From the NCBI RefSeq assembly GCF_013002225.1, contig NZ_JABDKL010000061.1: 64,000 nt of DNA. One strand, given 5' to 3'. Source of the stretch: Winogradskyella sp. (GTDB taxonomy: Bacteria > Bacteroidota > Bacteroidia > Flavobacteriales > Flavobacteriaceae). Below the pieces are notes generated by a model that worked only from the letters and a program-made list of their open reading frames with translations, searched no databases and was not told where the DNA came from. The position numbers and the translations under genes are program-made. How positions within the stretch are numbered: the stretch's first letter is position 1; the number at the start of each line of letters is the position of its first letter. Below, one piece after another: positions 1-64,000 of the stretch.

Positions 1-219
1 ATTAACCCTACTAAGAAGCGTATTTTGAAAACAGATCTTACTTTCTTCTTTTGCCGTTAAAGAATCACAACTACTAAACGTTGGATAAGCATCTACTTCA
101 TTCCAATTGAAGGTTTTTAATTCTTCTTCGAGTAAGTCATCCGAATAGACTTTTTGCTTTTCAAAATAATCGCAAGATGTTAGAAGCAAAAAAATAATAA
201 TCGAAACAATTCGGCTCAT
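1..219 (-). CDS. hypothetical lipoprotein, N-terminal part only (gene runs off the left edge)
   Basis: Not in the ORF track. ATG at 219-217 on the minus strand opens a frame reading MSRIVSIIIFLLLTSCDYFEKQKVYSDDLLEEELKTFNWNEVDAYPTFSSCDS... with no stop down to position 1. Signal peptide with lipobox-like LLTSC. Confidence 0.5.
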   Translation of the reverse strand, partial: MSRIVSIIIFLLLTSCDYFEKQKVYSDDLLEEELKTFNWNEVDAYPTFSSCDSLTAKEESKICFQNTLLSRVN

Positions 220-318
220 GTAATGCATTTAATATCGAAAAATACAATATTTTTTATATAACTTCTTGTGTTGTAACTTAATTAGAATAAACACGTCATA
301 TATAGAAAATCTGTACAT

Positions 319-816
319 ATGGAAATTGTCCTGGTGTTTTTAGCACTACTCCTAATGATTTTGGGAATTATTGGAAGTTTTTTGCCCGTTTTACCTGGCC
401 CATTAACGAGTTGGGCTGGTCTTCTTGTCTTACATTTTACAGATGGTGTTGCATTGAGCCAAACGTTTTTAATTGTTACTTTATTAGTTGCTGTTTTTAT
501 TTATATTCTAGACTATATAATCCCAGCAATTGGAACCAAACGTTTTGGTGGAAGTAGAATGGGAATGATCGGTACCACTATTGGCTTAATTGTAGGTTTG
601 CTGGCGCCCATACCCTTCGGAATTATTATTGGTCCCTTTATTGGTGCTTTAATTGGTGAAATGCTACATCGAAACGATTTTAACAAAGCATTAAAAGCAG
701 CATTTGGTTCGTTTTTAGGGTTTATAGCGTCCACTTTCTTAAAATTTATTGTCGCTGTAATTTACCTTGGTTTTTTTATCGTCAAATTATCTGAGCATAA
801 TGCGCAGTGGTTCTAA
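319..816 (+). CDS. DUF456-family integral membrane protein
   Basis: 165 aa, four or more hydrophobic helices. N-terminal GSFLPVLPGP motif is typical of DUF456. Confidence 0.7.
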   Translation: MEIVLVFLALLLMILGIIGSFLPVLPGPLTSWAGLLVLHFTDGVALSQTFLIVTLLVAVFIYILDYIIPAIGTKRFGGSRMGMIGTTIGLIVGLLAPIPFGIIIGPFIGALIGEMLHRNDFNKALKAAFGSFLGFIASTFLKFIVAVIYLGFFIVKLSEHNAQWF

Positions 817-851
817 GCATCTTATGTATTAAGGACATAAAAAACCTGCAT

Positions 852-885
852 AAAAAAACCTGGTAGTAAAACTACCAGGTTTATC
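852..885 (+). terminator. rho-independent terminator candidate after the DUF456 gene
   Basis: CCTGGTAGT (859-867) pairs with ACTACCAGG (871-879), flanked by an A-run and a T-rich tail. Confidence 0.55.
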
Positions 886-986
886 TTCTTGCTATTAACT
901 CAACAATTACTTAAATAGGGATTAATTAATTCTTGTTGACTTGCGGTAAATATAAGTAAGTAGATACATCTTTTGTTGTGGTAAAA

Positions 987-1003
987 CCGCAGACTTAATG
1001 CGG
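987..1003 (-). terminator. weak terminator candidate downstream of the HK/LuxR-RR operon
   Basis: CCGCA/TGCGG 5-bp stem, followed on the minus strand by TTTTA. Short stem, so low confidence. Confidence 0.3.
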
Positions 1004-1083
1004 AAAAACCGTAATTTTTAACATTGACGGTGTATAGAAGCTGTTTTGAGTCTTATAAATTGAGTGCTATTTTAGCCATTTTT

Positions 1084-1752
1084 TTATAAATACCCTTTTT
1101 CTCGAGCTTCATGAAGAAGTGATTCGTCCTTACCATCAGACACAGAAAAGATTAACTTAAGTTGCTTTTTACGTTTTTCTAGCGCGCTAGTAGATAACGG
1201 TATATGCTCATTTAGACTTTTAGTTTTTACACCCTGTGACAATAAATGTAGAATTTTGCGATTAACATCATCTACATAAATCTCGCTTGTAATTGTCTTT
1301 TTAACGTAATTATTAACTGTGCTGCTATAATATGGTGGCGAATTTAAAATTTGCTGAAAAGCATCGGCCAATTCCATAGAGGTCAGATCACTTTTAATTA
1401 AAAAACCATCCGGATTAATTTCTTTTATAATATTATGAATTCTAAAAGATTCATTAAACATGGTAAGTATAATTATTTTAGCATTGGGTAACACGCGTTT
1501 TGCCAGAAGTGCCAAATCTTCTCCACTAGCAAATTTACCATCTTCGGAGGCCGGTAAACTAATATCAAAAAAGCACACATCGTAGGGTGTATCTTTTGAA
1601 GCTCTATTAATCATTAACTGAGCAGTATCACAATTATTTGCCGTGTCAATTAATAAGGTTTGATCGTCTTCCTTAGTAGCCATTAATACATTTTGGTAGC
1701 CTTCGATGATAATAGGGTGATCATCTACCATTAAAATATTAATATGTTTCAT
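1084..1752 (-). CDS. two-component response regulator, NarL/FixJ (LuxR HTH) family
   Basis: N-terminal receiver (ILMVDDHP..., FFDISLP) and C-terminal LuxR-type HTH region. 4-nt ATGA overlap with the upstream kinase gene. Confidence 0.85.
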   Translation of the reverse strand: MKHINILMVDDHPIIIEGYQNVLMATKEDDQTLLIDTANNCDTAQLMINRASKDTPYDVCFFDISLPASEDGKFASGEDLALLAKRVLPNAKIIILTMFNESFRIHNIIKEINPDGFLIKSDLTSMELADAFQQILNSPPYYSSTVNNYVKKTITSEIYVDDVNRKILHLLSQGVKTKSLNEHIPLSTSALEKRKKQLKLIFSVSDGKDESLLHEAREKGYL

Positions 1753-3779
1753 TCGGGTTGGTTTGTATAAGGTATTCTAACTTTTACAATAGTTCCATTA
1801 CCAGATTGAGATGAAAAGGAAATTTCTCCATTAACATCCTGAACACGCGAGGACATATTTTTTAAACCAATACCCTTTTTACTTTTGGTAGTATCAAATC
1901 CATCTCCGTCGTCGATAATGTCTAAGCAAATTACATCATTTTCTAAAGAAATGCTAATTTTAATGGTTTTGGCATTGGCATGCTTATATATATTTTGAAG
2001 GGACTCTTGAATAATCCTATAGATGTTAATTTTTGTTTTGTTAGAAACCAAATCCCAACTTACATCGTCTGTATAAATAAACTCTGATTTTAAACCATAG
2101 GCTATAGATTGGCTATCAATAAGTTCTGATACAATATTCATAAAACCTGTCCCAGAAACAAAATCTGTATTTAACTCATGAGAAATTTTACGTATGTCTT
2201 CCTCGATCAGTTTAAGTTGACTTATGTAATTTGCTCTTGTAAGCATAGCCTCCTTGCCGTCCTTAAAATTTATACTATCAAGACTCAGGCGCGTCCCAAA
2301 GAGACGACCTAAAACGCCATCGTGCAATTCTTCAGAAATTCTAGTTTTTTCTTTAGCTCTGGCTTCATCCACTCTATTTTGCTGGCCCAACATAAGATTG
2401 TAAATCTCCTCATTAGCTTCTTGCTGTAACTGGATAAGTTTTAATTTTCTGTTTTTTGCGCGTTGAGAAATTATGGCATAAATAAGAGCTGCTGTTAGCA
2501 ACAAACCGATTAAAAGAATAACTAAATAAAGATTTTCCTTAGATATCTGCTCATTTTCTGCTTCGAGCTGATCAGTCTCGAACTCAATGCGAGCATATTT
2601 ATTTCTAACGCTTCGTTCTACCCTAAGCAGACTATCTGTAAGTTTGATATGCTCTTGGAGAAAGGCTTTGCCTTTTTCTCCTTCAGTAACCTCAGATAAG
2701 ATTAAGAGTGCCTCTTGTTTTACTTCATTTGCAAATACGTCGTAAGAAATCTTAAGCGCTTCATTTGCGTACTTAGTTACTGAATCTTTCTGAGGAACTT
2801 TTTTATACAGTTTGGAAAGATGTAAGGCCACATTCATTCTTAAAACATCATCCTTGAGCTTATGGGTTAATTTGTAAGACTCTCTTAGCTTATTTTTTAC
2901 TGTATTAAAATCAAAGTTTCCAGATTCTAATTCAGTAGCCGCAATGTTTGTTAATATTGTTGGATAAAAGGAAGGGTCAACCTCTTCATATTTTGTTCTT
3001 AAGGCTAAAAGACTCCTATAGATGTCCTTAGCTTTATCAAAATCCTCAAGTTGTCGATAAACATAGGCTTTATTGTTGAGCGAATAGACTTCATTAACAA
3101 ATCCATCATTAATTTTTTTTGCATATGAATTTGACTGCTCATAATACTCCAAAGCTTTTTTATAGTTGCCTGACTCCCTAGAAATTATACCCATTAAATT
3201 GTAGGCATTCCATAATTTATCTAAACGATTTTGTGTTTCTGGTAGTCTATTTAAAATTATGATAGAGTTGATAGCTGCTTCTTCAGCTCCAGCATAAATT
3301 TTCTCTATTTGCAATATATCTGCCAAATAGAGAAACGCTGTTGCTTTTGACTCTGAAATCTCACTTGCAGGATAATATTTTAGTGCCTGAGAATAATAAT
3401 AATATGAACTATCATTTTGCTCATAATATCTATACATAGAGCCTAAGTTAGAACCAGCTACAGTTATGGCTGAAGAATCTTTGATTAATCTGGCAAGCTC
3501 GAAATTATCTCTATTTAATGCAATGTATTCATCATACATTTCAGACTCAAAATAGCGCACAGATAAATTTCTATTAGCCATAAGAATAATAGAATCTTGA
3601 TTTATTTGTCTAGCAATTTTGCTTGAAGTAAGAGCAAATTCTAACCTTTTATCAATTGAATAATTCTCTTCGTTTGATTTAACAATTAGACTATTGATTG
3701 AATCTAGTAAACTATTTTGAGCATTTACTGTTGATAAAAGTAGATGCAACATAAGGAATGCAAAAAATAGATTTCTCAT
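1749..3779 (-). CDS. sensor histidine kinase with N-terminal signal peptide, TPR-like repeats, one TM helix, and HisKA_3 + HATPase_c
   Basis: Repeated Y/A-rich TPR-like segments. TM helix LYLVILLIGLLLTAALIYAI. H-box ELHDGVLGRL. ATPase G-boxes DDGDGFD and GIGLKNM. Confidence 0.85.
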   Translation of the reverse strand: MRNLFFAFLMLHLLLSTVNAQNSLLDSINSLIVKSNEENYSIDKRLEFALTSSKIARQINQDSIILMANRNLSVRYFESEMYDEYIALNRDNFELARLIKDSSAITVAGSNLGSMYRYYEQNDSSYYYYSQALKYYPASEISESKATAFLYLADILQIEKIYAGAEEAAINSIIILNRLPETQNRLDKLWNAYNLMGIISRESGNYKKALEYYEQSNSYAKKINDGFVNEVYSLNNKAYVYRQLEDFDKAKDIYRSLLALRTKYEEVDPSFYPTILTNIAATELESGNFDFNTVKNKLRESYKLTHKLKDDVLRMNVALHLSKLYKKVPQKDSVTKYANEALKISYDVFANEVKQEALLILSEVTEGEKGKAFLQEHIKLTDSLLRVERSVRNKYARIEFETDQLEAENEQISKENLYLVILLIGLLLTAALIYAIISQRAKNRKLKLIQLQQEANEEIYNLMLGQQNRVDEARAKEKTRISEELHDGVLGRLFGTRLSLDSINFKDGKEAMLTRANYISQLKLIEEDIRKISHELNTDFVSGTGFMNIVSELIDSQSIAYGLKSEFIYTDDVSWDLVSNKTKINIYRIIQESLQNIYKHANAKTIKISISLENDVICLDIIDDGDGFDTTKSKKGIGLKNMSSRVQDVNGEISFSSQSGNGTIVKVRIPYTNQPE

Positions 3780-3839
3780 TAAAGGTTGACAATTTATATC
3801 AAAAATAGGTTAAAATTTGAGAATTAAAATTTGCTAAAC

Positions 3840-3870
3840 AAAAAAAGCCCTCATCTTAAAGTGAAGGCTT
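3840..3870 (-). terminator. terminator candidate after the small secreted peptide gene
   Basis: Imperfect hairpin AGCCCTCA...TGAAGGCT, followed on the minus strand by a 7-T run. Confidence 0.45.
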
Positions 3871-3893
3871 AAAATTATATAATAGAGGTAAGT

Positions 3894-4064
3894 CTATCCC
3901 TGAGTTTCTAATTTCAATTTCTTTTTGTCAATAGCGACTAAATTAGTTGGATTATATTCTTTAAAAGTTGGCTCATTTTCATTTACAACATTGTCTGATT
4001 GTACACCAGATACAGTTAAGAATAGTACTGCAACTAACATTAAAGTAATTTTTAGAGTTTTCAT
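3894..4064 (-). CDS. small secreted peptide precursor (56 aa), unknown function
   Basis: The track ORF is 3894..4136. The internal ATG at 4064 gives MKTLKITLMLVAVLFLTVSGVQS, a classical Sec signal, followed by a charged mature part of about 33 aa. The first 24 codons of the track ORF look non-coding. Confidence 0.4.
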   Translation of the reverse strand: MKTLKITLMLVAVLFLTVSGVQSDNVVNENEPTFKEYNPTNLVAIDKKKLKLETQG

Positions 4065-4298
4065 AAGTATCAATTTAGAGTTTAACAAATTTTTGTTTTG
4101 ATTAATTGTAACGATTGTCGCTACATTGAGGGACAATGTTGGTCAATTAATTTGTATTAGGATAAACCTAAAATTGTACTAAAAAAACGAGGGCTGTTTT
4201 AAAGACAAAATTTGTCTTTAGGCAATGAATTAAAAAATCGAATTTAAATCGAGAGGGATACCGAATATAGGCAGAATCACCTAACCCAAACAATATTA

Positions 4299-4377
4299 TC
4301 GTTGAAATGACATATTTCATCGACAAAATACATATTCAAAATGCTTTCATCGATGAAATACACCTGTTAAACCTGTT
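4299..4377. promoter_or_regulatory. cluster of operator-like palindromes and direct repeats
   Basis: TCGTTGAAAT-gacat-ATTTCATCGA (4299-4323). Perfect 14-bp palindrome TTTCATCGATGAAA (4345-4358). A 19-mer TTTCATCGAnnAAATACAn occurs at 4315 and 4345, 30 bp apart. ACCTGTT is repeated at 4362 and 4371. Confidence 0.4.
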
Positions 4378-4453
4378 TTTACTGTCACATTTTACTTGTT
4401 ATGAGTCACAAATATCAGTGCCAGAATGTAAACTTTAAGTCTTTTTAAGACGC

Positions 4454-5911
4454 TTAATTTAGGATTAAGTTAAGCGAAAAAACAGTTATTGATGTGGTAC
4501 CAGTACCTGTTAAACGCTGCCCCCAAATTTCTATATAATCATTTGGTGCCAATTCAACAGTTCCGTTAATACAATTACTGGAAATATCGGATGTATCGTT
4601 AACTCGCATTAATGTATTAGTTTCTGTTAGTAAGGTAGTGCCATTTTTTTTAATAAAAAATGCATAAAAATCGCCTACGCCAGAATTACCTCTTACCGAT
4701 AATGCAGCATTAACTTGGAAGGTTCTTGTTTTTTTACCAAGATAAGTAATACGATTATCCTGAGGAGATGAAGTTCTTAAGGAATTAACCAATGTTGTTG
4801 AATTGGCATTACTGTTACCTCTAAGATTTATTGGGCTTCCATTTGTAAAATCCTGAATAAAACCAGATGTAATAGTTCCATCATAATAAATATTACCTGT
4901 ACTTACCTCATCTGCCTCAACAGGTATTCCTGGACAATTTACAGTCCACGAGTTGGTGAAATTATAGTTTGGAAATGTATTTGTAGTATAAGGATTTACA
5001 TATTGTGTTGCTGTTCCATTAAAACTAACACCAGTTAACACTGCCGTAGAAACGGTAGGATTACTGCTAACATCAATCCCCACATTAGCCCCACTAACCG
5101 ACATAAACCCACCTTGTTTTTGAATAAACTTAAAGGTACCTGTATAAGTTTCATAACTACCACTATTGGAATCCTGCCAACCTATATTACTCAGTAATAG
5201 ATCTGTAATACTGTTAAACGTAATACCGCTTGTGTTATTTACATATTGCAACACCGAAAAATAAATTAAGTTAAAATTAGCAATAGTACCAATGTCATTA
5301 GAATTAACAACATTTGCGTCTTTAAACACAAGGTTTTCTGCACTTGTTCCGTTTAAATTAAATATCGTTCCTCCTGGTGCAGTCACCGTTATATTTTTAA
5401 TTACGCCACCTTTACTACCTTCGAACATTGTTCCTCCAACTTTTACTAAAATATCGTCCGAGGAATCAATACCTGTAATATAGGCATCGTTAATATCTAT
5501 GGGGTAGGCTAGACTTATGGTACCATTGATTTCATATACCACATCTGACGTTAGCAAGTATTTAGAACCACCTCCCGCAGTCAGTTCTTCGCTTAGATCT
5601 GCAACAGATTTAATAAGCTTATAATTCTCTCTTAAACTAGCGTCTACCTCTAACCAACCTGTAGATTTATAAAAATAAAAACCACTTAATGTTGTATCAT
5701 AAACTAACAATCCTTCTGCCGGACTAACTATGGCATTACGTTGTGTTGTAGTCATCCTTGGTGTTAACAATCCGCTTTCTGTAGAACTTATATCTAGGAT
5801 TGCAGAAGCATCAGGTATTGTAGTTCCAATACCAACCTGCGCGTAGGTAAATAATCCCAATAATAATATGACGAGACAGTTAATTTGTTTTTTTGTTTGT
5901 AGATTATTCAT
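4454..5911 (-). CDS. secreted protein of unknown function; N-terminal motif conserved in Bacteroidota surface or tail-fibre-like proteins, N/T/S/G-rich beta-rich core
   Basis: Signal peptide CLVILLLGLFTYAQ, then VGIGTTIPDASAILDISSTESGLLTPRMTTTQRNAI..PAEGLLVYDT. 485 aa with very few charged residues. No recognisable T9SS C-terminal domain. Confidence 0.65.
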   Translation of the reverse strand: MNNLQTKKQINCLVILLLGLFTYAQVGIGTTIPDASAILDISSTESGLLTPRMTTTQRNAIVSPAEGLLVYDTTLSGFYFYKSTGWLEVDASLRENYKLIKSVADLSEELTAGGGSKYLLTSDVVYEINGTISLAYPIDINDAYITGIDSSDDILVKVGGTMFEGSKGGVIKNITVTAPGGTIFNLNGTSAENLVFKDANVVNSNDIGTIANFNLIYFSVLQYVNNTSGITFNSITDLLLSNIGWQDSNSGSYETYTGTFKFIQKQGGFMSVSGANVGIDVSSNPTVSTAVLTGVSFNGTATQYVNPYTTNTFPNYNFTNSWTVNCPGIPVEADEVSTGNIYYDGTITSGFIQDFTNGSPINLRGNSNANSTTLVNSLRTSSPQDNRITYLGKKTRTFQVNAALSVRGNSGVGDFYAFFIKKNGTTLLTETNTLMRVNDTSDISSNCINGTVELAPNDYIEIWGQRLTGTGTTSITVFSLNLILN

Positions 5912-6011
5912 GATATGTAAAGGTTTGGTTGTATGTTAATTTATTAATTTGTGCATTAGGCTTTAACCAGTGCTGCTTAAGGGTAAATGAGGCTTTTAGT
6001 TTTTAAAGTTT

Positions 6012-6473
6012 TTAGAACAAAACAGGAACGAAGCTAAATGGCTGTACGCCTCTAGAACCTCTACTACTGGAATGTTTCTTTACCAGCTTTTCTATTTTCT
6101 CTTTTGTTAAGGGCTTATCTATGTAACCAGAGCAATACGCTTCTTTTTCCGCTCTTTGAATATCTTCCAGGTATAATGAAGAGGTGAGCATTATAATTTT
6201 TACATCTTTAGCTTTTGGTAGATTTAGGGCTTTATATTCTTCAATAAATTGAAATCCATCAATTTGTGGCATATTAATATCCAGTAAAATGACATCTGGC
6301 ATCACAATAGTCTCAGAGTTATGTTTTAAAGGACATATCTTAAGGTAGTTGAGTGCTGAAGTGGCGCTATTAAATGTCCTCACATTGATCTCTGAGTCGT
6401 ATTTCTCAATTATCTTTTGACTGACAAATAGATCTATTTTATTGTCATCGATTATAATGATGTTTTTAACCAT
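6012..6473 (-). CDS. stand-alone receiver (CheY-like) response regulator
   Basis: IIIIDDNKID..., DVILLDINMP, MLTSS and DKPL receiver signatures. No output domain. 6 nt downstream of the kinase gene. Confidence 0.85.
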   Translation of the reverse strand: MVKNIIIIDDNKIDLFVSQKIIEKYDSEINVRTFNSATSALNYLKICPLKHNSETIVMPDVILLDINMPQIDGFQFIEEYKALNLPKAKDVKIIMLTSSLYLEDIQRAEKEAYCSGYIDKPLTKEKIEKLVKKHSSSRGSRGVQPFSFVPVLF

Positions 6474-6479
6474 AATTAA

Positions 6480-8327
6480 TTATTTTAGATTGGGGATTTC
6501 TATTCTAAATGTTGTACCTATATTAAGTTCACTCTCTACATTTATGTGTCCAGAGAGATCATCTACAATACACTTTACGATATACAAGCCTAAGGCGCTT
6601 CCTTGAACTCCTTCGTTATTTACTCTGTAATACAGGTCAAATATTCTTTCTAAGTTTTCGTCACTAATACCTCTGCCATTATCCTTTATAAGAATATCTA
6701 AACTTTGGTGAGATTGAGATACATCTATAGTTATAGTAGGCAAATGAGATGCCTCTAACGGTTTACAGTAGTAAATTGCATTTTGGATAAGATTTTGAAG
6801 CATAGAATTGAACAAATCCTTATTTGAATAAAACCGAATATCCTCATTAACATTGATACAAAATTTAATCTCTTCAAAATTCTCTAGCGAGCTAAGTGCC
6901 TGTAATGTTTTATCTACTTCTTTATTAATATTAATAGAAGACACTTGGCACTTCTTTTGAGATATTACAGACGCAAACGATAAGTTATCTAACAAGAGTT
7001 TTCCTCTGTTTAAACTCACATCTAACATCTCTATAATATTTGAAATATGTTCCTGTTTATTCTCGTGTTTTATTAGATTTATTAAACCTTCTATGGTTGT
7101 TAAAGGCGCCTTAAGGTCGTGAGCTGCACGGTATAAAAACTGCTCTAGGTCTTCTGTTTTTTGCTGTAATTTATTTTCTAACGATTTTCTGTTAGATATA
7201 TCTAACATAATCGCAGAAAAATATCTGTCTTTACCACAATACCAGCTACTAACTGCAAACTCAACCGGAAACTTTTCTCCATTTTTTCGAACGCCTACCA
7301 TTTCTAGCGTATCGCCCTGAGCGCAATCTTCCAAATGGTCTTTTAGATACAGCAATTGTTGTATGCTTGTTTCCATATGTTCTTCTGCTATCAGCAGAGT
7401 CAATGACTGACCTAAAACCTCTTTTTCTGAATAACCAAAAGCTGATTCAGCACCTTGATTCCATTCTGAAATATTACCATTACTATCTGCTACAACGATA
7501 ATTCCAACGTTTATCGATTGGAAAATAGTACTGTATTTAGCTTCAATAGCTTTTAACTCACTAACAACTTTTATATCCTCTGTTCGTCGTTCTGTTGTTA
7601 CTTTTGCAAAGACAACTTCATTATAATTATTAAAAACAGGCTCAATTTCAGAAAAGTAAAGTGCCTTTTCTTTTTCAGATGCCTGAGAGGCAAACCTAAA
7701 CCCATTAATAGTCTGTAAATTAAAAACCTCTTTTATCTTAGACTTAACAGCAAAATGATACTCTTGTTCTATATAATCATAGATGTAAGAACCAACGATT
7801 TCATCAAATTCTACTTGTCTATATTCATTAAACGCTCTTAATATTTTACCGCGTTCATTGAGACTTAGAACAAGTTGAGGGAATTTTTTAACAATGGCTT
7901 TTTTACAGGTATCTAGTTCTTCCACTAAATGATCCTGGTGGTAATAATTAGTTATATCATTATAGAATGAAATATACTTTTCTATTGTTCCTTTTTTATT
8001 TTTTACAGGAACAACAGTAGTCTGTAACCAGTACTTATTAGACTTAGAAACATTATAAGGAAGTACTCCCGTCCAAACCTCACCATTTGTAATGGTGCCC
8101 CATAAATTCTTATATAAAGAATCTGAATGTAAGCGTGATTTTAGAATGGAACTTGTTTCCCCTATAATATTGTGCTTATTAACCCCTAATATTTTACAAT
8201 ACCCTTCGTTGACATCTTTAATCCGCTCGAAAGTATCTATAACAGCTACATTATGATGCGCATTAACAGCATCGTAAACTTGAGCTTTTTGATCAATATC
8301 AATATTTTTTAACTGTAGTGATTGCAT
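6480..8327 (-). CDS. cytoplasmic multi-PAS sensor histidine kinase
   Basis: No TM helix. PAS-like segments. H-box FLYRAAHDLKAPLTTI. ATPase boxes NLIQNAIYY, DNGRGIS and GSALGLYIV. Confidence 0.85.
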   Translation of the reverse strand: MQSLQLKNIDIDQKAQVYDAVNAHHNVAVIDTFERIKDVNEGYCKILGVNKHNIIGETSSILKSRLHSDSLYKNLWGTITNGEVWTGVLPYNVSKSNKYWLQTTVVPVKNKKGTIEKYISFYNDITNYYHQDHLVEELDTCKKAIVKKFPQLVLSLNERGKILRAFNEYRQVEFDEIVGSYIYDYIEQEYHFAVKSKIKEVFNLQTINGFRFASQASEKEKALYFSEIEPVFNNYNEVVFAKVTTERRTEDIKVVSELKAIEAKYSTIFQSINVGIIVVADSNGNISEWNQGAESAFGYSEKEVLGQSLTLLIAEEHMETSIQQLLYLKDHLEDCAQGDTLEMVGVRKNGEKFPVEFAVSSWYCGKDRYFSAIMLDISNRKSLENKLQQKTEDLEQFLYRAAHDLKAPLTTIEGLINLIKHENKQEHISNIIEMLDVSLNRGKLLLDNLSFASVISQKKCQVSSININKEVDKTLQALSSLENFEEIKFCINVNEDIRFYSNKDLFNSMLQNLIQNAIYYCKPLEASHLPTITIDVSQSHQSLDILIKDNGRGISDENLERIFDLYYRVNNEGVQGSALGLYIVKCIVDDLSGHINVESELNIGTTFRIEIPNLK

Positions 8328-8734
8328 TACAAATCATCTTTATAGGTTAAACAATACTGTTTAGCAGTCTCAAAATCTTTAAAGATTCTGTATGGCGTTT
8401 CTGATTCATATATTCTCTTGTAGGAGTGAACTAATAGTGTTGTGTTTATTGAATTAGATACGAACGCCTCACATAATCTTATCTTATTTAAAGCAGGGCT
8501 GTCTGCTAATAATTTTGCAATTTCTGTAGAAAATGTTCCCAAAGTAGATTGCATGTCTATTATAAAAGGAATAGGCTTACCCTCCGAAAGCGTATAGATG
8601 GCATCTACATATTGGCTCAGTCTCTCTTTTGCATTTAACTTAATAGCCTTAGTATTTAAGATCTGGCAGAATAAGATACCGTGTTCTGTCCAAAACTTAA
8701 CGGTATCAAATTCAATTAGCAATGTGTTATTCAT
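8327..8734 (-). CDS. 135-aa protein of unknown function, first gene of the sigma54-driven operon (possibly a STAS/SpoIIAA-like fold)
   Basis: Its TAA stop overlaps the kinase ATG by 1 nt (TAATG). Alternating beta/alpha pattern. No catalytic motifs recognised. The fold assignment is a guess. Confidence 0.6.
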   Translation of the reverse strand: MNNTLLIEFDTVKFWTEHGILFCQILNTKAIKLNAKERLSQYVDAIYTLSEGKPIPFIIDMQSTLGTFSTEIAKLLADSPALNKIRLCEAFVSNSINTTLLVHSYKRIYESETPYRIFKDFETAKQYCLTYKDDL

Positions 8735-8768
8735 AGATTAAAAATGTATTTCAACGATAAGATTAATG

Positions 8769-8783
8769 GCAAGCCCTGTGCCA
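8769..8783 (-). promoter_or_regulatory. sigma54 (-24/-12) promoter
   Basis: Minus strand reads TGGCAC AGGGC TTGC with exact GG-N10-GC spacing. The TTGC lies 35 nt upstream of the ATG at 8734, and the adjacent upstream gene encodes a sigma54 activator. Confidence 0.8.
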
Positions 8784-8874
8784 CAACTTCAAAAAATGAA
8801 AAAATAAATTTCTAAAAGCCTGAATATCATACACTTAAATTGGAGTGCTGAATTTTTGTTGAATTTGATAATAA

Positions 8875-8925
8875 CGGAATACCGTTAGTGATTAAGAATC
8901 TCAAAGCCATTCTGCGGAATACCGT
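8875..8925 (-). promoter_or_regulatory. pair of putative enhancer (UAS) sites for the sigma54 activator
   Basis: Identical 11-mers CGGAATACCGT at 8875-8885 and 8915-8925 (plus-strand reading), exactly 40 bp apart, each with a CGG-N4-CCG dyad. They lie about 95 and 135 bp upstream of the -24 element. Confidence 0.55.
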
Positions 8926-8927
8926 GG

Positions 8928-11900
8928 TTAGCTTTTCTTAATGCCTAACTTTTTTATGCGATCTCTTAATGTACTTGGTTTTATCTGAAGTAGTTGCGAG
9001 GCTCCATTATCGCCTTCTATTTTCCAATTGCACTGACTAAGTATTTTTTCTATGTGCAACCGTTGTACATCGTTTAGACTAAGTACTGATTTAGAAATTG
9101 AAGTTTCTTTTGAGTCAGACACAAAGCCAGGAACAAATAGTGTCTCTGCATTAGACAGAATTACGGCGCGCTCTATTAAATTTTCTAACTCTCTTATATT
9201 TCCTGGCCAATGATAATTCTGTAAGGCCAATTTAGTGTCTTGAGGTATAAACTTTATGGTTTTATTATACTTCTTGCCAAACCTATTAACAAAATGTTCT
9301 ATTAAAATAGGAATGTCTTCTGTGCGTTCTCTTAATGGTGGCACAGTAACCGGGAAAACATTTATTCTAAAATATAGATCTTCTCTAAAATTATTTTTAT
9401 CAATTTCAGCTTTTAAATCTCTATTGGTAGCGGTAATAATTCTAATATCAACTTTTTCTGTTTTAGTACTGCCAATAGATTCTATTTCACCCTCTTGAAT
9501 GGCGCGCAACAATTTTGGTTGCATATCGATTGGTAATTCGCCAATTTCATCTAAAAACAGCGTGCCACCATCTGCTAGTTTAAATTTCCCATCCTTGTCA
9601 CTAAATGCTCCTGTAAACGATCCTTTTGTATGGCCAAACAACTCACTTTCAATAAGTTCTTTTGGTATTGCCGCACAATTTACCTTAATAAGTGGCTTAT
9701 CTTTTCTATTACTTATGTTGTGAATAGCTCTTGCCAAAAGCTCCTTACCTGTACCAGATTCACCAAGCAAGAGCACAGTGGCATCAGTAACTGCAACGGT
9801 TTCAATATCTGTTAGTACATCACTAAATGCAGCACTCCCATAAACCATTTCCTCATAGTTAAAAGCGAGATCCAACTCTTCTTTTAAATAGACGTTTTGT
9901 TTTTCTAATTCTCTTTTTAAATCTGTAAGCTCTTTGTTTACCTGAATTAATTTTTCATTAGATTCTAACAGGTTATTTTCTGCTTTTGTTCTTTCACGGG
10001 TCTCTATCATTAAAGATATAATTGTCGCGACTGAAGCTGCAAAGTTTTCTTCTTCGCTCGTAAACACTCTATCTTGTACAGCACACTCAAAACTTAAAAT
10101 TCCGTAGCGTCTATTTTTACTGAAAATTGCCGCATCGAGTTTGCACCCATTTACATTTAAGGCTTTAAGCGCTTTCGCATATTTTATCGTTCTTGGATCT
10201 TCTTTTATATTAGGTATACTTAAAAGGGAATTACTTTTCAGCGCTTTAAAGTAATCTGGCATTTCCGTTTCACTTAAAACTAAATCATTGTCAATTTGAG
10301 TTGTTTTATCTGTATCGAAGAATAAATTCCCATGTATTCTACTTTGATCATCATTAAACTTCCAGATTATAATGGTATTAATATTTAATGCCTTAGATGC
10401 TAGTTGCGTTATTTTTTTGATAACCGTGTTATAATCCTGTCCTATTAAGGTAACCATTGTAGAAATAGCATCCTTTCGTTGTTTAGATAACCTAGCCGCT
10501 TCCCTTAATGCCTTAGCTTCTGATTTGCGCTTCGTAATATCATTGATCGTGGTAAAATATGCAATGGTTTCGCCATCATTGTTCTTTACAGAGGATAGTG
10601 CTAAAGAAACCGGAAACCGCGTACCGGTTTTAGTCATATACCAAAATTCTTTAATATTTTTTCCCCAATGATCTCTTTGCTTAAAAACATTAAAAAATTT
10701 GTCATGGTCTTCGGGAGGCCAGTATTTAAATGGCGGTTTTGAACCTACAAGTTCTTCTTCTGTAAACCCCGTCATTTCACAAAGTGCCTTATTAACCCTT
10801 ATACTTTCTCCTTTAGGATTTACAACAGATAGCCCTTCTTGTAGAGAATTTAATAGCTCTTCAGAAAATTCTTTTTCAAGTATTAAGTTTGTTTCAACTT
10901 TTTTTCGCTGGTTATTTTCGACTGCCAGAGACACAATACTTGCAATAGTTGTAGCAAATTGCTCCTCGGCTGATGTCCATTTTCTTTTTTCGCCTATTTG
11001 TTCAAAACAAATAACACCAAATGGCTTTTCTACGCCACTAATAAAAACATCTAGCATGGATGTAATACCAAAGTCCGAAAGATAATCGCTGGCTAATTCT
11101 TTAGTAATTCTATTATGATAGACATCATCTATTTTAAGGGTCTTTCTTTTATATAAAGCTTTAAAATAAGACGGGTAATTCTCAGAATGCAACGTGAGCG
11201 TATCTACAAATTTGTTAGTCTCTAAATTATAGGCATTAATACAGTGAATTGCAGTTTCGTCCTCATTAAATTTCCACAAACTTACACGTGCCACCTCCAG
11301 CACGTTTGATGACGTTGAAGTTATTGTTTTTAAAATATCATCGAAATCAGAACCAATGAGGTTTACTAATTTTATAATAGCATCTCTGTTAACTTCTGCC
11401 TTTTCCGATTTTTCCTTTAATTCATTCTGATACTTAATGCGTTCTGAAATATCAATGATGGTAGATACATAACCAATAATTTCATTTTTATGATTGGTAA
11501 TTTTAGCTGAAGCTGCAGCGACCTCAAATCGATCACCATTTGCCTTTTTAAAAATAAGCTGATCCCTATCAAAAACACCATCTAATCCAAGCTTTACATA
11601 CTTTCTAAATTTTTCATATTGCTCAGGTGGCCAGTGCGGAAAGGGCTGCTTAGTCCCCACAATATCCGATTCTTTAAAACCTGTTAACTCGGTATAAGCT
11701 TTATTAACACGTATACAGGTTAAATTAGCGTCCAATACTATTAAACCTTCATACATACTATCTAAGAGTCGGTCAGAAAAATTCTTGGTTATATACAGTT
11801 CATTTTCTGTGTTTTTAAGCGCGCTTATATCTAAAATTGAGGATTGTACATAGGCACTACCTTGAAGTTGGATAAACTGAAAAGTTGCCAGTCCGTAAGT

Positions 11901-12215
11901 TTTTAAACCATCTTTTCTTAACACCTCAATTTCATGAGATTTAAAAACTTGCTTTTCTGTTAACACCTCTCTAATAGAATCTGCTTCTTTAAAAGAAATG
12001 AGCTTTAATTCTTCAACCGTTTTACCAACAACATCTTTACGTTTGTATCCTGTAAATTTTTCCCACGACTCATTGACATCTACTAATTTTCTATCCTTTT
12101 TATTTGAAAGTGTGTGTGGCGTAGGGTTATTATGAAATATTTTAGCATATGGGCTATTCTGTGCAAATACAGTTTGTGAAGATTTTTCGATATGGTCGCC
12201 CTTATTACTTTTCAT
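8928..12215 (-). CDS. sigma54-dependent transcriptional activator (bEBP): PAS, PAS-GAF, PAS-GAF, AAA+, Fis-type HTH; no receiver domain
   Basis: Walker A GESGTGKE. ELFGHTKGSFTGA (GAFTGA-loop variant). Walker B TLFLDEIGE. WPGNIRELEN. C-terminal HTH ASQLLQIKPSTLRDRIKKLGI. The N-terminal 790 aa contain an internally duplicated PAS-GAF module. Confidence 0.9.
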   Translation of the reverse strand: MKSNKGDHIEKSSQTVFAQNSPYAKIFHNNPTPHTLSNKKDRKLVDVNESWEKFTGYKRKDVVGKTVEELKLISFKEADSIREVLTEKQVFKSHEIEVLRKDGLKTYGLATFQFIQLQGSAYVQSSILDISALKNTENELYITKNFSDRLLDSMYEGLIVLDANLTCIRVNKAYTELTGFKESDIVGTKQPFPHWPPEQYEKFRKYVKLGLDGVFDRDQLIFKKANGDRFEVAAASAKITNHKNEIIGYVSTIIDISERIKYQNELKEKSEKAEVNRDAIIKLVNLIGSDFDDILKTITSTSSNVLEVARVSLWKFNEDETAIHCINAYNLETNKFVDTLTLHSENYPSYFKALYKRKTLKIDDVYHNRITKELASDYLSDFGITSMLDVFISGVEKPFGVICFEQIGEKRKWTSAEEQFATTIASIVSLAVENNQRKKVETNLILEKEFSEELLNSLQEGLSVVNPKGESIRVNKALCEMTGFTEEELVGSKPPFKYWPPEDHDKFFNVFKQRDHWGKNIKEFWYMTKTGTRFPVSLALSSVKNNDGETIAYFTTINDITKRKSEAKALREAARLSKQRKDAISTMVTLIGQDYNTVIKKITQLASKALNINTIIIWKFNDDQSRIHGNLFFDTDKTTQIDNDLVLSETEMPDYFKALKSNSLLSIPNIKEDPRTIKYAKALKALNVNGCKLDAAIFSKNRRYGILSFECAVQDRVFTSEEENFAASVATIISLMIETRERTKAENNLLESNEKLIQVNKELTDLKRELEKQNVYLKEELDLAFNYEEMVYGSAAFSDVLTDIETVAVTDATVLLLGESGTGKELLARAIHNISNRKDKPLIKVNCAAIPKELIESELFGHTKGSFTGAFSDKDGKFKLADGGTLFLDEIGELPIDMQPKLLRAIQEGEIESIGSTKTEKVDIRIITATNRDLKAEIDKNNFREDLYFRINVFPVTVPPLRERTEDIPILIEHFVNRFGKKYNKTIKFIPQDTKLALQNYHWPGNIRELENLIERAVILSNAETLFVPGFVSDSKETSISKSVLSLNDVQRLHIEKILSQCNWKIEGDNGASQLLQIKPSTLRDRIKKLGIKKS

Positions 12216-12494
12216 AAAACATTTGAGCTATTTATAGCACTATCCTTACAGTGATTACACTGATTAATTGGTTTTTAAATAAATGTTTTAGTCAAGCAAG
12301 AAACTTGAAGGTATTAAAAATAGTGATACACAGCGTGTTAAATCACATATACTTTTAACTCAAATACGTTGAAAACAAAAAAGCATCCCGATTTTCTTAT
12401 TCAGAAAAAAGGAAAGCCTTTCATTGGTAAGTCCCATTATTAGAGGACTCACTACTACTCCGAGATTGCTCTCGGAACAACACAACATCATTAT

Positions 12495-12524
12495 ATTAAA
12501 AAAGCTCTAATTTCTCAGAGCTTT
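12495..12524 (-). terminator. terminator after tRNA-Asp
   Basis: AAGCTCT (12502-12508) pairs with AGAGCTT (12517-12523), followed on the minus strand by a T-run. Confidence 0.6.
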
Positions 12525-12535
12525 AGCAATTTTAG

Positions 12536-12609
12536 CGGTCTGGACGGGACTCGAACCCGCGACCTTCGCCGTGACAGGGCGACATTCTAACCAGCTGAAC
12601 TACCAGACC
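12536..12609 (-). tRNA. tRNA-Asp (anticodon GTC)
   Basis: Reverse complement reads GGTCTGGTAGTTCAGCTGGTTAGAATGTCGCCCTGTCACGGCGAAGGTCGCGGGTTCGAGTCCCGTCCAGACCG. It has a 7-bp acceptor stem, D-loop AGTTCAGCTGGTTAGAA, anticodon loop CTGTCAC and T-arm GGTTCGAGTCC. No CCA is encoded. Confidence 0.95.
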
Positions 12610-12684
12610 GTTGCGTAATTGCGAGGGCAAATATACATTGCATTTTTAATTTGGCAAACAAAATTCATAAAAAAAGGTAAATTT

Positions 12685-13620
12685 TTAAACAAATTTTTTG
12701 CGTTCAATCATAAAGGTAGTAAGGATACTATTAAATCCTGCATTTATATTGGCTTCGACATATTTAATTCTATACTGACCACACTTTAATCTTAAATTTT
12801 CAAAATATTGCCCAACCGCCTTTTCATAGTTCTCTTTAATAGTGTCGGCATATAAATTTATGTGCTCACCTGTCTCTATATCTACGAAGCGCTTAGGTCG
12901 GTTATCAAAATTAAAAGCTAATTCTTTCGCCTTATCAAACACGTGAAATAAAACCACTTCATGTTTATTATGTTTTAAATGTCGGAGTGCTTCAAACAAC
13001 TTTTCATCATCTTCCGTGGTTTGAAACATATCTGTAAACACAAATATGAGGGATCTTCGATGAATCTTTTCTGCAATTTGATGTAGATACTGATAGGTTT
13101 CGGTATTCTTAGAATGTGCACGACTAACGACTGCCTCACTTAGCTTGTTTAATAGCATTTGGTGATGACGCTCACTGCCTTTTTCTGGAGCATAAAAATC
13201 ATAAGTATCACTATAGATACTCAAACCAACGGCATCTCGCTGTTTTTTTAAAATATGCATCAGAGACGCACCTGCCAATGCCGAAAATGCTATCTTATTA
13301 AGATTTTCTATGGTGTTACCAGCCGATTTCGGATAGTGCATCGAGCTACTATTATCTAATATAAGGTGACATCTTAAATTAGTTTCTTCATCAAAACGTT
13401 TTGTGTATAAACGATCTGTCTTAGCATACAACTTCCAATCAATGTGCTTTGTGCTTTCACCTTGATTATAAATTTTATGTTCTGCAAACTCCGCAGAAAA
13501 ACCATGGAAAGGACTCTTATGCATCCCTGCGATAAAGCCTTCAACCACCTGTTTAGCGAGTAATTCCAGATTTTTAAATCCTCCTGCTTTATTTAGCTCT
13601 AACTGTAAATCCATAAGCAA
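12685..13620 (-). CDS. DUF58 domain protein (vWA-like, usually MoxR-associated)
   Basis: HKSPFHGFSAEFAEHKIYNQGESTKHIDWKLYAKTDRLYTKRFDEETNL is the characteristic DUF58 N-terminal block, followed by a vWA-like LILDNSSSM segment. Confidence 0.8.
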   Translation of the reverse strand: MLMDLQLELNKAGGFKNLELLAKQVVEGFIAGMHKSPFHGFSAEFAEHKIYNQGESTKHIDWKLYAKTDRLYTKRFDEETNLRCHLILDNSSSMHYPKSAGNTIENLNKIAFSALAGASLMHILKKQRDAVGLSIYSDTYDFYAPEKGSERHHQMLLNKLSEAVVSRAHSKNTETYQYLHQIAEKIHRRSLIFVFTDMFQTTEDDEKLFEALRHLKHNKHEVVLFHVFDKAKELAFNFDNRPKRFVDIETGEHINLYADTIKENYEKAVGQYFENLRLKCGQYRIKYVEANINAGFNSILTTFMIERKKFV

Positions 13621-13630
13621 CCGAAACTAA

Positions 13631-13659
13631 AAAAGGTTTGCCGTATAGACAAACCTTTT
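13631..13659 (-). terminator. terminator after trxA
   Basis: AAAAGGTTTG pairs with CAAACCTTTT in a 10-bp stem with a 9-nt loop, and a T-rich 3' side on the minus strand. Confidence 0.55.
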
Positions 13660-13681
13660 ATCATTTCTTTTAGAGTATTAA

Positions 13682-13999
13682 CTATAAAAGTGCGTCAATT
13701 GCTTCAGCATAAGCATTCTTAGGTGCTACACCTACTTGGCGACCAACAACTTCTCCGTCTTTAAATACTAAAACCGTAGGTATGTTTCTTACGCCATACT
13801 TAGCAGCAAATTCCTGGTTTGCATCTACATCTACCTTTCCTACGACAGCTTTACCATCGTACTCTGTGCTTATTTCATCAATGATTGGTCCAACCATACG
13901 ACAAGGTCCACACCAAGCTGCCCAAAAATCTACCATTACGGGTTTATCACTCTTTAATACTGTTTCTTCAAACGTTGCATCTGTTATTTCTAATGCCAT
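13682..13999 (-). CDS. trxA: thioredoxin
   Basis: 105 aa with the WCGPC active site and a typical thioredoxin sequence throughout. Confidence 0.95.
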   Translation of the reverse strand: MALEITDATFEETVLKSDKPVMVDFWAAWCGPCRMVGPIIDEISTEYDGKAVVGKVDVDANQEFAAKYGVRNIPTVLVFKDGEVVGRQVGVAPKNAYAEAIDALL

Positions 14000-14113
14000 A
14001 TTATTTATTTTTTAAACTATTCTACTTCAATTACACAAAATTAGTCAAAAATTTTGCCAAACCTTACATTGGCAGTATTTGATTTAATTATACTACTATT
14101 GGTAGGTCATATT

Positions 14114-17100
14114 CTAATTTAATTTATACTTTACATCGTGTTCTTTTAGCTCGTTTAACAGCTCTTGAGAAATTTTGACTTTCTGTTTGCGACTTGGCAT
14201 ATGTACTTTGATTTTTTCTTTGTTGTCATATACCACAAAATTCAGCGTATTGTTACCGTCATGTATCTTTAAAATATCATGTAAGGCCGAGATTTTGCCT
14301 TCACCTAAATCATCGATATTTAACTGTATTGACAACTTTTTCGCATAGGTATCCATCACATCATGCAACAACTGAAAACTATTAAATTGAATTCGTGGTT
14401 CGCCCTTTTTACCAGTATCCCTATTGACCCAACCCTCTTTAACAAAAGCCCTTACATACACAAATGAATTTACAACAAAAAAGTGTCTGAATTTAAGGTA
14501 GTCTTCACCAAAAATTCTGAATTCGAAACTATCTGTATAATCTTCAATTGTAAACAGGGCCCATCCTTTACCTTGCTTACTCACCCGATGTTGTACGTCC
14601 GTGACTACACCACCAAATGTAATCTCTCTGTTTAATATAGATTCTAGATCATTAAAATTTGAAACTGTGCCATTGCAGAACGTTTTCATTTCAATTTTGA
14701 AATCGTCTAAGGGGTGACCAGATATATAAATTCCCACGACTTCCTTTTCGCGCGAAAGCTTTTCCATCGTCCCCCAATCTTCACAAGGTGGCACCTGTGG
14801 CTCTGCAATTTGAACATCACTTGAGGCTCCAAACAAACTCACCTGAGCAGAGTTTTCATTTTCCTGATGCCTAGCTCCATATTTAATAGCTTTTTCTAAA
14901 AATGTAATTCCATCTCCATCATGTGCAAAATATTGTGCTCTATGGGTATCTGAAAAGCAATCAAAACCACCTGCATTGGCTAAACCTTCAAATGATTTTT
15001 TATTGGCTGCTCGTAAATCAATTCGTTTTGCTAAATCAAAAATAGACTTATAGTGTCCATTTTCCTTTCTGCCCTCTACAATTGTTTTTACAGCGCCATG
15101 ACCGACACCCTTAATGGCACCCATTCCAAAACGTACAGCATTATCTTTATTTACAGAAAACTTATAATAGCTCTCATTAACATCTGGTCCTAAAACCGGT
15201 AAGCGCATTCGCTTACATTCTTCCATAAAAAAGGTCACGGATTTAATATCATTCATGTTATTAGACAACACAGCAGCCATATATTCTGCAGGATAGTGTG
15301 CTTTAAGATAGGCTGTCTGGTACGCAATCCAGGCATAGCAAGTGGAGTGCGACTTATTAAAGGCATAACTTGCAAAAGCCTCCCAATCTTTCCAGATCTT
15401 TTCAAGCTTTTCTTTATCCATCCCTTTAGCAGCAGCTTGTTCAATAAATTTTGGCTTCATTTTATCGAGTACCGCTTTCTGCTTTTTACCCATCGCCTTT
15501 CGCAATACATCTGCTTCACCTTTAGTGAAATCGGCCAATTTCTGAGAAAGCAACATAACCTGCTCCTGATAAACTGTAATCCCGTAAGTTTCAGCTAAAT
15601 ATTCCTCTGTTTCTGGCAAATCATACACAATCTCTTCATCACCATGTTTTCTACGAATAAAACTTGGGATATATTCCATCGGACCAGGTCGATACAGTGC
15701 ATTCATGGCGATTAAATCATCGAAAACTGTAGGTTTAAGATGTTTCATGTGTTTTTGCATTCCAGGAGATTCGTACTGAAAAATACCAACTGTTTCACCC
15801 TTCTGGAATAACTCATAGGTTTTCTCATCATCTAATGGAAAACTTTCTGGATCTAACTCAATTCCATGTTTTGCCTTAACAATCTTTACAGTATCCTTAA
15901 TTAGAGTCAGGGTTTTTAAACCCAAGAAATCCATTTTTAGTAAGCCAGCACTTTCTACTACGGAGTTATCAAATTGCGTGACATATAAGTCGGAATCCTT
16001 GGCTACTGAAACTGGTACATAATTGGTAATATCACCAGGTGTAATAATAACACCACAGGCATGAATCCCAGTATTTCTCACCGATCCTTCTAAAATCCTG
16101 GCTTGATTTACGGTTTCGGCTTGCAGGTCTTCCCCATCCGAAATATTAAGGAGCTCATTAACCTTTTCTAAATCTTCTTGTCTAAACTTTTTTGCCAGTT
16201 CCTTTTCATCAAGTCCAAAGATCTTTCCCAGCTTAGACATGGTCGGAATAAGCTTTGCAATATGGTCGGCTTCGTTCAGCGGTAAATCTAAAACTCGGGC
16301 AGTATCTCTAATTGAGGATTTAGCAGCCATAGTACCGTATGTGATAATTTGTGCCACTTGATTGGCACCATATTTATCAATAACATATTGCATCACACGA
16401 CCTCGCCCTTCGTCGTCAAAATCGATATCGATATCTGGCATACTAACACGATCCGGATTTAAAAAACGCTCAAAAAGCAGGTCGTACTCAATAGGGTCTA
16501 TATTAGTAATCCATAAGCAATACGCTACAACAGAACCGGCAGCAGACCCTCGACCAGGTCCAACTGAAACATCCATTTTTCGGGCTTCGCGAATAAAATC
16601 TTCAACAATTAAAAAATAACCTGGATAGCCTGTGTTCTCAATAACACTCAACTCAAAATCGAGCCGTTCTTTAATTTCTGAGGTTATTTCTCCGTAGCGT
16701 TTTTTTGCCCCTTCATAGGTGAGGTGTTTTAAATAGGCATTTTCTCCACGTTTACCACCATCGGCTTCATCTTCTTCGTGCTTAAATTCATTTGGAATGT
16801 CGAACGCAGGTAGTAATACATCTCGTGCTAACTCAAAAGGCTCTATTTTATCTACAACCTCTTTTATGTTTACTATAGCTTCTGGTAGGTCTCTAAAGAG
16901 TGCTTTCATCTCTTCAGAAGACTTGAAATAGTATTCCTGATTAGGTAAACCATAACGATAACCACGGCCCCTACCTATTGGCGTGGCTTGTTTTTCACCA
17001 TCTTTTACACATAGTAAAATATCATGTGCATTGGCATTTTCCTGTTCGACATAATACGTGTTATTTGTAGCCACTAATTTAACATTATGCTTGTGAGCGA

Positions 17101-18499
17101 ATTGAATGAGGACTGGATTTACACGATTTTCATCTTCCTGATCGTGACGCATCAACTCAATATATAAGTCATCCTTAAATGTGTCTTTCCACCAAATTAA
17201 TGCCTCTTCTGCCTGGCTTTCGCCAACATTGAGAACCTTACTGGGCACTTCGCCATATAGATTTCCTGTTAAACAAATGAGATCTTCCTTGTAGTGTTCA
17301 ATAAGTTTTTTATCAATTCTGGGTACATAATAGAACCCATCAGTAAATGCGGCAGATGATAGTTTAGCAAGATTATGATACCCCTTTTTAGACTTGGCCA
17401 ATAACACGATCTGATAACCATTATCTTTTCTGGTTTTATCCAGATGGTTTTCACAGACAAAAAATTCACATCCAATTATAGGCTTTATAAGTGTACCCTT
17501 TTTTTCTTCTCCATTTTCATCGGCTTCTTTATGCTGCGCTTTAACCGTTTTATTATGGTTTGAAACTGCACTTACAAAATGAAATGCACCCATCATATTT
17601 CCGTGATCGGTTATAGCAACCGCTGGCATATTTTCTTTTGCTGCTGCTGAAACTAAATCTTTTACACTTATGGTCGATTGAAGAATTGAAAACTGAGAAT
17701 GATTGTGTAAGTGAACAAAATCTACTTCGGCTAACTGTGCCGCAGCCTCTTTATTGGTTTGTAAAGGCGAAGCTTCGGCTTGTTCTTTTTGAAGTCGTGC
17801 ATTGATCTTAGCACTTTCGCGCTTAAGATTAATATGTTTTAACCCTATTAATTGAATTTCTGAAGGGTTTTCTTTAGCAAATTTTTCGAAATAATCAGGC
17901 TGTACATCGAGTTGCTCCTCAGTATACTGCTTTAAACGCACCAACTCTAAAAAACAGCGCGTTGTAGCCTCCACATCTGCCGTTGCATTATGGGCTTCTG
18001 CAAATGGTGTTTTAAACAAAAATTGATGCAACTCTGTTAAAGTTGGTAACTTAAATTTACCATAACGCCCGCCTGGTATTTGGCATAATTCTGCGGTATG
18101 CTCTGTACACGTGTCTAATACAGGAAGTTCTTGAAGCGGATTGGAGATATCTTCTCTCACAAACTCGGCTCCCATTATATTTAAATCGAACTTAACATTT
18201 TGACCTACAACAAATTTAGTCTTTGACAAAGCGCTATTAAACTTCTCTAAAACTTCTGTAAGTGGCACGCCTTTCTCCTCTGCTAACTCAGTAGAAATAC
18301 CGTGTATTTTTTCAGCATCGTAGGGAATATTGAAACCCTCAGGTTTTACAAGGAAATCCTGATGATCAACACAATTGCCCATCGCGTCATGCAGCTGCCA
18401 GGCTATCTGGATACATCTTGGCCAATTATCAGTGTCTGTAATTGGCGCATCCCATCGTTTTGGCAAACCCGTAGTTTCTGTGTCGAATATTAAATACAT
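14114..18499 (-). CDS. dnaE: DNA polymerase III alpha subunit with fused N-terminal DEDDh 3'-5' exonuclease domain
   Basis: N-terminus has IFDTETTGL, GQNVKFDLNIM and HNATADVEAT (Exo I-III). Then PHP domain HLHNHSQFSILQS...ITDHGNMMG, the polymerase core, and a C-terminal OB fold. 1461 aa. Confidence 0.95.
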   Translation of the reverse strand: MYLIFDTETTGLPKRWDAPITDTDNWPRCIQIAWQLHDAMGNCVDHQDFLVKPEGFNIPYDAEKIHGISTELAEEKGVPLTEVLEKFNSALSKTKFVVGQNVKFDLNIMGAEFVREDISNPLQELPVLDTCTEHTAELCQIPGGRYGKFKLPTLTELHQFLFKTPFAEAHNATADVEATTRCFLELVRLKQYTEEQLDVQPDYFEKFAKENPSEIQLIGLKHINLKRESAKINARLQKEQAEASPLQTNKEAAAQLAEVDFVHLHNHSQFSILQSTISVKDLVSAAAKENMPAVAITDHGNMMGAFHFVSAVSNHNKTVKAQHKEADENGEEKKGTLIKPIIGCEFFVCENHLDKTRKDNGYQIVLLAKSKKGYHNLAKLSSAAFTDGFYYVPRIDKKLIEHYKEDLICLTGNLYGEVPSKVLNVGESQAEEALIWWKDTFKDDLYIELMRHDQEDENRVNPVLIQFAHKHNVKLVATNNTYYVEQENANAHDILLCVKDGEKQATPIGRGRGYRYGLPNQEYYFKSSEEMKALFRDLPEAIVNIKEVVDKIEPFELARDVLLPAFDIPNEFKHEEDEADGGKRGENAYLKHLTYEGAKKRYGEITSEIKERLDFELSVIENTGYPGYFLIVEDFIREARKMDVSVGPGRGSAAGSVVAYCLWITNIDPIEYDLLFERFLNPDRVSMPDIDIDFDDEGRGRVMQYVIDKYGANQVAQIITYGTMAAKSSIRDTARVLDLPLNEADHIAKLIPTMSKLGKIFGLDEKELAKKFRQEDLEKVNELLNISDGEDLQAETVNQARILEGSVRNTGIHACGVIITPGDITNYVPVSVAKDSDLYVTQFDNSVVESAGLLKMDFLGLKTLTLIKDTVKIVKAKHGIELDPESFPLDDEKTYELFQKGETVGIFQYESPGMQKHMKHLKPTVFDDLIAMNALYRPGPMEYIPSFIRRKHGDEEIVYDLPETEEYLAETYGITVYQEQVMLLSQKLADFTKGEADVLRKAMGKKQKAVLDKMKPKFIEQAAAKGMDKEKLEKIWKDWEAFASYAFNKSHSTCYAWIAYQTAYLKAHYPAEYMAAVLSNNMNDIKSVTFFMEECKRMRLPVLGPDVNESYYKFSVNKDNAVRFGMGAIKGVGHGAVKTIVEGRKENGHYKSIFDLAKRIDLRAANKKSFEGLANAGGFDCFSDTHRAQYFAHDGDGITFLEKAIKYGARHQENENSAQVSLFGASSDVQIAEPQVPPCEDWGTMEKLSREKEVVGIYISGHPLDDFKIEMKTFCNGTVSNFNDLESILNREITFGGVVTDVQHRVSKQGKGWALFTIEDYTDSFEFRIFGEDYLKFRHFFVVNSFVYVRAFVKEGWVNRDTGKKGEPRIQFNSFQLLHDVMDTYAKKLSIQLNIDDLGEGKISALHDILKIHDGNNTLNFVVYDNKEKIKVHMPSRKQKVKISQELLNELKEHDVKYKLN

Positions 18500-18675
18500 A
18501 AATAATATAGCTCTTAATTATCCTTTTTGACGTCGTCGAAAAATCTATCTTATCTTATCAAAATGAGAGATTTACATAACGTGTAATGTGACAATTGATC
18601 ATAAAAAAGTTAGCCCATAAAATTACGCAGAATTTGCACCTTGTAGAAATGAAGTTATAAACAGTTTTAAACAAA

Positions 18676-18701
18676 AAAAACCATGCACTTGCATGGTTTT
18701 T
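18676..18701. terminator. bidirectional hairpin terminator (serves the minus-strand gene ending at 18724)
   Basis: AAAAACCATGC-actt-GCATGGTTTTT, with an A-run and a T-run on either side. Confidence 0.7.
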
Positions 18702-18723
18702 AATTTACATATGTAAAGACATA

Positions 18724-19173
18724 TTAAGCTGAGACAGCTTCAAAATTTTCTGCTTTACTTATTGTTGCCTCAATGGAATTTCGCTGCTTTCTCAAAATAT
18801 TAGTTATTGAGATCGGCATACTAGCGTTAGACAACATCTCATTGTATTCTTCCAAACTGGACTTTTCTCCCCTTAAGGTTTCTTCTAACATAGCTTCCTC
18901 ATTATTTGATGAGAATGCAGCCTTAAGCGACATCCAATTCCTATGAATTTCTCCAGTTATGTTGCCTGAATTTTCTGGAATTTCTCCAGTTCCCCAGACT
19001 TCGGCTCTAAGTTCTTTTACAAATCGCGCACGTTCTTCTGCACAATGCTTAAAAAAACTTTTTACTTCTGAGTTTTCAACTTTATCAATGGCCTTGGAAT
19101 AACCCTCCTTAGCATTCATGTTTTTTTCTATTAATTCGTTTAATCTATTTGATATTTCTTTTTCGTACTTCAT
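18724..19173 (-). CDS. PA2169/DUF2383-family four-helix-bundle (ferritin-like) protein, paralog 1
   Basis: 149 aa. Has the EGY..AIDKV....VK.FF......ER..F..EL and HRNWMSLKA.FSSNNEEA pattern typical of this family. Confidence 0.7.
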   Translation of the reverse strand: MKYEKEISNRLNELIEKNMNAKEGYSKAIDKVENSEVKSFFKHCAEERARFVKELRAEVWGTGEIPENSGNITGEIHRNWMSLKAAFSSNNEEAMLEETLRGEKSSLEEYNEMLSNASMPISITNILRKQRNSIEATISKAENFEAVSA

Positions 19174-19254
19174 GTTCTTTTCTTTTAATTATATTAGTAT
19201 TTCTACAATGTAAGTTGTTTACATCTGCTTGTTTGATCTATGTATCACTATTAA

Positions 19255-19704
19255 TTAGGAGACTAATTCTTCATGTACCTTTTCAGTGTTAATTGCCGCT
19301 TGTATTGCATTACGATGTTTTATTAATAAGGCATCAATACTTGGTGGCAAGTTTCTTTCTTCTAGCAGATCATTGTACAACTCCAGACTAGACTCTTCTC
19401 CTCTAATAGCTTCTTCTAATATAGCTTCTTCGTTATTTGAAGAAAATGTTGCTTTTAAACTCATCCAATTTCTATGGGCGGCGCCCTTAAAGCTGCCAGA
19501 GTCTTCTGGCAATTGTCCGTATTGTAATATTTCTGTTCTTAACTCTTTAGCAAATTGACTGCGTTCTGAGGCCATCCGTTTAAAAAACATCTTTACCCTT
19601 TTACTATCTACATTATCAATAGCGTTTAAATAACCCTTTTCGGCGTCATAATTTTTAACTAATAAATCGTTTAATTTGTTTGAAATTTCTTCTCTATACT
19701 CCAT
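19255..19704 (-). CDS. PA2169/DUF2383-family four-helix-bundle protein, paralog 2
   Basis: 149 aa and colinear with paralog 1 without gaps. About half the positions are identical by eye. Confidence 0.7.
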   Translation of the reverse strand: MEYREEISNKLNDLLVKNYDAEKGYLNAIDNVDSKRVKMFFKRMASERSQFAKELRTEILQYGQLPEDSGSFKGAAHRNWMSLKATFSSNNEEAILEEAIRGEESSLELYNDLLEERNLPPSIDALLIKHRNAIQAAINTEKVHEELVS

Positions 19705-19833
19705 ATGTCTTTTTCATTTAAATTTTCAATAAATTCTTTATAGTTGCTTATTGTTTAACAACACTTCAATATAAAGTTTTGTGTAAGAAAAATCGAACAA
19801 ATTAACATCTTTAACAAAGACTTAATTCTTTTT

Positions 19834-19864
19834 AACAAAAAAACGCTTCCATTAGGAAACGTTT
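19834..19864 (-). terminator. terminator after the TSP3-repeat lipoprotein gene
   Basis: AAACGCTTCC-atta-GGAAACGTTT (one mismatch), followed on the minus strand by TTTTTTG. Confidence 0.6.
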
Positions 19865-19889
19865 CACTTTTCTTTAGAATTTTTTGGTA

Positions 19890-21179
19890 TTAAGCCTGCA
19901 AATAGTCCGGTACTCCATTACTATCTGAATCGACAGCGTCTGATGGATTCCCGTCTCCATTTGGATCTGCATTTTCATTTATAGTAAGCGTAGAGTCACC
20001 ATCATCATCGTTATCTAAATAGTCTGCAATACCATTACCATCTGTATCTCCTGTCTCAAAATTAGAGAACAATCCATCGCCATCATCATCGTTATCTAAA
20101 TAGTTGACATCACCATCGCCATCTGTATCTATTGGATTACCATTTGCATCTACAGCTTCACTTGCTGTAAGAACCCCATCGCCGTCATCGTCGTCGTCCA
20201 GATAATTTGCTATACCATCACCATCAATATCGTCATTGTTTAAATCACCATCGCCATTAAAATCTTCAAAAACATTAGGTACACCATCATTATCGTTGTC
20301 ATTACAATCTAGTGCATCTAGTTCGGCCTGGATACTACCATTAGCATCACCACAAAAATTTATTTGCTCCTGCAAGTAAAATTGAAATTGAGTGCATTGC
20401 ATTGCATAATTACCAATAGTTGAAGCATTGTATTGTGTTTCTGCTTCAATTCTATTTGCAGTAGCTTGGTCACAACTAATCTGACAACTACCTAGTGCAT
20501 CAATGGTATCTTGAATACTACCGTCTGCATCACCACAAAAATTACGCTGAACATTTAAAGCATTAATATACGCATTGCATGCTACAGAAAACACACTACT
20601 ATCAATATACTGAAGGTCGGACGCAAAAGTCGCTTCATAAGCTAACCTAGCCATATCCGCATCCTCTTGAACATCTACGCAGGTTATTGGGTTGTCAGGA
20701 AATTCTCCTGAAACTAAAGGAACTCTAAAAAATATACCATTAGTATAACCCACAGAATTTAAGCCAGAAGCATCAAATGCCAAAAATCGATAGGTCCCTG
20801 TAAATCTGCGATTAACAAAATCTATTTCTTCTATTACAATCTCACCTAACTCCGGATAAATGGATACACTAGGATCCGGGGAATTATTTGTAGAATATCT
20901 AGTACCAAATCCATCAATGTATTCTGCTTCAATTGAATTTACATTACCAACTACAAAAGTGCCTTCTACTACCGAGGGCAACCGTAAATTGACGGTTTCC
21001 AAATTGTTAGTACCTGTTATAGTTAAAGCTCCAGCAGCGTCGATACTCGCAGAAAATGCTTCGGCTCTCCACAACCGGTTTTCCCTATCGCCCTGAAAAG
21101 CAGGAGTACTAAATTCTACTTCGTCACCACAGCTAGAAATTGTTAGGCAAACAAGTGCTAAAAGGATAAGTTTCTTCAT
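19890..21179 (-). CDS. lipoprotein with C-terminal thrombospondin type-3-like Ca-binding Asp-rich repeats
   Basis: Lipobox LTISSCG. C-terminal 140 aa consist of repeated DxDxDGxxDxxD units (DNDNDGVPN, DIDGDGIANYLDDDDDGDG, DTDGDGDVNYLDNDDDGDG and others). Duplicated NFCGDA(D/N)GSIQ..(I/L)DAL Cys motif. Confidence 0.8.
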   Translation of the reverse strand: MKKLILLALVCLTISSCGDEVEFSTPAFQGDRENRLWRAEAFSASIDAAGALTITGTNNLETVNLRLPSVVEGTFVVGNVNSIEAEYIDGFGTRYSTNNSPDPSVSIYPELGEIVIEEIDFVNRRFTGTYRFLAFDASGLNSVGYTNGIFFRVPLVSGEFPDNPITCVDVQEDADMARLAYEATFASDLQYIDSSVFSVACNAYINALNVQRNFCGDADGSIQDTIDALGSCQISCDQATANRIEAETQYNASTIGNYAMQCTQFQFYLQEQINFCGDANGSIQAELDALDCNDNDNDGVPNVFEDFNGDGDLNNDDIDGDGIANYLDDDDDGDGVLTASEAVDANGNPIDTDGDGDVNYLDNDDDGDGLFSNFETGDTDGNGIADYLDNDDDGDSTLTINENADPNGDGNPSDAVDSDSNGVPDYLQA

Positions 21180-21338
21180 TGTAATTCAGGTAAATTATTA
21201 ATGCATTTAATATAACGAGACGAGAACATCAAAAGTATAATAATTTTTTTACAGAGCCTATCTTGTATTTTTCTTTTAGTCAAAGTATTAGACACATAAG
21301 TTAATGGAAAAATATGCAATCTAATTAAAAAAATATAT

Positions 21339-21346
21339 TATCTTTG
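21339..21346 (+). promoter_or_regulatory. candidate Bacteroidota -7 promoter box upstream of rpsP
   Basis: TATCTTTG matches TAnnTTTG and lies 47 nt upstream of the rpsP ATG. No clear -33 TTG element is seen. Confidence 0.3.
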
Positions 21347-21392
21347 CGCCCTCATTAATAACAGAGGTCGAGAACCTCACTAATTAATTATT

Positions 21393-21977
21393 ATGCCTGT
21401 AAAAATCAGATTACAAAGACACGGTAAAAAAGGAAAACCTTACTACTGGATCGTAGCAGCGGATTCACGCGCTAAAAGAGATGGTAAATACCTTGAGAAA
21501 TTAGGTGCTTACAATCCAAACACAAACCCTGCAACTATCGAGTTAGATGTTGACGGTGCTGTACAATGGTTACAAAATGGTGCACAACCAACCGACACTG
21601 CAAAAGCAATTTTATCTTATAAAGGTGCTATGCTAAAAAATCACTTAGCTGGTGGTGTTAGAAAAGGCGCATTGACCGAAGAGCAAGCAGAAGAAAAATT
21701 TAATGCTTGGTTAGAAGAAAAATTAGCGAAAGTACAAGCGAAAGCAGAAGGTTTATCTAAAGCAGATGCAGATGCTAAAGCAAAAGCTTTAGAAGCTGAG
21801 AAAGCAGTAAACGAAGCTCGTATAGCTGCAGCTGCACCAGTTGTTGAAGAAGAGACTCCTGAAACTCCTGAAAATGTTGACGCAACTGAAGAGGTAGAAG
21901 CCTTAGAAGAAGCGGCAGAAGAAGGTGCTGCAGCAGCCGATTCCGAAGTAGCGGAAGCAAAAAAAGAAGAAGAGTAA
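21393..21977 (+). CDS. rpsP: 30S ribosomal protein S16 with long Ala/Glu-rich C-terminal extension
   Basis: MPVKIRLQRHGKKGKPYYWIVAADSRAKRDGKYLEKLGAYNP is the canonical S16 N-terminus. Residues from about 85 to 194 are low-complexity A/E/K. Confidence 0.95.
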   Translation: MPVKIRLQRHGKKGKPYYWIVAADSRAKRDGKYLEKLGAYNPNTNPATIELDVDGAVQWLQNGAQPTDTAKAILSYKGAMLKNHLAGGVRKGALTEEQAEEKFNAWLEEKLAKVQAKAEGLSKADADAKAKALEAEKAVNEARIAAAAPVVEEETPETPENVDATEEVEALEEAAEEGAAAADSEVAEAKKEEE

Positions 21978-22000
21978 AAATTTATTAATTTATACTTTCA

Positions 22001-22030
22001 AACTCCGATATTTACTATCGGAGTTTTTTA
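22001..22030 (+). terminator. terminator or attenuator between rpsP and rimM
   Basis: AACTCCGATA-tttac-TATCGGAGTT followed by TTTTTT. Confidence 0.7.
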
Positions 22031-22058
22031 TTTATTATAAGTATTTTAAGCATTAAAT

Positions 22059-22589
22059 ATGAAAAAGGAAGATTGCTTTTATTTAGGTAAAATTGTTAAA
22101 AAGTATAGTTTTAAAGGAGAGCTTTTGGCTAAACTGGATACTGACGAACCTGATTTATATGATAATTTAGATGCTATATTTATTGATCTTAGAGGTAATT
22201 TAGTACCCTTTTTTATAGAATCCTCTCAACTTCACAAATCTAATCTTCTACGATTAAAATTCGAGGACGTCGATACAGAAGAAGATGCTGACGCATTGCT
22301 AAAAACCGATTTATTTTTACCGCTTAACTTATTGCCAAAACTCGACGGGAATAAATTTTACTTTCATGAAGTTATTGGCTTTACAATAAAGGATGTTAAT
22401 TTTGGAGAGGTCGGGATATTAAAAGAAATTAATGATTCTACAGCACAAGCATTATTCCAAATAGATAGGAATGGTGTTGAAATTCTAATCCCAATGAATG
22501 ATGAATTTATTGCTAAGGTGGATAGAAAAAATAAAGTTATTGAAGTTAAAACTCCAGAAGGGCTTATAGATCTCTATCTGGAAAATTAG
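22059..22589 (+). CDS. rimM: 16S rRNA processing protein RimM
   Basis: Position after rpsP. GKIVKKYSFKGELLAKL N-terminal barrel and a PRC-barrel-like C-terminus. Confidence 0.85.
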   Translation: MKKEDCFYLGKIVKKYSFKGELLAKLDTDEPDLYDNLDAIFIDLRGNLVPFFIESSQLHKSNLLRLKFEDVDTEEDADALLKTDLFLPLNLLPKLDGNKFYFHEVIGFTIKDVNFGEVGILKEINDSTAQALFQIDRNGVEILIPMNDEFIAKVDRKNKVIEVKTPEGLIDLYLEN

Positions 22590-22590
22590 G

Positions 22591-22668
22591 TTGTCATTCC
22601 TGCGCAGGCAGGAATCCAATAAATAGTTCTACAATTGAAATAGATTTCTCTCTTCTTAGGAATGACAA
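22591..22668. repeat. REP-like palindromic element with two alternative pairings
   Basis: ATTCCTGC-gcag-GCAGGAAT (22596-22615) forms a local hairpin. TTGTCATTCC (22591-22600) is also complementary to GGAATGACAA (22659-22668), which ends 3 nt before the next ATG. Confidence 0.6.
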
Positions 22669-22671
22669 AAC

Positions 22672-23385
22672 ATGAATAAGCCATTTAAATTCAAACAATT
22701 CACAGTTAATCAAGACCGATGCGCTATGAAAATTGGTACTGACGGCGTATTACTTGGTGCTTGGACCTCATTACTCAATAATCCGTTTTCAGTTTTAGAT
22801 ATTGGCGCTGGCACAGGTATTCTAAGCCTTATGCTCACGCAGCGTAGTGATGCGCAAACTATAGAAGCGATTGAAATTGATGCTGATGCCTATGAGCAAT
22901 GTTCTGAAAATTTTGAGAACTCTCCATGGTCTGATCGATTGTTTTGCTACCATGCTTCACTTCTCGAATTTGTTGAAGAAATCGATGATAAATATGACCT
23001 TATAATTTCGAATCCACCCTTCTATTCAGACAACTATAAAACCAAAAATAAATCTCGGGATCTGGCGCGTTTCAATGATGCTATGCCTTTTGAACATCTT
23101 ATTTATGCCGCTGCAAACTTACTTTCAGATAATGGAATTTTCTCAGTAGTAATTCCCCATAAAGAAGAAGGTAAATTAATTGAATTGGCGTCAAAAGTAG
23201 GTTTACTCCCTAATCGCATTCTACACGTAAAAGGCCAACCAAATTCAGAAATTAAACGAAGTTTATTAGAATTTTCTTTTGATGAAACTAAAACAATCAT
23301 CTCTGAATTAACTATTGAAATTTCGCGCCATCACTATACAGAAGATTACATTAAGCTCACCAAAAATTTTTACTTAAATATGTAG
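22672..23385 (+). CDS. tRNA1(Val) (adenine37-N6)-methyltransferase-like SAM methyltransferase (YfiC/TrmN6 family)
   Basis: FKFKQFTVNQDRCAMKIGTDGVLLGAW, SAM motif DIGAGTGILSL, and catalytic NPPF. Confidence 0.8.
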   Translation: MNKPFKFKQFTVNQDRCAMKIGTDGVLLGAWTSLLNNPFSVLDIGAGTGILSLMLTQRSDAQTIEAIEIDADAYEQCSENFENSPWSDRLFCYHASLLEFVEEIDDKYDLIISNPPFYSDNYKTKNKSRDLARFNDAMPFEHLIYAAANLLSDNGIFSVVIPHKEEGKLIELASKVGLLPNRILHVKGQPNSEIKRSLLEFSFDETKTIISELTIEISRHHYTEDYIKLTKNFYLNM

Positions 23386-23539
23386 CACCTAACCATATTT
23401 TTTTAGAATTATGTCTGCGCATATCACTATTTTTTAAACAGATAATCATAGATATTATGATTAAAGTGTCCTCACTGAAAAATTTATTATTTACTAAATT
23501 TTGATGTATTTTTAAGTTGTTAATTTAAAACCAAAACTC

Positions 23540-24574
23540 GTGAGTACCGATAAAATTGATATTTCTGCACTTAATTTACTAAAGACACTTTTACTTATTG
23601 GAGGCGTATTTGCATTACTTTATTACGGTAAAAATCTAATAATGCCTTTATTAGTTGCTGCCATAATCGCTATCCTATTGGATAATGCAGTGCAAAGGTT
23701 TAAAAGCCTAGGAATGGCCCGTTGGTTTTCTATAACATTAGCCGTTTTACTTATGGTTATAGTATTTACATTGCTTTTTTGGGCGTTAAGTTCACAAATA
23801 AATAATATAGCAGAAGACTGGTCTACTATACGAGATAAAGCCACAGAAAAACTAAACGCTATATCTCAATGGGCTAATAGCTACTTAAATTGGGACTATA
23901 AAGACTATATAGACAACAATAAAAAAGTTGTTCAGAGAGCAGAAGATTTAGCAAGTTCATTTTTATCGTCATTAATGTCCTTAATGTCTCAATCTTTAAT
24001 CATTTTTGTCTATGTCATTTTATTTCTAATACAGAAGCAGCAGTTTATAAACTTTTTCAAAAAACTGTTTAAAGATCGATCTGGGATCAATTCTTTGTTA
24101 AAAGATTCGGCTCAAATCACTAGAAACTATTTTGTAGGCAAAGGAAAAATTATGCTGATCTTAATTGTCATTTATTACATTGGATTTTTGATTGGCTCAG
24201 TTCCCTACGCCCTATTTTTAGCCTTATTTGCGGCCTTGTTTTCTATTATTCCCTATTTAGGAAACGTCATTGGTGGCGGTGTAGCTGTAATTCTTTCCTA
24301 TTTGTATGCAGGTGCTACACCAGCCTTAATTGTTATCGGAGTTGTGGCGGCTACCCAACTTATCGAAAATTATGTGTTAACACCTTGGATTATCGGTGAT
24401 GAAATAGAATTAAGCCCCTTTATAACCATTTTTGGTATAATTTTATTTTCGGCACTATGGGGTGTTGTGGGTGCTATTATATCTCTACCGTTGATAGGCG
24501 TTCTAAAAGTTGTCTTTGAACACACCAAAGGTATGGAAGCCTATGCCTATTTATTTCAAAAAACAGATGATTAG
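23540..24574 (+). CDS. AI-2E family transporter (PerM/UPF0118)
   Basis: GTG start. Eight-helix hydrophobic profile with the characteristic IPYLG...G tail region of the family. Confidence 0.75.
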   Translation: MSTDKIDISALNLLKTLLLIGGVFALLYYGKNLIMPLLVAAIIAILLDNAVQRFKSLGMARWFSITLAVLLMVIVFTLLFWALSSQINNIAEDWSTIRDKATEKLNAISQWANSYLNWDYKDYIDNNKKVVQRAEDLASSFLSSLMSLMSQSLIIFVYVILFLIQKQQFINFFKKLFKDRSGINSLLKDSAQITRNYFVGKGKIMLILIVIYYIGFLIGSVPYALFLALFAALFSIIPYLGNVIGGGVAVILSYLYAGATPALIVIGVVAATQLIENYVLTPWIIGDEIELSPFITIFGIILFSALWGVVGAIISLPLIGVLKVVFEHTKGMEAYAYLFQKTDD

Positions 24575-24651
24575 GCTAAGCAGCTTTAAATTCGTTACCA
24601 CCTCAATCTTAACACTATACAAATAAGGGTTAAATGTGAAACGGGATTAAA

Positions 24652-24682
24652 TTGTAACATGCTACTGATTTCCTTACTTTTG
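24652..24682 (+). promoter_or_regulatory. candidate Bacteroidota sigmaA promoter for the acyl-CoA dehydrogenase gene
   Basis: ATTG at 24651-24654, a 20-nt spacer, then TACTTTTG (24675-24682, matching TAnnTTTG), 25 nt upstream of the ATG. Confidence 0.35.
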
Positions 24683-24706
24683 TATTTCGAAATGTAAATA
24701 TAAAAT

Positions 24707-25885
24707 ATGAAGCCAGATTTATTTGAAGCACCAGATTATTATAACCTTGATGAATTACTTACTGATGAACATAAATTAGTTCGAGATGCAGCAAGAGAAT
24801 GGGTAAAACGTGATGTATCGCCAATTATTGAAGAGGCTGCTCAGAAGGCAGAATTTCCTAAATCAATTATTGGAGGATTAGCTGAGATTGGTGCATTTGG
24901 CCCATATATTCCAGAAGAATACGGTGGCGCTGGTTTAGACCAAATTTCCTATGGATTAATAATGCAGGAAATTGAACGTGGAGATTCTGGCGTGCGCAGT
25001 ACCGCTTCTGTACAATCCTCGTTAGTTATGTATCCTATCTGGAAATATGGCAATGAAGAACAACGTAAAAAATACCTGCCAAAACTAGCATCTGGCGAAT
25101 GGATCGGTTCATTTGGACTAACAGAACCCGATCACGGAAGCAATCCTGGTGGTATGACCACCAACTTCAAGGATATGGGTGACCATTATCTATTAAATGG
25201 AGCGAAAATGTGGATCAGTAACTCACCATTCTGTGATGTTGCTGTAGTTTGGGCCAAAAATGAAGAAGGAAGAATTCACGGTCTGATAGTAGAACGCGGT
25301 ATGGATGGATTTTCGACACCAGAAACTCACAATAAATGGTCGCTTAGAGCTTCGGCAACAGGTGAGCTTATTTTTGACAATGTAAAGGTCCCAAAAGAAA
25401 ACTTACTACCTAATAAATCTGGATTAGGTGCGCCACTTGGTTGTTTAGATTCTGCTCGTTTCGGTATTGCCTGGGGAGCAATTGGAGCTGCAATGGATTG
25501 TTATGATACAGCTCTAAGATACAGTAAAGAACGTATGCAATTTGGCAAGCCAATAGGGCAATTTCAATTGCAACAAAAGAAGTTAGCCGAAATGATAACG
25601 GAAATCACTAAAGCACAGTTATTAGCCTGGAGACTTGGTGTAATGCGAGAAAATGGAACAGCCACATCTGCTCAAATCTCAATGGCTAAACGTAATAATG
25701 TGGAGATGGCATTAAATATTGCTCGTGACGCCAGACAAATGCTTGGTGGTATGGGCATATCTGGCGAATACAGTATAATGCGTCATTCTATGAATTTAGA
25801 GAGTGTAATTACCTACGAAGGCACACATGATATTCACTTGCTCATTACTGGATTAGACATTACTGGGTTAAATGCATTTAAATAG
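24707..25885 (+). CDS. acyl-CoA dehydrogenase, glutaryl-CoA dehydrogenase-like
   Basis: 392 aa. FGLTEPDHGSNPGGM, WISNSP, and C-terminal YEGTHDIH signatures of the ACAD family. The overall pattern resembles GCDH. Confidence 0.8.
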   Translation: MKPDLFEAPDYYNLDELLTDEHKLVRDAAREWVKRDVSPIIEEAAQKAEFPKSIIGGLAEIGAFGPYIPEEYGGAGLDQISYGLIMQEIERGDSGVRSTASVQSSLVMYPIWKYGNEEQRKKYLPKLASGEWIGSFGLTEPDHGSNPGGMTTNFKDMGDHYLLNGAKMWISNSPFCDVAVVWAKNEEGRIHGLIVERGMDGFSTPETHNKWSLRASATGELIFDNVKVPKENLLPNKSGLGAPLGCLDSARFGIAWGAIGAAMDCYDTALRYSKERMQFGKPIGQFQLQQKKLAEMITEITKAQLLAWRLGVMRENGTATSAQISMAKRNNVEMALNIARDARQMLGGMGISGEYSIMRHSMNLESVITYEGTHDIHLLITGLDITGLNAFK

Positions 25886-25931
25886 TACACAAAACTCTTT
25901 TAATTTTACCCCAATGCCTATATAAATTCTA

Positions 25932-25964
25932 AAAATGCTTCTCAAATGAGAGGCATTTTTGTTT
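25932..25964 (+). terminator. terminator after the acyl-CoA dehydrogenase gene
   Basis: AAAATGCTTCTC-aaat-GAGAGGCATTTT (one G-U pair) followed by TGTTT. It overlaps the first 10 codons of track ORF 25946, which argues for the ATG at 25976. Confidence 0.65.
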
Positions 25965-25975
25965 ACATTTACTTT

Positions 25976-26872
25976 ATGTCTTCTAAAACCAGATTAGATC
26001 GAGCTTATAAAAATGCGAAGCGTATTGAGTTTAACAACACCTCCAAGTTTATTCTTTTCAGTGATTGTCATCGCGGCGATAATAGCTTTGCAGATGATTT
26101 TGCAAACAATCGGAATATTTACTACCACGCTTTAAAACACTATTATACACAAGGGTTTAATTATTGTGAACTTGGAGATGGCGATGAACTATGGGAAAAT
26201 TTATCCTTTGAGTCAATCTTAAATGCTCACAAAAATGTGTATATGCTTTTAAAGCAGTTTCACGATGAGGAACGCTTACATATGATTTGGGGAAATCACG
26301 ATATGGTTTACAGAAACCAGGATTATGTAGACAAATACCTCAACACATATTTTGATCCTAAGACAGGTAATGACGAAGACCTATTTTGTGGTATAAAATA
26401 TCATGAAGGTATCGTGTTACAACATTCTAAAACTAGTCAGGAATTGTTTTTAACACATGGTCACCAAGCCGATTGGTGGAATTACCTTTTCTGGAAATGG
26501 AGTCGATTTATGGTTCGTGTTTTGTGGAAACCTCTTAATGTAATGGGTATTGCAGACCCTACGAGTCCGGCAAAAAACTACAAAGAACTTATTAAAGTAG
26601 AACGTAGAACCAAAAAGTGGATTATTGAAAATAATAATCTCATTACCGTTATTGGGCACACCCATAGACCACGTTTTCCTGAGCCTGGTGATATTGCTTT
26701 TTTTAATGATGGAAGTTGTGTGCATCCACGTAGTATAACAGGTCTGGAAATTGAAAATGGAAAAATTTCATTGATTAAGTGGCAGATCGTAACCACAGAT
26801 GATGGTACGTTAAAAATTGACCGCTTTTTGTTAGAAGGACCAACCCCTTTAATTAATTATAAGACTGAGTAA
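25976..26872 (+). CDS. metallophosphoesterase (calcineurin-like phosphoesterase family)
   Basis: SDCHRGD, GDGDELWEN, GNHD, THGH and GHTH motifs. Start moved to the second ATG because of the upstream terminator. Confidence 0.8.
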   Translation: MSSKTRLDRAYKNAKRIEFNNTSKFILFSDCHRGDNSFADDFANNRNIYYHALKHYYTQGFNYCELGDGDELWENLSFESILNAHKNVYMLLKQFHDEERLHMIWGNHDMVYRNQDYVDKYLNTYFDPKTGNDEDLFCGIKYHEGIVLQHSKTSQELFLTHGHQADWWNYLFWKWSRFMVRVLWKPLNVMGIADPTSPAKNYKELIKVERRTKKWIIENNNLITVIGHTHRPRFPEPGDIAFFNDGSCVHPRSITGLEIENGKISLIKWQIVTTDDGTLKIDRFLLEGPTPLINYKTE

Positions 26873-27208
26873 TTAACTCTCTGGCGCTAACTCAACCTCG
26901 AGACCTTCCATTTCCAAGGTTATTTGAATTTGGCATCCTAAACGTGAATTATCTTTTACATAAAATGCCTCTGACAACATAGCTTCTTCATCGTCTTGCA
27001 TTTCTGGCAACTCCGTTTCGCTCAAAACATAACATTGACATGACGCGCACATGGCCATACCACCACAAACACCAATGGTACCTTCTGGAGCAAGCTCGTA
27101 AGAACGTACGACCTCCATAAGATTCATGGCCATATCTGTAGGTGCTTCAATATTATGAACTATACCTTCACGATCCTTAATCTTTATGTTTATATCAGAC
27201 TTGCTCAA
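26873..27208 (-). CDS. [2Fe-2S] ferredoxin, adrenodoxin/putidaredoxin type
   Basis: Cys ligand pattern CGGMAMCASC plus RLGCQI. TTG start immediately follows the TAA stop of the upstream reductase gene. Confidence 0.85.
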   Translation of the reverse strand: MSKSDINIKIKDREGIVHNIEAPTDMAMNLMEVVRSYELAPEGTIGVCGGMAMCASCQCYVLSETELPEMQDDEEAMLSEAFYVKDNSRLGCQIQITLEMEGLEVELAPES

Positions 27209-28276
27209 TTAATCAATGGCTTTAACTACCGCTTTAGGAGCTTCCTTTCTAGTGCCATCAAATCCATCGACACCAGAGACAGTAGTATATTTCATAACAT
27301 ATCTTTTCCCAGGGTTTATAATCTTATATGCGGCCTGGCACATTAAGGTTGCTTCATGAAACCCACAAAGAATTAATTTTAATTTTCCAGGATAGGTGTT
27401 TACATCGCCAATTGCAAAAATACCTGGAATATTGGTTTGGTAATCCAACGAATTATTGACCTTAATGGCATTCTTTTCTATTTCGAGACCCCAATTAGCT
27501 ATTGGCCCTAACTTAGGAGATAATCCAAATAATGGAATAAAATGATCACATTCTATCTCGTATTCCTTATCAATATGAATATTATCAGATTCTTTTACAA
27601 CTACAGCTTTTACATCATAATCGCCAACAATTCCGATGACTTCAGCAGGTGTAATAAGATTAATTTTTCCTTTGTTTTTTAATTCCTGAACTTTTTCTAC
27701 AGAATCTAAATGGCCTCGAAATTCATTTCGTCTGTGAATTAATGTTACCTCACTTGCAACATCGCTTAAAAAAATACTCCAATCTAATGCAGAGTCGCCT
27801 CCACCTGCAATCACTACTTTTTTATTCCTGTAAACTTCTGGATCTTTTATAATATACTCCACCCCTTTATCTTCAAAATCCTTTATGTTATGAATTAGAG
27901 GTTTTCTCGGCTCAAAGCTTCCTAGTCCGCCGGCAATTGCCACCACAGGAGCCTGATGTTGCGTACCTTTATTTGTTGTAACAACAAAGGTATTATCGTC
28001 CTGCTTCTCAATGGTCTCCGCACGTTCACCTAGTGTAAAGCCTGGTTTAAATTGCTTGCATTGCTCCATGAGTTTGTCCGTAAGATCTCCAGCTAAAATC
28101 TCTGGATAGGCCGGAATATCATATATTGGTTTCTTTGGGTAAATTTCGGAACACTGACCCCCTGGTTGAGGCAATGCATCTATTAAATGGCACTTTAACT
28201 TTAAAAGACCTGCCTCAAATACTGTAAAAAGCCCTGTCGGACCTGCGCCAATAATAATTATATCTGTTGTAATCAT
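27209..28276 (-). CDS. thioredoxin-reductase-like ferredoxin-NADP+ reductase (YumC type)
   Basis: IIIGAGPTGLF FAD motif, second dinucleotide motif VIAGGGDSALDW, GDV...PGK, and no CxxC redox pair. Confidence 0.8.
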   Translation of the reverse strand: MITTDIIIIGAGPTGLFTVFEAGLLKLKCHLIDALPQPGGQCSEIYPKKPIYDIPAYPEILAGDLTDKLMEQCKQFKPGFTLGERAETIEKQDDNTFVVTTNKGTQHQAPVVAIAGGLGSFEPRKPLIHNIKDFEDKGVEYIIKDPEVYRNKKVVIAGGGDSALDWSIFLSDVASEVTLIHRRNEFRGHLDSVEKVQELKNKGKINLITPAEVIGIVGDYDVKAVVVKESDNIHIDKEYEIECDHFIPLFGLSPKLGPIANWGLEIEKNAIKVNNSLDYQTNIPGIFAIGDVNTYPGKLKLILCGFHEATLMCQAAYKIINPGKRYVMKYTTVSGVDGFDGTRKEAPKAVVKAID

Positions 28277-28324
28277 GAATGTAATTTGGAAAAAAGAGGA
28301 CGAATTAAAAGGTTATATGAGCAA

Positions 28325-28564
28325 CTATTCTACGTTTATTACGCTTTCTATCTGTGGTGCATATTTCTTAATTGTCATTTCGACGCCAGACTTTAAGGTC
28401 ATCTGGTTAACACTACAAGAGGTACAAGCACCTACAAGTTGTACTTTAACAAATTTATCATCGTCAATTGACAGTAAATTTATATCTCCGCCATCGCTTT
28501 GTAAAAAAGGTCTTATTTCATCTAAGGCCTTTTGAACATTTAATTTTAATTCTTCTGAGTTCAT
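28325..28564 (-). CDS. NifU/Nfu-type Fe-S cluster scaffold or carrier domain protein
   Basis: 79 aa. IRPFLQSDGGDI...VQLVGACTSCS is the Nfu C-terminal domain signature. Confidence 0.85.
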   Translation of the reverse strand: MNSEELKLNVQKALDEIRPFLQSDGGDINLLSIDDDKFVKVQLVGACTSCSVNQMTLKSGVEMTIKKYAPQIESVINVE

Positions 28565-29704
28565 TTACTTTTTATTTACTGCAGAGCAACCTGCCATTGT
28601 TGTTATTTTTATGGCCTCTGTAGCAGGCAAATCTTTATTTCTGTCCACCACCTGCTGTACTACATGCTGAGTGATGACTTCAAAAGCCTCTTCTATTGGT
28701 GTTGCAATCTGCATCGCTGCAGGTCTTCCAACATCACCCGCTTCTCTAATACTTTGAACGAGCGGAACTTCGCCTAAAAATGGTACTTTTAAATCCTCTG
28801 CTAAATTCTTAGCTCCTTCTTTACCAAATATGTGGTATTTATTTTCTGGTAATTCGGCTGGAGTGAAATAGGCCATATTCTCGATGATACCTAAGACTGG
28901 AACATTAATGCTTTCCTGCTGAAACATAGCTACACCCTTTTTTGCATCAGCTAATGCTACATTTTGAGGTGTGCTTACTACTACTGCACCTGTAATTGGA
29001 AGTGCCTGCATAATACTTAAATGAATATCGCCTGTACCTGGAGGCAAATCTAATAACAGGAAATCAAGTTCTCCCCAGGCCGCATCAAAAATCATTTGAT
29101 TTAATGCTTTCGAAGCCATGGGCCCTCTCCAAATTACGGCTTGATCTGGTTTGGTAAAGAAACCGATGGATAAGATTTTAACGCCGTAATTCTCTATTGG
29201 TTTCATCTTTGATTTACCATCTACATTTACAGATAGTGGTCTTTCATTTGCCACATCAAACATGATAGGAATAGATGGACCATATATGTCTGCATCTAAA
29301 ACACCAACCTTAAAACCCATTTTTGATAAAGTTACCGCCAAATTAGCTGTTACGGTAGATTTGCCTACCCCACCTTTACCAGAAGCCACAGCAATAATAT
29401 TTTGTATACCTGGTATGGGTTTGCCTTTTATCTCATTTGTTGCAGGTTTAGCAGGAGCATCAACCTTAATATTTACTTTAATTTTAGCCTTTTCGTAAAC
29501 CTCTTTATGAATGGTTTGTAAAATTTCAACCTCCGTTTTTTTCTTTGCCTGGAGGCTAGGGTTTTTAATGGTAACATCTACAATCACCTCATCGGCAAAA
29601 GTAACAACGTTTGTTACTGCACCACTATCTACAATATTTTCACCTTCTCCAGGAGCTGTTATTGTTTTAAGTGCCTTTAATATATCTTGTTTATTCAATT
29701 TCAT
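28565..29704 (-). CDS. Mrp/NBP35 (ApbC) family Fe-S cluster carrier ATPase with N-terminal DUF59/MIP18-like domain
   Basis: P-loop SGKGGVGKST, DLPPGTGD, and a conserved C-terminal region. Its stop abuts the Nfu gene start. Confidence 0.9.
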   Translation of the reverse strand: MKLNKQDILKALKTITAPGEGENIVDSGAVTNVVTFADEVIVDVTIKNPSLQAKKKTEVEILQTIHKEVYEKAKIKVNIKVDAPAKPATNEIKGKPIPGIQNIIAVASGKGGVGKSTVTANLAVTLSKMGFKVGVLDADIYGPSIPIMFDVANERPLSVNVDGKSKMKPIENYGVKILSIGFFTKPDQAVIWRGPMASKALNQMIFDAAWGELDFLLLDLPPGTGDIHLSIMQALPITGAVVVSTPQNVALADAKKGVAMFQQESINVPVLGIIENMAYFTPAELPENKYHIFGKEGAKNLAEDLKVPFLGEVPLVQSIREAGDVGRPAAMQIATPIEEAFEVITQHVVQQVVDRNKDLPATEAIKITTMAGCSAVNKK

Positions 29705-29915
29705 AGTCCTCTGTTTACAGGATGCCGTCTTAATAATTACACACTATTAGACTGCAATCAACCAGATGTAGATTAGTATTCTTATTCAGATTAATTCTAA
29801 ATGCAAAGATAAGTATTAAACCTTGAAGTAGGAAGCCTGAAGTTTGAAGATATTTATAATGCTATTGAGGTAATTAATATTGTTGTTATTCCTCAAAAAA
29901 CGAGTTTTTTTCGGA

Positions 29916-30248
29916 TTACTTCAAAGCTTTACTTGGATCCCAATATACAGCATCTAAGTTTTGGATCTGGTTATCTACTACTTCTACTCCCTCACTCTCT
30001 AGTAGTTGTTGCATTAGGTTAGTACCTTCAAAATGATGCTTACCAGTTAATAAGCCTTTTCTATTAACAACACGATGGGCTGGCACATCGTTTTGGTGTG
30101 AATTATTCATTGCATAACCAACAATCCTTGCACTTCTGGCAGCCCCAAGATATTTAGCGATTGCGCCATAACTGGTCACCTTTCCGTAAGGTATTAAGCG
30201 AGCTATTTCGTAAACCTTTTCAAAAAAACCAAGTGTTTCCGGTTTCAT
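29916..30248 (-). CDS. MGMT-family DNA-binding protein lacking the acceptor cysteine (alkyltransferase-like, ATL)
   Basis: Helix-turn-helix block GKVTSYGAIAKYLGAARSARIVGYAM, followed by VPAHRVVN where true alkyltransferases have PCHRV. Confidence 0.75.
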   Translation of the reverse strand: MKPETLGFFEKVYEIARLIPYGKVTSYGAIAKYLGAARSARIVGYAMNNSHQNDVPAHRVVNRKGLLTGKHHFEGTNLMQQLLESEGVEVVDNQIQNLDAVYWDPSKALK

Positions 30249-30880
30249 TATAATTCTCTTAAAATATTAATGAATGTCACCAAAGCAACAATACCTGTTA
30301 TAATACCGATACTGTAATTCATGCTTTTCTGTGAGGTAAATGCCTTGTCTTTTATCTTATCAAAAAAGAATATATAAATATATAGCATTACAAAAGTACC
30401 CATCGCAGCACCAGTAACGTATGTGATAATACTAATTCTTTCAAAATCCATTATTCCGAAAGACGCTAAAGTAATGGTCATGTATGCCTGATAAGGAATT
30501 GGGAAGACATTTAATGCAGACAAAAACATACCATGAAACATTCGACTTTGCTTGCTTCTAATTTCTGCTCCTTCAACCTTTGTTTCGTCTTGTTTTGAGG
30601 CAAGAATTAAAAAGTAAATAGTAATTAGGACAAAAATTACAAATGCAACACGCTGAAGAATTTCTACAATATCTGGTCTGTTAGATAAATACCTGGCAAA
30701 AATAGCTGCAATATAGGTCTGAGCAAAGACAACAATACAAACACCAGATGAGAATGTAATTCCACGACCAGCACCCTCTTTGAGACTTATTCTTGCTGCT
30801 GTCATGTTTAATAAACCTGGCGGAATTACGCCAATTAGGGCAACCAATAGCCCTAGAAAGAAGATAACGGTTATGCTCAA
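30248..30880 (-). CDS. LysE-family amino-acid exporter-like membrane protein
   Basis: 210 aa with six hydrophobic helices. N-terminal GVIPPGLLNM pattern. 1-nt overlap with the downstream ATL gene. Confidence 0.6.
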   Translation of the reverse strand: MSITVIFFLGLLVALIGVIPPGLLNMTAARISLKEGAGRGITFSSGVCIVVFAQTYIAAIFARYLSNRPDIVEILQRVAFVIFVLITIYFLILASKQDETKVEGAEIRSKQSRMFHGMFLSALNVFPIPYQAYMTITLASFGIMDFERISIITYVTGAAMGTFVMLYIYIFFFDKIKDKAFTSQKSMNYSIGIITGIVALVTFINILREL

Positions 30881-30889
30881 ATTATGATT

Positions 30890-31564
30890 TTAGTTGATTT
30901 TGAATCTAATATACGTAATTGCTTTGTCTTTTTCTAAATATTGGTTTTCATAGAACGTTTGTATTTCTGTTACTTCTTCTGGGCTACCCCCCAATTTATA
31001 TACATCATGGTTAGCATATAGCACTTCGTGTCCTAATCCATGAAGCAAGCCTAGAGTGTATCCATGCATAAATTCACTATCTGTTTTTAGATGCATCAAA
31101 CCATTTGGCTTTAAGATTTTTTTATAACGCTCCATAAACTGAAGATTAGTCATACGGTGTTTTGTGCGTTTGTATTTTATTTGTGGGTCTGGGAAAGTAA
31201 TCCAGATTTCATCTACTTCCTTTGTAGCGAATACGTGCTCAACCAGTTCTATTTGTGTTCTTATAAACACTACATTATTGAGATTTTCTTCAATCGCAGT
31301 TTTTGCTCCACGCCAAAAGCGCGCTCCCTTAATATCTATTCCTATAAAGTTTTTTTCTGGGTAGCGTTTAGCTAAGCCAACTGTATATTCACCTTTTCCG
31401 CATCCAAGTTCTAAAACCAAAGGGTTATCATTTTTAAATACGTTCTCCTTCCAATTACCTTTTAAATTATAGGTTTCATTAACCAATTCGTCTCGTTTTG
31501 GCTGAAACACATTATCAAAGGTCTCGTTCTCTTTAAAGCGCTTGAGTTTATTTTTACTTCCCAC
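30890..31564 (-). CDS. trmB: tRNA (guanine46-N7)-methyltransferase
   Basis: LELGCGKGEYT SAM motif and ITFPDPQ.K.KRTKHR, matching the TrmB FPDPW-type motif. Confidence 0.85.
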   Translation of the reverse strand: MGSKNKLKRFKENETFDNVFQPKRDELVNETYNLKGNWKENVFKNDNPLVLELGCGKGEYTVGLAKRYPEKNFIGIDIKGARFWRGAKTAIEENLNNVVFIRTQIELVEHVFATKEVDEIWITFPDPQIKYKRTKHRMTNLQFMERYKKILKPNGLMHLKTDSEFMHGYTLGLLHGLGHEVLYANHDVYKLGGSPEEVTEIQTFYENQYLEKDKAITYIRFKIN

Positions 31565-31654
31565 GTTACTATTTAACTTTTTTAATAATTCGGTAAAATT
31601 AAGGAAACATTTTAGGTTTATCTTTGTTTCTTTAACTGATATTAGCTCTCAACC

Positions 31655-32716
31655 CTGAAAAAAAATCAACAGCCAAAACGAATTTTAGTTGCTCCTCTAA
31701 ATTGGGGATTGGGGCATGCCGCACGATGCATACCAATTATAAATGCGTTAATAAGATATAATTTTGACCCCATTATTGCAAGTGATGGTGGGGCTTTAGA
31801 ACTCTTAAAAAAAGAATTTCCGCAGCTACCAGCAGTTACTCTTCCTTCCTATAATATTTCGTACCCTAAGAACGCCAAAGCCTTTAGACTTAAATTAGTT
31901 AAAGACGCTCCACACCTATTAAAAACGATACAAAGAGAAAAAAAAGTAATTAATTCATTAATTAAAACCGAGCATATTTCTGGACTGATCTCAGATAATC
32001 GTTTTGGTGTGAGACATACCGAAATACCATCGGTGTTCATTACGCATCAATTACGCGTACTTAGTGGCAGTACGACTTGGGTAAGCACAAAATTACATCA
32101 AACTATCATTTCGAAATTTGATCAATGTTGGGTACCAGATCATATAGGCAGTAAGAATCTTAGTGGCGTTTTGGGTCATGCCAAGGGTATTGACACCACG
32201 ACTAAATATTTAGGCCCATTAAGTAGATTTACTAAACTTATATTACCATTTAAGCAAAAACTACTCGTTTTACTTTCTGGTCCAGAACCGCAACGAGCGC
32301 TCTTGGCAGAACAACTATTGACAGAATTAAAAACATATAGTGAAAATGTGCTTTTTATTAAAGGTAAAATAGAAGCACAGCAAACCATTGAACATATAAA
32401 TAATATCACCATTTATAATTTTATGACCAGCACAGAGTTGGAGAAAGCCATTAACGAAAGTGAAATTATTCTCAGCAGATCGGGATACACAACCATTATG
32501 GATTTAGCAATGCTAGAAAAGAAGGCCTTTTTTATCCCAACACCAGGACAATTTGAACAAGAATACTTAGCAGAGAAACTTAAAAAGGAACAAATAGCTC
32601 CTTATTGTAAACAAGATGATTTTAAATCGGAAATGTTGCTTGATATAGCAGCGTATAAGGGATTTAATTCGCTTGGCTCCCAATTAAATTATACTGAATT
32701 ATTTAGCCTTTTCTAA
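31655..32716 (+). CDS. glycosyltransferase (MurG-like / GT28 C-terminal domain family); start codon uncertain
   Basis: The track starts at TTG 31709, but the frame is open from 31646 and encodes LKKNQQPKRILVAPLNWGLGHAARC. The conserved ILVAPLNWGLGH block lies upstream of the TTG. No in-frame ATG or GTG exists; CTG 31655 or ATT 31682 are the only candidates. Confidence 0.6.
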   Translation: MKKNQQPKRILVAPLNWGLGHAARCIPIINALIRYNFDPIIASDGGALELLKKEFPQLPAVTLPSYNISYPKNAKAFRLKLVKDAPHLLKTIQREKKVINSLIKTEHISGLISDNRFGVRHTEIPSVFITHQLRVLSGSTTWVSTKLHQTIISKFDQCWVPDHIGSKNLSGVLGHAKGIDTTTKYLGPLSRFTKLILPFKQKLLVLLSGPEPQRALLAEQLLTELKTYSENVLFIKGKIEAQQTIEHINNITIYNFMTSTELEKAINESEIILSRSGYTTIMDLAMLEKKAFFIPTPGQFEQEYLAEKLKKEQIAPYCKQDDFKSEMLLDIAAYKGFNSLGSQLNYTELFSLF

Positions 32717-33742
32717 AGTAAATGAAAATTCGCTACCCACACCTATTTCACTTTCAACATAAATTTTTTCTTCATGTGCCTCTACGATGTGCTTAACAAT
32801 AGCTAATCCTAAACCAGACCCTCCCTCTTTACGCGAGCCGCTCTTATCTATGCGATAAAATCTTTCGAATATTCTTGGGATATTTTCTTCAGCAATTCCT
32901 TCACCATTATCTGTTACCCTAACTATAACCTTATTTTTAATTAAATTTTCTATGCTTATCTCTATTGTCCCTTTTCTTCTCCCGTATTTTATTGAATTGA
33001 CGACTAGGTTTGTTACCACCTGTTGGATACGCTCTACATCTGCATGTACCATTATTGGCTCCATATAATCCAAATCGAACGTTAGAGTAATGTCTTTTTT
33101 AGCGGCTTTCATCTCAAACAAGTCAAACACATTTTGGACAAGTTTTACGATATCGAATGTTTCTTTATTTAAACTCAAATCACCAACTTCTAATTTGGTA
33201 ATCATGTCTAGATCTTTAATAATATATGTTAATCGCTCAACGCCTTTACTCGCTCTATTAAGATATTTTTTTCTCAATTTTACATCGTCCATTGCACCAT
33301 CTAAAAGGGTTAATATATAGCCTTGAACAGTAAATAATGGTGTTTTAAGCTCGTGAGATACATTGCCTATAAATTCTTTTCGATACTCTTCTCTAATCTT
33401 TAAGGTTTCGATTTCAAACTTCTTATTACGCGCATATTTATCAATTTCTTTAGTTAACGTCGCCATATCGGTAGTTACTGGTTTTTGGCGTAAATCTGTT
33501 AACTCCAGCAGTGTAAGGTCATCGTAGATGCGCTTAACACGTCTGTAAATAAACCGTTCTACACGATATTGAATAATCAAAAAGGAAGATGAATAACAGA
33601 CAATTGGAAAGAAAATAATCTGCCAATTAAAGGAATGGTAATAGTATAAAAAAACACTCACTAAGAGTGTTGTAAACAACGTAATATACAACGCTGTTTT
33701 TAGAGCAAACTTATACGTTTTTTTTAAGTTTTTTTGCATCAA
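32699..33742 (-). CDS. membrane sensor histidine kinase (HisKA + HATPase_c), partner of the OmpR-type regulator
   Basis: Two N-terminal TM helices. H-box NVSHELKTPL. N/G boxes NLVVNSIKY, DNGEGI and GSGLGLAIV. ATGA overlap with the regulator gene. Confidence 0.9.
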   Translation of the reverse strand: MMQKNLKKTYKFALKTALYITLFTTLLVSVFLYYYHSFNWQIIFFPIVCYSSSFLIIQYRVERFIYRRVKRIYDDLTLLELTDLRQKPVTTDMATLTKEIDKYARNKKFEIETLKIREEYRKEFIGNVSHELKTPLFTVQGYILTLLDGAMDDVKLRKKYLNRASKGVERLTYIIKDLDMITKLEVGDLSLNKETFDIVKLVQNVFDLFEMKAAKKDITLTFDLDYMEPIMVHADVERIQQVVTNLVVNSIKYGRRKGTIEISIENLIKNKVIVRVTDNGEGIAEENIPRIFERFYRIDKSGSRKEGGSGLGLAIVKHIVEAHEEKIYVESEIGVGSEFSFTLEKAK

Positions 33743-34425
33743 TCGACAAACTTGTAGCCAACACCTTTTACAGTCTTAAAGGATTTGTCTCCAATTTTTT
33801 CGCGAAGTTTTCTGATATGCACATCAATAGTTCGTCCTCCTACAACTACCTCATTACCCCATACCTTATCTAAGATCTCTTCCCTTTTAAAAACTTTATT
33901 TGGCTTTGTTGCTAACAAAGATAATAATTCGAACTCTTTCCTTGGTAAGATAATCTCCTTCCCTTTATTTGATATTTTGTATTCTTCCCGATTGATAATT
34001 AGGCTTCCTATTTTTAGGACAGCATCAGTATTATTCTCAGTGTCCTTAAGTCTTCTCAATAACGCCTTAACCTTACTCACTAAGACTTTTGGCTTAATGG
34101 GTTTAGTAATATAATCATCCGCGCCAGCATCAAAACCAGCTACCTGTGAATAATCCTCGCCTCTAGCAGTTAAAAACGTAATGATGGTGTTGTTTAACTC
34201 AGGTTGTTCGCGTATGCGTTCACAGGCTTCAATACCATCCATTTCTGGCATCATGACATCTAAAATAATTAAATGTGGTTTATGCTTTTTGGCAAGCTCG
34301 ACAGCCTCGATACCATTTTCTCCAGTAATAAGTTGATAGCCCTCGCTAGATAAATTATAACCTACAATTTCTAAAATATCTGGTTCGTCATCAACCAATA
34401 AGATTTTTATGTCTTTTTTCTTCAC
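33739..34425 (-). CDS. OmpR/PhoB-family response regulator
   Basis: Receiver KILLVDDEPDIL...ILDVMMPEMDG and winged-helix LTRKEFELL...VDVHIRKLREK-like C-terminus. Start set at GTG 34425 (VKKKDIKILLVDDE); the 35 upstream codons of the track ORF look non-coding. Confidence 0.9.
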   Translation of the reverse strand: MKKKDIKILLVDDEPDILEIVGYNLSSEGYQLITGENGIEAVELAKKHKPHLIILDVMMPEMDGIEACERIREQPELNNTIITFLTARGEDYSQVAGFDAGADDYITKPIKPKVLVSKVKALLRRLKDTENNTDAVLKIGSLIINREEYKISNKGKEIILPRKEFELLSLLATKPNKVFKREEILDKVWGNEVVVGGRTIDVHIRKLREKIGDKSFKTVKGVGYKFVD

Positions 34426-34651
34426 CTTAAAAACGTTTATGAATTGTAAATATAGAGTATATCTATTATACTTAAAGGTAATTTTAAATTGATAACAATT
34501 CTCTAACATTAAAACCCAACTAATTGACAATAAAACGCTGCTAAGATTGAAGATGTTAAGATTGTGTAAATATGACTGACTTTAGTATTATAGATTATTA
34601 AATACTCACATTTCTTAGTATATTTATGGACTAATTAAATTAAAATCAAAT

Positions 34652-36493
34652 ATGAAAAAACTTTACTTTTTACTTTTTGGCTTAACCTTAGGGTTAATCT
34701 CAAGCGCTCAAACCACACTTTTCCAAGACTCATTTGAATCTGGCGCTCCAGATATTTCAGGTACAATGTCTGAAATGTGTACGGATGGTTTTGGAGACTT
34801 TTTTACGGTGACAGACGGAACCAATATTGGCAGCAATTATGAAGTATTTGGAATGGATGGTACTTTTTGGTTAGCAGCCCAAGATACTGATGGCACACCA
34901 GATTGTAATTCAGATATTCAAACCATTGAATATAATGATCTTGATATTTCGACTGGGAGTGATTTAACACTTGTTTTTATCGCCGCCGAAGACGACGATG
35001 GTTCTGCTCAAGACTGGGATGCTGATACTCAAGTTTTTTTTGAAATTGACATTGATAATTCCGGGACTTTTACTAAAATATTTCAGTTTGCTGCAACTGG
35101 AGGGACGAACACTGAACCAGGTGTAGATACCAACTTAGACGGTACTGCAGACGGAACCTTATTAAGCAATTCTTTTCAAGAATTTACGGCAGCAATACCC
35201 AATGGAAGTTTACTAGATTTACGAATAACTTTTGAAAGATTAAACGCTGGCGATGAAGATATATCTATAGACAATATACGTGTCATCGACGGTTTTGTAG
35301 CTACGCCTACCCTCACATTAACAGACGCACCAGCGAGTGGTGGCGTTTTAACTACTACACCAGAGGCAGCAAATGACGCTACGATTGATTTTACTACAAC
35401 TAATTTCACTGTTGCAGTGCCACCAAGTGGTGATGGCTATATAAGATGGGAAGTAAAGGATGCTGGAAACAACATTGTAGATAGTGGTGATATATTTACA
35501 ACAGATGGGACAGAAACAGCTGTTAATAATCTCGTAGCAGGTAATACGTATAGCCTTTTTGCTGAATTAGTAGATACCTCAGGAAATCCAATCATACCAG
35601 CAGTCGATTATGCACTTACAGTGATTATCCCAAGTTATACAGTTGTTGCCGATGTTGCTGAATTGAGAGCGGATGTTGTAGCTAATGGTGATGGCGGATA
35701 TTACGAAATAACAGGTAATGTCCTGGTTACACATACGGACGGTTTTAATAACAGACAATGGGTGCAAGACTCTAATATTGCAGGTATTTTAATAACAGAA
35801 GATGGACTTGATAATGGCATTATTACATATACTGTTGGCGATAATGTTTCAGGATTAAAAGGTGGAACTGAAACTGTAAATGGCGTCTTAAGATTTTTAC
35901 CATCTGTAGATTCGGGTGTGATTACTTCATCTGGAAATGCAGTAGTTCCACAAACTGTATCAATTACCCAATTAAATGCTGCTCCAGATGACTATGAATC
36001 TGAGTTAATAGAATTACAAAATGTAACTTTTGTAGATGGTAATGGCTCTGCTACTTTTAGTACAGGTACGAACTACGATGTTACCGACGGTGCAAATACA
36101 ATTGTTAAACGTACTGATTTTTTTAGTGCAGATTATATTAATCAAGTTATACCTTCTTCTGAACTATCATCATTAGTGGCCATTGCTGGTGAATTTAATG
36201 GAACTGCTCAAATATATGTAAGAGACCTTTCAGATATTACATTATCTAACGACCAATTTAATTTTGAATCGCTAGAATTATATCCTAATCCAACCAACAA
36301 GGGATATATTACTATTACCACTCAAAATCCTAACGACATATCTATAAAAGTTTTTGATGTACTTGGTAAGCAAGTTAAAAATGAAATATTAACTAATAAT
36401 ACACTAAATGTTTCTGATTTAAATAGTGGAATATACATTGTTAAATTAACTCAAAACAATGCCTCTACCACTAAAAAATTAGTGATTAAATAA
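34652..36493 (+). CDS. secreted T9SS cargo protein (choice-of-anchor-J-like N-terminus, C-terminal Por sorting domain)
   Basis: Signal peptide. N-terminal TLFQDSFESG block. C-terminal LELYPNPTNKGYITI...VFDVLGKQV...LNSGIYIVKL is a typical T9SS CTD. Confidence 0.8.
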   Translation: MKKLYFLLFGLTLGLISSAQTTLFQDSFESGAPDISGTMSEMCTDGFGDFFTVTDGTNIGSNYEVFGMDGTFWLAAQDTDGTPDCNSDIQTIEYNDLDISTGSDLTLVFIAAEDDDGSAQDWDADTQVFFEIDIDNSGTFTKIFQFAATGGTNTEPGVDTNLDGTADGTLLSNSFQEFTAAIPNGSLLDLRITFERLNAGDEDISIDNIRVIDGFVATPTLTLTDAPASGGVLTTTPEAANDATIDFTTTNFTVAVPPSGDGYIRWEVKDAGNNIVDSGDIFTTDGTETAVNNLVAGNTYSLFAELVDTSGNPIIPAVDYALTVIIPSYTVVADVAELRADVVANGDGGYYEITGNVLVTHTDGFNNRQWVQDSNIAGILITEDGLDNGIITYTVGDNVSGLKGGTETVNGVLRFLPSVDSGVITSSGNAVVPQTVSITQLNAAPDDYESELIELQNVTFVDGNGSATFSTGTNYDVTDGANTIVKRTDFFSADYINQVIPSSELSSLVAIAGEFNGTAQIYVRDLSDITLSNDQFNFESLELYPNPTNKGYITITTQNPNDISIKVFDVLGKQVKNEILTNNTLNVSDLNSGIYIVKLTQNNASTTKKLVIK

Positions 36494-36514
36494 TTAGTTT
36501 ACAAATACAAGTTT

Positions 36515-36547
36515 AAAAGCGCAACTATTGGTTGCGCTTTTTGTTTT
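36515..36547 (+). terminator. terminator after the T9SS cargo gene
   Basis: AAAAGCGCAAC-tattg-GTTGCGCTTTT followed by TGTTTT. It overlaps the track ORF start at 36532. Confidence 0.75.
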
Positions 36548-36561
36548 CATACTTTTGCAAT

Positions 36562-37542
36562 ATGACATCTAATAGCACAATTTTTGACATAAAATCCCCT
36601 TCTGAGTTTGAAGCAAAAGCTTTAGAAGTATTTAGATTTCAGTTTAAAAATAGCCCTGTGTATCGTTCCTTTTGTGATCTACTCTACAAACATCCTTCAG
36701 ACATCAAGCGAATAGTCGATATTCCTTTTTTACCCATCCAATTTTTTAAAACCCATACTATTACAAACTCAAGTAGCTCCGTCGAGAAAATCTTTACCAG
36801 TTCTGGGACTACAGGCAATACGACCAGTAAGCATCATGTAAGTGACCTAAAGCTTTACGAGGCGAGTTACCAGAATGCATTTAAGCATTTTTATGGCACA
36901 ACAACAGACTATGTGGTATTAGCCTTACTACCATCGTATCTAGAACGTGATGGCTCATCACTTATCTATATGGTAAATGATTTAATACACCAATCTGGCC
37001 ATGATGAAAGTGGTTTTTATTTAAATAACATTTCAGACTTAGCCGAAACCCTTCAAAGACTTGAAGCTGCAAATCAAAAAACATTACTTATCGGTGTTTC
37101 ATTTGCTTTATTAGACCTGGTAGAACAATTTCAATTTAATTTAAATCATACCGTTGTTATGGAAACCGGAGGTATGAAAGGAAGACGAAAAGAAATGATA
37201 AGACAGGAGTTACATAAAAAGCTTATCTCCGGATTTGGAGTAGATAAAATACACAGTGAATATGGCATGACTGAGCTCTTAAGCCAAGCCTATTCCTCTG
37301 GTAATGGTATATTTAATTGCCCTCCATGGATGCAGGTCCTAACAAGAGATACAGAGGATGCACTGACCATCCAAAATCCGGATAAGACAGGCGGTCTAAA
37401 CGTTATTGACTTAGCAAACCTTAACTCTTGCTCTTTTATTGCTACACAAGACTTAGGCAAAGTGTATAACGATGGTAGTTTTGAAGTTATTGGAAGATTT
37501 GATAACTCAGATATTAGAGGTTGTAACCTTATGGCTTTATAG
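36562..37542 (+). CDS. LuxE-like acyl-protein synthetase / acyl-adenylate-forming enzyme ('acyl transferase')
   Basis: FTSSGTTG AMP-binding motif and METGGMKGRRKE. Start set at ATG 36562, downstream of the terminator. Confidence 0.65.
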   Translation: MTSNSTIFDIKSPSEFEAKALEVFRFQFKNSPVYRSFCDLLYKHPSDIKRIVDIPFLPIQFFKTHTITNSSSSVEKIFTSSGTTGNTTSKHHVSDLKLYEASYQNAFKHFYGTTTDYVVLALLPSYLERDGSSLIYMVNDLIHQSGHDESGFYLNNISDLAETLQRLEAANQKTLLIGVSFALLDLVEQFQFNLNHTVVMETGGMKGRRKEMIRQELHKKLISGFGVDKIHSEYGMTELLSQAYSSGNGIFNCPPWMQVLTRDTEDALTIQNPDKTGGLNVIDLANLNSCSFIATQDLGKVYNDGSFEVIGRFDNSDIRGCNLMAL

Positions 37543-37710
37543 AAATACCATCAATATAAAACATTTAAATAAGCCGGTTCAAATCAATAATTATCAAAAT
37601 TTTTGGTAAGGTTTTGAGAATAAATACGACAAAACCAATGAGACTAAAAGGTTAATTAATTCTATGAGAAAGAAAAATTGACTTTAGTCTTATTGATTGA
37701 TTGGTTAGTG

Positions 37711-37742
37711 AGTGCCCAGTTTTTGCTGGGCACTTTTTTTTG
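37711..37742 (+). terminator. strong plus-strand rho-independent terminator with no adjacent plus-strand CDS
   Basis: AGTGCCCAG-tttttg-CTGGGCACT followed by 8 T. It lies 170 nt after the nearest plus-strand stop codon. Confidence 0.75.
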
Positions 37743-37754
37743 TTGGGATTTATC

Positions 37755-39053
37755 TTATTGTACCTTTAAGATAAAGTTAGTTTTCTTTCCTCTACTAAGA
37801 ATTATATACTTACCATTTATTAAATCCTCGTTAGTAAGCGAATAATCTTCCTTAACCTTTTCTTTATTAACCGCAATTGCATTTTCCTTTAATGCGCGAC
37901 GTGCTTCACCGTTAGAGTTTAAAAAATTAGTCTTGGCCGATAAGGCTCCAACCATATCTAAGCCCTCGTCCAATTCCGCTTTAGAAATAACTGCTTGCTT
38001 AACACCTTCAAAAACATCTAAAAATGTCTTTTCGTTAAGGCTGGTAATATCTTGCTTAAAACTTTTACTAAAAAGAATTTTTGAGGCTTTTACCGCATTT
38101 TCATACTCTTCTTTAGAGTGAACCATAGTAGTAATTTCCTCGGCTAATCGTTTTTGTAAAGTTCTTGCTCCCGGATTGCCAGAATGCGCTTCTAAAATAG
38201 CATTAATCTCTTCTTCTAATAAAAATGTAAAGATTTTTATATATTTCTCAGCATCCTCATCACTTGAATTTAACCAGTACTGATAGAATTTATATGGCGA
38301 GGTTCGTTCTGCATCTAACCATACATTGCCGCCCTCTGACTTTCCAAATTTAGATCCGTCACTTTTAGTTATTAAAGGACAAGTTATTGCATATCCTTTA
38401 CCACCTCCTATACGTCTTATTAACTCTGTACCTGTGGTAATATTTCCCCACTGATCACTACCACCCATTTGAATGGTGCACGCATTATTATTAAATAAGT
38501 GCAAAAAATCGTAACCCTGTACCAATTGATAGGTGAATTCCGTAAAACTCATACCATCACTAGACGATTCACCTGAAATTCTGTTTTTAACAGAATCCTT
38601 TGCCATCATATAATTTACTGTGATATGTTTACCAACATCTCTTATAAATTCCAAGAATGAAAAGTTTTTCATCCAATCATAGTTATTTACCAAAACCGCT
38701 GCATTACCCACTTTACTATCAAAATCCAGAAAATGGGACAATTGGTTTTTTATAGCATTTTGGTTGTGACGAAGTGTTTGTTCATCTAACAGATTACGTT
38801 CGCTCGACTTACCAGAAGGATCACCAATCATTCCCGTTGCACCGCCAACTAAAGCTACTGGCTTATGACCGCAACGTTGGTAATGAGCCAATAACATTAT
38901 AGGCACCAAATTACCAATATGTAATGAGTCTGCTGTAGGGTCGAAACCGATATAAGCACTCCGCATAGCTTCTGATAAGTGCTCTTCTACACCAGGCATA
39001 CTGTCATGTAGCATTCCTCTCCACTTTAATTCTTCAACAAAATTCTTTCCCAT
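37755..39053 (-). CDS. tyrS: tyrosine--tRNA ligase
   Basis: HIGH-type motif LHIGNLV, KMSKS-type KFGKS, and a C-terminal S4-like domain. Confidence 0.95.
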
Positions 39054-39193
39054 TGTAATTTGATTCTAATTAAATTTTAGCAAAGATATGTTTCCGGTTT
39101 AAAAGACAAAAGACATTTAATTCAATTTATAAAAAGTGTAACTTTACTTCGGCTACGCACATAAACTCAATTAATAAATAATATTCAATAATA

Positions 39194-40219
39194 ATGATTT
39201 TAGTTACCGGTGGAACAGGTTTAGTAGGGTCTCATTTGCTCTACACATTAGTTACTAACCAGGAACCGGTTCGTGCTATTTACAGACGTGAAAAAACATT
39301 ACAAAGAGTAAAACATGTGTTCTCCTACTTTTCTGAAAATGCTGATGCTTTATTTGACAAAATTGAATGGATGGAAGCCGATCTAAATGACATTCCTAAA
39401 TTACAAGATGCTTTTAAAGCTATTACTCATGTTTATCACTGTGCTGCATTTGTTTCATTCGAGCCTGATAAATATAAAGAACTACGTAAAATAAATATTA
39501 AAGGGACAGCAAACATTGTGAATTTAGCCATTACAAATGCCGTTAAAAAACTATGTTACGTAAGTTCTATTGCTGCAATTGGCCATCATACAGATTCTGA
39601 TAAATTAATTGATGAAGATACAGCATGGAATTCTGAAGGTGACAATAGTGTCTACGCCATTACAAAGTATGGTGCGGAGTTGGAAGTCTGGCGAGGGACC
39701 CAAGAGGGGTTAGATGCTGTCATTATTAATCCTGGTATAATTCTGGGAGGTGGTTATTGGAATGGCGGTAGTAGTGGCAATCTGTTTAAACGTATTTATA
39801 ATGGCATGTCGTACTATGTAAATGGAGTTGCTGGGTATGTTGACGTTTGGGATGTTGTTAAAGCTATGTACCAATTAACCAACAGCACCATAAAAAATGA
39901 AAATTTTATACTAGTCTCGGAAAATTGGAGCTTCAAAAAATTTCAATACAAGGTCGCGGAAGGGCTCCATGTAGAGCCGCCAAAAAAGGAAGCTAAACCA
40001 TGGCTACTCAGTATTGCATGGCGATTAGATTGGTTGGCTTTAAAAATTTTAGGAAAACGCCGAAGTCTAACCAGACATACTGCTAAATCTGCAGTGAGTA
40101 TTACAAAATATGATAATACTAAAATAAGAAAGCAGCTCAATTTTGATTTTAAAGGTATAGATACGTCAATAAGAGAAGTATGCAACCTATTTCTGAATGA
40201 TTTGGAAAAAAAATCTTAA
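39194..40219 (+). CDS. NAD-dependent epimerase/dehydratase (extended SDR) family protein
   Basis: ILVTGGTGLVGSHL Rossmann motif and YAITK catalytic YxxxK. Confidence 0.8.
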   Translation: MILVTGGTGLVGSHLLYTLVTNQEPVRAIYRREKTLQRVKHVFSYFSENADALFDKIEWMEADLNDIPKLQDAFKAITHVYHCAAFVSFEPDKYKELRKINIKGTANIVNLAITNAVKKLCYVSSIAAIGHHTDSDKLIDEDTAWNSEGDNSVYAITKYGAELEVWRGTQEGLDAVIINPGIILGGGYWNGGSSGNLFKRIYNGMSYYVNGVAGYVDVWDVVKAMYQLTNSTIKNENFILVSENWSFKKFQYKVAEGLHVEPPKKEAKPWLLSIAWRLDWLALKILGKRRSLTRHTAKSAVSITKYDNTKIRKQLNFDFKGIDTSIREVCNLFLNDLEKKS

Positions 40220-40668
40220 ATTTTGGTTCCTTTCTTTGTATTCTTTATTAAGGAATCTCTGACCTTCGCCTTTACCATTGCTATTGAATCGCGCTTACGT
40301 TTTGCGGACATACCTTCTTTCTTTTGCAAAGATTCCAATGTGGTTTTCTTATTTTCTATTCTGCTTTTTACACGTTCTATAATAGATTCATAGTCCTTAG
40401 GATCATACGCATAATAAGCATTACTGTTCACAAATTGTAGACTATCTATGTTGTATTTAGTTAAAATATAAGTCTCAGGTATAAATCCGTTAGTTTCAAG
40501 AATTTTCCTGTTTACACCTTTTGCTGCATTGATGATATACAGATCGTATAAAATATCGGACATTTTTTCTTTGGCGATAAGGTTTTCTGGCTTTGCGGGT
40601 TTATCTATCGAATCGCAAGCACTGAATAAAAAAATAAAACTAAATATTATACTTATTTTTTTGTACAT
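40216..40668 (-). CDS. DUF4296-like lipoprotein
   Basis: Lipobox LFSAC. The KMSDILYDLYIINAA block is typical of DUF4296, and the position downstream of dihydroorotase is the usual one in Flavobacteriia. Confidence 0.6.
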   Translation of the reverse strand: MYKKISIIFSFIFLFSACDSIDKPAKPENLIAKEKMSDILYDLYIINAAKGVNRKILETNGFIPETYILTKYNIDSLQFVNSNAYYAYDPKDYESIIERVKSRIENKKTTLESLQKKEGMSAKRKRDSIAMVKAKVRDSLIKNTKKGTKI

Positions 40669-40669
40669 C

Positions 40670-42013
40670 TTATCTATTAAAGGTTAATCGTTTTCCGGCC
40701 TTTACATCTAAAACCTTAAAATTATGATATGCCAATTGCCCATTTACAAAGGTGTGTGTTATCCTACTTTTAAACGTATTACTTTCGAAAGGGGACCAGC
40801 CACATTTATATAATATATTATCCTTATTTACGGTCCATGGGCTCTGTAAGTCTACAATAATTAAATCGGCATAATAACCTTTTCTTATATAGCCTCTATT
40901 TTCTACGTCGAATAATATGGCAGGATTATGTGCTGTTTTTTCTACAATTTTTTCTAAACTTATTTTGCCTTGATGGTACGTTTCTAAAAGCGCTACAAAG
41001 GCATGTTGCACCAAAGGTCCACCTGAAGGTGCACTAGTATAAGGATTGTTTTTTTCCTGTAGCGTATGTGGTGCATGGTCAGTCGCGATTACGTCTATTC
41101 GGTCGTCTAATAGTGCTTTCCACAACTGGTCTCGATCTTTAGCCGTTTTTACAGCAGGATTCCACTTTATATGACTCCCCTTTTTCGCATAATCCTCATC
41201 AGAAAACCACAGATGATGTATACAAACCTCAGCAGTAATTTTTTTGTCTTTTAAAGGAATTTTATTTGTAAAAAGATTAGTTTCCTTGCCAGTGGACAAA
41301 TGAAATACATGTAGTCTCGCTCCTGTTTTCTTTGCCAATTCTATGGCTTTAGAGGAACTAATAAAACATGCTTCTTCGCTTCTGATAACTGGATGTTTCT
41401 CCATCGGTATATCATCACCATATTCTGCTTTATACTTAGCTAAATTCCGTCTAATAGTAGCTTCGTCTTCGCAATGCACCGAAATCACCATATTAGTACT
41501 GGAAAATATTTTTTCTATAATCTCAGGATCATCGACCAACATATCGCCTGTTGAAGACCCTAAAAATAACTTTAAGCCTGCAACAGTTTTACTATTTACC
41601 TTAAGGATTTCGTCTAAGTTATCATTTGTGCCTCCAAACATAAATGAATAATTAGCATGTGAGGAATTCGCAGCGATCTCAAATTTTTCTTCAAGCTTTT
41701 TAACTGTAGTCGTTTGCGGATTGGTGTTCGGCATTTCAATAAAAGAAGTAATTCCACCAGCTAATGCGGCTCTAGACTCTGTTTCTATAGTCGCCTTATG
41801 CGTCAATCCTGGCTCTCTAAAATGCACCTGATCATCAATCATTCCAGGAAACACGTAGTTTCCTTCAACATCAATAACCGTTATATCTGCAGATTTTACA
41901 CTTATAGAACTGTCAATATCTTTAATGATGTCATTTTCAATTAAAATATCACCTTCTATGATTTTGCCTTCATTGACAATTTTTGCATTTTTTATGAGGG
42001 TATTTTGCTTCAT
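40670..42013 (-). CDS. pyrC: dihydroorotase (amidohydrolase superfamily)
   Basis: [10 protein letters not shown] HxH metal motif, later ATDHAPH, 447 aa. Confidence 0.8.
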
Positions 42014-42020
42014 GTTCGTT

Positions 42021-42743
42021 CTACTTAGTAAATAAACTCTTTAATTTCAAAGTTATTACACCAAAAATAGCTTCAGAAATAATACTTCCGCTCATTTTAG
42101 ATTTTCCTTTGGTTCTGTCTTTAAAAATAACTGGTATTTCAACAATTTTAAATCCTTTATTATGGGCTTTAAATTTCATTTCGATCTGAAAGGCATATCC
42201 AATAAACTTAATTTTGTTTAGATCTATAGCCTCTAATACTGCTCTTTTATAGCAAACAAAGCCAGCTGTTGAGTCCTTAACCTGCATTCGTGTAATTAAC
42301 CTAACGTATCTCGAAGCGCCATAAGACAGTAATATTCTTGTCATTGGCCAATTTACAACTGTTATTCCTTTAACATAACGAGAGCCAACTGACATATCGG
42401 CGCCGTCCAGCGCACAGGCATTGTACAACTTGATTAAATCGTTAGGATTATGCGAAAAATCCGCATCCATTTCAAAAATATAATCGTAAGGCTGTTGGAG
42501 GCACCATTTAAAACCAGCAATATAGGCAGATCCTAAGCCATTTTTTTTATCGCGTTCTAATAAGAATAACTGATCCGAAAATTCCTTTTGTAACACCTTA
42601 ACCTTTTCTGCTGTTTTATCTGGAGAGTTATCATCTACCACCAAAACATGAAATGTCTTGCTTTGCGAAAACACTGCTCTAACAATAAGTTCAATATTCT
42701 CTATTTCGTTGTAAGTTGGTATGATGACAACAGTATCAGACAT
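42021..42743 (-). CDS. GT2 polyprenol-phosphate mannosyltransferase-like glycosyltransferase
   Basis: [20 protein letters not shown] and EMDADFSH motifs. Confidence 0.85.
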
Positions 42744-42891
42744 TTATAAAATTTAAGAGGTGCGTTTAAGGCAGCAGTTTAATTTCGAACAAATGTAAAG
42801 TTTTTAATGAATTTAACGATACATTTTATTTTTTTGATACAAAGCTATACGCTAATTATGTCAAGGTTTATTTTCTTTATAAATTAGCAGA

Positions 42892-43542
42892 ATGCGAGAT
42901 TTCATTACACACAATTGGTTTACTGTTTTCACCGTATTAAGTTTAGCATTAATTGTCGCTGCTAAATTTGTCAATACATTTCGCTTTAACGATTTTCTCT
43001 TGGTTGTAAGCAACTCAAAATATTTAAAAATTTATTCTAAGGATCAAAAATTTATTGATGTTTTTGATAGTTTTCTGTTCGTTAATTTGGCGATAGGATT
43101 AAGTATATTTATTTATTTTTTCTACTCCACACTAATCTCACCTTTACCTTTTAACCTTATAGATTTTGTAAAGCTAATCTTTACAGTCTCTACTGTGATA
43201 ATCATAAAAACGCTTTTAGAACGTCTTATTGGAAGTCTGTTTGAAATAGACGATCTCATTGACAATTATTTATTTCAGAAGACAACATTTAGAAATTATT
43301 CTGGTCTAATTCTATTGGCATCTAATCTCTATTTAATTTATGTTGGGACGCACATGGCTATAGTATTAAGCGTCACAGTGTGTTTAATTTGTATTGTTAA
43401 TTTTTTAGGTTTCTTTTCTTCATTTAAAAGTTATCAAAAAGCATTAATTCCTAATTTTTTCTATTTTTTGTTGTATCTTTGCGCTCTCGAAATTGGCCCA
43501 TATGTACTTTTATATAAGGTAATTAGAGACTATAACACTTAA
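42892..43542 (+). CDS. DUF4271-like integral membrane protein
   Basis: Six hydrophobic helices. Location immediately upstream of hemD is the usual one for DUF4271 in Flavobacteriia. Confidence 0.55.
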   Translation: MRDFITHNWFTVFTVLSLALIVAAKFVNTFRFNDFLLVVSNSKYLKIYSKDQKFIDVFDSFLFVNLAIGLSIFIYFFYSTLISPLPFNLIDFVKLIFTVSTVIIIKTLLERLIGSLFEIDDLIDNYLFQKTTFRNYSGLILLASNLYLIYVGTHMAIVLSVTVCLICIVNFLGFFSSFKSYQKALIPNFFYFLLYLCALEIGPYVLLYKVIRDYNT

Positions 43543-43559
43543 AAACCAAGCGTTCCCAT

Positions 43560-44309
43560 ATGAAAGTGAAAACCATTTTAGTATCGCAACCAGAGCCTAA
43601 AATTGAAAACTCTCCATATTACGATTTGCAAGAAAAGCAGAAAGTAAAAGTTGACTTTAGACCTTTTATCCACGTCGAAGGCGTTTCAGCAAAAGATGTA
43701 AGACAGCAAAAAATAGACCTTAGTAAATTTACTGCCATTATTCTAACCAGTAGAAATTCAGTCGACCACTTTTTTAGAGTTGCAGACGAAATGCGCTTTA
43801 AGGTACCAGATAGTATGAAGTATTTTTGTCAATCGGAAGCTGTGGCTTACTACCTGCAGAAATATGTGGTTTACAGAAAACGTAAAATTTATGTTGGCAA
43901 GCGTAATTTTGAAGACTTAATGCCGCTAATAAAAAAATACAAAGACGAAAAGTTTTTATTACCAACAACTGACAAAGTGAAACCTGTAATTTTAGAAACA
44001 CTTGATAATTTAGGTGTAAATTGGAAACAGGCCACCTTCTACAAAACTGTAATTAGCGATTTATCGGACTTAGCTAATGTCTACTATGATATTTTAGTAT
44101 TTTTTAGCCCTTCAGGAATTGAATCTTTATTTCATAATTTTCCGGATTTTGAACAAAAAGACACACGTATCGCTGTATTCGGAAATACCACTGTTAACGC
44201 AGTTAAGGAAAAAGGATTACGTGTAGATATATCTGCACCAACACCAGAAACGCCTTCAATGACAATGGCATTACAAAAATATATTGATGCCGTAAATAAA
44301 GGGAAGTAA
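43560..44309 (+). CDS. hemD: uroporphyrinogen-III synthase
   Basis: 249 aa two-lobe HEM4-like pattern (ILVSQPEP..., ILTSRNSVDHF, VFFSPSGIESL). Confidence 0.7.
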   Translation: MKVKTILVSQPEPKIENSPYYDLQEKQKVKVDFRPFIHVEGVSAKDVRQQKIDLSKFTAIILTSRNSVDHFFRVADEMRFKVPDSMKYFCQSEAVAYYLQKYVVYRKRKIYVGKRNFEDLMPLIKKYKDEKFLLPTTDKVKPVILETLDNLGVNWKQATFYKTVISDLSDLANVYYDILVFFSPSGIESLFHNFPDFEQKDTRIAVFGNTTVNAVKEKGLRVDISAPTPETPSMTMALQKYIDAVNKGK

Positions 44310-44330
44310 AAGCGTAACAATAAATAGTTA

Positions 44331-44366
44331 AAAAGGCGATTCTAAAATTAGAATCGCCTTTTTTAT
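44331..44366. terminator. bidirectional terminator between hemD and pckA
   Basis: 14-bp perfect stem AAAAGGCGATTCTA-aaat-TAGAATCGCCTTTT, flanked by an A-run and a T-run. Confidence 0.85.
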
Positions 44367-44382
44367 TTTGAGGATTAATTAA

Positions 44383-45999
44383 CTAAAATGCATAACGTTG
44401 CGGACCACCGCGTCTTATTTCTTCTGAAGCATAAGATTCGAACTTTTTGAAATTTTCTCTAAATGCATTTGATAATTTAAATGCCTTAGTATAATATGCT
44501 GTATCATCATTCCAGGTCGTTCTTGGGCTTAGCACTTCTGTAGGTACCCCAGGACAGCTTCTAGGTTGTGCGACACCAAATACAGAGTGTATATGATAAT
44601 CTTCATAGGTGTACTTACCTAGATCGCCATTTAAAGCTGCATTAATCATAGCACGAGTATACTTTAGTTTAACACGTGTACCTACTCCATAAGGACCACC
44701 TGTCCAGCCTGTATTTACCAACCAAACATTAACACCTGATTCTTTCATTTTTTTACTCAGCATGGTTGCATATTCTGTAGGATGTAATGGCATAAAAGGT
44801 GCTCCAAAACATGCAGAGAAACTTGGAACAGGTTCAACAACACCTGCTTCTGTCCCTGCAACTTTTGCTGTATACCCAGATATAAAATGATAAGCTGCTT
44901 GGCTAGGTGTTAATTTAGAAATTGGAGGCAAGACACCAAAAGCATCTGCCGTTAAGAAAAATATGTTCTTAGGATTCTCACCAATAGATGGCTTCCTTAT
45001 ATTTTCAATATGATATATAGGGTAACTTACTCTTGTGTTCTGTGTAATGGAGGTATCTGCAAAATCTACATTACCTCTATCATCCAATACGACATTTTCT
45101 AGAATAGCTCCTTTTTTAATAGCAGCAAATATTTCTGGTTCTTGTTCCTGCGATAGGTTAATCACCTTTGCATAACATCCTCCTTCAAAATTAAAAACTG
45201 TATTTTCTTTGGTCCAGCCATGCTCGTCATCACCAATTAAACTACGATTAGCATCTGTAGACAAGGTTGTTTTTCCGGTTCCGGACAATCCGAAGAAAAT
45301 AGCAGTATCTCCGTCCTCACCTACATTCGCACTACAGTGCATTGGAAGTGTGTTTTTAAAGACAGGAAGAATAAAGTTTAATGCAGAGAAAATTCCTTTC
45401 TTAATTTCTCCGGTATACCCAGTTCCTCCAATTAAAGCTATTTTACGGGTAAAATCAAGGATTGCGAAATTATGCTGACGAGTTCCATCAACTTCCGGAT
45501 TAGCCATAAAACCAGGTGCATTTACAACGGTCCACTCTGGCGAAAAATCTTTTAACTCCTCTTCAGTAGGACGCAAGAACATGTTATGTGCAAACATGTT
45601 GCTCCAAGGATACTCATTTATTACTCTAATATTTAATTTATAGTTTTCATCTGCACAAGCAAAACAATCTCTTACATAAACCTCTTTATCCGATAGGTAA
45701 TCTGTAACCTTATCGTATAATTTTTGAAATTTATCACTTTCGAAAGGAATGTTAATATTTCCCCACCAAACTTTATCTTCCGTTATGGCGTCCTTAACAA
45801 TAAACCTGTCTTGTGGCGATCGTCCTGTAAACTCACCTGTGTTTACAGCAATAGCACCAGAAGACGCCTCTACGCCTTGGCCTTTTGCAATAGTTTCTTC
45901 ATGCAGCTCGTCTGAAGATAATTGATACTTGATTTTAGCATTTTTTATGCCGTATTGATCTAACGAAATCGATTTCGTTGATTGTGTATGGTTTACCAT
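44383..45999 (-). CDS. pckA: phosphoenolpyruvate carboxykinase (ATP)
   Basis: FFGLSGTGKTTLS kinase-1a motif and IGDDEHGW. 538 aa. Confidence 0.95.
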   Translation of the reverse strand: MVNHTQSTKSISLDQYGIKNAKIKYQLSSDELHEETIAKGQGVEASSGAIAVNTGEFTGRSPQDRFIVKDAITEDKVWWGNINIPFESDKFQKLYDKVTDYLSDKEVYVRDCFACADENYKLNIRVINEYPWSNMFAHNMFLRPTEEELKDFSPEWTVVNAPGFMANPEVDGTRQHNFAILDFTRKIALIGGTGYTGEIKKGIFSALNFILPVFKNTLPMHCSANVGEDGDTAIFFGLSGTGKTTLSTDANRSLIGDDEHGWTKENTVFNFEGGCYAKVINLSQEQEPEIFAAIKKGAILENVVLDDRGNVDFADTSITQNTRVSYPIYHIENIRKPSIGENPKNIFFLTADAFGVLPPISKLTPSQAAYHFISGYTAKVAGTEAGVVEPVPSFSACFGAPFMPLHPTEYATMLSKKMKESGVNVWLVNTGWTGGPYGVGTRVKLKYTRAMINAALNGDLGKYTYEDYHIHSVFGVAQPRSCPGVPTEVLSPRTTWNDDTAYYTKAFKLSNAFRENFKKFESYASEEIRRGGPQRYAF

Positions 46000-46065
46000 A
46001 ATTTTTGTGTTGTTTTAGGACCACAAAATTAAAACTTTATTTTAAAACAAACGTAAGTTAAGTCA

Positions 46066-46455
46066 TTAATCGGTCCTTAACTTTATTAGCTCTAATAACA
46101 TCACTAACCATGCACTAATTAAGATTAATCCACCAATTGGCGTTATCATCGCAATAGTTTTAAAATTAAAACCCGTGAGGGAATTAGTTGCTAAACCATA
46201 AATGGATCCAGAAAAGAAAATAACACCGGTAACTATTAAGTAAAACATAAGTTTTTTTGTTCTCCTGTTTACAATAGCAGTGGAACCTAAAATGAGTAAA
46301 AGAAATGCATGATACATTTGATATCTCACGCCAGTCTCAAAAGATTTGATCGCATCTGCATCAATTAATTTCTCTAATCCATGAGCTGCAAAAGCACCCA
46401 GAATAATTGCTAAAATTCCTAAACTGGTTCCGGTTACTAAGAGCGTTTTGTTCAT
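46066..46455 (-). CDS. DUF423 membrane protein
   Basis: 129 aa with four helices. GAFAAHGL and YQMYHA motifs typical of DUF423. Confidence 0.75.
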   Translation of the reverse strand: MNKTLLVTGTSLGILAIILGAFAAHGLEKLIDADAIKSFETGVRYQMYHAFLLLILGSTAIVNRRTKKLMFYLIVTGVIFFSGSIYGLATNSLTGFNFKTIAMITPIGGLILISAWLVMLLELIKLRTD

Positions 46456-46536
46456 AATTTAAGTTGCTTTTCACTCATAAATACCTATTGTATTTATTAC
46501 ATTCGTGCAAAACAAAATTAGTTATATAAACCCAAT

Positions 46537-47901
46537 ATGCGAAAGATTTTAATAATAGGTGCAGGTAAATCATCCTCCTATCTTATCAAATATTTAATTG
46601 ACAAATCAGCGTCAGAAAATCTTGAAATGACTATAGGTGATGTAAATTTAGATAACGCAAGAGCACTAATAGGGTCAAACTCTCAAGTAAAGGTTATTCA
46701 TCTCGATATATTTAATGCCGAATCGCGATCTACGGCAATTAAAAATACAGATATCGTTGTTTCGATGCTTCCTGCGCGTTTTCATATTGAAGCTGCAAAA
46801 GATTGTATCGCATACAAAAAGCATATGGTCACGGCCTCTTACGTTAGTGACGAAATGCAAGCTTTAGATGAAGAAGCAACATCTAATGGCCTGGTTTTTA
46901 TGAACGAAATTGGAGTCGATCCTGGGATTGACCATATGAGTGCCATGAAAGTTATTGATAGCATAAGAGATAAAGGTGGCAAAATGATTTTGTTTGAATC
47001 TTTTACTGGTGGTTTAGTAGCTCCGGAAAGCGATACCAACCTTTGGAACTATAAATTTACATGGAATCCCAGAAATGTAGTTGTTGCAGGACAAGGTGGC
47101 GCTGCAAAATTTTTGCAAGAAAATCAATTTAAATATATTCCGTATCATAGGCTGTTTAGACGCACAGAATTCTTAGAGGTGGAAGGTTATGGTCGATTTG
47201 AGGCTTATGCTAACAGAGATTCTTTAAAATATCAGCACGTTTATGGACTTGATCAAATAAAAACGTTGTATCGAGGCACTATGCGACGTGTAGGCTTTAG
47301 TCGTGCGTGGAACGTCTTTGTACAACTCGGAATGACTGATGATAGCTATACCATTGATGATAGTGCTAATATGAGCTATCGCGATTTCGTAAATGCATTT
47401 TTACCCTATAGTCCAACAGATTCTGTGGAACTAAAATTTAGACATGCCTTAAAAATTGACCAGGATGATATTGTCTGGGATAAATTTTTAGAGCTCGATA
47501 TTTTTAATCCAACAAAGATGGTCGCTCTCAATAAGGCAACTCCTGCGCAGATCTTACAGAAAATATTGATGGATAGCTGGACCTTAAGTGATAATGATAA
47601 GGATATGATCGTGATGTACCATAAGTTTGGTTATGAGCTTAATGGACAAAAACATCAAATTGATTCTACTATGGTGGCGCTGGGTGAAGACCAAACGTAT
47701 ACGGCTATGTCTAAGACGGTAGGCTTACCTGTAGCAATTGCAACCTTAGCTATATTAAATAAAAAAATAACGACTCCAGGTGTGCAAATCCCAATTAGTA
47801 AAGAAGTGTACACTCCTATATTACAAGAACTCAAGAGCAACGGTATTACATTTAATGAGAAGGAGGTACCATACCTGGGATATAATCCTTTAAATGTCTG
47901 A
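46537..47901 (+). CDS. saccharopine dehydrogenase family protein
   Basis: ILIIGAGKSS Rossmann motif and NEIGVDPGIDHM, characteristic of the saccharopine dehydrogenase NADP-binding family. Confidence 0.8.
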   Translation: MRKILIIGAGKSSSYLIKYLIDKSASENLEMTIGDVNLDNARALIGSNSQVKVIHLDIFNAESRSTAIKNTDIVVSMLPARFHIEAAKDCIAYKKHMVTASYVSDEMQALDEEATSNGLVFMNEIGVDPGIDHMSAMKVIDSIRDKGGKMILFESFTGGLVAPESDTNLWNYKFTWNPRNVVVAGQGGAAKFLQENQFKYIPYHRLFRRTEFLEVEGYGRFEAYANRDSLKYQHVYGLDQIKTLYRGTMRRVGFSRAWNVFVQLGMTDDSYTIDDSANMSYRDFVNAFLPYSPTDSVELKFRHALKIDQDDIVWDKFLELDIFNPTKMVALNKATPAQILQKILMDSWTLSDNDKDMIVMYHKFGYELNGQKHQIDSTMVALGEDQTYTAMSKTVGLPVAIATLAILNKKITTPGVQIPISKEVYTPILQELKSNGITFNEKEVPYLGYNPLNV

Positions 47902-47963
47902 TAAAGGCTTTTAAGTTGAAATCATTTTACTACTTTTAACTTTCAATTCATTATTTAATTTAG

Positions 47964-48434
47964 ATGAAAGTCAGTGATAAAGGTATTTACATAGATGGTA
48001 TTGATAAAAAAATACTCCGTGCCTTAATGGCAGATGCCAGAACACCAATTCTTGAAATAGCACGTGGCGTTGGTATATCTGGAGCTGCAATTCATCAACG
48101 TCTCAAAAAACTGGAAAAATCTGGGCTGTTAGCGGGTTCTAAATTTATACTAAATCCAAAAGCTTTAGGTTATACAACTATGGCTTTTATTGGTGTATAT
48201 CTCGATAAGGCCGTTAGTAATCCTGAAGCAGTTAAGCAATTACAGAAAATCCCAGAAGTTATTGAATGTCACTATACAACTGGGCATTGGAGTATTTTTT
48301 TAAAAATCTTAACTAAAGATAATGCTCATTTAATGCATGTTTTAAATACAGACATACAAGGCATAAAAGGTGTTTCCCGTACAGAAACATTTATTTCTCT
48401 AGAGCAACAAATTAACAGACAGATCAAGATTTAA
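47964..48434 (+). CDS. Lrp/AsnC family transcriptional regulator
   Basis: N-terminal HTH DKKILRALMADARTPILEIARGVGISGAAIHQRLKKLEKSG and a C-terminal RAM/ACT-like domain. Confidence 0.9.
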   Translation: MKVSDKGIYIDGIDKKILRALMADARTPILEIARGVGISGAAIHQRLKKLEKSGLLAGSKFILNPKALGYTTMAFIGVYLDKAVSNPEAVKQLQKIPEVIECHYTTGHWSIFLKILTKDNAHLMHVLNTDIQGIKGVSRTETFISLEQQINRQIKI

Positions 48435-48476
48435 TTATTTGGAACACCAAAAATTAAAATCCTTATACTAAATACA

Positions 48477-48505
48477 AAAAGCCCAGAACCATCTGAGCTT
48501 TTTTC
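48477..48505. terminator. bidirectional terminator candidate
   Basis: AAAGCCCAGA-acca-TCTGAGCTTT (one mismatch), with an A-run before and a T-run after. Confidence 0.55.
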
Positions 48506-48536
48506 TATATATATATGCTTATAATTTAAATACCAT

Positions 48537-49232
48537 TTAATCTCTACCTCCAAACACCTGTAGTGCCCAATATAAGAGTGAAGCCAGTGCACCTATTGCT
48601 GCAACTAAATAGGTTCTTGCCGCCCACTTAAGAGCATCTTCAGACCCTTTATATTCCTCTGGACTTACCATATTTTTATTCTTAAGCCAAGCTAGCGCTC
48701 TATTGCTAGCATCATACTCTACTGGTAAGGTGATAAAACTGAATAATGTAGCAAAACCCATAAAAACCAATCCAGCAATGGCAACATAGTATCCTAGCCC
48801 GACACCTGCAGCAGCACCTAAAATTAATCCACCAATTACCAACCATTGCGACATACTAGATGTAACACTAACAATTGGAACCAAAGCAGAGCGCATACCC
48901 AGAGCACTATAGGCTTGCGCATGTTGCACAGCGTGGCCAACTTCGTGCGCCGCCACAGCGGCCGCAGCAGCATTCCGCTGATTATATACCGCTTCACTAA
49001 GATTTACGGTTTTATTTTTAGGATTGTAATGATCTGTTAATCGGCCTGGTGTAGAAATGACCTCAACATCATAAATACCATTATCTGATAACATTTTTTC
49101 TGCTATCTCACGACCACTCATACCATTACGTAATTGCACTTTAGAGTATTTAGCAAACTTTCGTTTTAACTGGTTACTTACGAGCCAGCTCACTAAAGCT
49201 ATAGCACCTATTAATATATAATATCCAAACAT
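48537..49232 (-). CDS. membrane zinc metallopeptidase (YugP / Zn_peptidase_2 family)
   Basis: HEVGHAVQH zincin motif with N- and C-terminal TM helices. Confidence 0.8.
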   Translation of the reverse strand: MFGYYILIGAIALVSWLVSNQLKRKFAKYSKVQLRNGMSGREIAEKMLSDNGIYDVEVISTPGRLTDHYNPKNKTVNLSEAVYNQRNAAAAAVAAHEVGHAVQHAQAYSALGMRSALVPIVSVTSSMSQWLVIGGLILGAAAGVGLGYYVAIAGLVFMGFATLFSFITLPVEYDASNRALAWLKNKNMVSPEEYKGSEDALKWAARTYLVAAIGALASLLYWALQVFGGRD

Positions 49233-49321
49233 AATTTTTATTTTAATACGTTGTAAATTTAATGAATGAATAGCAAAAAATGAGCCAAATTAAAGTTAAG
49301 AAATTTTGTCATGTAGCAATA

Positions 49322-50422
49322 TTACATTGCACTAACTGACCAGCTAAAGGCTTCAGCAATTTCTTCATATACTATTTTACCCTTAACAATGTTCAAACCT
49401 TTAGCTAACATTCCGTCAGTTTTACAAGCCAGCTCCCAGCCTTGATTTGCTAAACGAATTACATAAGGTAAAGTCACATTTGTTAATGCGAGTGTGGATG
49501 TATAAGGCACAGCGCCTGGCATATTAGCAACACAATAATGCACCACATCATCAATGATAAAGGTTGGTGCCTCGTGCGTTGTTGCTTTTGTAGTTTCTAT
49601 ACAACCGCCCTGGTCTACGGCAACATCGACCAGTACTGTTCCTGGTCGCATTTCTTTTAGCATATCCTGAGTTATCAATTTTGGTGCTTTTGCGCCTTTT
49701 ACTAAAACACCACCGATAATTAGGTCGTGATCCTTAATACGCTTTCTAATATTATACTCGCTAGAAAATTCGGTTACTACATGACTCGGCATTACATCAT
49801 TAACGTAACGCAACTGTTTCATATTTATATCCATAATAGTAACATGTGCACCTAAACCAGCAGCCATTTTAGCAGCTTGTATACCAACAACTCCTGCACC
49901 AAGAACTAATACTTTTCCAGGAGGCACTCCTGGCACTCCTCCCAGTAAAACACCTCGCCCTTTAATAGGCTTTTCTAAATATTTTGCGCCTTGTTGAATT
50001 GCCATACGTCCTGCAACTTCAGACATTGGTGTTAATAACGGCAAAGTCCCCTCCTTATCTTCAACCGTTTCATAAGCGATGCAAACTGCATTACTTTGCA
50101 ACATGGCCTTAGTTAATGTTTCACTTGAAGCAAAATGAAAATAAGTAAAGACCACATGTTGCGGTTTTATTAATGCATACTCTGCCTCAATCGGCTCTTT
50201 AACTTTCACAATCAATTCTGCTGAATCATAAACATCCTCGATGGTGTTCATGATGGTTGCACCAACCTCTTTGTAATCGTCATCAAAAAAACCACTGCCT
50301 AAACCTGCATTTTGTTGAACGAACACCTCATGATGACGCTTCGTTAACTCAAAAACACCTGCAGGTGTCATACCGACACGATTTTCGTTATTTTTAATTT
50401 CCTTTGGGACTCCAATCTTCAT
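49322..50422 (-). CDS. ald: alanine dehydrogenase
   Basis: MKIGVPKEIKNNENRVGMTPAGV N-terminus and VLGAGVVG NAD motif. 366 aa. Confidence 0.9.
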   Translation of the reverse strand: MKIGVPKEIKNNENRVGMTPAGVFELTKRHHEVFVQQNAGLGSGFFDDDYKEVGATIMNTIEDVYDSAELIVKVKEPIEAEYALIKPQHVVFTYFHFASSETLTKAMLQSNAVCIAYETVEDKEGTLPLLTPMSEVAGRMAIQQGAKYLEKPIKGRGVLLGGVPGVPPGKVLVLGAGVVGIQAAKMAAGLGAHVTIMDINMKQLRYVNDVMPSHVVTEFSSEYNIRKRIKDHDLIIGGVLVKGAKAPKLITQDMLKEMRPGTVLVDVAVDQGGCIETTKATTHEAPTFIIDDVVHYCVANMPGAVPYTSTLALTNVTLPYVIRLANQGWELACKTDGMLAKGLNIVKGKIVYEEIAEAFSWSVSAM

Positions 50423-50521
50423 ATAAACTAATTTTGAGGTTAATAGCTTTATGAAATACTATTAAAAAATTCAACAATCCTAATTTAGGTCTGGTTTTGA
50501 AGTGATTTTTATATAATTCGT

Positions 50522-50568
50522 AAAATGAGGACCTGATTTTAAAGAATCGGCAATAATCACCTCATTTT
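50522..50568 (-). terminator. long stem-loop between the leuS operon and ald (possible terminator or regulatory structure)
   Basis: AAAATGAGG (50522-50530) pairs with CCTCATTTT (50560-50568), extendable by TGATT/AATCA with a 3-nt bulge. Confidence 0.35.
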
Positions 50569-50641
50569 CAACATAATATAAGAATAGATAAACGTATAAA
50601 ATTATCGGTAAATAGCTTGAAGGTTTTTCTGAATTTTAAAT

Positions 50642-51001
50642 TTAATCAACTGCTAAGGTGACCTCAGCTACTTTTTGCTTAACAAAAATTATAAACAATT
50701 GCTCCTGTTGTGCGTCTACAAAAGATGGAGGGTTACCCAATTTGTAGATAAAAGCATCGTTAATTGTATTAACTTTTAAATAAGGTTCACCAAGTGTTTG
50801 TATAACTTCATTTTTGGTTTTATCTAAGAGTATTTGGGAGTCGATAAGATCATCAACTAGTTTGTAGCGCTGCCTAGGTTCAGTTCTCCATTGTTCCTTA
50901 CTAAAACGTTCTTCGAAAAGCCAGATTAATGAGGAACTTATAACGAAAGCTAAGAAGAAAAATAGTCCAATCTTATTATTTCTACTTAGCTTAAAATTCA
51001 T
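50642..51001 (-). CDS. hypothetical membrane-anchored protein
   Basis: 119 aa with a single N-terminal TM helix. 5 nt downstream of leuS. No motif recognised. Confidence 0.5.
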   Translation of the reverse strand: MNFKLSRNNKIGLFFFLAFVISSSLIWLFEERFSKEQWRTEPRQRYKLVDDLIDSQILLDKTKNEVIQTLGEPYLKVNTINDAFIYKLGNPPSFVDAQQEQLFIIFVKQKVAEVTLAVD

Positions 51002-51006
51002 AATTA

Positions 51007-53844
51007 TTAACCTACAATGTTTACAATCTTACCAGGCACTACAATTACCTTTTTAGGTGTCCTACCATCTAATTGGGCGATTGTTTTTTCATGAGCCATA
51101 ACTGCAGCTTCAATGTCATCTTTACTTAAATCAAGAGGTAATTCCATAGTAAAACGCATTTTACCATTAAATGAAATCGGATACTCTTTACTACTTTCAA
51201 CCAAAAACTTTTCCTCAAATTTTGGGAATGTTGCTGTGGATATAGAATCACTATATCCTAATTGTGACCACAACTCTTCTGCAATATGAGGCGCATAAGG
51301 TGAAATTAAAACCAATAAAGGATCAAGAATTTTTTGACTCCTACATTTTTGAGCGGTTAATTCATTAACGGCTATCATAAAAGTAGATACCGACGTATTA
51401 AATGAGAAATTCTCAATGTCTTCTTCTACTTTTTTTATGGTTTTATGTAATGTTTTTAAGTTGTCTTTTGCTGGCTCAGCGTCGGTTACTTTTAAGCCAT
51501 TATCATCTACATATAATTTCCAGAGTTTTTTAAGGAAATTATGTACACCTGTTATACCAGCCGTGTTCCAAGGTTTGTATTGTTCTAATGGCCCTAAAAA
51601 CATTTCGTAAAGCCTTAAACTGTCTGCTCCGTAATCTGATACAATATCATCCGGATTGACAACATTGTATTTTGATTTGGACATTTTTTCTACGTCCCTT
51701 CCTACTTTATAAATGCCATCTTCTAGAATAAACTCTGCATCTTTAAATTCTGGACGCCAGTTTTTAAATGCTTCAACATCTAACTCGTCTGAAGCATTAA
51801 CAAATGAAACATCTGCATGAATTGATTGTACTTTTCTATCAGCAATCAATCCTTTAGAATAGAACTCACCAGATTTTTCATCCCTATATACAAAAGCACT
51901 AGTCCCAAGTATCATCCCTTGGTTGATTAGCTTTTTAAAAGGCTCTTCCACATTTACAAACCCTCTATCTTTTAAGAGCTTTACCCAGAAACGTGAGTAT
52001 AATAAATGACCTGTAGCATGCTCGCTACCACCAATATATAAATCTACATTTTCCCAATAGTTGAGTGCGTCTTCACTTGCAAAAACACCATCTCTATTCG
52101 CAGCTTCTTCCATATAACGGAAAAAGTACCAGGAGCTTCCTGCCCAACCAGGCATGGTATTTAATTCCAGTGGATGTACCGTTTTATTATCAATCTTATC
52201 ATTAGATACCACTGAGTTCGTTGCTGTGTCCCAAGCCCAGACATCTGCACGCCCTAGAGGTGGTTCCCCTTCTTCGGTAGGTAAATATTTTTCAACCTCT
52301 GGCAAGCGAATTGGTAAATGCTCGACAGCTATCATTTGAGGCATTCCGTTTAAATAATAAACAGGGAAGGGTTCTCCCCAATAACGTTGACGCGAAAAAA
52401 CAGCATCTCGCAAACGGTAATTGGTTTTGCCTTCGCCTTGCCCTAATTGCTCCAGTTCGTAAATGGCACGTTTGGTTGCTTTTTTGTAGTTCATTCCATC
52501 AAGGAAATCGCTATTGGTAATTTTAACGTTGTCTTTTGAGGCATAGGCTCCTTCTGAGATATCTACTCCTTCAAAAATATTTGGAATTGGAATCTTAAAA
52601 TGTTTTGCAAAATCATAATCGCGCTGGTCACCACAAGGTACAGACATTACTGCACCTGTTCCGTAGCTTGCCAAGACGTAATCACCAATCCAGATTGGGA
52701 TAGGCTCTTTAGAAAACGGATGTTCTGCATAAGCACCTGTAAACGCACCAGAAATAGTTTTTACATCTGCCATTCGGTCGCGTTCACTTCGTTTAGCAGT
52801 TTTTACGATGTAGGCTTCTACTTCGGCTTTTTGTTTTGGCGTTGTAATTTGCGAAACTAGCTCGTGTTCTGGAGCTAGTGTCATAAATGAGACTCCGAAA
52901 ATGGTGTCTGGGCGTGTAGTAAATACTGAAATAGTATGGGGTTCTTTGTCACTGTGCTCTGTCGGAATGACATTGAACTCCACTTGTGCTCCAACCGATT
53001 TACCTATCCAGTTTTTCTGAATATCTTTTAAGGCATCTGTCCAATCAATCGTATCTAATCCTTGCAGTAAACGTTCTGCATAGGCAGAAATTCGCATACT
53101 CCATTGCGTCATTTTTTTACGCACAACAGGATGACCTCCACGTTCTGAAACTCCGTTGACGATTTCGTCATTAGCTAAAACGGTTCCTAAATCAGGACAC
53201 CAGTTAACTTCGGTTTCTGCTAAATACGTTAGTCTGTATTTTAAAAGAATTTCTTGTTGCTGTTCAGATGAATAGTTGTTCCACTCATCTGCTGTAAATA
53301 TTTCAACATCATCATCACATGCTGCATTCACCGAGGCATTTCCTTTAGATTCAAATTCTGAAACCAATGTGTTAATAGCTTCAGCTTTATTAGAATCGTT
53401 ATTATACCAGGATTCAAATAATTGAATGAAGATCCATTGGGTCCATTTATAGTACTCAGGATTTGATGTACGTACTTCTCTGCTCCAATCGAAAGAAAAA
53501 CCAATTTGATCTAGCTGACGTCTATAGGTTTTTATATTTGCTTCTGTCGTAATTCTTGGATGCTGACCTGTTTGTATGGCATATTGTTCTGCAGGTAATC
53601 CAAAACTATCATAGCCTTGTGGATGCAACACATTAAAACCTTTGTGACGTTTGTAACGCGCATAAATATCACTGGCAATATAACCTAAGGGATGGCCAAC
53701 ATGAAGGCCAGCTCCGGAAGGATAAGGAAACATGTCCAAAACAAAGTATTTTGGTTTGTCGCTATTATTTACGGCCTTAAAGGTTTCGTTTTTTGCCCAG
53801 TGGTCCTGCCACTTTTTTTCGATTTGATTGAAATCGTACTTCAT
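51007..53844 (-). CDS. leuS: leucine--tRNA ligase
   Basis: Start set at MKYDFNQIEKKWQ (ATG 53844). HVGHPLGY (HIGH) and KMSKSK motifs. The 27-codon N-terminal extension in the track ORF is not LeuRS-like. Confidence 0.95.
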   Translation of the reverse strand: MKYDFNQIEKKWQDHWAKNETFKAVNNSDKPKYFVLDMFPYPSGAGLHVGHPLGYIASDIYARYKRHKGFNVLHPQGYDSFGLPAEQYAIQTGQHPRITTEANIKTYRRQLDQIGFSFDWSREVRTSNPEYYKWTQWIFIQLFESWYNNDSNKAEAINTLVSEFESKGNASVNAACDDDVEIFTADEWNNYSSEQQQEILLKYRLTYLAETEVNWCPDLGTVLANDEIVNGVSERGGHPVVRKKMTQWSMRISAYAERLLQGLDTIDWTDALKDIQKNWIGKSVGAQVEFNVIPTEHSDKEPHTISVFTTRPDTIFGVSFMTLAPEHELVSQITTPKQKAEVEAYIVKTAKRSERDRMADVKTISGAFTGAYAEHPFSKEPIPIWIGDYVLASYGTGAVMSVPCGDQRDYDFAKHFKIPIPNIFEGVDISEGAYASKDNVKITNSDFLDGMNYKKATKRAIYELEQLGQGEGKTNYRLRDAVFSRQRYWGEPFPVYYLNGMPQMIAVEHLPIRLPEVEKYLPTEEGEPPLGRADVWAWDTATNSVVSNDKIDNKTVHPLELNTMPGWAGSSWYFFRYMEEAANRDGVFASEDALNYWENVDLYIGGSEHATGHLLYSRFWVKLLKDRGFVNVEEPFKKLINQGMILGTSAFVYRDEKSGEFYSKGLIADRKVQSIHADVSFVNASDELDVEAFKNWRPEFKDAEFILEDGIYKVGRDVEKMSKSKYNVVNPDDIVSDYGADSLRLYEMFLGPLEQYKPWNTAGITGVHNFLKKLWKLYVDDNGLKVTDAEPAKDNLKTLHKTIKKVEEDIENFSFNTSVSTFMIAVNELTAQKCRSQKILDPLLVLISPYAPHIAEELWSQLGYSDSISTATFPKFEEKFLVESSKEYPISFNGKMRFTMELPLDLSKDDIEAAVMAHEKTIAQLDGRTPKKVIVVPGKIVNIVG

Positions 53845-53967
53845 AGTCCTGTTTTCCTTGAAATAAGGTGCAAATTTAAACCTATTACAACACAATAAAA
53901 AACTAAACGTTGTATTGTTCAACATACACTATTTCTTTATTATTTTTACAGCATTAATTATCCATTT

Positions 53968-54846
53968 ATGGCATCATCATTTGACAACTACCAAAGACGT
54001 AAACTCATATCATCTTACATCTCAGTAGTCATAAGTATCGCTTTGGTATTATTTCTTCTTGGTTGTTTAGGATTATTGGTTATTAACTCTAAAAAAGTAG
54101 CCGATCATTTCAAGGAACAGGTCGTGATGACCATTTATTTAAATGATACGGCGAAGGAGGTCGAAGTTAATCAGCTAAAAAAGAGTTTAGCGATGGCAGA
54201 TTACACAAAAGAAGCTCAGTATGTTTCTAAAGAAGAAGCGGCTGAATTAATGCAAGCTGAAACTGGAGAGGATTTTATGGATTTTGTTGGTTATAATCCG
54301 TTAAAAAACTCAATTGATGTGTATCTTAAAGCAGATTATGTTACCACGGAACAGCTTACTTTGATTACCGAAAGTTTATCTAATAAAGCCTTTATAGAAG
54401 AAATTCGCTATGACAATGATCTGGTAGAATTAATGAATGATAATGTTAAAAAAATCACCTTCTGGGTACTGATAATTAGCGGACTTTTTACTTTGATTGC
54501 CGTTTTATTGATCAATAGTTCTATAAGATTGGCAGTATACTCAAAACGATTTATTATTAAAACCATGCAAATGGTAGGAGCTACAAAAAGTTTTATACGC
54601 AAACCTTTTATCTGGAAAAGTGTACAACTTGGAATTATTGGCGCTATTGTTGCTCTAATTGGCATGGCTGTTGTCTTATATTATTTAGATCTAACCTTCC
54701 CAGAATTGGAATTGCTTACCAATACAATTATGATAGCAAGTCTTTTTGCTGGCATATTTTTAATTGGCGTTTTCATTACCTGGATCAGTACATTTATTGC
54801 AACACAACGGTTTTTAAATTTAAAGACCGACCAACTGTATTATTAA
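53968..54846 (+). CDS. ftsX: cell division protein FtsX-like permease
   Basis: One TM helix, a periplasmic domain, then three TM helices in the FtsX/MacB-type topology. 292 aa. Confidence 0.75.
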   Translation: MASSFDNYQRRKLISSYISVVISIALVLFLLGCLGLLVINSKKVADHFKEQVVMTIYLNDTAKEVEVNQLKKSLAMADYTKEAQYVSKEEAAELMQAETGEDFMDFVGYNPLKNSIDVYLKADYVTTEQLTLITESLSNKAFIEEIRYDNDLVELMNDNVKKITFWVLIISGLFTLIAVLLINSSIRLAVYSKRFIIKTMQMVGATKSFIRKPFIWKSVQLGIIGAIVALIGMAVVLYYLDLTFPELELLTNTIMIASLFAGIFLIGVFITWISTFIATQRFLNLKTDQLYY

Positions 54847-54890
54847 GTCATTTGTCAAGCGAAAATTAACCGCTGAATATTGAAAACACG

Positions 54891-55259
54891 ATGATGAGTA
54901 AGCCATTTAGAAATACCATTCTCATTTTAGTTCTTGTAGTCAGTTTACCTTTATTATTCTTTAAATCGTGTGTAATTTATAAGCCTGAACCAGAAGATTG
55001 TAAAAAGATCACCACTACAATAACAGCGCTTAGAGAAGGTCCGACTTTCGATATTGGCTTTTCTGGTAAGCAGGGAGAGCGCTATTATATTAACAGAGGA
55101 ATAGAGTCTGGCTTAATTTTAGATTCTCTTAAGAGCAAAGTTTTAAATAAAACTGTTACTTTGCATATTGTAGAATTAGCATTTGGTTCTACAAGGCACA
55201 TTGCTCAATTAGCTTTAGATGATGAAATCATCTATACCGAATTTGACACTATTAACTAA
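54891..55259 (+). CDS. hypothetical protein with N-terminal signal or anchor
   Basis: 122 aa. Hydrophobic N-terminus ILILVLVVSLPLLFF. No motif recognised. Confidence 0.5.
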   Translation: MMSKPFRNTILILVLVVSLPLLFFKSCVIYKPEPEDCKKITTTITALREGPTFDIGFSGKQGERYYINRGIESGLILDSLKSKVLNKTVTLHIVELAFGSTRHIAQLALDDEIIYTEFDTIN

Positions 55260-55298
55260 TCGTTTCGAAATTTCGGAACTGGATTCGTAGAAATTATC

Positions 55299-55562
55299 AT
55301 GGGAGAAAAAAAACGAAAAGATGCTTCGAAAGCAGAATTTATTTTCGGGAGGAAAAACTATAAATTTATGCTTATAGGCCTCGCATTTATTGCTGTTGGT
55401 TTTATTTTAATGTCGGGAGGAGGTAGTGACGATCCAAATGTATTTGACCCTTCAATATTCAATTGGCGACGTATAAGGCTAGCTCCAACATTGGTTCTTA
55501 TCGGATTTGGAATTCAGGTTTATGCCATACTTCTAAATCCCAACAAGAATAAAAACAAATAA
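55299..55562 (+). CDS. DUF3098-like small membrane protein
   Basis: 87 aa with two TM helices. The ftsX / DUF3098 / uppP / truB order is typical of Flavobacteriia. Confidence 0.6.
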   Translation: MGEKKRKDASKAEFIFGRKNYKFMLIGLAFIAVGFILMSGGGSDDPNVFDPSIFNWRRIRLAPTLVLIGFGIQVYAILLNPNKNKNK

Positions 55563-55620
55563 CATTCATTTTACCTACTTTTGCTCAGTTTCAAAACCGG
55601 TTTAGGATACTTTTAGCCTC

Positions 55621-56430
55621 ATGGATTTTATAGATGCTGTTATTTTAGGAATTGTGCAAGGACTTACAGAGTTTTTGCCAGTATCATCTAGTGGTCATTT
55701 AGAACTCGGTAAAGCTATACTGGGCAGCAATTCGTTGCCAGAAGAAAGTTTATTATTTACCGTTATTCTTCATTTTGCTACTGCACTAAGCACAATCGTT
55801 ATTTTTAGAAAAGATATTCTGGAAATTTTAACCGGGTTGGTTAAAGGTATTAGTAAGTTTACCTGGACTGAAGAATCAAAGTTTTCGGCAAAAATTGTGG
55901 TCTCGATGATACCTGCTGTTATCATTGGATATCAGTACGAAAGAATTTTTGAAGAGCTTTTTGGCAATAATATTTTACTTGTGGGCGCTATGCTTATTAT
56001 TACTGCCATTTTATTAGTGCTTGCCGACCGCTCAAAAAAAACGCATAAAAAAGTATCATTTAGAGATGCTTTTATAATCGGTCTTGCGCAAGGGGTTGCT
56101 ATGCTTCCCGGCATATCGCGTTCTGGCGCTACTATATCTACTTCCGTATTATTAGGTATCGACAAATCTAAAGCAGCGCGATTTTCCTTTTTAATGGTTA
56201 TACCTCTTATTTTCGGAAAAATTGCGAAGGATATTTTAGCTGGTGAGATTAACTATTCAAGTTCTAATTTTACATTTATGAGTGTCGGTTTTATTGCTGC
56301 CTTTATATCGGGATTAGTAGCTTGTACCTGGATGATAAAGCTGGTGAAACAGAGTAAGCTTACCTATTTTGCTATTTACTGTACAATAGTTGGTATAACA
56401 GCTATAATCTGGGCAATATTTTATCAATGA
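55621..56430 (+). CDS. uppP: undecaprenyl-diphosphate phosphatase
   Basis: GIVQGLTEFLPVSSSGHL and PGISRSGATIS motifs. Confidence 0.95.
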   Translation: MDFIDAVILGIVQGLTEFLPVSSSGHLELGKAILGSNSLPEESLLFTVILHFATALSTIVIFRKDILEILTGLVKGISKFTWTEESKFSAKIVVSMIPAVIIGYQYERIFEELFGNNILLVGAMLIITAILLVLADRSKKTHKKVSFRDAFIIGLAQGVAMLPGISRSGATISTSVLLGIDKSKAARFSFLMVIPLIFGKIAKDILAGEINYSSSNFTFMSVGFIAAFISGLVACTWMIKLVKQSKLTYFAIYCTIVGITAIIWAIFYQ

Positions 56431-57146
56431 AAACACTAGACGATTATAAAAACGGGCAGGTCCTACTAATTGACAAACCACTAAATTGGACTTCCTTTCA
56501 GGTCGTTAATAAGTTACGATGGGCAATACGACAATCTTTTTCAATTAAGAAAATTAAAGTAGGTCATGCAGGGACATTAGACCCTCTAGCAACTGGTCTG
56601 CTAATAATTTGTACTGGTAAAATGACCAAGCAAATTAACACCTATCAAGGACAGGAAAAAGAATATACAGGGACTATTACCTTAGGCAGTACGACGCCCT
56701 CATTTGATTTAGAAACTGAAATTGACAAAACTTATCCTACAGCACATATTTCGAAGGAACTCATTTATAGCACGACAACTAGGTTTATTGGCGCAATAGA
56801 CCAAATGCCACCAGTGTTCTCTGCGCTTAAAAAAGATGGAAAGCGCTTATACGAATTTGCACGTGCCGGTGAAGCTGTCGAAATTAAACCACGACAGGTC
56901 AAAATTTCAGAATTTGAAATAACCTCTATTAATACATCTACAGAACCAGACAGTTCACATCTGGAATTAAAATTTAGAGTTGTTTGCAGTAAAGGCACAT
57001 ACATTAGATCTTTGGCTCACGACTTTGGCAAAGCGCTCAACTCTGGAGCACATTTGTCTGAATTGCGTCGGACGCGTATTGGTGAATTTAAGGTAGAAAA
57101 TGCCTTGACACCTGAAGAATTTATGCTGAATCTTCCTGAAAAATAG
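56427..57146 (+). CDS. truB: tRNA pseudouridine(55) synthase
   Basis: KVGHAGTLDPLATGLL catalytic Asp motif. 4-nt overlap with uppP. Confidence 0.95.
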   Translation: MKTLDDYKNGQVLLIDKPLNWTSFQVVNKLRWAIRQSFSIKKIKVGHAGTLDPLATGLLIICTGKMTKQINTYQGQEKEYTGTITLGSTTPSFDLETEIDKTYPTAHISKELIYSTTTRFIGAIDQMPPVFSALKKDGKRLYEFARAGEAVEIKPRQVKISEFEITSINTSTEPDSSHLELKFRVVCSKGTYIRSLAHDFGKALNSGAHLSELRRTRIGEFKVENALTPEEFMLNLPEK

Positions 57147-57229
57147 GACTTTAACAGGGGTTTAATATTGTGTTTTAAACTATTTCGTTATTATATTCGT
57201 ATATCTGATACGTTATAAATTAATATTAT

Positions 57230-57979
57230 TTGAATTTTTTAGATCAATATAAAGCCTCAATAATAACCTTTTTGGTTGCAGGAATTATCATCCTCGGATT
57301 GTTTAGTTTTCAACTTAAACAACAAGGAAAATTAATTACAGAGAGTTACTACGAAATAGAACCAGAACCCGAAAAAACTGAGCAGGAACGTATTGAAGCG
57401 TTAGAACAGTTAGAAGCGTTACAAGGTGCCTCTACAAATAAAGCCTTTAATGAAGATCAGGAATTTAAAGAAATGATGCGCAACTTTAAAACGTTTAACG
57501 CTAATGAGCCTGATCGAGAACCTGAATCCTCTAATGAATCTGAACCTACAGACGACCTCGTTGAAGAATCAAGTTTAAATCAATCCTATGGAAATAATAA
57601 AGCATATGCCTTAAAGACAAAAGAGACCGAATCGTACAAGAAATTACAAGAAAATTTAAAAAAACGATTAGAAAATAAACAGCAGGCAGACGAGCATGCT
57701 AAAAGCAGAAGTACTTTGACCTACTCCTTAAAAGGAAGAACTTTATTAAACTATAAAATCCCAAGATACCTGTGCGAAGAAGGCGGAAAAATTGTCGTAA
57801 CGATTAAAGTTGGTGCAAATGGATTGGTTAAGGACGCTAATATCAACGGATCATCAACCTCTCGTGACCAATGTTTAATAGAAAGTGCGATTAGTTATGC
57901 AAAGACAGTAAGATTTAATAACGCGTCTAAACAAGAACAGCTTGGAACTATTACGTTTTTATTCAAGGGAAAAAACTAA
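57230..57979 (+). CDS. hypothetical membrane-anchored protein with acidic linker and TonB-C-like terminal domain
   Basis: TTG start taken from the track. One TM helix, an E/Q/K-rich linker, and a C-terminal beta-rich domain of about 80 aa. Function not supported further. Confidence 0.45.
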   Translation: MNFLDQYKASIITFLVAGIIILGLFSFQLKQQGKLITESYYEIEPEPEKTEQERIEALEQLEALQGASTNKAFNEDQEFKEMMRNFKTFNANEPDREPESSNESEPTDDLVEESSLNQSYGNNKAYALKTKETESYKKLQENLKKRLENKQQADEHAKSRSTLTYSLKGRTLLNYKIPRYLCEEGGKIVVTIKVGANGLVKDANINGSSTSRDQCLIESAISYAKTVRFNNASKQEQLGTITFLFKGKN

Positions 57980-57982
57980 TTC

Positions 57983-58615
57983 TTAATACCCAGAGTTATT
58001 ATTACTGAGCATACGTTCTAAATCCTTAAGTGTGGTTTCCCCTTTATCTTTGTTGTACCAGCGTTGTAAATCTTCCTTAAATTCTGGTGTAAGTGCACCA
58101 AATTCTGCTTTATAGGCTTTTACCATTTCTTTTGCTATACTTGGTCTCGGTCCATAAGTTTCTAAAACCTCATTGGTGTCATTAGCGATCATGATCAATT
58201 TCGGAATTGCTCTGTTTCCATAAGTTAAAAATTGATGCATTAAAGCATTATTCTCATCTCGCAAGACAATTTTAAGATCAATATCAGCATTTAATTCAGC
58301 TACTTTGTTGAGTACAGGCAGAATATGAGCGGCATCACCACACCAACTCTCAGTAATTACTAACCAGCTCACTTTTCTATTAAAATTCTCGATTTTAGAA
58401 CTCAGCATTTCAGAAATTTTAATCGTTTTATCCCAACGTTTCATGCGTTTGTCATTAAGTATCGTATAATTTATTAATGCCTGAGTTTTTTCATCTCCTG
58501 TTGTTGATCCTTCTCTAACTAGACTTGAAACTAAAGTTCGGTAATCTGAATAAGACATTCCCCTTTCAAGACTTCCTGTTATTAATTTGTTTCTCATATC
58601 ATCATAATAATTCAA
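57983..58615 (-). CDS. thioredoxin-fold family protein
   Basis: ITESWCGDAAH, with a thioredoxin-like CxxA/CxxC position in a fold of about 200 aa. Confidence 0.6.
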   Translation of the reverse strand: MNYYDDMRNKLITGSLERGMSYSDYRTLVSSLVREGSTTGDEKTQALINYTILNDKRMKRWDKTIKISEMLSSKIENFNRKVSWLVITESWCGDAAHILPVLNKVAELNADIDLKIVLRDENNALMHQFLTYGNRAIPKLIMIANDTNEVLETYGPRPSIAKEMVKAYKAEFGALTPEFKEDLQRWYNKDKGETTLKDLERMLSNNNSGY

Positions 58616-58695
58616 TAGTATAAAATTAAGGTTCTCTTCTCATTAATTGGGTAACAGTTGTTACATTAGTAGTGTTTAAATTTTATACTTCAGCT

Positions 58696-59259
58696 ATGAA
58701 CAAACAAAGATGTGGTTGGTGCGAAGGTGATCCTTTATACGAGGCTTATCATGATCAGGAATGGGGAGTTCCTGTATACGATGATGACACCCTATTTGAA
58801 TTTTTAATTCTTGAAACTTTTCAGGCAGGATTGAGCTGGATAACCATCTTGAAAAAGCGTGAAAATTTTAGGGCCGCATTTGATAGTTTTAATTTTTACA
58901 AAATCGCAAATTATCAGCAACCTAAAATAGATGCCCTATTGCAAAATGAGGGAATTATAAGAAACAGACTCAAAATAAATGCCACCATAACTAACGCACA
59001 GGCGTTTATAGAGATTCGAAAAAAATTCGGTACATTTTCGGAATACATATGGGATTTTGTTGATGGTAAACCTATAAAGAATGCTATACAACATTATAAA
59101 AATGCACCTGCCAATACAGCCTTAAGTAATACCATTAGTAAAGATTTAAAAAATCGAGGATTTAAATTTGTAGGAAGCACCGTAATCTACGCACATATGC
59201 AGGCAACTGGTATGGTGAATGACCATGAAGTGTCATGCTTTAGATATAACGAGGTCTAG
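58696..59259 (+). CDS. tag: DNA-3-methyladenine glycosylase I
   Basis: RCGWC...DPLYEAYHDQEWGVPVYDD..LFE.L.LE.FQAGLSW. Start set at ATG 58696. Confidence 0.9.
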   Translation: MNKQRCGWCEGDPLYEAYHDQEWGVPVYDDDTLFEFLILETFQAGLSWITILKKRENFRAAFDSFNFYKIANYQQPKIDALLQNEGIIRNRLKINATITNAQAFIEIRKKFGTFSEYIWDFVDGKPIKNAIQHYKNAPANTALSNTISKDLKNRGFKFVGSTVIYAHMQATGMVNDHEVSCFRYNEV

Positions 59260-59266
59260 CAATTAT

Positions 59267-59890
59267 TTAAAGAAATTTGAGAAAGTCGTTGCGTGTAATG
59301 TGCTTACCACCTAAACTCTCTAAATGTTTAGTATGTAATTGGCAGTCAATTAACTGATAGTTAGAATTCTGTACAAAGGTGATAAAACCAACTTTGCTTG
59401 CATTACTTACATGTGCAAACATACTCTCACCGCAAAATACCTCATTTCCTAAGTCAATGCCGTATAAACCACCCACAAGTGTATCATTTTGCCAAACCTC
59501 TACCGATTTTGCATAACCTAGATCATGCAACTTATTATAGGCCTTTACCATTTCATCAGTAATCCATGTACCTGCCTGATTATTGCGTTTGGCCTTTGCA
59601 CAATTACTAATTACAGCCTTAAAAGCTTTATTATAGGTTACTTTAAATACAGACTTTTTTAAAATTTGCTTCATGCTTTTAGACACCTTTAAGTCTTCAG
59701 GATAAATTACAAATCGTGGGTCTGGAGACCACCAAAGGAGTGGTTCGTCTTGTTCGAACCAAGGAAATATACCCTTAGAGTAGGCATGTATTAATCGCTC
59801 AGGTAATAAGTCTCCACCTATAGCTAAAAGCCCTTCTGCTGAGGCTTCGGAGACGTCAGGAAATTCTATTTTCTGGTCTAAAAAGTGCAT
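59267..59890 (-). CDS. aat: leucyl/phenylalanyl-tRNA--protein transferase
   Basis: GIFPWF....PLLWWSPDPR and GESMF motifs. Confidence 0.9.
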   Translation of the reverse strand: MHFLDQKIEFPDVSEASAEGLLAIGGDLLPERLIHAYSKGIFPWFEQDEPLLWWSPDPRFVIYPEDLKVSKSMKQILKKSVFKVTYNKAFKAVISNCAKAKRNNQAGTWITDEMVKAYNKLHDLGYAKSVEVWQNDTLVGGLYGIDLGNEVFCGESMFAHVSNASKVGFITFVQNSNYQLIDCQLHTKHLESLGGKHITRNDFLKFL

Positions 59891-60064
59891 ATTAACGCGC
59901 TATAATAACATTTTTTTAACATTTTTGGTGTTAAATACGGTTTTGAGTTTTGATTATAGTCGATTTTTATAGATATTTGACCCGACCTTTATGAAATAAA
60001 TTTTTGTTCATCATTGCTTTTTTTAAGTTTGTTTGTAAAGGTCAAAACCTAAAACCACAATACT

Positions 60065-60095
60065 AAGTCTCGACTAACCATCGAGACTTTTTTTA
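60065..60095 (+). terminator. orphan plus-strand rho-independent terminator
   Basis: AAGTCTCGA-ctaacca-TCGAGACTT followed by 7 T. No plus-strand ORF lies in the 274-bp spacer. Confidence 0.65.
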
Positions 60096-60100
60096 TTATA

Positions 60101-60139
60101 TAAAAAAAGACTTGTTTTTAAAAATCAAAAAACAAGTCT
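60101..60139 (-). terminator. terminator after the DUF3127 gene
   Basis: 12-bp stem AGACTTGTTTTT / AAAAACAAGTCT, followed on the minus strand by a 6-7 T run. Confidence 0.7.
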
Positions 60140-60164
60140 ATCTTTTATTCGTTAAACGATTGTG

Positions 60165-60542
60165 TTAAAACGGCAAATCGTCGTGATCGTCTTCTTTTAA
60201 GTCACTTACTGGCTCAAAAGCTTCAGTCGGAGGTACTGGAGGCATATCTCCACTTGCCGATTCTGACTGTACAGCTTCAATTCTCCAGCCTTGAATTGAA
60301 TTAAAATATTTTGTTTCACCTTGTGGGTTAACCCATTCTCTACCTCTTAGGTTAATATTAATTTTAACTTGCTGACCTACCTGAAAATTATTTAGTAGAT
60401 CTGTCTTATCTTGAACAAACTCTACCATTATGTGTTGTGGATATTGTTCTTCAGTTGTTACAACAACTTCTCTTTTTCTAAACCCATTACTTCCAAAGGT
60501 TTGCGTCTCACCTATCATTTTAATTCGTCCTTGTACTTCCAT
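60165..60542 (-). CDS. DUF3127 domain protein (OB-fold-like)
   Basis: GRIKMIGETQTFGSNGFRKREVVVTTEEQYPQHIMVEF...INLRGREW is the characteristic DUF3127 pattern. Acidic tail ending DDLPF. Confidence 0.75.
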   Translation of the reverse strand: MEVQGRIKMIGETQTFGSNGFRKREVVVTTEEQYPQHIMVEFVQDKTDLLNNFQVGQQVKININLRGREWVNPQGETKYFNSIQGWRIEAVQSESASGDMPPVPPTEAFEPVSDLKEDDHDDLPF

Positions 60543-60587
60543 TTTTGCTTAATCTATAATTATTAAATATTTGTATTCATTTTGTGG

Positions 60588-61457
60588 CTACGAAAGTAAT
60601 AACTTCCATGCACTTTCTACGTCTCCAAAGCTCAAATAATTTTGTGCTAATTTATGTTTTTCTCTGTGTGAAGACGATTTTATATCTGGATACCGTTCGC
60701 TAATGTCTTTAATAAATTGCATTACCTCTTTTTGGGTTGGCAGCAACTCAACATTTGCTAACATCCCAAGATCATTCCCAGTTAATATCATACTATTTCG
60801 CACATGTTCTGGCATATTGTCCACACCAATACCCATATTTTTTAAGGGTTTAGGGATTTCAAAAAAGCCATTCTTGGCTCTGCTGTAATAACTACCTCCG
60901 GCTCTTGCTACCAAATCCAGTGCTTCCTGGTTAATAGTTTCATCTGTATTCATTACCTCATCAGCAATATGAAGCTTTACGACTTCACACACTATTAAAT
61001 TTCCAGCACCTCCTTCTGTACCTAATTTTATAATCTCATTTACTTTGCATTCAAACTGAACAGGTGATTCGGCTACTCGAAACGGCTTAACCTCGTCCGA
61101 TTTTAACATGGTTAATCCTGATTTAGTAAATTCGTTAATACCTTCAGGATACTCAGTACTTGTCAAAGACATTTGATGAACAATGTCATAATTAACAATA
61201 TTTATTACCACTTCTTTTATTTTTTCAACATTTTCCAGGGTATGTTTTGTGGTGTTGTCCCTTACCCGTCTCGCAGGAGAAAAAATCAGAATTGGCGGAT
61301 TAGCACTAAAAACATTAAAAAAGCTAAAAGGTGATAGATTTGGGTTTCCTTCACTATCTATTGTACTCGCAAAAGCTATAGGCCTAGGAGCCACTGCACT
61401 TAGCAAATAAGCGTGTAATCTTCCTGTTGATAAGTCTTTAGGTCTGAATGAAATCAT
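60588..61457 (-). CDS. flavin reductase-like (FMN-binding split-barrel) protein with C-terminal extension
   Basis: PRPIAFASTIDSEGNPNLSPFSFFN is typical of the flavin reductase domain. About 110 extra C-terminal residues of unknown function. Confidence 0.7.
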   Translation of the reverse strand: MISFRPKDLSTGRLHAYLLSAVAPRPIAFASTIDSEGNPNLSPFSFFNVFSANPPILIFSPARRVRDNTTKHTLENVEKIKEVVINIVNYDIVHQMSLTSTEYPEGINEFTKSGLTMLKSDEVKPFRVAESPVQFECKVNEIIKLGTEGGAGNLIVCEVVKLHIADEVMNTDETINQEALDLVARAGGSYYSRAKNGFFEIPKPLKNMGIGVDNMPEHVRNSMILTGNDLGMLANVELLPTQKEVMQFIKDISERYPDIKSSSHREKHKLAQNYLSFGDVESAWKLLLS

Positions 61458-61580
61458 GTAGTAAACTGATTTACAGCAAATATAATTATATTGCTGTGCT
61501 GATGAAAGTAATTAACCCATATATACGCACAATATTATTAACTGTTTTGCATTATATTTAAATAGAAATTGCACTAACTA

Positions 61581-62744
61581 ATGACGTTTAGCTCTAACCG
61601 AAATGTAATCCGATGGATAATTATCATTTCATCTTTTATTATAATCTCACTTGTACTCTGGAATACTTATATTTTCTTTCAAAAATTTAAAGCAGAAGAA
61701 CGCGTTAAAATAAAAACGTGGTCTGTAGCTCAAATTGATCTCCTAAAAAATATTGATGACCTTACGGAAGATGTAAATGAGGTAACCTCTCATGTACTTA
61801 CCGAAACAACAACCAGCACTCCAATGTTAGTTTTAGATGAAAATGGCAAGGTAAATACATCTATAAATATTGACGAAGAAAGGTTAAAAGATTCTTTAGA
61901 AACCCAACAATTAATTCAGAAATTTTCGAATGAAAATGAACCTATAAAAGTTATAGTTGGTAACCGCGTTTTTCAAACCATTTATTACGGTAATTCACCG
62001 CTATTAAACAAGTTAAAATATTATCCCTTTGCTTTAATTCTTATAATTTTTCTATTTGCAGCGGTTGTCTATTTCTTTTACCGAAGTTCAAAAATTGCAG
62101 ATCAGAATAAACTCTGGACAGGTATGGCCAAAGAAACTGCACATCAAATTGGCACGCCTTTATCTTCATTGGTGGGTTGGACAGAAATCCTAAAGACTGA
62201 AAATGTTAAGCCGGATTACATAAAAGAGATAGAAAAAGATATTGATCGACTACAAACTATTACGGAACGATTTAGTAAAATAGGTTCTACACCAACTTTA
62301 ATAAAAAGTGATATTGTCGAAGCAACTAAAACGTCTTACGACTACTTAAAATCAAGGTCTTCTAAACTTATAAATTTTAATATCAACACTCCAGACCAAC
62401 CAATATATGTTAATTTAAATACTCAACTTTTTAGTTGGACAATTGAAAATTTAGTGAAAAATGCAATTGATGCTATGAAAGGCAAAGGAGAATTAAGCTT
62501 AGAAATAACGAACACAGATAAATTTGTTTTAATTAACATTTCTGATACGGGCAAAGGAATTTCTAAACATCTCTTCAATAAAATTTTTGAACCTGGTTTC
62601 ACCACGAAAAAACGGGGTTGGGGTCTTGGATTATCTTTAGCAAAACGCATTATTGAAGACTACCATAACGGAAAAATAAAAGTCCTAGACTCTGAACCTA
62701 ACAGAGGTGCCACGATACAAATAAGTTTAAAAACTCTATCTTAA
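61581..62744 (+). CDS. orphan membrane sensor histidine kinase
   Basis: Two TM helices flank a periplasmic segment of about 110 aa. H-box ETAHQIGTPLSSL. N/G boxes NLVKNAIDA, DTGKGI and GWGLGLSLA. No adjacent response regulator. Confidence 0.85.
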   Translation: MTFSSNRNVIRWIIIISSFIIISLVLWNTYIFFQKFKAEERVKIKTWSVAQIDLLKNIDDLTEDVNEVTSHVLTETTTSTPMLVLDENGKVNTSINIDEERLKDSLETQQLIQKFSNENEPIKVIVGNRVFQTIYYGNSPLLNKLKYYPFALILIIFLFAAVVYFFYRSSKIADQNKLWTGMAKETAHQIGTPLSSLVGWTEILKTENVKPDYIKEIEKDIDRLQTITERFSKIGSTPTLIKSDIVEATKTSYDYLKSRSSKLINFNINTPDQPIYVNLNTQLFSWTIENLVKNAIDAMKGKGELSLEITNTDKFVLINISDTGKGISKHLFNKIFEPGFTTKKRGWGLGLSLAKRIIEDYHNGKIKVLDSEPNRGATIQISLKTLS

Positions 62745-62754
62745 GATTGCTTTT

Positions 62755-63111
62755 ATGGGTACAGCGAATTATTTTGATTTAAAAGAAACAAACCTAAGTA
62801 ATAATTGTCCTGAATGTTACTCAACAAATGGCTTAACTTTAACCTACAAACAAAAAATTATAGACAATGTACTTTATAAAGCAAATGGTACAGAAACAGT
62901 TGTTAAAATGCATTGTAAGAACTGTAACTCAGATATTTTTCCTGTACGTTGGACCGAAGACATAGAACGCGTTGTTGCTTATCAAGATCGTGCTTTACAA
63001 CTTAAACCAAAATCTCTAAAAATTAAACCACTGGGTTGGTTCTTAATTATCTTAGATGCCTTTTTACTTATAACAGTACTATTAATTGCGACCGGTGTAA
63101 TTACTTTTTAA
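62755..63111 (+). CDS. hypothetical zinc-ribbon protein with C-terminal TM anchor
   Basis: CPEC...CKNC pairs and a C-terminal helix LGWFLIILDAFLLITVLLIATGVI. 10 nt downstream of the kinase gene. Confidence 0.5.
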   Translation: MGTANYFDLKETNLSNNCPECYSTNGLTLTYKQKIIDNVLYKANGTETVVKMHCKNCNSDIFPVRWTEDIERVVAYQDRALQLKPKSLKIKPLGWFLIILDAFLLITVLLIATGVITF

Positions 63112-63500
63112 TTAAAATGTGATGCAATTTTTGTGGCCATTGCTTCAAACTCTGCCGGGCTCAATTTTTCTTTGTGGGTAAATCGTGCATTTTCCATATT
63201 ATGCAATGGAATTAAATGAACGTGCACATGAGGTACTTCCAATCCTATAACAGTCATGCCCACACGCTTACACGCCACAGCCCTTTCTATGGCTATTGCA
63301 ACGCGTCTTGAAAATTCCATTAGCCCCAAGTACGTATCTTTATCTAAATCAAATATTTTATCCACTTCTTTTTTAGGAATGCATAACGTATGTCCCTTTG
63401 CGTTGGGATTTATGTCTAAAAATGCAAGATAATCCTGAGTTTCGGCGACTTTGTACGAGGGAATTTCTCCGTTAATGATTTTTGTAAAAAGCGTTGCCAT
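63108..63500 (-). CDS. HIT family (histidine triad) nucleotide hydrolase
   Basis: HVHVHLIP histidine triad. 130 aa. Confidence 0.9.
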   Translation of the reverse strand: MATLFTKIINGEIPSYKVAETQDYLAFLDINPNAKGHTLCIPKKEVDKIFDLDKDTYLGLMEFSRRVAIAIERAVACKRVGMTVIGLEVPHVHVHLIPLHNMENARFTHKEKLSPAEFEAMATKIASHFN

Positions 63501-63540
63501 AATTTGGAATTGTGTCTTTATTAGAATAGTATAAATATAA

Positions 63541-63566
63541 AAAGATTCCTGTTGAGAGGAATCTTT
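63541..63566 (-). terminator. terminator after greA
   Basis: AAAGATTCCT-gttgag-AGGAATCTTT with a T-rich tail on the minus strand. Confidence 0.65.
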
Positions 63567-63607
63567 TTATGGTATAACTTTAGGTTTCCTGTCTTCACAA
63601 GAACACC

Positions 63608-64000
63608 TTATCTGGAAATTTCTAAAATATCAAATTTCATAATGCCGCTTGGAACTTGTATTTCTGCTGTATCGCCTACAGACTTTCCTAGTAAACCCTT
63701 ACCTATTGGTGAGTTTACAGAAATTTTACCAGTCGCTAAGTCAGCTTCACTCTCAGCCACTAATGTATAGGTCATTTCCATACCATTAGTCTGGTTTTTT
63801 ATTTTAACGATAGACAATGCCAAAACCTTAGAGGTGTCTAATTGGGACTCATCTATAACGCGTGCGTTTGCCAGAGTTTCTTCCATTTTAGAAATTTTCA
63901 TCTCTAACATCCCTTGTGCTTCTTTAGCAGCATCATATTCAGCATTTTCACTTAAATCACCTTTATCCCTTGCTTCGGCAATGGCCTGTGACGCTTTTGG
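63608..64000 (-). CDS. greA: transcription elongation factor GreA (N-terminus beyond the right edge)
   Basis: The frame stays open upstream of the track ATG. 63911-64000 translates to ...PKASQAIAEARDKGDLSENAEYDAAKEAQG, the conserved GreA coiled-coil tip. The C-terminal domain ends ...GIMKFDILEISR. Confidence 0.9.
   Translation of the reverse strand, partial: PKASQAIAEARDKGDLSENAEYDAAKEAQGMLEMKISKMEETLANARVIDESQLDTSKVLALSIVKIKNQTNGMEMTYTLVAESEADLATGKISVNSPIGKGLLGKSVGDTAEIQVPSGIMKFDILEISR

What the first reader, a model, noticed from the sequence alone, without database searches (positions are those of the whole stretch)
3894..12215. Candidate undescribed sigma54-wired sensory/secretory locus (activator, unknown-HK-REC operon, tail-fibre-like protein, small peptide)
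This is the only accessory-looking block in the window. Six co-directional minus-strand genes start with a receiver-less PAS/GAF sigma54 activator and its visible target promoter. The promoter drives a 135-aa unknown protein, a soluble PAS kinase and a single-domain receiver. After only 100 bp, with no convincing terminator, comes a 485-aa secreted protein of unknown function. A 317-bp palindrome-rich spacer and a 56-aa secreted peptide gene follow, then a clear terminator at about 3840-3870. A second kinase/LuxR pair (1084-3779) sits immediately downstream. None of the output genes has an assignable function, and the kinase has no DNA-binding partner. The logic, a cytoplasmic signal leading to sigma54-dependent expression of a phosphorelay plus extracellular proteins, does not match a system I can name.
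Basis: partly seen in the sequence, partly recalled or inferred. Interest (0 to 1): 0.65.

Follow-up and report, generated by a model that had tools for sequence, protein, structure and literature searches.

The report
Sigma-54 operon plus separate peptide-signalling module
The block holds two separate conserved flavobacterial modules of unknown function: a sigma-54 switch driving a small signalling operon that ends in a secreted phage-tailspike-like protein, and next to it a small secreted-peptide gene with a long structured RNA leader that belongs to the neighbouring kinase/regulator pair.

Summary
Comparison with about 80 genome loci and 120 metagenome loci splits the block into two modules.

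Module 1 (8928-12215 and 4454-8927): a receiver-less PAS/GAF sigma-54 activator, two palindromic upstream sites, and a -24/-12 promoter. The promoter drives an operon of DUF7793 (STAS/SpoIIAA-like fold), a PAS histidine kinase, a single-domain receiver, and a 485-aa exported protein (PF26696). That protein is modelled as a tailspike-like beta-helix with a C1q/TNF-like head. The module is conserved in at least 10 Flavobacteriaceae genera. Gene order varies, but the 485-aa gene stays behind the activator-dependent promoter.

Module 2 (1084-4362): the "palindrome-rich spacer" is the promoter and roughly 195-nt leader of the peptide gene. The leader has hairpins with strong covariation and no Rfam match. 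Leader and peptide always travel with the downstream TPR kinase/LuxR pair, with or without module 1.

The output function of both modules remains unknown. I rate this a new variant of known kinds, of moderate interest.

The parts
8928..12215 (-). Module 1: sigma-54 enhancer-binding activator (PAS-PAS-GAF-PAS-GAF, AAA+, C-terminal HTH), without a receiver domain
   Evidence: Pfam Sigma54_activat E=1e-70, AAA_lid_14, 3 PAS and 2 GAF. NCBIfam alignments run to the C-terminal HTH of NifA/FhlA-type models. GSFTGA loop and GESGTGKE Walker A are read directly from the translation.
8913..8926 (-). UAS1: palindrome CACGGTATTCCGCA, starting 2 nt after the activator's stop codon
   Evidence: An exact 11-nt repeat with UAS2, 40 bp apart. 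The same site is at +0..11 nt after the activator stop in most orthologous loci. Motif background is 0.05 per kb. There is no other pair in the window.
8873..8886 (-). UAS2: palindrome AACGGTATTCCGTT
   Evidence: The second site is at +39..48 in orthologous loci.
8768..8783 (-). Sigma-54 type -24/-12 promoter TGGCACagggcTTGCC, about 98 bp downstream of UAS2 and 34 nt before the DUF7793 ATG
   Evidence: An equivalent TTGGCAY-N5-TTGG/TGGC element lies 30-58 nt upstream of DUF7793 genes in nearly all related loci, at +134..157 after the activator stop.
8327..8734 (-). DUF7793 protein (135 aa) with a STAS/SpoIIAA-like fold; first gene of the operon
   Evidence: Pfam PF25056 E=1.7e-9. AF2 model pLDDT 88.5. 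Foldseek matches RsbS, SiaC, STAS 4xs5, DUF3478 and SpoIIAA. Profile hit to 3bl4, E=9e-5.
6480..8327 (-). Soluble PAS-PAS histidine kinase; its start overlaps the DUF7793 stop
   Evidence: Pfam PAS, HisKA and HATPase_c. H-box AAHDLKAPL is read from the translation.
6012..6473 (-). Single-domain response regulator (receiver only)
   Evidence: Pfam Response_reg E=2e-17. DD, D65, T96 and K120 positions are read from the translation.
4454..5911 (-). Exported 485-aa protein (PF26696 'PTL_trimer'): signal peptide, conserved N-terminal motif, beta-helix, C1q/TNF-like C-terminal domain; last gene of the operon
   Evidence: About 2000 homologues, 55-70% identical across genera, carrying precomputed PF26696. 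AF2 model. Foldseek against PDB and BFVD. The gene follows the receiver or a T9SS-cargo gene by -4..107 nt in relatives.
4313..4362 (-). Module 2: two ATCGAT-core boxes upstream of the peptide promoter (candidate regulator sites)
   Evidence: Repeats. The boxes are conserved in genome and metagenome loci.
4262..4269 (-). Module 2: -7 promoter box TATATTCG (Bacteroidetes consensus TAnnTTTG)
   Evidence: A conserved column block in alignments A2 and A5. In a relative the RNA contig starts 12 nt after the equivalent box.
4065..4255 (-). Module 2: roughly 195-nt 5' leader of the peptide gene, with hairpins P1-P4 separated by conserved boxes (TTAATCCATT, TCCCTC, AACCCTAAAT). The covariance-model match is at 4106-4233.
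   Evidence: 104 bits; 93% of cells paired against 67% shuffled; 18 of 19 pairs with compensatory changes. No Rfam family matches.
3894..4064 (-). Module 2: 56-aa secreted peptide precursor (MKTLKITL... signal peptide, basic C-terminal motif ending in QG)
   Evidence: Conserved in 9 genome-derived loci and about 54 metagenome loci, always after the leader.
3845..3870 (-). Intrinsic terminator of the peptide transcript
   Evidence: Equivalent hairpins with T-runs follow the peptide gene in relatives.
1749..3779 (-). Module 2: sensor kinase with signal peptide, TPR region, one transmembrane segment, HisKA_3 and HATPase_c
   Evidence: Pfam. It follows the peptide gene in all 38 metagenome loci with enough downstream sequence and in the genome loci.
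1084..1752 (-). Module 2: receiver plus NarL/LuxR-type regulator
   Evidence: Pfam Response_reg. NCBIfam full-length similarity to NarL/RcsB-type regulators, below cut-offs.

Best explanation
The block holds two adjacent but independent regulatory modules conserved in marine Flavobacteriaceae.

Module 1. The PAS/GAF activator (8928-12215) is made from its own promoter. By inference it binds the two CACGGTATWCCGTG palindromes just after its stop codon. On a cytoplasmic signal sensed by its PAS/GAF domains, it activates the sigma-54 promoter at 8783-8768. This yields one transcript encoding DUF7793, the PAS kinase, the receiver and the 485-aa exported protein.

DUF7793 has a STAS fold and is always the first gene behind the activator. 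I infer that it is a feedback partner of the activator, or of the kinase, in the manner of a partner-switch or anti-activator protein. The kinase and receiver add a second, phosphorylation-based layer with a non-transcriptional output.

The 485-aa protein is the effector. It is Sec-exported and is probably a trimer, with a tailspike-like beta-helix and a C1q/TNF-like head. The most plausible roles are a surface or periplasmic glycan-binding or glycan-cleaving fibre. In most relatives it is translationally coupled to a T9SS-secreted 650-aa partner that this genome lacks at the locus.

Module 2. The peptide gene has its own promoter (ATCGAT boxes and a -7 box), a roughly 195-nt structured leader and its own terminator. 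It forms a fixed trio with the TPR sensor kinase and the LuxR-type regulator. I infer that the exported peptide acts on the periplasmic TPR domain, that the regulator feeds back on the ATCGAT boxes, and that the leader adds post-transcriptional control.

Shown: the gene content, folds, motifs, synteny, covariation, and separate transcription in a relative. Inferred: all binding partners, all signals and both output functions.
For: Domains.

Promoter and upstream sites: the promoter and UAS pair are unique in the window. Their geometry is conserved in about 25 activator loci: UAS at +0..11 and +39..48, -24 element at +134..157, motif background 0.05 per kb.

Synteny: activator-DUF7793-kinase-receiver-(650-aa T9SS cargo)-PF26696 occurs in about 27 loci from at least 10 genera. 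Rearranged versions in Lacinutrix and Olleya still place PF26696 directly behind the activator's UAS and promoter. The gaps before PF26696 are -4 to 107 nt.

Folds: STAS fold for DUF7793. Tailspike beta-helix plus TNF/C1q head for PF26696. The T9SS C-terminal domain is on the 650-aa partner only.

Module 2: the peptide gene sits directly upstream of the TPR kinase in all genome loci that have it, even where other genes separate it from PF26696. 54 of 120 metagenome hits to one leader box are followed by an MKxLKIT peptide ORF. All 38 with enough downstream sequence have the kinase next. Hairpin segments fold better than shuffles, with mean z of -1.4 to -3.4. On the covariance-model alignment 93.1% of cells pair against 67.0% when shuffled, 18 of 19 pairs show compensatory changes, and slid controls give 35-50%.

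RNA: in RNA-seq contigs of a close relative of L007, leader plus peptide form a discrete 394-nt contig at depth 17. PF26696 is at about 4, the kinase at 3-6, and the sigma-54 operon at 0-5. The activator is at 16.5.
Against: There are no transcript data for this organism; only DNA runs hold it. The RNA evidence comes from unstranded assembled contigs of a relative, whose depth is a poor measure of expression.

The window has no clear terminator between PF26696 and the peptide promoter, so read-through cannot be excluded. The -12 element in many relatives reads TTGG/TGGC rather than TTGC. rpoN was not looked for.

The PF26696 model is of moderate quality (mean pLDDT 62, C-terminal domain about 50) and whole-chain TM-scores are low. 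The trimer state is inferred. PF26696 paralogues in other genera sit in a different neighbourhood with no such promoter, so the family is not intrinsically sigma-54 dependent.

A Cytophagaceae genome has tandem DUF7793 genes without an activator. No RsbW-type kinase or PP2C phosphatase lies near DUF7793.

The covariation counts were made on an alignment fitted to the model, which favours the structure.
Confidence: 0.72

Rival explanations
1. The whole six-gene block, peptide included, is one sigma-54-wired unit. Transcription from 8783 runs through to the terminator at 3845-3870.
For: All genes are co-directional. The window shows no convincing terminator after the PF26696 stop. One low-depth RNA contig in a relative crosses the PF26696-leader boundary (X12 contig 11511-11790).
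Against: The peptide has its own conserved -7 box and upstream boxes. Close relatives have a strong terminator right after PF26696. The peptide, leader and TPR kinase/LuxR occur together in 38 or more loci without the sigma-54 genes. They stay together when other genes separate them from PF26696. The leader-plus-peptide contig is discrete and about 4 times deeper than PF26696.
Confidence: 0.08
2. PF26696 is only a neighbour. It is transcribed from its own promoter in the 100-bp gap and is functionally unrelated to the activator/DUF7793/kinase/receiver genes.
For: The window has a 100-bp gap. PF26696 paralogues in Aequorivita, Leeuwenhoekiella and others live in another neighbourhood without the activator.
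Against: In relatives the gap is -4 to 11 nt, or PF26696 follows the 650-aa gene by 2 nt. In Lacinutrix the gene lies directly after the activator's UAS pair and -24/-12 element. No TAnnTTTG box is visible in the window's gap (read directly). RNA depth of PF26696 in a relative is as low as that of the kinase and receiver.
Confidence: 0.1
3. The conserved hairpins and boxes upstream of the peptide gene act at the DNA level, as an array of protein-binding palindromes, and not as a structured RNA.
For: The boxes TTAATCCATT and TCCCTC are nearly invariant, as operator half-sites would be. The ATCGAT boxes further upstream are very probably DNA sites.
Against: The stems keep pairing while their sequences change completely between lineages: 18 of 19 pairs have compensatory changes, and 140 double-change cells are seen against 32 expected. 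The region lies downstream of the -7 box and is present in an RNA contig together with the peptide ORF.
Confidence: 0.15
4. PF26696 is a remnant of a prophage, or a component of a phage-tail-like particle, and not a cellular effector.
For: Fold matches are to phage tailspike depolymerases and to phage proteins with a C1q head.
Against: There are no phage genes in the neighbourhood in 80 loci. There is no PHROG match. The protein has a Sec signal peptide and is 55-70% identical across genera in a fixed chromosomal context.
Confidence: 0.04

Closest known systems
PspF/PspA and NifA/NifL type circuits (receiver-less sigma-54 activators controlled by a partner protein)
   Same: The activator has no receiver domain. 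Two upstream sites precede a -24/-12 promoter. The first gene of the target operon is a small cytoplasmic protein that always accompanies the activator, which is the position PspA holds in the psp operon (own knowledge of the psp and nif systems).
   Different: The partner here has a STAS fold and is not a PspA coiled coil or a NifL flavoprotein. The activator carries its own PAS/GAF sensors. No interaction has been shown. The operon output is a phosphorelay plus an exported protein.
STAS partner-switching modules (RsbR/S/T stressosome, SpoIIAA/AB, SiaABCD)
   Same: The DUF7793 model matches RsbS, SiaC and SpoIIAA. Ser/Thr occupies the N-cap of helix 2 in 43 of 60 members. It is adjacent to an ATP-dependent kinase.
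   Different: No RsbW/SpoIIAB-type serine kinase or PP2C phosphatase lies in the locus. The neighbour is a classical HisKA kinase. Sequence similarity to Pfam STAS families falls below detection.
Phage tailspike depolymerases and C1q/TNF-headed fibres (Klebsiella phage K2 tailspikes; BclA/BxpB/ExsFA exosporium proteins)
   Same: A right-handed beta-helix core followed by a jelly-roll head of TNF/C1q type. Such proteins are trimers (own knowledge).
   Different: This is a cellular, Sec-exported protein in a chromosomal operon. It has no phage-particle adaptor domain, no PHROG hit and no identified catalytic residues. Its N-terminal 70-aa motif is specific to the family.
FimS/FimR of Porphyromonas gingivalis and other Bacteroidetes TPR-HisKA_3 kinases with NarL-type regulators
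   Same: The kinase architecture is signal peptide, periplasmic TPR, one membrane span, then HisKA_3/HATPase. There is a weak NCBIfam match to the FimS model (E=9e-10, far below cut-off).
   Different: Here the pair is always preceded by a small secreted-peptide gene with a long structured leader. No fimbrial genes lie nearby.
Peptide signalling with TPR receptors in Firmicutes (RNPP family: Rap, NprR, PlcR, PrgX)
   Same: A small exported peptide is encoded next to a TPR-containing regulator of transcription (own knowledge of RNPP systems).
   Different: RNPP receptors are cytoplasmic and bind re-imported peptides. Here the TPR domain is predicted to be periplasmic and part of a histidine kinase. 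No processing or import genes are linked, and binding is untested.
Rfam cis-regulatory leaders of Flavobacteria (for example the S16-Flavobacteria leader found at 21354-21388)
   Same: A conserved 5' leader with hairpins supported by covariation and conserved single-stranded boxes.
   Different: No Rfam 15 family matches the leader in the window or in two canonical relatives. It is much longer, with four hairpins, and precedes a signal-peptide ORF.

Membership tests
Bacterial enhancer-binding protein (sigma-54 activator) | AAA+ sigma-54 interaction domain with Walker A and the GAFTGA loop | tested here: met
   PF00158 E=1e-70. GESGTGKE and GSFTGA are read in the translation.
Bacterial enhancer-binding protein (sigma-54 activator) | C-terminal DNA-binding HTH | tested here: met
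   NCBIfam alignments extend to the last residues of FhlA and PEP-CTERM regulator models. HTH_8 is detected in the Lacinutrix orthologue. Pfam HTH_8 itself was not reported for the window protein at E<=0.01.
Bacterial enhancer-binding protein (sigma-54 activator) | A -24 GG / -12 GC promoter with upstream activator sites at a target operon | tested here: met
Bacterial enhancer-binding protein (sigma-54 activator) | rpoN present in the genome; transcription dependent on it | not tested
   rpoN was not searched for in the window. Dependence needs genetics.
Two-component system (HisKA kinase with receiver) | H-box histidine, N/G boxes in the kinase; acidic pocket, phospho-Asp, Thr and Lys in the receiver | tested here: met
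   Pfam HisKA, HATPase_c and Response_reg. Residues are read from the translations. Phosphotransfer itself cannot be tested here.
STAS / anti-sigma-antagonist partner-switch proteins | STAS (SpoIIAA-like) fold | tested here: met
   AF2 pLDDT 88.5. Foldseek probability 1.0 to RsbS, SiaC, 4xs5 and SpoIIAA, with TM 0.5-0.67.
STAS / anti-sigma-antagonist partner-switch proteins | Conserved phosphorylatable Ser/Thr at the start of helix 2 | tested here: inconclusive
   The S69 column holds S in 35 and T in 8 of 60 sequences.
STAS / anti-sigma-antagonist partner-switch proteins | Cognate GHKL serine kinase (RsbW/SpoIIAB type) and PP2C phosphatase encoded nearby | tested here: not met
   Neither is in the window locus nor in about 27 related loci.
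Phage tailspike / tail fibre | Beta-helix and/or trimeric head fold | tested here: met
   The model is confident only for residues 100-300.
Phage tailspike / tail fibre | Encoded in a phage or prophage with virion genes; sequence membership in a phage protein family | tested here: not met
   No phage genes in the neighbourhoods. No PHROG hit.
T9SS cargo | C-terminal sorting domain (Por_Secre_tail or type B) | tested here: not met
   No hit for the 485-aa protein in Pfam or NCBIfam. The 650-aa partner in relatives does have it.
Pfam PF26696 (PTL_trimer) | Match to the family model | tested here: inconclusive
   The collection's precomputed annotation assigns PF26696 to this protein and all listed homologues. 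The local Pfam copy lacks the model, so I could not rerun it.
Any Rfam family (for the peptide leader) | Covariance-model match | tested here: not met
RNPP-type peptide signalling | Cytoplasmic TPR receptor that binds a re-imported processed peptide | tested here: not met
   The TPR region lies between a signal peptide and the single membrane span of a histidine kinase, so it would be periplasmic. Peptide binding cannot be tested here.

The most novel reading that the evidence does not exclude
The leader-peptide-TPR kinase-LuxR trio may be a peptide-based signalling circuit of marine Flavobacteriaceae. In this reading the exported roughly 33-aa peptide (or the lipopeptide variant) is sensed by the periplasmic TPR domain of the adjacent kinase. 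Peptide production would be gated by a previously undescribed four-hairpin riboregulatory leader. Next to it, a domesticated tailspike-like trimer would be deployed under sigma-54 control, with a STAS protein as anti-activator.
Probability: 0.15. Interest if true: 0.8.

Novelty: new variant of a known kind. Interest (0 to 1): 0.5.

Why it matters
Sigma-54 regulons are little studied in Bacteroidota. Here a complete activator, binding-site and promoter triplet can be read from sequence and is conserved across genera. That gives a direct handle on two protein families of unknown function, DUF7793 and PF26696.

PF26696 has about 2000 members in marine Flavobacteriaceae, which are key degraders of algal polysaccharide. 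A regulated, tailspike-like exported trimer could bear on surface attachment, glycan processing or phage interactions.

The neighbouring module offers a candidate new structured RNA with strong covariation support. It also offers a peptide plus TPR-kinase pairing that could be tested as cell-cell signalling. To my knowledge no peptide signalling of this kind has been described in this phylum.

Tried and rejected
Searches that found nothing:
- Literature: PTL_trimer, DUF7793, PF25056 and PF26696 gave no papers. Searches on sigma-54, Flavobacteriia and T9SS gave nothing specific.
- PHROGs and PADLOC gave no informative hits.
- Rfam gave nothing for the spacer or leader.

Steps that failed or gave little:
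- RNAalifold on plain MAFFT alignments found only hairpin P2 or nothing, because the stems are too diverged for sequence alignment. I replaced it with per-segment folding and a covariance-model realignment.
- The word-indexed search with DUF7793 found almost nothing. The exhaustive search found 107 cluster representatives.
- Look-ups of P0101 and P0087 were not on record.

Ideas considered and dropped:
- A second sigma-54 promoter at TGGCACtgataTTTGT just after the PF26696 stop (about 4424-4408). The -12 spacing is off by one, and the element is not conserved in relatives.
- A shared ligand for the kinase and activator PAS domains. They are only 24-26% identical.
- A sigma-54 promoter before PF26696 paralogues in the other genomic context. 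None was found.

Full report
OBSERVATION. The 1095-aa protein has three PAS and two GAF domains, a Sigma54_activat AAA+ domain (E=1e-70) and an AAA lid, but no receiver. NCBIfam alignments to NifA/FhlA-type models run to its C-terminal helix-turn-helix. GESGTGKE and the GAFTGA-variant GSFTGA are visible in the translation.

The 135-aa protein is a DUF7793 member. The 615-aa protein is PAS-PAS-HisKA-HATPase_c with no membrane segment. The 153-aa protein is a bare receiver with the canonical acidic pocket, Asp, Thr and Lys. The 485-aa and 56-aa products have signal peptides and no hit in the local Pfam or NCBIfam libraries. The terminator at 3870-3845 and the repeats in the spacer are real. The window comes from a beach-sand metagenome bin, and no RNA run holds it.

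THE ACTIVATOR AND ITS TARGET. TGGCACagggcTTGCC at 8783-8768 lies 34 nt before the DUF7793 start. It is the only TGGCAY-N5-TKGC in 64 kb. Two palindromes sit 40 bp apart and start 2 nt after the activator's stop codon: CACGGTATTCCGCA at 8926-8913 and AACGGTATTCCGTT at 8886-8873. The second lies about 98 bp upstream of the -24 element.

This geometry recurs in related genomes. In about 25 loci that encode an orthologous activator, the motif CGG[TA]A[TA]NNCG is found at +0..11 and +39..48 nt after the stop, and a GGCAY-N(4-6)-T[TG]G[CG] element at +134..157. The motif's density over 1.54 Mb of flanks is 0.05 per kb, and roughly half of all its occurrences are these sites. In many relatives the -12 element reads TTGG or TGGC instead of TTGC. 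The window has the canonical form. That the palindromes are the activator's own sites is an inference from position and co-conservation.

CO-CONSERVATION. The 485-aa protein has about 2000 homologues. Across Winogradskyella, Sediminibacter, Xanthomarina, Bizionia, Olleya, Lacinutrix, Psychroserpens, Aequorivita and other genera they are 55-70% identical to it. All listed homologues are annotated in the collection with PF26696 'PTL_trimer'.

I fetched 80 genome loci around such genes, mapped the window proteins on them and clustered all ORFs. In about 27 loci from at least 10 genera the gene lies in the arrangement activator - DUF7793 - PAS kinase - receiver - [650-aa protein] - PF26696. The 650-aa protein carries a T9SS C-terminal sorting domain. 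Its stop is 2 nt from the PF26696 start in about 20 loci. The window, Sediminibacter and a few others lack it, and there PF26696 follows the receiver by -4 to 107 nt.

Lacinutrix and Olleya show rearranged forms. One is (REC-)activator - DUF7793 - 650-aa - PF26696 - DUF7793 - DUF7793 (- kinase - receiver). Another is activator - PF26696 - DUF7793 - DUF7793 - kinase - receiver. In the latter, the UAS pair and the -24/-12 element stand directly between the activator and PF26696. So PF26696 stays behind the activator-dependent promoter whatever the gene order. This is the strongest argument that it is a true output.

A second set of loci (Aequorivita, Leeuwenhoekiella, Altibacter and others, often paralogues at 42-57% identity) has PF26696 in an unrelated conserved neighbourhood. 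There it lies next to a 98-aa thioredoxin-like gene, with no such promoter. The family is therefore not intrinsically sigma-54 dependent.

The window block itself lies in a synteny (DnaE - Trx - DUF58 - module 1 - module 2) shared with several genera. It is not an accessory island.

DUF7793. An exhaustive search finds only 107 cluster representatives, nearly all stand-alone proteins of about 135 aa. A profile of 60 members hits one solved structure of unknown function, 3bl4 (E=9e-5). The AlphaFold model is confident (pLDDT 88.5). It matches RsbS, SiaC, a Dyadobacter STAS protein, a DUF3478 SpoIIAA-like protein and SpoIIAA (probability about 1, TM 0.5-0.67).

The residue at the N-cap of helix 2 (S69) is the position phosphorylated in SpoIIAA-type proteins (own knowledge). 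It is Ser or Thr in 43 of 60 members. No RsbW-type kinase or PP2C phosphatase is linked. A Cytophagaceae bin has two tandem DUF7793 genes with no activator. I therefore describe DUF7793 as STAS-like in fold and probably in mode of action (protein-protein switching), but not as a member of the classical partner-switch systems.

THE 485-aa PROTEIN. The signal peptide ends ...TYA|QVGIG. A Gln at +1 is typical of Bacteroidota exported proteins (own knowledge). The model (mean pLDDT 62) is confident for residues 100-300, a right-handed beta-helix. It is weaker for the C-terminal roughly 100 residues, a jelly roll.

Foldseek finds Klebsiella-phage tailspike depolymerases for the helix (E about 5e-5). 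For the head it finds TNF/C1q-like proteins: BxpB, ExsFA, CD40L and EDA. In BFVD the best matches are phage proteins of the same two-part build, including 'C1q domain' and 'pectate lyase superfamily' proteins (best E=3e-16).

There is no PHROG or PADLOC hit, no T9SS sorting domain, and no phage gene nearby. The trimeric state and any glycan-directed activity are inferences from the fold class.

THE SPACER AND THE PEPTIDE BELONG ELSEWHERE. Homologues of the peptide (MK[TAS]LKIT..., cleavage near VSG|Q, basic C-terminal motif) lie directly upstream of the TPR kinase/LuxR pair in every genome locus that has the pair. This holds even where a DUF2254 gene or others separate them from PF26696.

The 330 nt upstream of the peptide gene are conserved as an ordered set of elements:
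- two ATCGAT-core boxes;
- a TAnnTTTG box, which is the Bacteroidetes -7 promoter consensus (own knowledge);
- a roughly 195-nt leader in which four hairpins (P1-P4) alternate with nearly invariant single-stranded boxes: TTAATCCATT, TCCCTCRT, TTAATWATCCATT..TCCCTCRA and AACCCTAAAT.

A metagenome scan with one box returned 120 loci. In 54 of them an MKxLKIT peptide ORF follows within 50-90 nt, including a second, lipobox-bearing peptide class. All 38 loci with enough downstream sequence have the TPR kinase next, usually followed by the LuxR-type regulator. The sigma-54 genes are nearby in only a few.

The segments between the boxes fold better than shuffles, with mean z of -1.96, -3.42, -2.21 and -1.42 for P1 to P4. 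Their stem sequences differ completely between lineages. I built a covariance model from 15 sequences covering P2-P4. It finds 38 instances, the window's at 4233-4106 with 104 bits.

On that alignment 93.1% of cells pair against 67.0 +/- 1.2% when shuffled (0 of 500 shuffles reach the observed value). 18 of 19 pairs show compensatory changes. 140 double-change cells are seen against 32 expected, and slid controls give 35-50%. The alignment was fitted to the model, which favours the structure, but the margin is large. No Rfam 15 family matches.

RNA EVIDENCE FROM A RELATIVE. RNA-seq contigs of an organism 95-99% identical to the Winogradskyella ouciana locus (L007) show the following:
- The activator lies on one contig at depth 16.5.
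- The sigma-54 operon has only fragments at depth 0-5, with none over DUF7793.
- A discrete 394-nt contig at depth 17.2 starts 12 nt after the predicted -7 box and ends just past the peptide stop.
- PF26696 (3.9) and the TPR kinase (3-6) on either side are lower.

This fits a constitutive activator, an uninduced operon that includes PF26696, and an independent leader-plus-peptide transcript. Contigs are unstranded and their depth is crude, so this evidence is supportive and not decisive.

MECHANISM, WITH STATUS OF EACH STEP.

Module 1:
- Signal perception by PAS/GAF domains (inferred).
- Binding to the two palindromes (inferred).
- Sigma-54 open-complex formation at 8783-8768 (inferred from motifs).
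- One transcript from DUF7793 to PF26696 (inferred from overlaps, gaps, synteny and RNA depth).
- DUF7793 feeds back on the activator or modulates the kinase (hypothesis by analogy with PspA/PspF and STAS switches).
- The kinase phosphorylates the receiver, which acts on a non-DNA target (inferred from domains).
- PF26696 is exported and acts as a trimeric fibre or enzyme, together with a T9SS cargo in most genera (hypothesis).

Module 2:
- The LuxR-type regulator acts on the ATCGAT boxes (hypothesis).
- The leader controls stability or translation of the peptide message (hypothesis).
- The exported peptide is sensed by the periplasmic TPR domain (hypothesis).

COMPARISON AND NOVELTY. Each regulator belongs to a well-known family, and the membership tests for enhancer-binding protein and two-component proteins are met. 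The combination appears undescribed: a sigma-54 activator, a STAS-like first gene, a kinase, a receiver and a tailspike-like exported protein. I found it neither in the family libraries nor in the paper library. I file it as a new variant of a known kind.

The leader is a candidate new RNA family, and the peptide/TPR-kinase pairing is a candidate new signalling arrangement.

LIMITS. There is no functional assay and no transcript data for this organism. rpoN was not checked. The PF26696 model is only moderately confident. Synteny sampling was seeded on PF26696, so activator or DUF7793 loci that lack it are under-sampled.

Noticed in passing
window 4065-4269 (minus strand); L005, L007, L008, L010, L014, L016, L031, L035 and about 54 metagenome loci among L087-L206: A candidate new structured 5' leader of about 195 nt. 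It has four hairpins with compensatory changes and nearly invariant boxes (TTAATCCATT, TCCCTC, AACCCTAAAT), lies upstream of small signal-peptide ORFs, and matches no Rfam family.
   Followed up: yes
window 1084-4064; metagenome loci L091-L204: The peptide gene, TPR-HisKA_3 kinase and LuxR-type regulator form a fixed trio. A second peptide class with a lipobox (MKALKITL..TSCTKQDLNEDD) uses the same leader and the same kinase/regulator pair. This may be a peptide-sensing circuit.
   Followed up: partly
window 4313-4362: Two ATCGAT-core boxes (TTTCATCGATGAAA type) about 30 bp apart, upstream of the peptide's -7 box and conserved across genera. They are candidate binding sites for the adjacent LuxR-type regulator.
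   Followed up: partly
L003-L011, L013-L016, L018, L019, L022, L031, L035, L081 (the gene just upstream of the match at about 10001): A roughly 650-aa protein with a T9SS C-terminal sorting domain precedes PF26696 by 2 nt in most relatives, suggesting translational coupling. It is absent from the window, where only an unrelated T9SS cargo at about 36200-36490 shares the sorting domain.
   Followed up: partly
L028-L082 (Aequorivita, Leeuwenhoekiella, Altibacter and others): PF26696 paralogues, sometimes in tandem, sit in a different conserved neighbourhood. This comprises an unidentified ~410-aa protein with a hydrophobic N-terminus (ORF cluster c5), a 98-aa thioredoxin-like protein without the CxxC motif, and on the opposite strand ~215-aa and ~1100-aa proteins (clusters c2, c3); I ran no domain search on any of them. 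No sigma-54 promoter is present.
   Followed up: partly
L003-L035 promoters upstream of DUF7793: In many relatives the -12 element reads TTGGCA or TGGCA rather than TTGCA, with the -24 TGGCAY kept. This may be a lineage-specific variant of the sigma-54 -12 box.
   Followed up: no
L012, L013, L015, L018, L020, L022, L025, L072, L081: Orthologous activators in Lacinutrix and Olleya are 1240-2260 aa, carry an N-terminal receiver and up to seven PAS domains, and are preceded by an extra kinase/receiver pair. The same output module is thus wired to different inputs.
   Followed up: partly
L083 6602-7371: A Cytophagaceae bin has two tandem DUF7793 genes with no activator, kinase or PF26696 nearby.
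   Followed up: no
window 12536-12609 (minus) and 21354-21388 (plus): A tRNA gene with its own terminator (12524-12501) lies just upstream of the activator gene. An S16-Flavobacteria ribosomal-protein leader (Rfam RF03138) lies elsewhere in the window.
   Followed up: no
window 18724-19173 and 19255-19704 (minus): Two tandem paralogous 149-aa ORFs lie downstream of dnaE. I did not examine them.
   Followed up: no

What the first reader, a model, noticed from the sequence alone, without database searches (positions are those of the whole stretch)
8769..8925. Perfect sigma54 promoter with paired enhancer-like repeats right after a sigma54 activator gene
Minus strand 8783 to 8769 reads TGGCAC-AGGGC-TTGC, with exact GG-N10-GC spacing, 35 nt upstream of the ATG at 8734. 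Further upstream in minus-strand sense are two identical 11-mers CGGAATACCGT, at plus-strand coordinates 8875-8885 and 8915-8925. Each contains the dyad CGG-N4-CCG, and they are exactly 40 bp apart, about 95 and 135 bp from the -24 box. That is the classical bEBP enhancer geometry. Between them and the promoter, TATCATACACTTA (8825-8837) is a near match to the IHF-type WATCAANNNNTTR bend site. The second repeat begins 3 nt after the activator's stop codon. Activator, probable UAS and target promoter are therefore all readable within 160 bp. Sigma54 circuits in Flavobacteriia are little studied.
Basis: partly seen in the sequence, partly recalled or inferred. Interest (0 to 1): 0.7.

Follow-up and report, generated by a model that had tools for sequence, protein, structure and literature searches.

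The report
Conserved sigma-54 enhancer-promoter module in Flavobacteriaceae
The 160-bp gap after a sigma-54 activator gene holds a complete switch (two activator sites, a DNA-bending site and a sigma-54 promoter) that recurs with the same geometry in about 70 related marine flavobacterial genomes; it is a real but classical type of control region, not yet studied in this group.

Summary
On the minus strand, TGGCAC-N5-TTGC (8783..8769) lies 35 nt before the ATG at 8734. Two copies of ACGGTATTCCG lie 40 bp apart, directly after the stop codon of a 1095-aa PAS-GAF-PAS-GAF-AAA+-HTH sigma-54 activator.

In 80 related Flavobacteriaceae loci the gene order is conserved: activator, then DUF7793, then a PAS histidine kinase, then a receiver-only response regulator.
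- **Module count.** 70 complete modules were found in 68 sources.
- **Activator sites.** Each module has two palindromes, cACGGTAT(T/A)CCGTg, 39-41 bp apart.
- **Promoter position.** TTTGGCAY-N5-TTG follows, mostly 94-99 bp from the centre of the proximal palindrome. The outliers differ by about one helical turn.
- **New element.** A conserved 25-bp dyad, TAA-N4-CTGAT-W-ATCAG-N4-TTA, lies halfway between enhancer and promoter. It amounts to two inverted IHF-type boxes.
- **Unusual -12 element.** The canonical -12 C is present in only 3 of 74 orthologous promoters. The window is one of these exceptions.
- **Target gene.** The first gene of the operon encodes a protein with a STAS-like fold.

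This is a new, uncharacterised member of the classical bEBP/sigma-54/UAS/bend architecture. Nothing has been tested experimentally, and rpoN could not be checked in this genome.

The parts
8928..12215 (-). Gene for the presumptive activator: a 1095-aa bEBP with the domain order PAS-PAS-GAF-PAS-GAF-AAA+(sigma-54 interaction)-lid-HTH(Fis type).
   Evidence: Pfam: Sigma54_activat 1.3e-70, PAS, GAF and AAA_lid_14. GSFTGA at residue 865, Walker A at 818, Walker B at 886. The C-terminal HTH_8 match has E=5.6e-4 and 20 bits against a cut-off of 22. The recognition helix KPSTLRD is invariant in orthologues. The protein scores below the NCBIfam cut-offs for NifA, NorR and FhlA.
8913..8926 (-). Distal UAS palindrome CACGGTATTCCGCA, centred about -162 from the predicted TSS. 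Its right arm is imperfect.
   Evidence: The family PWM score is 15.8 bits against a training median of 22.6. The equivalent site sits directly after the activator stop codon in nearly all orthologues.
8873..8886 (-). Proximal UAS palindrome AACGGTATTCCGTT, centred about -122 from the predicted TSS.
   Evidence: PWM score 22.6 bits. It lies 40 bp from the distal site. The family spacing is 39 bp (23 cases), 40 bp (38), 41 bp (8) and 42 bp (1).
8813..8837 (-). 25-bp dyad TAAGTGTATGAT-A-TTCAGGCTTTTA, equivalent to two inverted IHF-type boxes (YAA-N4-TTGATW / WATCAR-N4-TTR). It is centred 43 bp upstream of the -24 GG, about -68 from the predicted TSS, and is a probable DNA-bending or architectural protein site.
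   Evidence: Positional enrichment: 47 of 74 orthologues have WATCAR-N4-TTR (up to 1 mismatch) at offsets -44..-41 on the promoter strand, and 28 of 74 have the inverted copy at -56..-53. Background away from these peaks is about 0.2 hits per offset. The dyad PFM and 61.5% complementarity about the centre are. Symmetry is confined to the consensus positions in loci without a terminator. The window region forms no stable RNA hairpin.
8791..8807 (-). T-rich tract (TTATTTTTTCATTTTTT) just upstream of the -24 element.
   Evidence: In the alignment anchored on the GG, offsets -27..-18 are 64-78% T. In 15-18 loci this tract is the U-run of an intrinsic terminator. The window has no such hairpin.
8769..8783 (-). 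Sigma-54 -24/-12 promoter TGGCAC-AGGGC-TTGC.
   Evidence: It is the only exact match in the window, against 0.07 expected. Orthologous promoters sit at the same place in at least 74 loci, with consensus TTTGGCA(C/T)-N4-A-TTG-[G/T/A].
8756..8758 (-). Predicted transcription start, around 8757, giving a 5' UTR of about 23 nt.
   Evidence: Inferred from the rule that the C of GC is -12. It has not been mapped. The GG-to-ATG distance is 48 nt here and mostly 37-54 nt in orthologues.
8327..8734 (-). First target gene: a 135-aa DUF7793 protein with a predicted STAS/SpoIIAA-like fold.
   Evidence: Pfam PF25056, E=1.7e-9. AlphaFold2 model with pLDDT 77 and pTM 0.76. Foldseek matches to a STAS protein (4xs5), RsbS (6jhk), SiaC and DUF3478, with TM 0.55-0.66.
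6480..8327 (-). Second target gene: a 615-aa PAS-PAS-HisKA-HATPase_c histidine kinase. Its start codon overlaps the stop codon of the DUF7793 gene.
   Evidence: Synteny is conserved across the loci.
6012..6473 (-). Third target gene: a 153-aa receiver-only response regulator with no output domain.
4454..5911 (-). Probable fourth gene of the regulon: a 485-aa protein with a hydrophobic, signal-peptide-like N-terminus (judged by eye) and no Pfam or NCBIfam family.
   Evidence: The terminator scan finds no terminator-like site on the minus strand between 6012 and 5911. In L019, L020, L025, L037, L049 and L083 its homologue sits directly behind the activator-proximal UAS and promoter; a second promoter or UAS hit lies in front of the DUF7793 genes in these loci, and both were detected in four of the six.

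Best explanation
The region 8769-8926 is the complete cis-regulatory region of a sigma-54-dependent operon encoding a STAS-like DUF7793 protein, a PAS histidine kinase and a receiver-only response regulator, and probably the 485-aa protein downstream.

Proposed mechanism:
1. Dimers of the adjacent PAS/GAF-sensing bEBP bind through their Fis-type HTH to two palindromes, cACGGTAT(W)CCGTg. These are centred about -122 and -162, four helical turns apart, and so lie on one face of the DNA.
2. On a signal sensed by the PAS/GAF domains, the AAA+ domains form the active ring.
3. A protein-induced or intrinsic bend at the 25-bp IHF-type dyad, centred at about -68 and midway between enhancer and promoter, loops the DNA.
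4. The GSFTGA loops then contact sigma-54 holoenzyme held in a closed complex at TGGCAC-N5-TTGC.
5. ATP hydrolysis opens the promoter, and transcription starts near 8757.

Shown here: the sequence elements, their conservation, the fixed and helically phased geometry, the domain content of the proteins, and the synteny. Inferred: which protein binds which site, the looping, the signal and the transcription start.
For: **Sequence and domains.** The elements are at the stated coordinates, and the ORF has the domains and motifs of a sigma-54 activator.

**Synteny.** The order activator, DUF7793 (one or two copies), histidine kinase, response regulator holds in loci from more than 20 named Flavobacteriaceae genera.

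**Phylogenetic footprinting.** The intergenic DNA is otherwise not conserved, yet 70 complete modules occur in 68 of 81 sources. All are on the activator strand.
- UAS spacing is 39-42 bp.
- The distance from the proximal UAS centre to the GG is 94-99 bp in 61 of the 70, and 85-87 bp in the other 9.
- A looser count also finds cases at 108-111 bp. The deviations are therefore steps of about one helical turn.

**Specificity.** In 1.18 Mb scanned, strong UAS and promoter PWM hits fall almost only in these modules. The window contains exactly one module.

**Match between activator and site.** The HTH recognition helix KPSTLRD is invariant, as is the invariant UAS core CGG-TAT(W)-CCG.

**Module duplicated as a unit.** Seven loci carry a second module, in front of further DUF7793 genes or a P485 homologue, with the same internal distances.

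**The dyad.** The IHF-type dyad is positionally conserved.

**Sigma-54 itself.** rpoN is reported in 74 of 75 Flavobacteriia genera (PMC12316311 supplement).

**Alternatives excluded.** No Rfam family matches the region, and it forms no significant RNA structure (z = -0.32).
Against: - There is no experimental evidence of any kind: no mapped transcription start, no binding data and no expression data.
- rpoN could not be checked in the source genome. It is not in the 64-kb window.
- Assigning the palindromes to this particular activator rests on co-localisation and conserved geometry only.
- The HTH_8 match is just below Pfam's cut-off (20 bits against 22).
- The window's distal site is imperfect (15.8 bits).
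- Orthologous promoters lack the canonical -12 C in 71 of 74 cases. Either the sigma-54 of this family has relaxed -12 requirements or these promoters behave atypically.
- Bacteroidetes lack IHF-beta and have only an 'IHF-alpha-like' protein whose sequence specificity is untested (bioRxiv 10.1101/2024.06.24.600358). The protein that binds the dyad is therefore unknown.
Confidence: 0.8

Rival explanations
1. The sigma-54 promoter is real, but the two palindromes are operators for a different DNA-binding protein, such as a repressor or another dimeric regulator. The neighbouring bEBP would then act from other sites or from solution.
For: No binding data exist. The 12-14-bp palindrome has half-site centres only about 7-8 bp apart, which is shorter than classical NtrC or NifA sites. 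bEBPs that act without a UAS are known from the literature (my own knowledge).
Against: The sites always sit next to this activator gene and at an enhancer-type, helically phased distance of about 97 bp (+/- 11) from the promoter. The activator's recognition helix is as invariant as the site. No other DNA-binding gene is conserved in the cluster, and the response regulator is receiver-only. Second copies of the module keep the same sites.
Confidence: 0.08
2. The 25-bp dyad between enhancer and promoter is not an IHF-type bending site. It would instead be the operator of a specific dimeric co-regulator, or the eroded remnant of an intrinsic terminator that ends the activator transcript.
For: In 15-18 of 73 loci the same position carries a full terminator hairpin with a U-run, whose apex is the dyad. 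Classical IHF sites are asymmetric, whereas this one is symmetric. From my memory of the IHF-H' structure, the inferred kink spacing in a symmetrised site would be about 7 bp rather than 9. No HU or IHF gene is seen in the window.
Against: In the 44 loci without a terminator (the window included), complementarity is confined to the IHF-consensus positions: 0.67, against 0.38 at the N4 positions and 0.40 in the outer flanks. This argues for recognition at the DNA level rather than RNA pairing. Both halves match WATCAR-N4-TTR. The centre lies midway between the proximal UAS and the promoter, where a bend is most useful. A homodimeric IHF-alpha-like protein would be expected to prefer a symmetric site (inference drawn).
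Confidence: 0.35
3. The palindromes act at the RNA level, as 3'-end hairpins or terminators of the activator mRNA, and are not enhancers.
For: They lie immediately after the stop codon. In a few species (for example L008, L023 and L034) the palindrome extends into a longer hairpin followed by T residues. The scan tool flags the distal site as terminator-like, but on the opposite (plus) strand.
Against: The stems are only 4-6 bp with a 2-4 nt loop. The base sequence itself is conserved, not just the pairing. There are always two copies at 39-41 bp. The window region folds no better than shuffled sequence (z = -0.32). No minus-strand terminator is called. Where real terminators exist, they lie further downstream, between the UAS and the promoter.
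Confidence: 0.03
4. The promoter and repeats are chance matches in AT-rich intergenic DNA.
For: With one mismatch allowed, the promoter pattern is not enriched in the window: 6 found against 2.67 expected.
Against: The exact match has an expectation of 0.07, and the pair of CGGTAWWCCG has an expectation of 0.13. The same three elements recur at the same relative positions in 68 sources.
Confidence: 0.01

Closest known systems
XylR/Pu (TOL plasmid) and DmpR/Po: sigma-54 promoters with two UAS and an IHF site
   Same: A signal-sensing bEBP without a receiver domain. Two dyad UAS roughly 120-170 bp upstream, on one helical face. An IHF-type site centred around -50 to -80 between enhancer and promoter. 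A T-rich, UP-like tract upstream of -24. The positions for Pu and Po are recalled from the literature, not tested here.
   Different: The sensor is PAS-PAS-GAF-PAS-GAF instead of V4R. The UAS is a short 12-14-bp palindrome spaced 40 bp from its partner rather than about 30 bp. The bend site is dyad-symmetric. The host phylum has no IHF-beta. The activator gene lies directly upstream on the same strand, with the enhancer starting 0-12 nt after its stop codon.
NifA/nifH and FhlA/hyc: GAF-containing bEBPs
   Same: A GAF domain immediately precedes the AAA+ domain. These are the best NCBIfam similarities: NifA 386 bits and FhlA 353 bits. NifA promoters also combine a UAS at about -100 to -130 with IHF (my own knowledge).
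   Different: The scores are below the equivalog cut-offs (528 and 830), so the protein is not a member of either family. The UAS is not TGT-N10-ACA. The targets are signalling proteins, not nitrogenase or hydrogenlyase genes.
NtrC/glnAp2
   Same: Two strong dyad sites in helical phase that serve to assemble the AAA+ oligomer, with the same requirement for a -24/-12 promoter.
   Different: There is no receiver domain and no phosphorylation control. An IHF-type element is present, unlike at glnAp2. The site sequence is different.
Canonical sigma-54 promoter consensus TGGCAC-N5-TTGCW (Barrios et al. 1999, recalled; consensus as quoted in PMC12316311)
   Same: GG and TTG are invariant with identical spacing in all 74 family members. 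The window matches the consensus exactly.
   Different: In the family the -12 C is G (35), T (22) or A (14), and C in only 3 of 74 cases. In the classical compilations it is about 90% C (recalled).
Proteobacterial IHF site WATCAR-N4-TTR
   Same: Both halves of the dyad fit this consensus, and the location between UAS and promoter is the classical one.
   Different: The site is symmetric, with two inverted boxes sharing the central W, instead of one box plus an A-tract. The organism is expected to have only an IHF-alpha-like protein.
STAS partner-switching modules (RsbR/S stressosome, SiaABCD)
   Same: The first gene of the operon has a STAS/SpoIIAA-like fold and sits next to a kinase.
   Different: The kinase is a HisKA/HATPase_c histidine kinase paired with a receiver-only response regulator, not an RsbT/RsbW/SiaB-type serine kinase. 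No PP2C phosphatase gene is in the cluster. The phosphorylation site was not examined.

Membership tests
Sigma-54 (-24/-12) promoter | GG and GC dinucleotides exactly 10 bp apart, within TGGCAC-N5-TTGC | tested here: met
   The exact match lies at 8783..8769.
Sigma-54 (-24/-12) promoter | Conserved at the orthologous position in related genomes | tested here: met
   74 orthologous promoters share invariant GG, CA and TTG. The -12 C itself is kept in only 3 of 74.
Sigma-54 (-24/-12) promoter | rpoN present in the genome | not testable with these tools
   There is no RpoN box in the 64-kb window and the rest of the genome is unavailable. The literature reports rpoN in 74 of 75 Flavobacteriia genera.
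Sigma-54 (-24/-12) promoter | Transcription starts about 12 nt downstream of the GC and depends on sigma-54 and a bEBP | not testable with these tools
   This needs 5' RACE or dRNA-seq, and mutants.
Bacterial enhancer-binding protein (NtrC-family AAA+) | Sigma-54 interaction AAA+ domain with Walker A and B motifs and a GAFTGA-type loop | tested here: met
   PF00158 E=1.3e-70. GESGTGKE, LFLDEI and GSFTGA are present. GSFTGA occurs in 72 of 78 orthologues and GAFTGA in 4.
Bacterial enhancer-binding protein (NtrC-family AAA+) | C-terminal Fis-type HTH (HTH_8) | tested here: inconclusive
   PF02954 E=5.6e-4, 20 bits against a gathering score of 22. The motif KPSTLRDxxxKLG is conserved.
Enhancer (UAS) of a bEBP | Dyad-symmetric sites, at least two, in helical phase, about 80-200 bp upstream of the promoter | tested here: met
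   The palindromes are 40 bp apart and centred about 98 and 138 bp from the GG. The family spacing is 39-42 bp, and the distance to the promoter is quantised in steps of about 11 bp.
Enhancer (UAS) of a bEBP | Bound by the cognate activator and required for activation | not testable with these tools
   This needs EMSA or footprinting, and reporter fusions.
IHF binding site | Match to WATCAR-N4-TTR | tested here: inconclusive
   The window has two inverted boxes with one mismatch each (8825..8813 on the minus strand, 8825-8837 on the plus strand). Such matches are not rare in this AT-rich DNA.
IHF binding site | Conserved position between enhancer and promoter | tested here: met
   47 of 74 orthologues have the box at offsets -44..-41, and 28 of 74 have the inverted box at -56..-53. 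Background away from these peaks is about 0.2 per offset.
IHF binding site | Asymmetric site (consensus on one side, A-tract on the other) bound by an alpha/beta heterodimer | tested here: not met
   The element is dyad-symmetric. Bacteroidetes are reported to lack IHF-beta. I therefore call it 'IHF-type' by resemblance only.
NifA / NorR / FhlA equivalogs | Score above the NCBIfam equivalog cut-off | tested here: not met
   386 bits against 529, 354 against 476, and 353 against 830.
Intrinsic terminator between activator gene and promoter | Stable hairpin followed by a U-run on the minus strand | tested here: not met
   None is called in the window. Fold z-scores are -0.32 and -0.2. The feature is present in 15-18 other loci.
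STAS / SpoIIAA-like domain (for DUF7793) | Beta-alpha fold superposable on STAS proteins | tested here: met
   Model pLDDT 77. Foldseek probability 1.0 and TM 0.55-0.66 to 4xs5, 6jhk and 1til. The alignment behind the model had only 3 sequences.
Known RNA families (riboswitch, sRNA) in the intergenic region | Rfam match at gathering score | tested here: not met
   The only match in 8000-13000 is tRNA-Asp at 12536-12609.

The most novel reading that the evidence does not exclude
The conserved 25-bp dyad TAA-N4-CTGAT-W-ATCAG-N4-TTA, midway between enhancer and promoter, would be the native sequence-specific site of the Bacteroidetes-only 'IHF-alpha-like' protein acting as a homodimer. On this reading, Flavobacteriaceae use a symmetrised IHF site for sigma-54 enhancer-promoter looping. 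Their sigma-54 would also recognise a -12 element, TTG[G/T/A], without the canonical C. That would give the first defined binding site for this protein clade and a phylum-specific variant of sigma-54 promoter architecture.
Probability: 0.3. Interest if true: 0.65.

Novelty: new member of a known kind. Interest (0 to 1): 0.45.

Why it matters
Sigma-54 regulation is essentially unstudied experimentally in Bacteroidota. The validated-promoter table (S2, 720 promoters) of PMC12316311 gave no hit for six Bacteroidota names I searched.

This module provides, for a whole family of marine flavobacteria:
- a defined activator-site consensus;
- exact geometry, with helical phasing visible in natural variants;
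- a family-specific promoter matrix;
- a candidate architectural-protein site.

All of these are ready for reporter, EMSA and regulon-scan experiments. The module also shows that promoter scans built on TTGC will miss most promoters of this family. Finally, it offers a natural test case for a question raised in a 2025 preprint: whether the Bacteroidetes IHF-alpha-like protein binds DNA sequence-specifically.

The biological output is unknown. The targets form a second-tier signalling set: a STAS-like protein, a PAS kinase, a receiver protein and a protein with a signal-peptide-like N-terminus.

Tried and rejected
- **Homologues of the DUF7793 protein.** The word-index search gave only 3 hits. 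Their short contigs show a different context, with no intergenic region upstream, so they were of no use for footprinting.
- **Strict promoter regex.** A search for TGG[CT]A[CT]-N5-[TC]TGC downstream of the orthologous activators found only 2 of 80. This at first looked like non-conservation. Reading the sequences showed the promoter is there but lacks the -12 C.
- **Faulty promoter regex.** My first relaxed regex had the wrong spacer length. It was corrected.
- **First hairpin finder.** One search missed obvious terminators. It was replaced by whole-segment folding with shuffles.
- **Second PWM promoter hit.** The hit in the window near 54660 (plus strand) lies inside a 292-aa membrane-protein ORF that looks FtsX-like by eye. 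It has no UAS and was rejected as chance.
- **HU/IHF genes.** This is uninformative for the genome as a whole.
- **Rfam.** No family matches the intergenic region.
- **Literature.** No paper holds the UAS sequence in a relevant context or mentions DUF7793. The Dokdonia MED134 genome paper, which is said to discuss a sigma-54 regulon, is not held in the library.
- **DUF7793 against PDB by sequence.** There was no significant match. A match appeared only at the fold level.
Full report
**1. The observation**

Reading the minus strand of 8500-9100 confirms every coordinate.
- TGGCACAGGGCTTGC lies at 8783..8769.
- The ATG of a 135-aa ORF is at 8734.
- ACGGTATTCCG lies at 8925..8915 and again at 8885..8875.
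- The first copy begins 3 nt after the TAA (8930..8928) of a 1095-aa ORF (8928..12215).

That ORF is a bona fide sigma-54 activator. Pfam finds Sigma54_activat at E=1.3e-70, with three PAS and two GAF regions and an AAA lid. Walker A, Walker B and a GSFTGA loop are present. The last 68 residues hit the Fis-type HTH_8 model at E=5.6e-4, just under the curated cut-off.

Within the window the exact promoter pattern is unique (0.07 expected). The core CGGTAWWCCG occurs only at these two places (0.13 expected). The proposed IHF box is present with one mismatch, but such matches are common in this 35% G+C DNA. By itself it proves nothing.

**2. Surroundings**

Downstream on the same strand lie four genes:
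- a DUF7793 protein (8327..8734);
- a PAS-PAS-HisKA-HATPase_c kinase whose start overlaps the preceding stop (6480..8327);
- a receiver-only response regulator (6012..6473);
- after a 100-bp gap in which the scan finds no terminator, a 485-aa protein with a signal-peptide-like N-terminus and no family assignment (4454..5911).

Upstream of the activator are a tRNA-Asp gene and a DUF58 gene. No Rfam family matches the intergenic region, and it has no RNA structure beyond that of shuffled sequence (z = -0.32).

**3. Related loci**

A search of one genome per species with the activator protein returned 80 loci. All are Flavobacteriaceae, from genera including Winogradskyella, Bizionia, Gelidibacter, Lacinutrix, Algibacter, Psychroserpens, Olleya, Maribacter, Mariniflexile and Xanthomarina.

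tBLASTn with the window's proteins shows that the order activator, DUF7793 (one or two copies), kinase, receiver is kept in most of the loci, often with the 485-aa protein nearby. Sixteen loci also keep the DUF58 gene upstream, as in the window.

A strict TTGC regex at first suggested the promoter was not conserved. Reading the sequences showed the opposite. Immediately after the activator stop codon, nearly every locus has two palindromes and then a TTTGGCA(C/T)-N5-TTG element.

**4. Quantification**

A PWM-based search for complete modules covered 1.18 Mb. A complete module was defined as two UAS 38-42 bp apart plus a promoter at the expected distance. The search finds 70 modules in 68 of 81 sources, all on the activator strand.

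- **UAS spacing.** It is 39 bp (23 cases), 40 bp (38), 41 bp (8) or 42 bp (1).
- **Distance to the promoter.** From the centre of the proximal palindrome to the first G of the GG it is 94-99 bp in 61 modules and 85-87 bp in 9. A looser count also shows 108-111 bp in three loci. The deviations are steps of about one helical turn, the signature of a face-of-the-helix constraint on looping.
- **UAS consensus.** It is cACGGTAT(T/A)CCGTg, with CGG and CCG essentially invariant.
- **Specificity.** Strong PWM hits outside the modules are rare. The window has exactly one module.
- **Sources lacking a complete module.** Most have a weaker second site or a longer distance. L079 was a frame artefact. L082 has a recognition helix with R changed to T and no UAS at all.
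- **Activator helix.** In all other loci the helix KPSTLRD is invariant.
- **Duplicated modules.** Seven loci carry a second module with the same internal distances, in front of further DUF7793 genes or the homologue of the 485-aa protein. This places that protein in the regulon.

**5. The promoter family**

In 74 aligned promoters GG, C, A, TT and G are invariant or nearly so. The base at the classical -12 C position is G (35), T (22), A (14) and C (3). The window's 'perfect' TTGC is thus the exception. Scans that require TTGC would miss this family.

The distance from GG to the start codon is mostly 37-54 nt (48 in the window). This implies short leaders of about 12-29 nt.

**6. A third conserved element**

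Anchoring all sequences on the GG reveals conserved columns around -55 to -30 and a T-tract at -27 to -18.

Matches to WATCAR-N4-TTR (up to one mismatch) pile up at offsets -44..-41 on the promoter strand in 47 of 74 sequences. Inverted matches pile up at -56..-53 in 28 of 74. Away from these peaks the background is about 0.2 hits per offset.

Aligned on the box, 60 sequences give a 25-bp dyad, TAA-N4-CTGAT-W-ATCAG-N4-TTA. Complementarity about the centre is 61.5%, against about 30% for shifted centres.

In the window the dyad is TAAGTGTATGAT-A-TTCAGGCTTTTA (8837..8813). The better conserved half is 8825..8813 on the promoter strand.

In 15-18 loci the same position is the apex of a long A/U-rich hairpin followed by a U-run. 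That is an intrinsic terminator for the activator transcript, placed between enhancer and promoter. In the other 44 loci, the window included, symmetry is confined to the IHF-consensus positions: 0.67, against 0.38 at the N4 positions and 0.40 in the flanks. This argues for recognition by a dyad-symmetric DNA-binding protein rather than RNA pairing.

The dyad centre (-43 from the GG) lies midway between the proximal UAS centre (-97) and the promoter. That is where a sharp bend would juxtapose the two.

A 2025 preprint reports that Bacteroidetes lack IHF-beta and have a clade-specific IHF-alpha-like protein. Its oligomeric state and sequence specificity are untested (10.1101/2024.06.24.600358). 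A homodimer of such a protein would be expected to prefer a symmetric version of the IHF site. This is my inference and is not shown.

**7. Mechanism**

The most likely mechanism is the classical one.
1. The PAS/GAF-sensing activator binds the two palindromes as dimers on one face of the helix.
2. On signal perception it oligomerises.
3. A bend at the dyad loops it onto sigma-54 holoenzyme, which is held in a closed complex at 8783..8769.
4. ATP hydrolysis opens the promoter, with a start near 8757.

The product is a second-tier signalling set. DUF7793 is predicted to have a STAS/SpoIIAA-like fold. The AlphaFold2 model has pLDDT 77 from a three-sequence alignment. Foldseek matches it to a Dyadobacter STAS protein, RsbS, SiaC and DUF3478 at TM 0.55-0.66. 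It is followed by a PAS kinase and a receiver-only protein. What the system senses or controls is unknown.

**8. Comparison with known systems**

In layout the module resembles XylR/Pu, DmpR/Po and NifA/nifH: two UAS or a dyad UAS at about -120 to -170, an IHF site at about -50 to -80, and a -24/-12 promoter. Those positions are recalled from the literature.

The activator is not a member of the NifA, NorR or FhlA equivalogs, because its scores are below their cut-offs. The dyad is 'IHF-type' by resemblance only, because the defining asymmetry and the alpha/beta heterodimer are not met.

Searches of the held literature found no description of the site, of DUF7793 or of this circuit. The large sigma-54 promoter compendium appears to contain no validated Bacteroidota promoter, while listing rpoN in 74 of 75 Flavobacteriia genera and about 7-8 bEBPs per genome.

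**9. Verdict**

The comparative data upgrade it from a plausible single-sequence motif to a family-wide conserved module with defined matrices and geometry.

In kind it is ordinary: a new, uncharacterised member of the bEBP/sigma-54 enhancer architecture. Two features deserve follow-up, the missing -12 C and the symmetric IHF-type dyad in a phylum without IHF-beta. Everything beyond sequence, conservation and domain content remains inference.

Noticed in passing
L009, L010, L019, L020, L022, L025, L037, L049, L052-L055, L058, L059, L065, L072, L083 (between proximal UAS and -24 element): In 15-18 loci a canonical intrinsic terminator (a 12-16-bp A/U-rich perfect stem plus a run of 6-10 U) sits between the enhancer and the sigma-54 promoter, built on the same dyad. 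The activator transcript would therefore read through its own binding sites and stop just before the promoter. The window lacks this hairpin, so read-through from the activator gene into the operon is possible there.
   Followed up: partly
L052/L064 (one Algicola MAG), L058/L068 (Psychroserpens mesophilus), L063/L080 (Xanthomarina sp. F2636L), L061/L071 (Xanthomarina MAG): Some genomes carry two paralogous activator-plus-module copies with the same UAS core and the same HTH recognition helix. This suggests possible cross-regulation between the two systems. The flanking bases of the proximal site differ slightly between the two groups.
   Followed up: no
L013, L019, L025, L037, L049, L073, L083 (second modules 1-4.5 kb downstream of the first): The whole module (two UAS, dyad, promoter) is duplicated with the same internal distances. 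One copy lies in front of the homologue of the window's 485-aa protein and another in front of the DUF7793 genes.
   Followed up: partly
window 4454..5911 (-): A 485-aa protein with a signal-peptide-like N-terminus and a conserved N-terminal stretch (VGIGTTIPDASAILDISST...GLLTPRMT) has no Pfam or NCBIfam family. It is 55-67% identical to proteins that accompany the module in many loci.
   Followed up: partly
window 12535..12609 (-): A tRNA-Asp (GTC) gene lies between the DUF58 gene and the activator gene. A Bacteroidetes-type TAnnTTTG -7 box (TATATTTG) lies about 420 nt upstream of the activator ATG, ahead of the tRNA.
   Followed up: partly
L082 (Halomarinibacterium sedimenti), activator C-terminus and downstream 6 kb: This homologue matches only the AAA+-HTH part. 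Its recognition helix reads KPSTLTD (R changed to T), and the 13-kb locus has no UAS or sigma-54 promoter hit. It may be a natural negative control for the link between helix and site (n = 1).
   Followed up: no
all UAS sites in modules: The central tetranucleotide of the palindrome is orientation-biased: TATT 55, TATA 47 and AATA 15. This is unexpected for a purely symmetric dimer site. It may reflect shared ancestry or a real asymmetry.
   Followed up: no
window 54655..54675 (+): ATTGGCATGGCTGTTGTCTT scores 19.5 bits on the family promoter matrix. It lies inside a 292-aa membrane-protein ORF (53968..54846, FtsX-like by eye) and has no UAS. It was judged to be chance.
   Followed up: yes
window 8912..8927 (+): The terminator scan flags the distal UAS palindrome plus the following T-rich stretch as terminator-like on the plus strand, antisense to the activator. 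This is probably incidental.
   Followed up: no
window 1084..3779 (-): A separate TPR-containing HisKA_3 histidine kinase (676 aa) is followed by a 222-aa response regulator whose C-terminal half has no Pfam match. The pair lies downstream of the cluster and is not obviously linked to the sigma-54 module.
   Followed up: no
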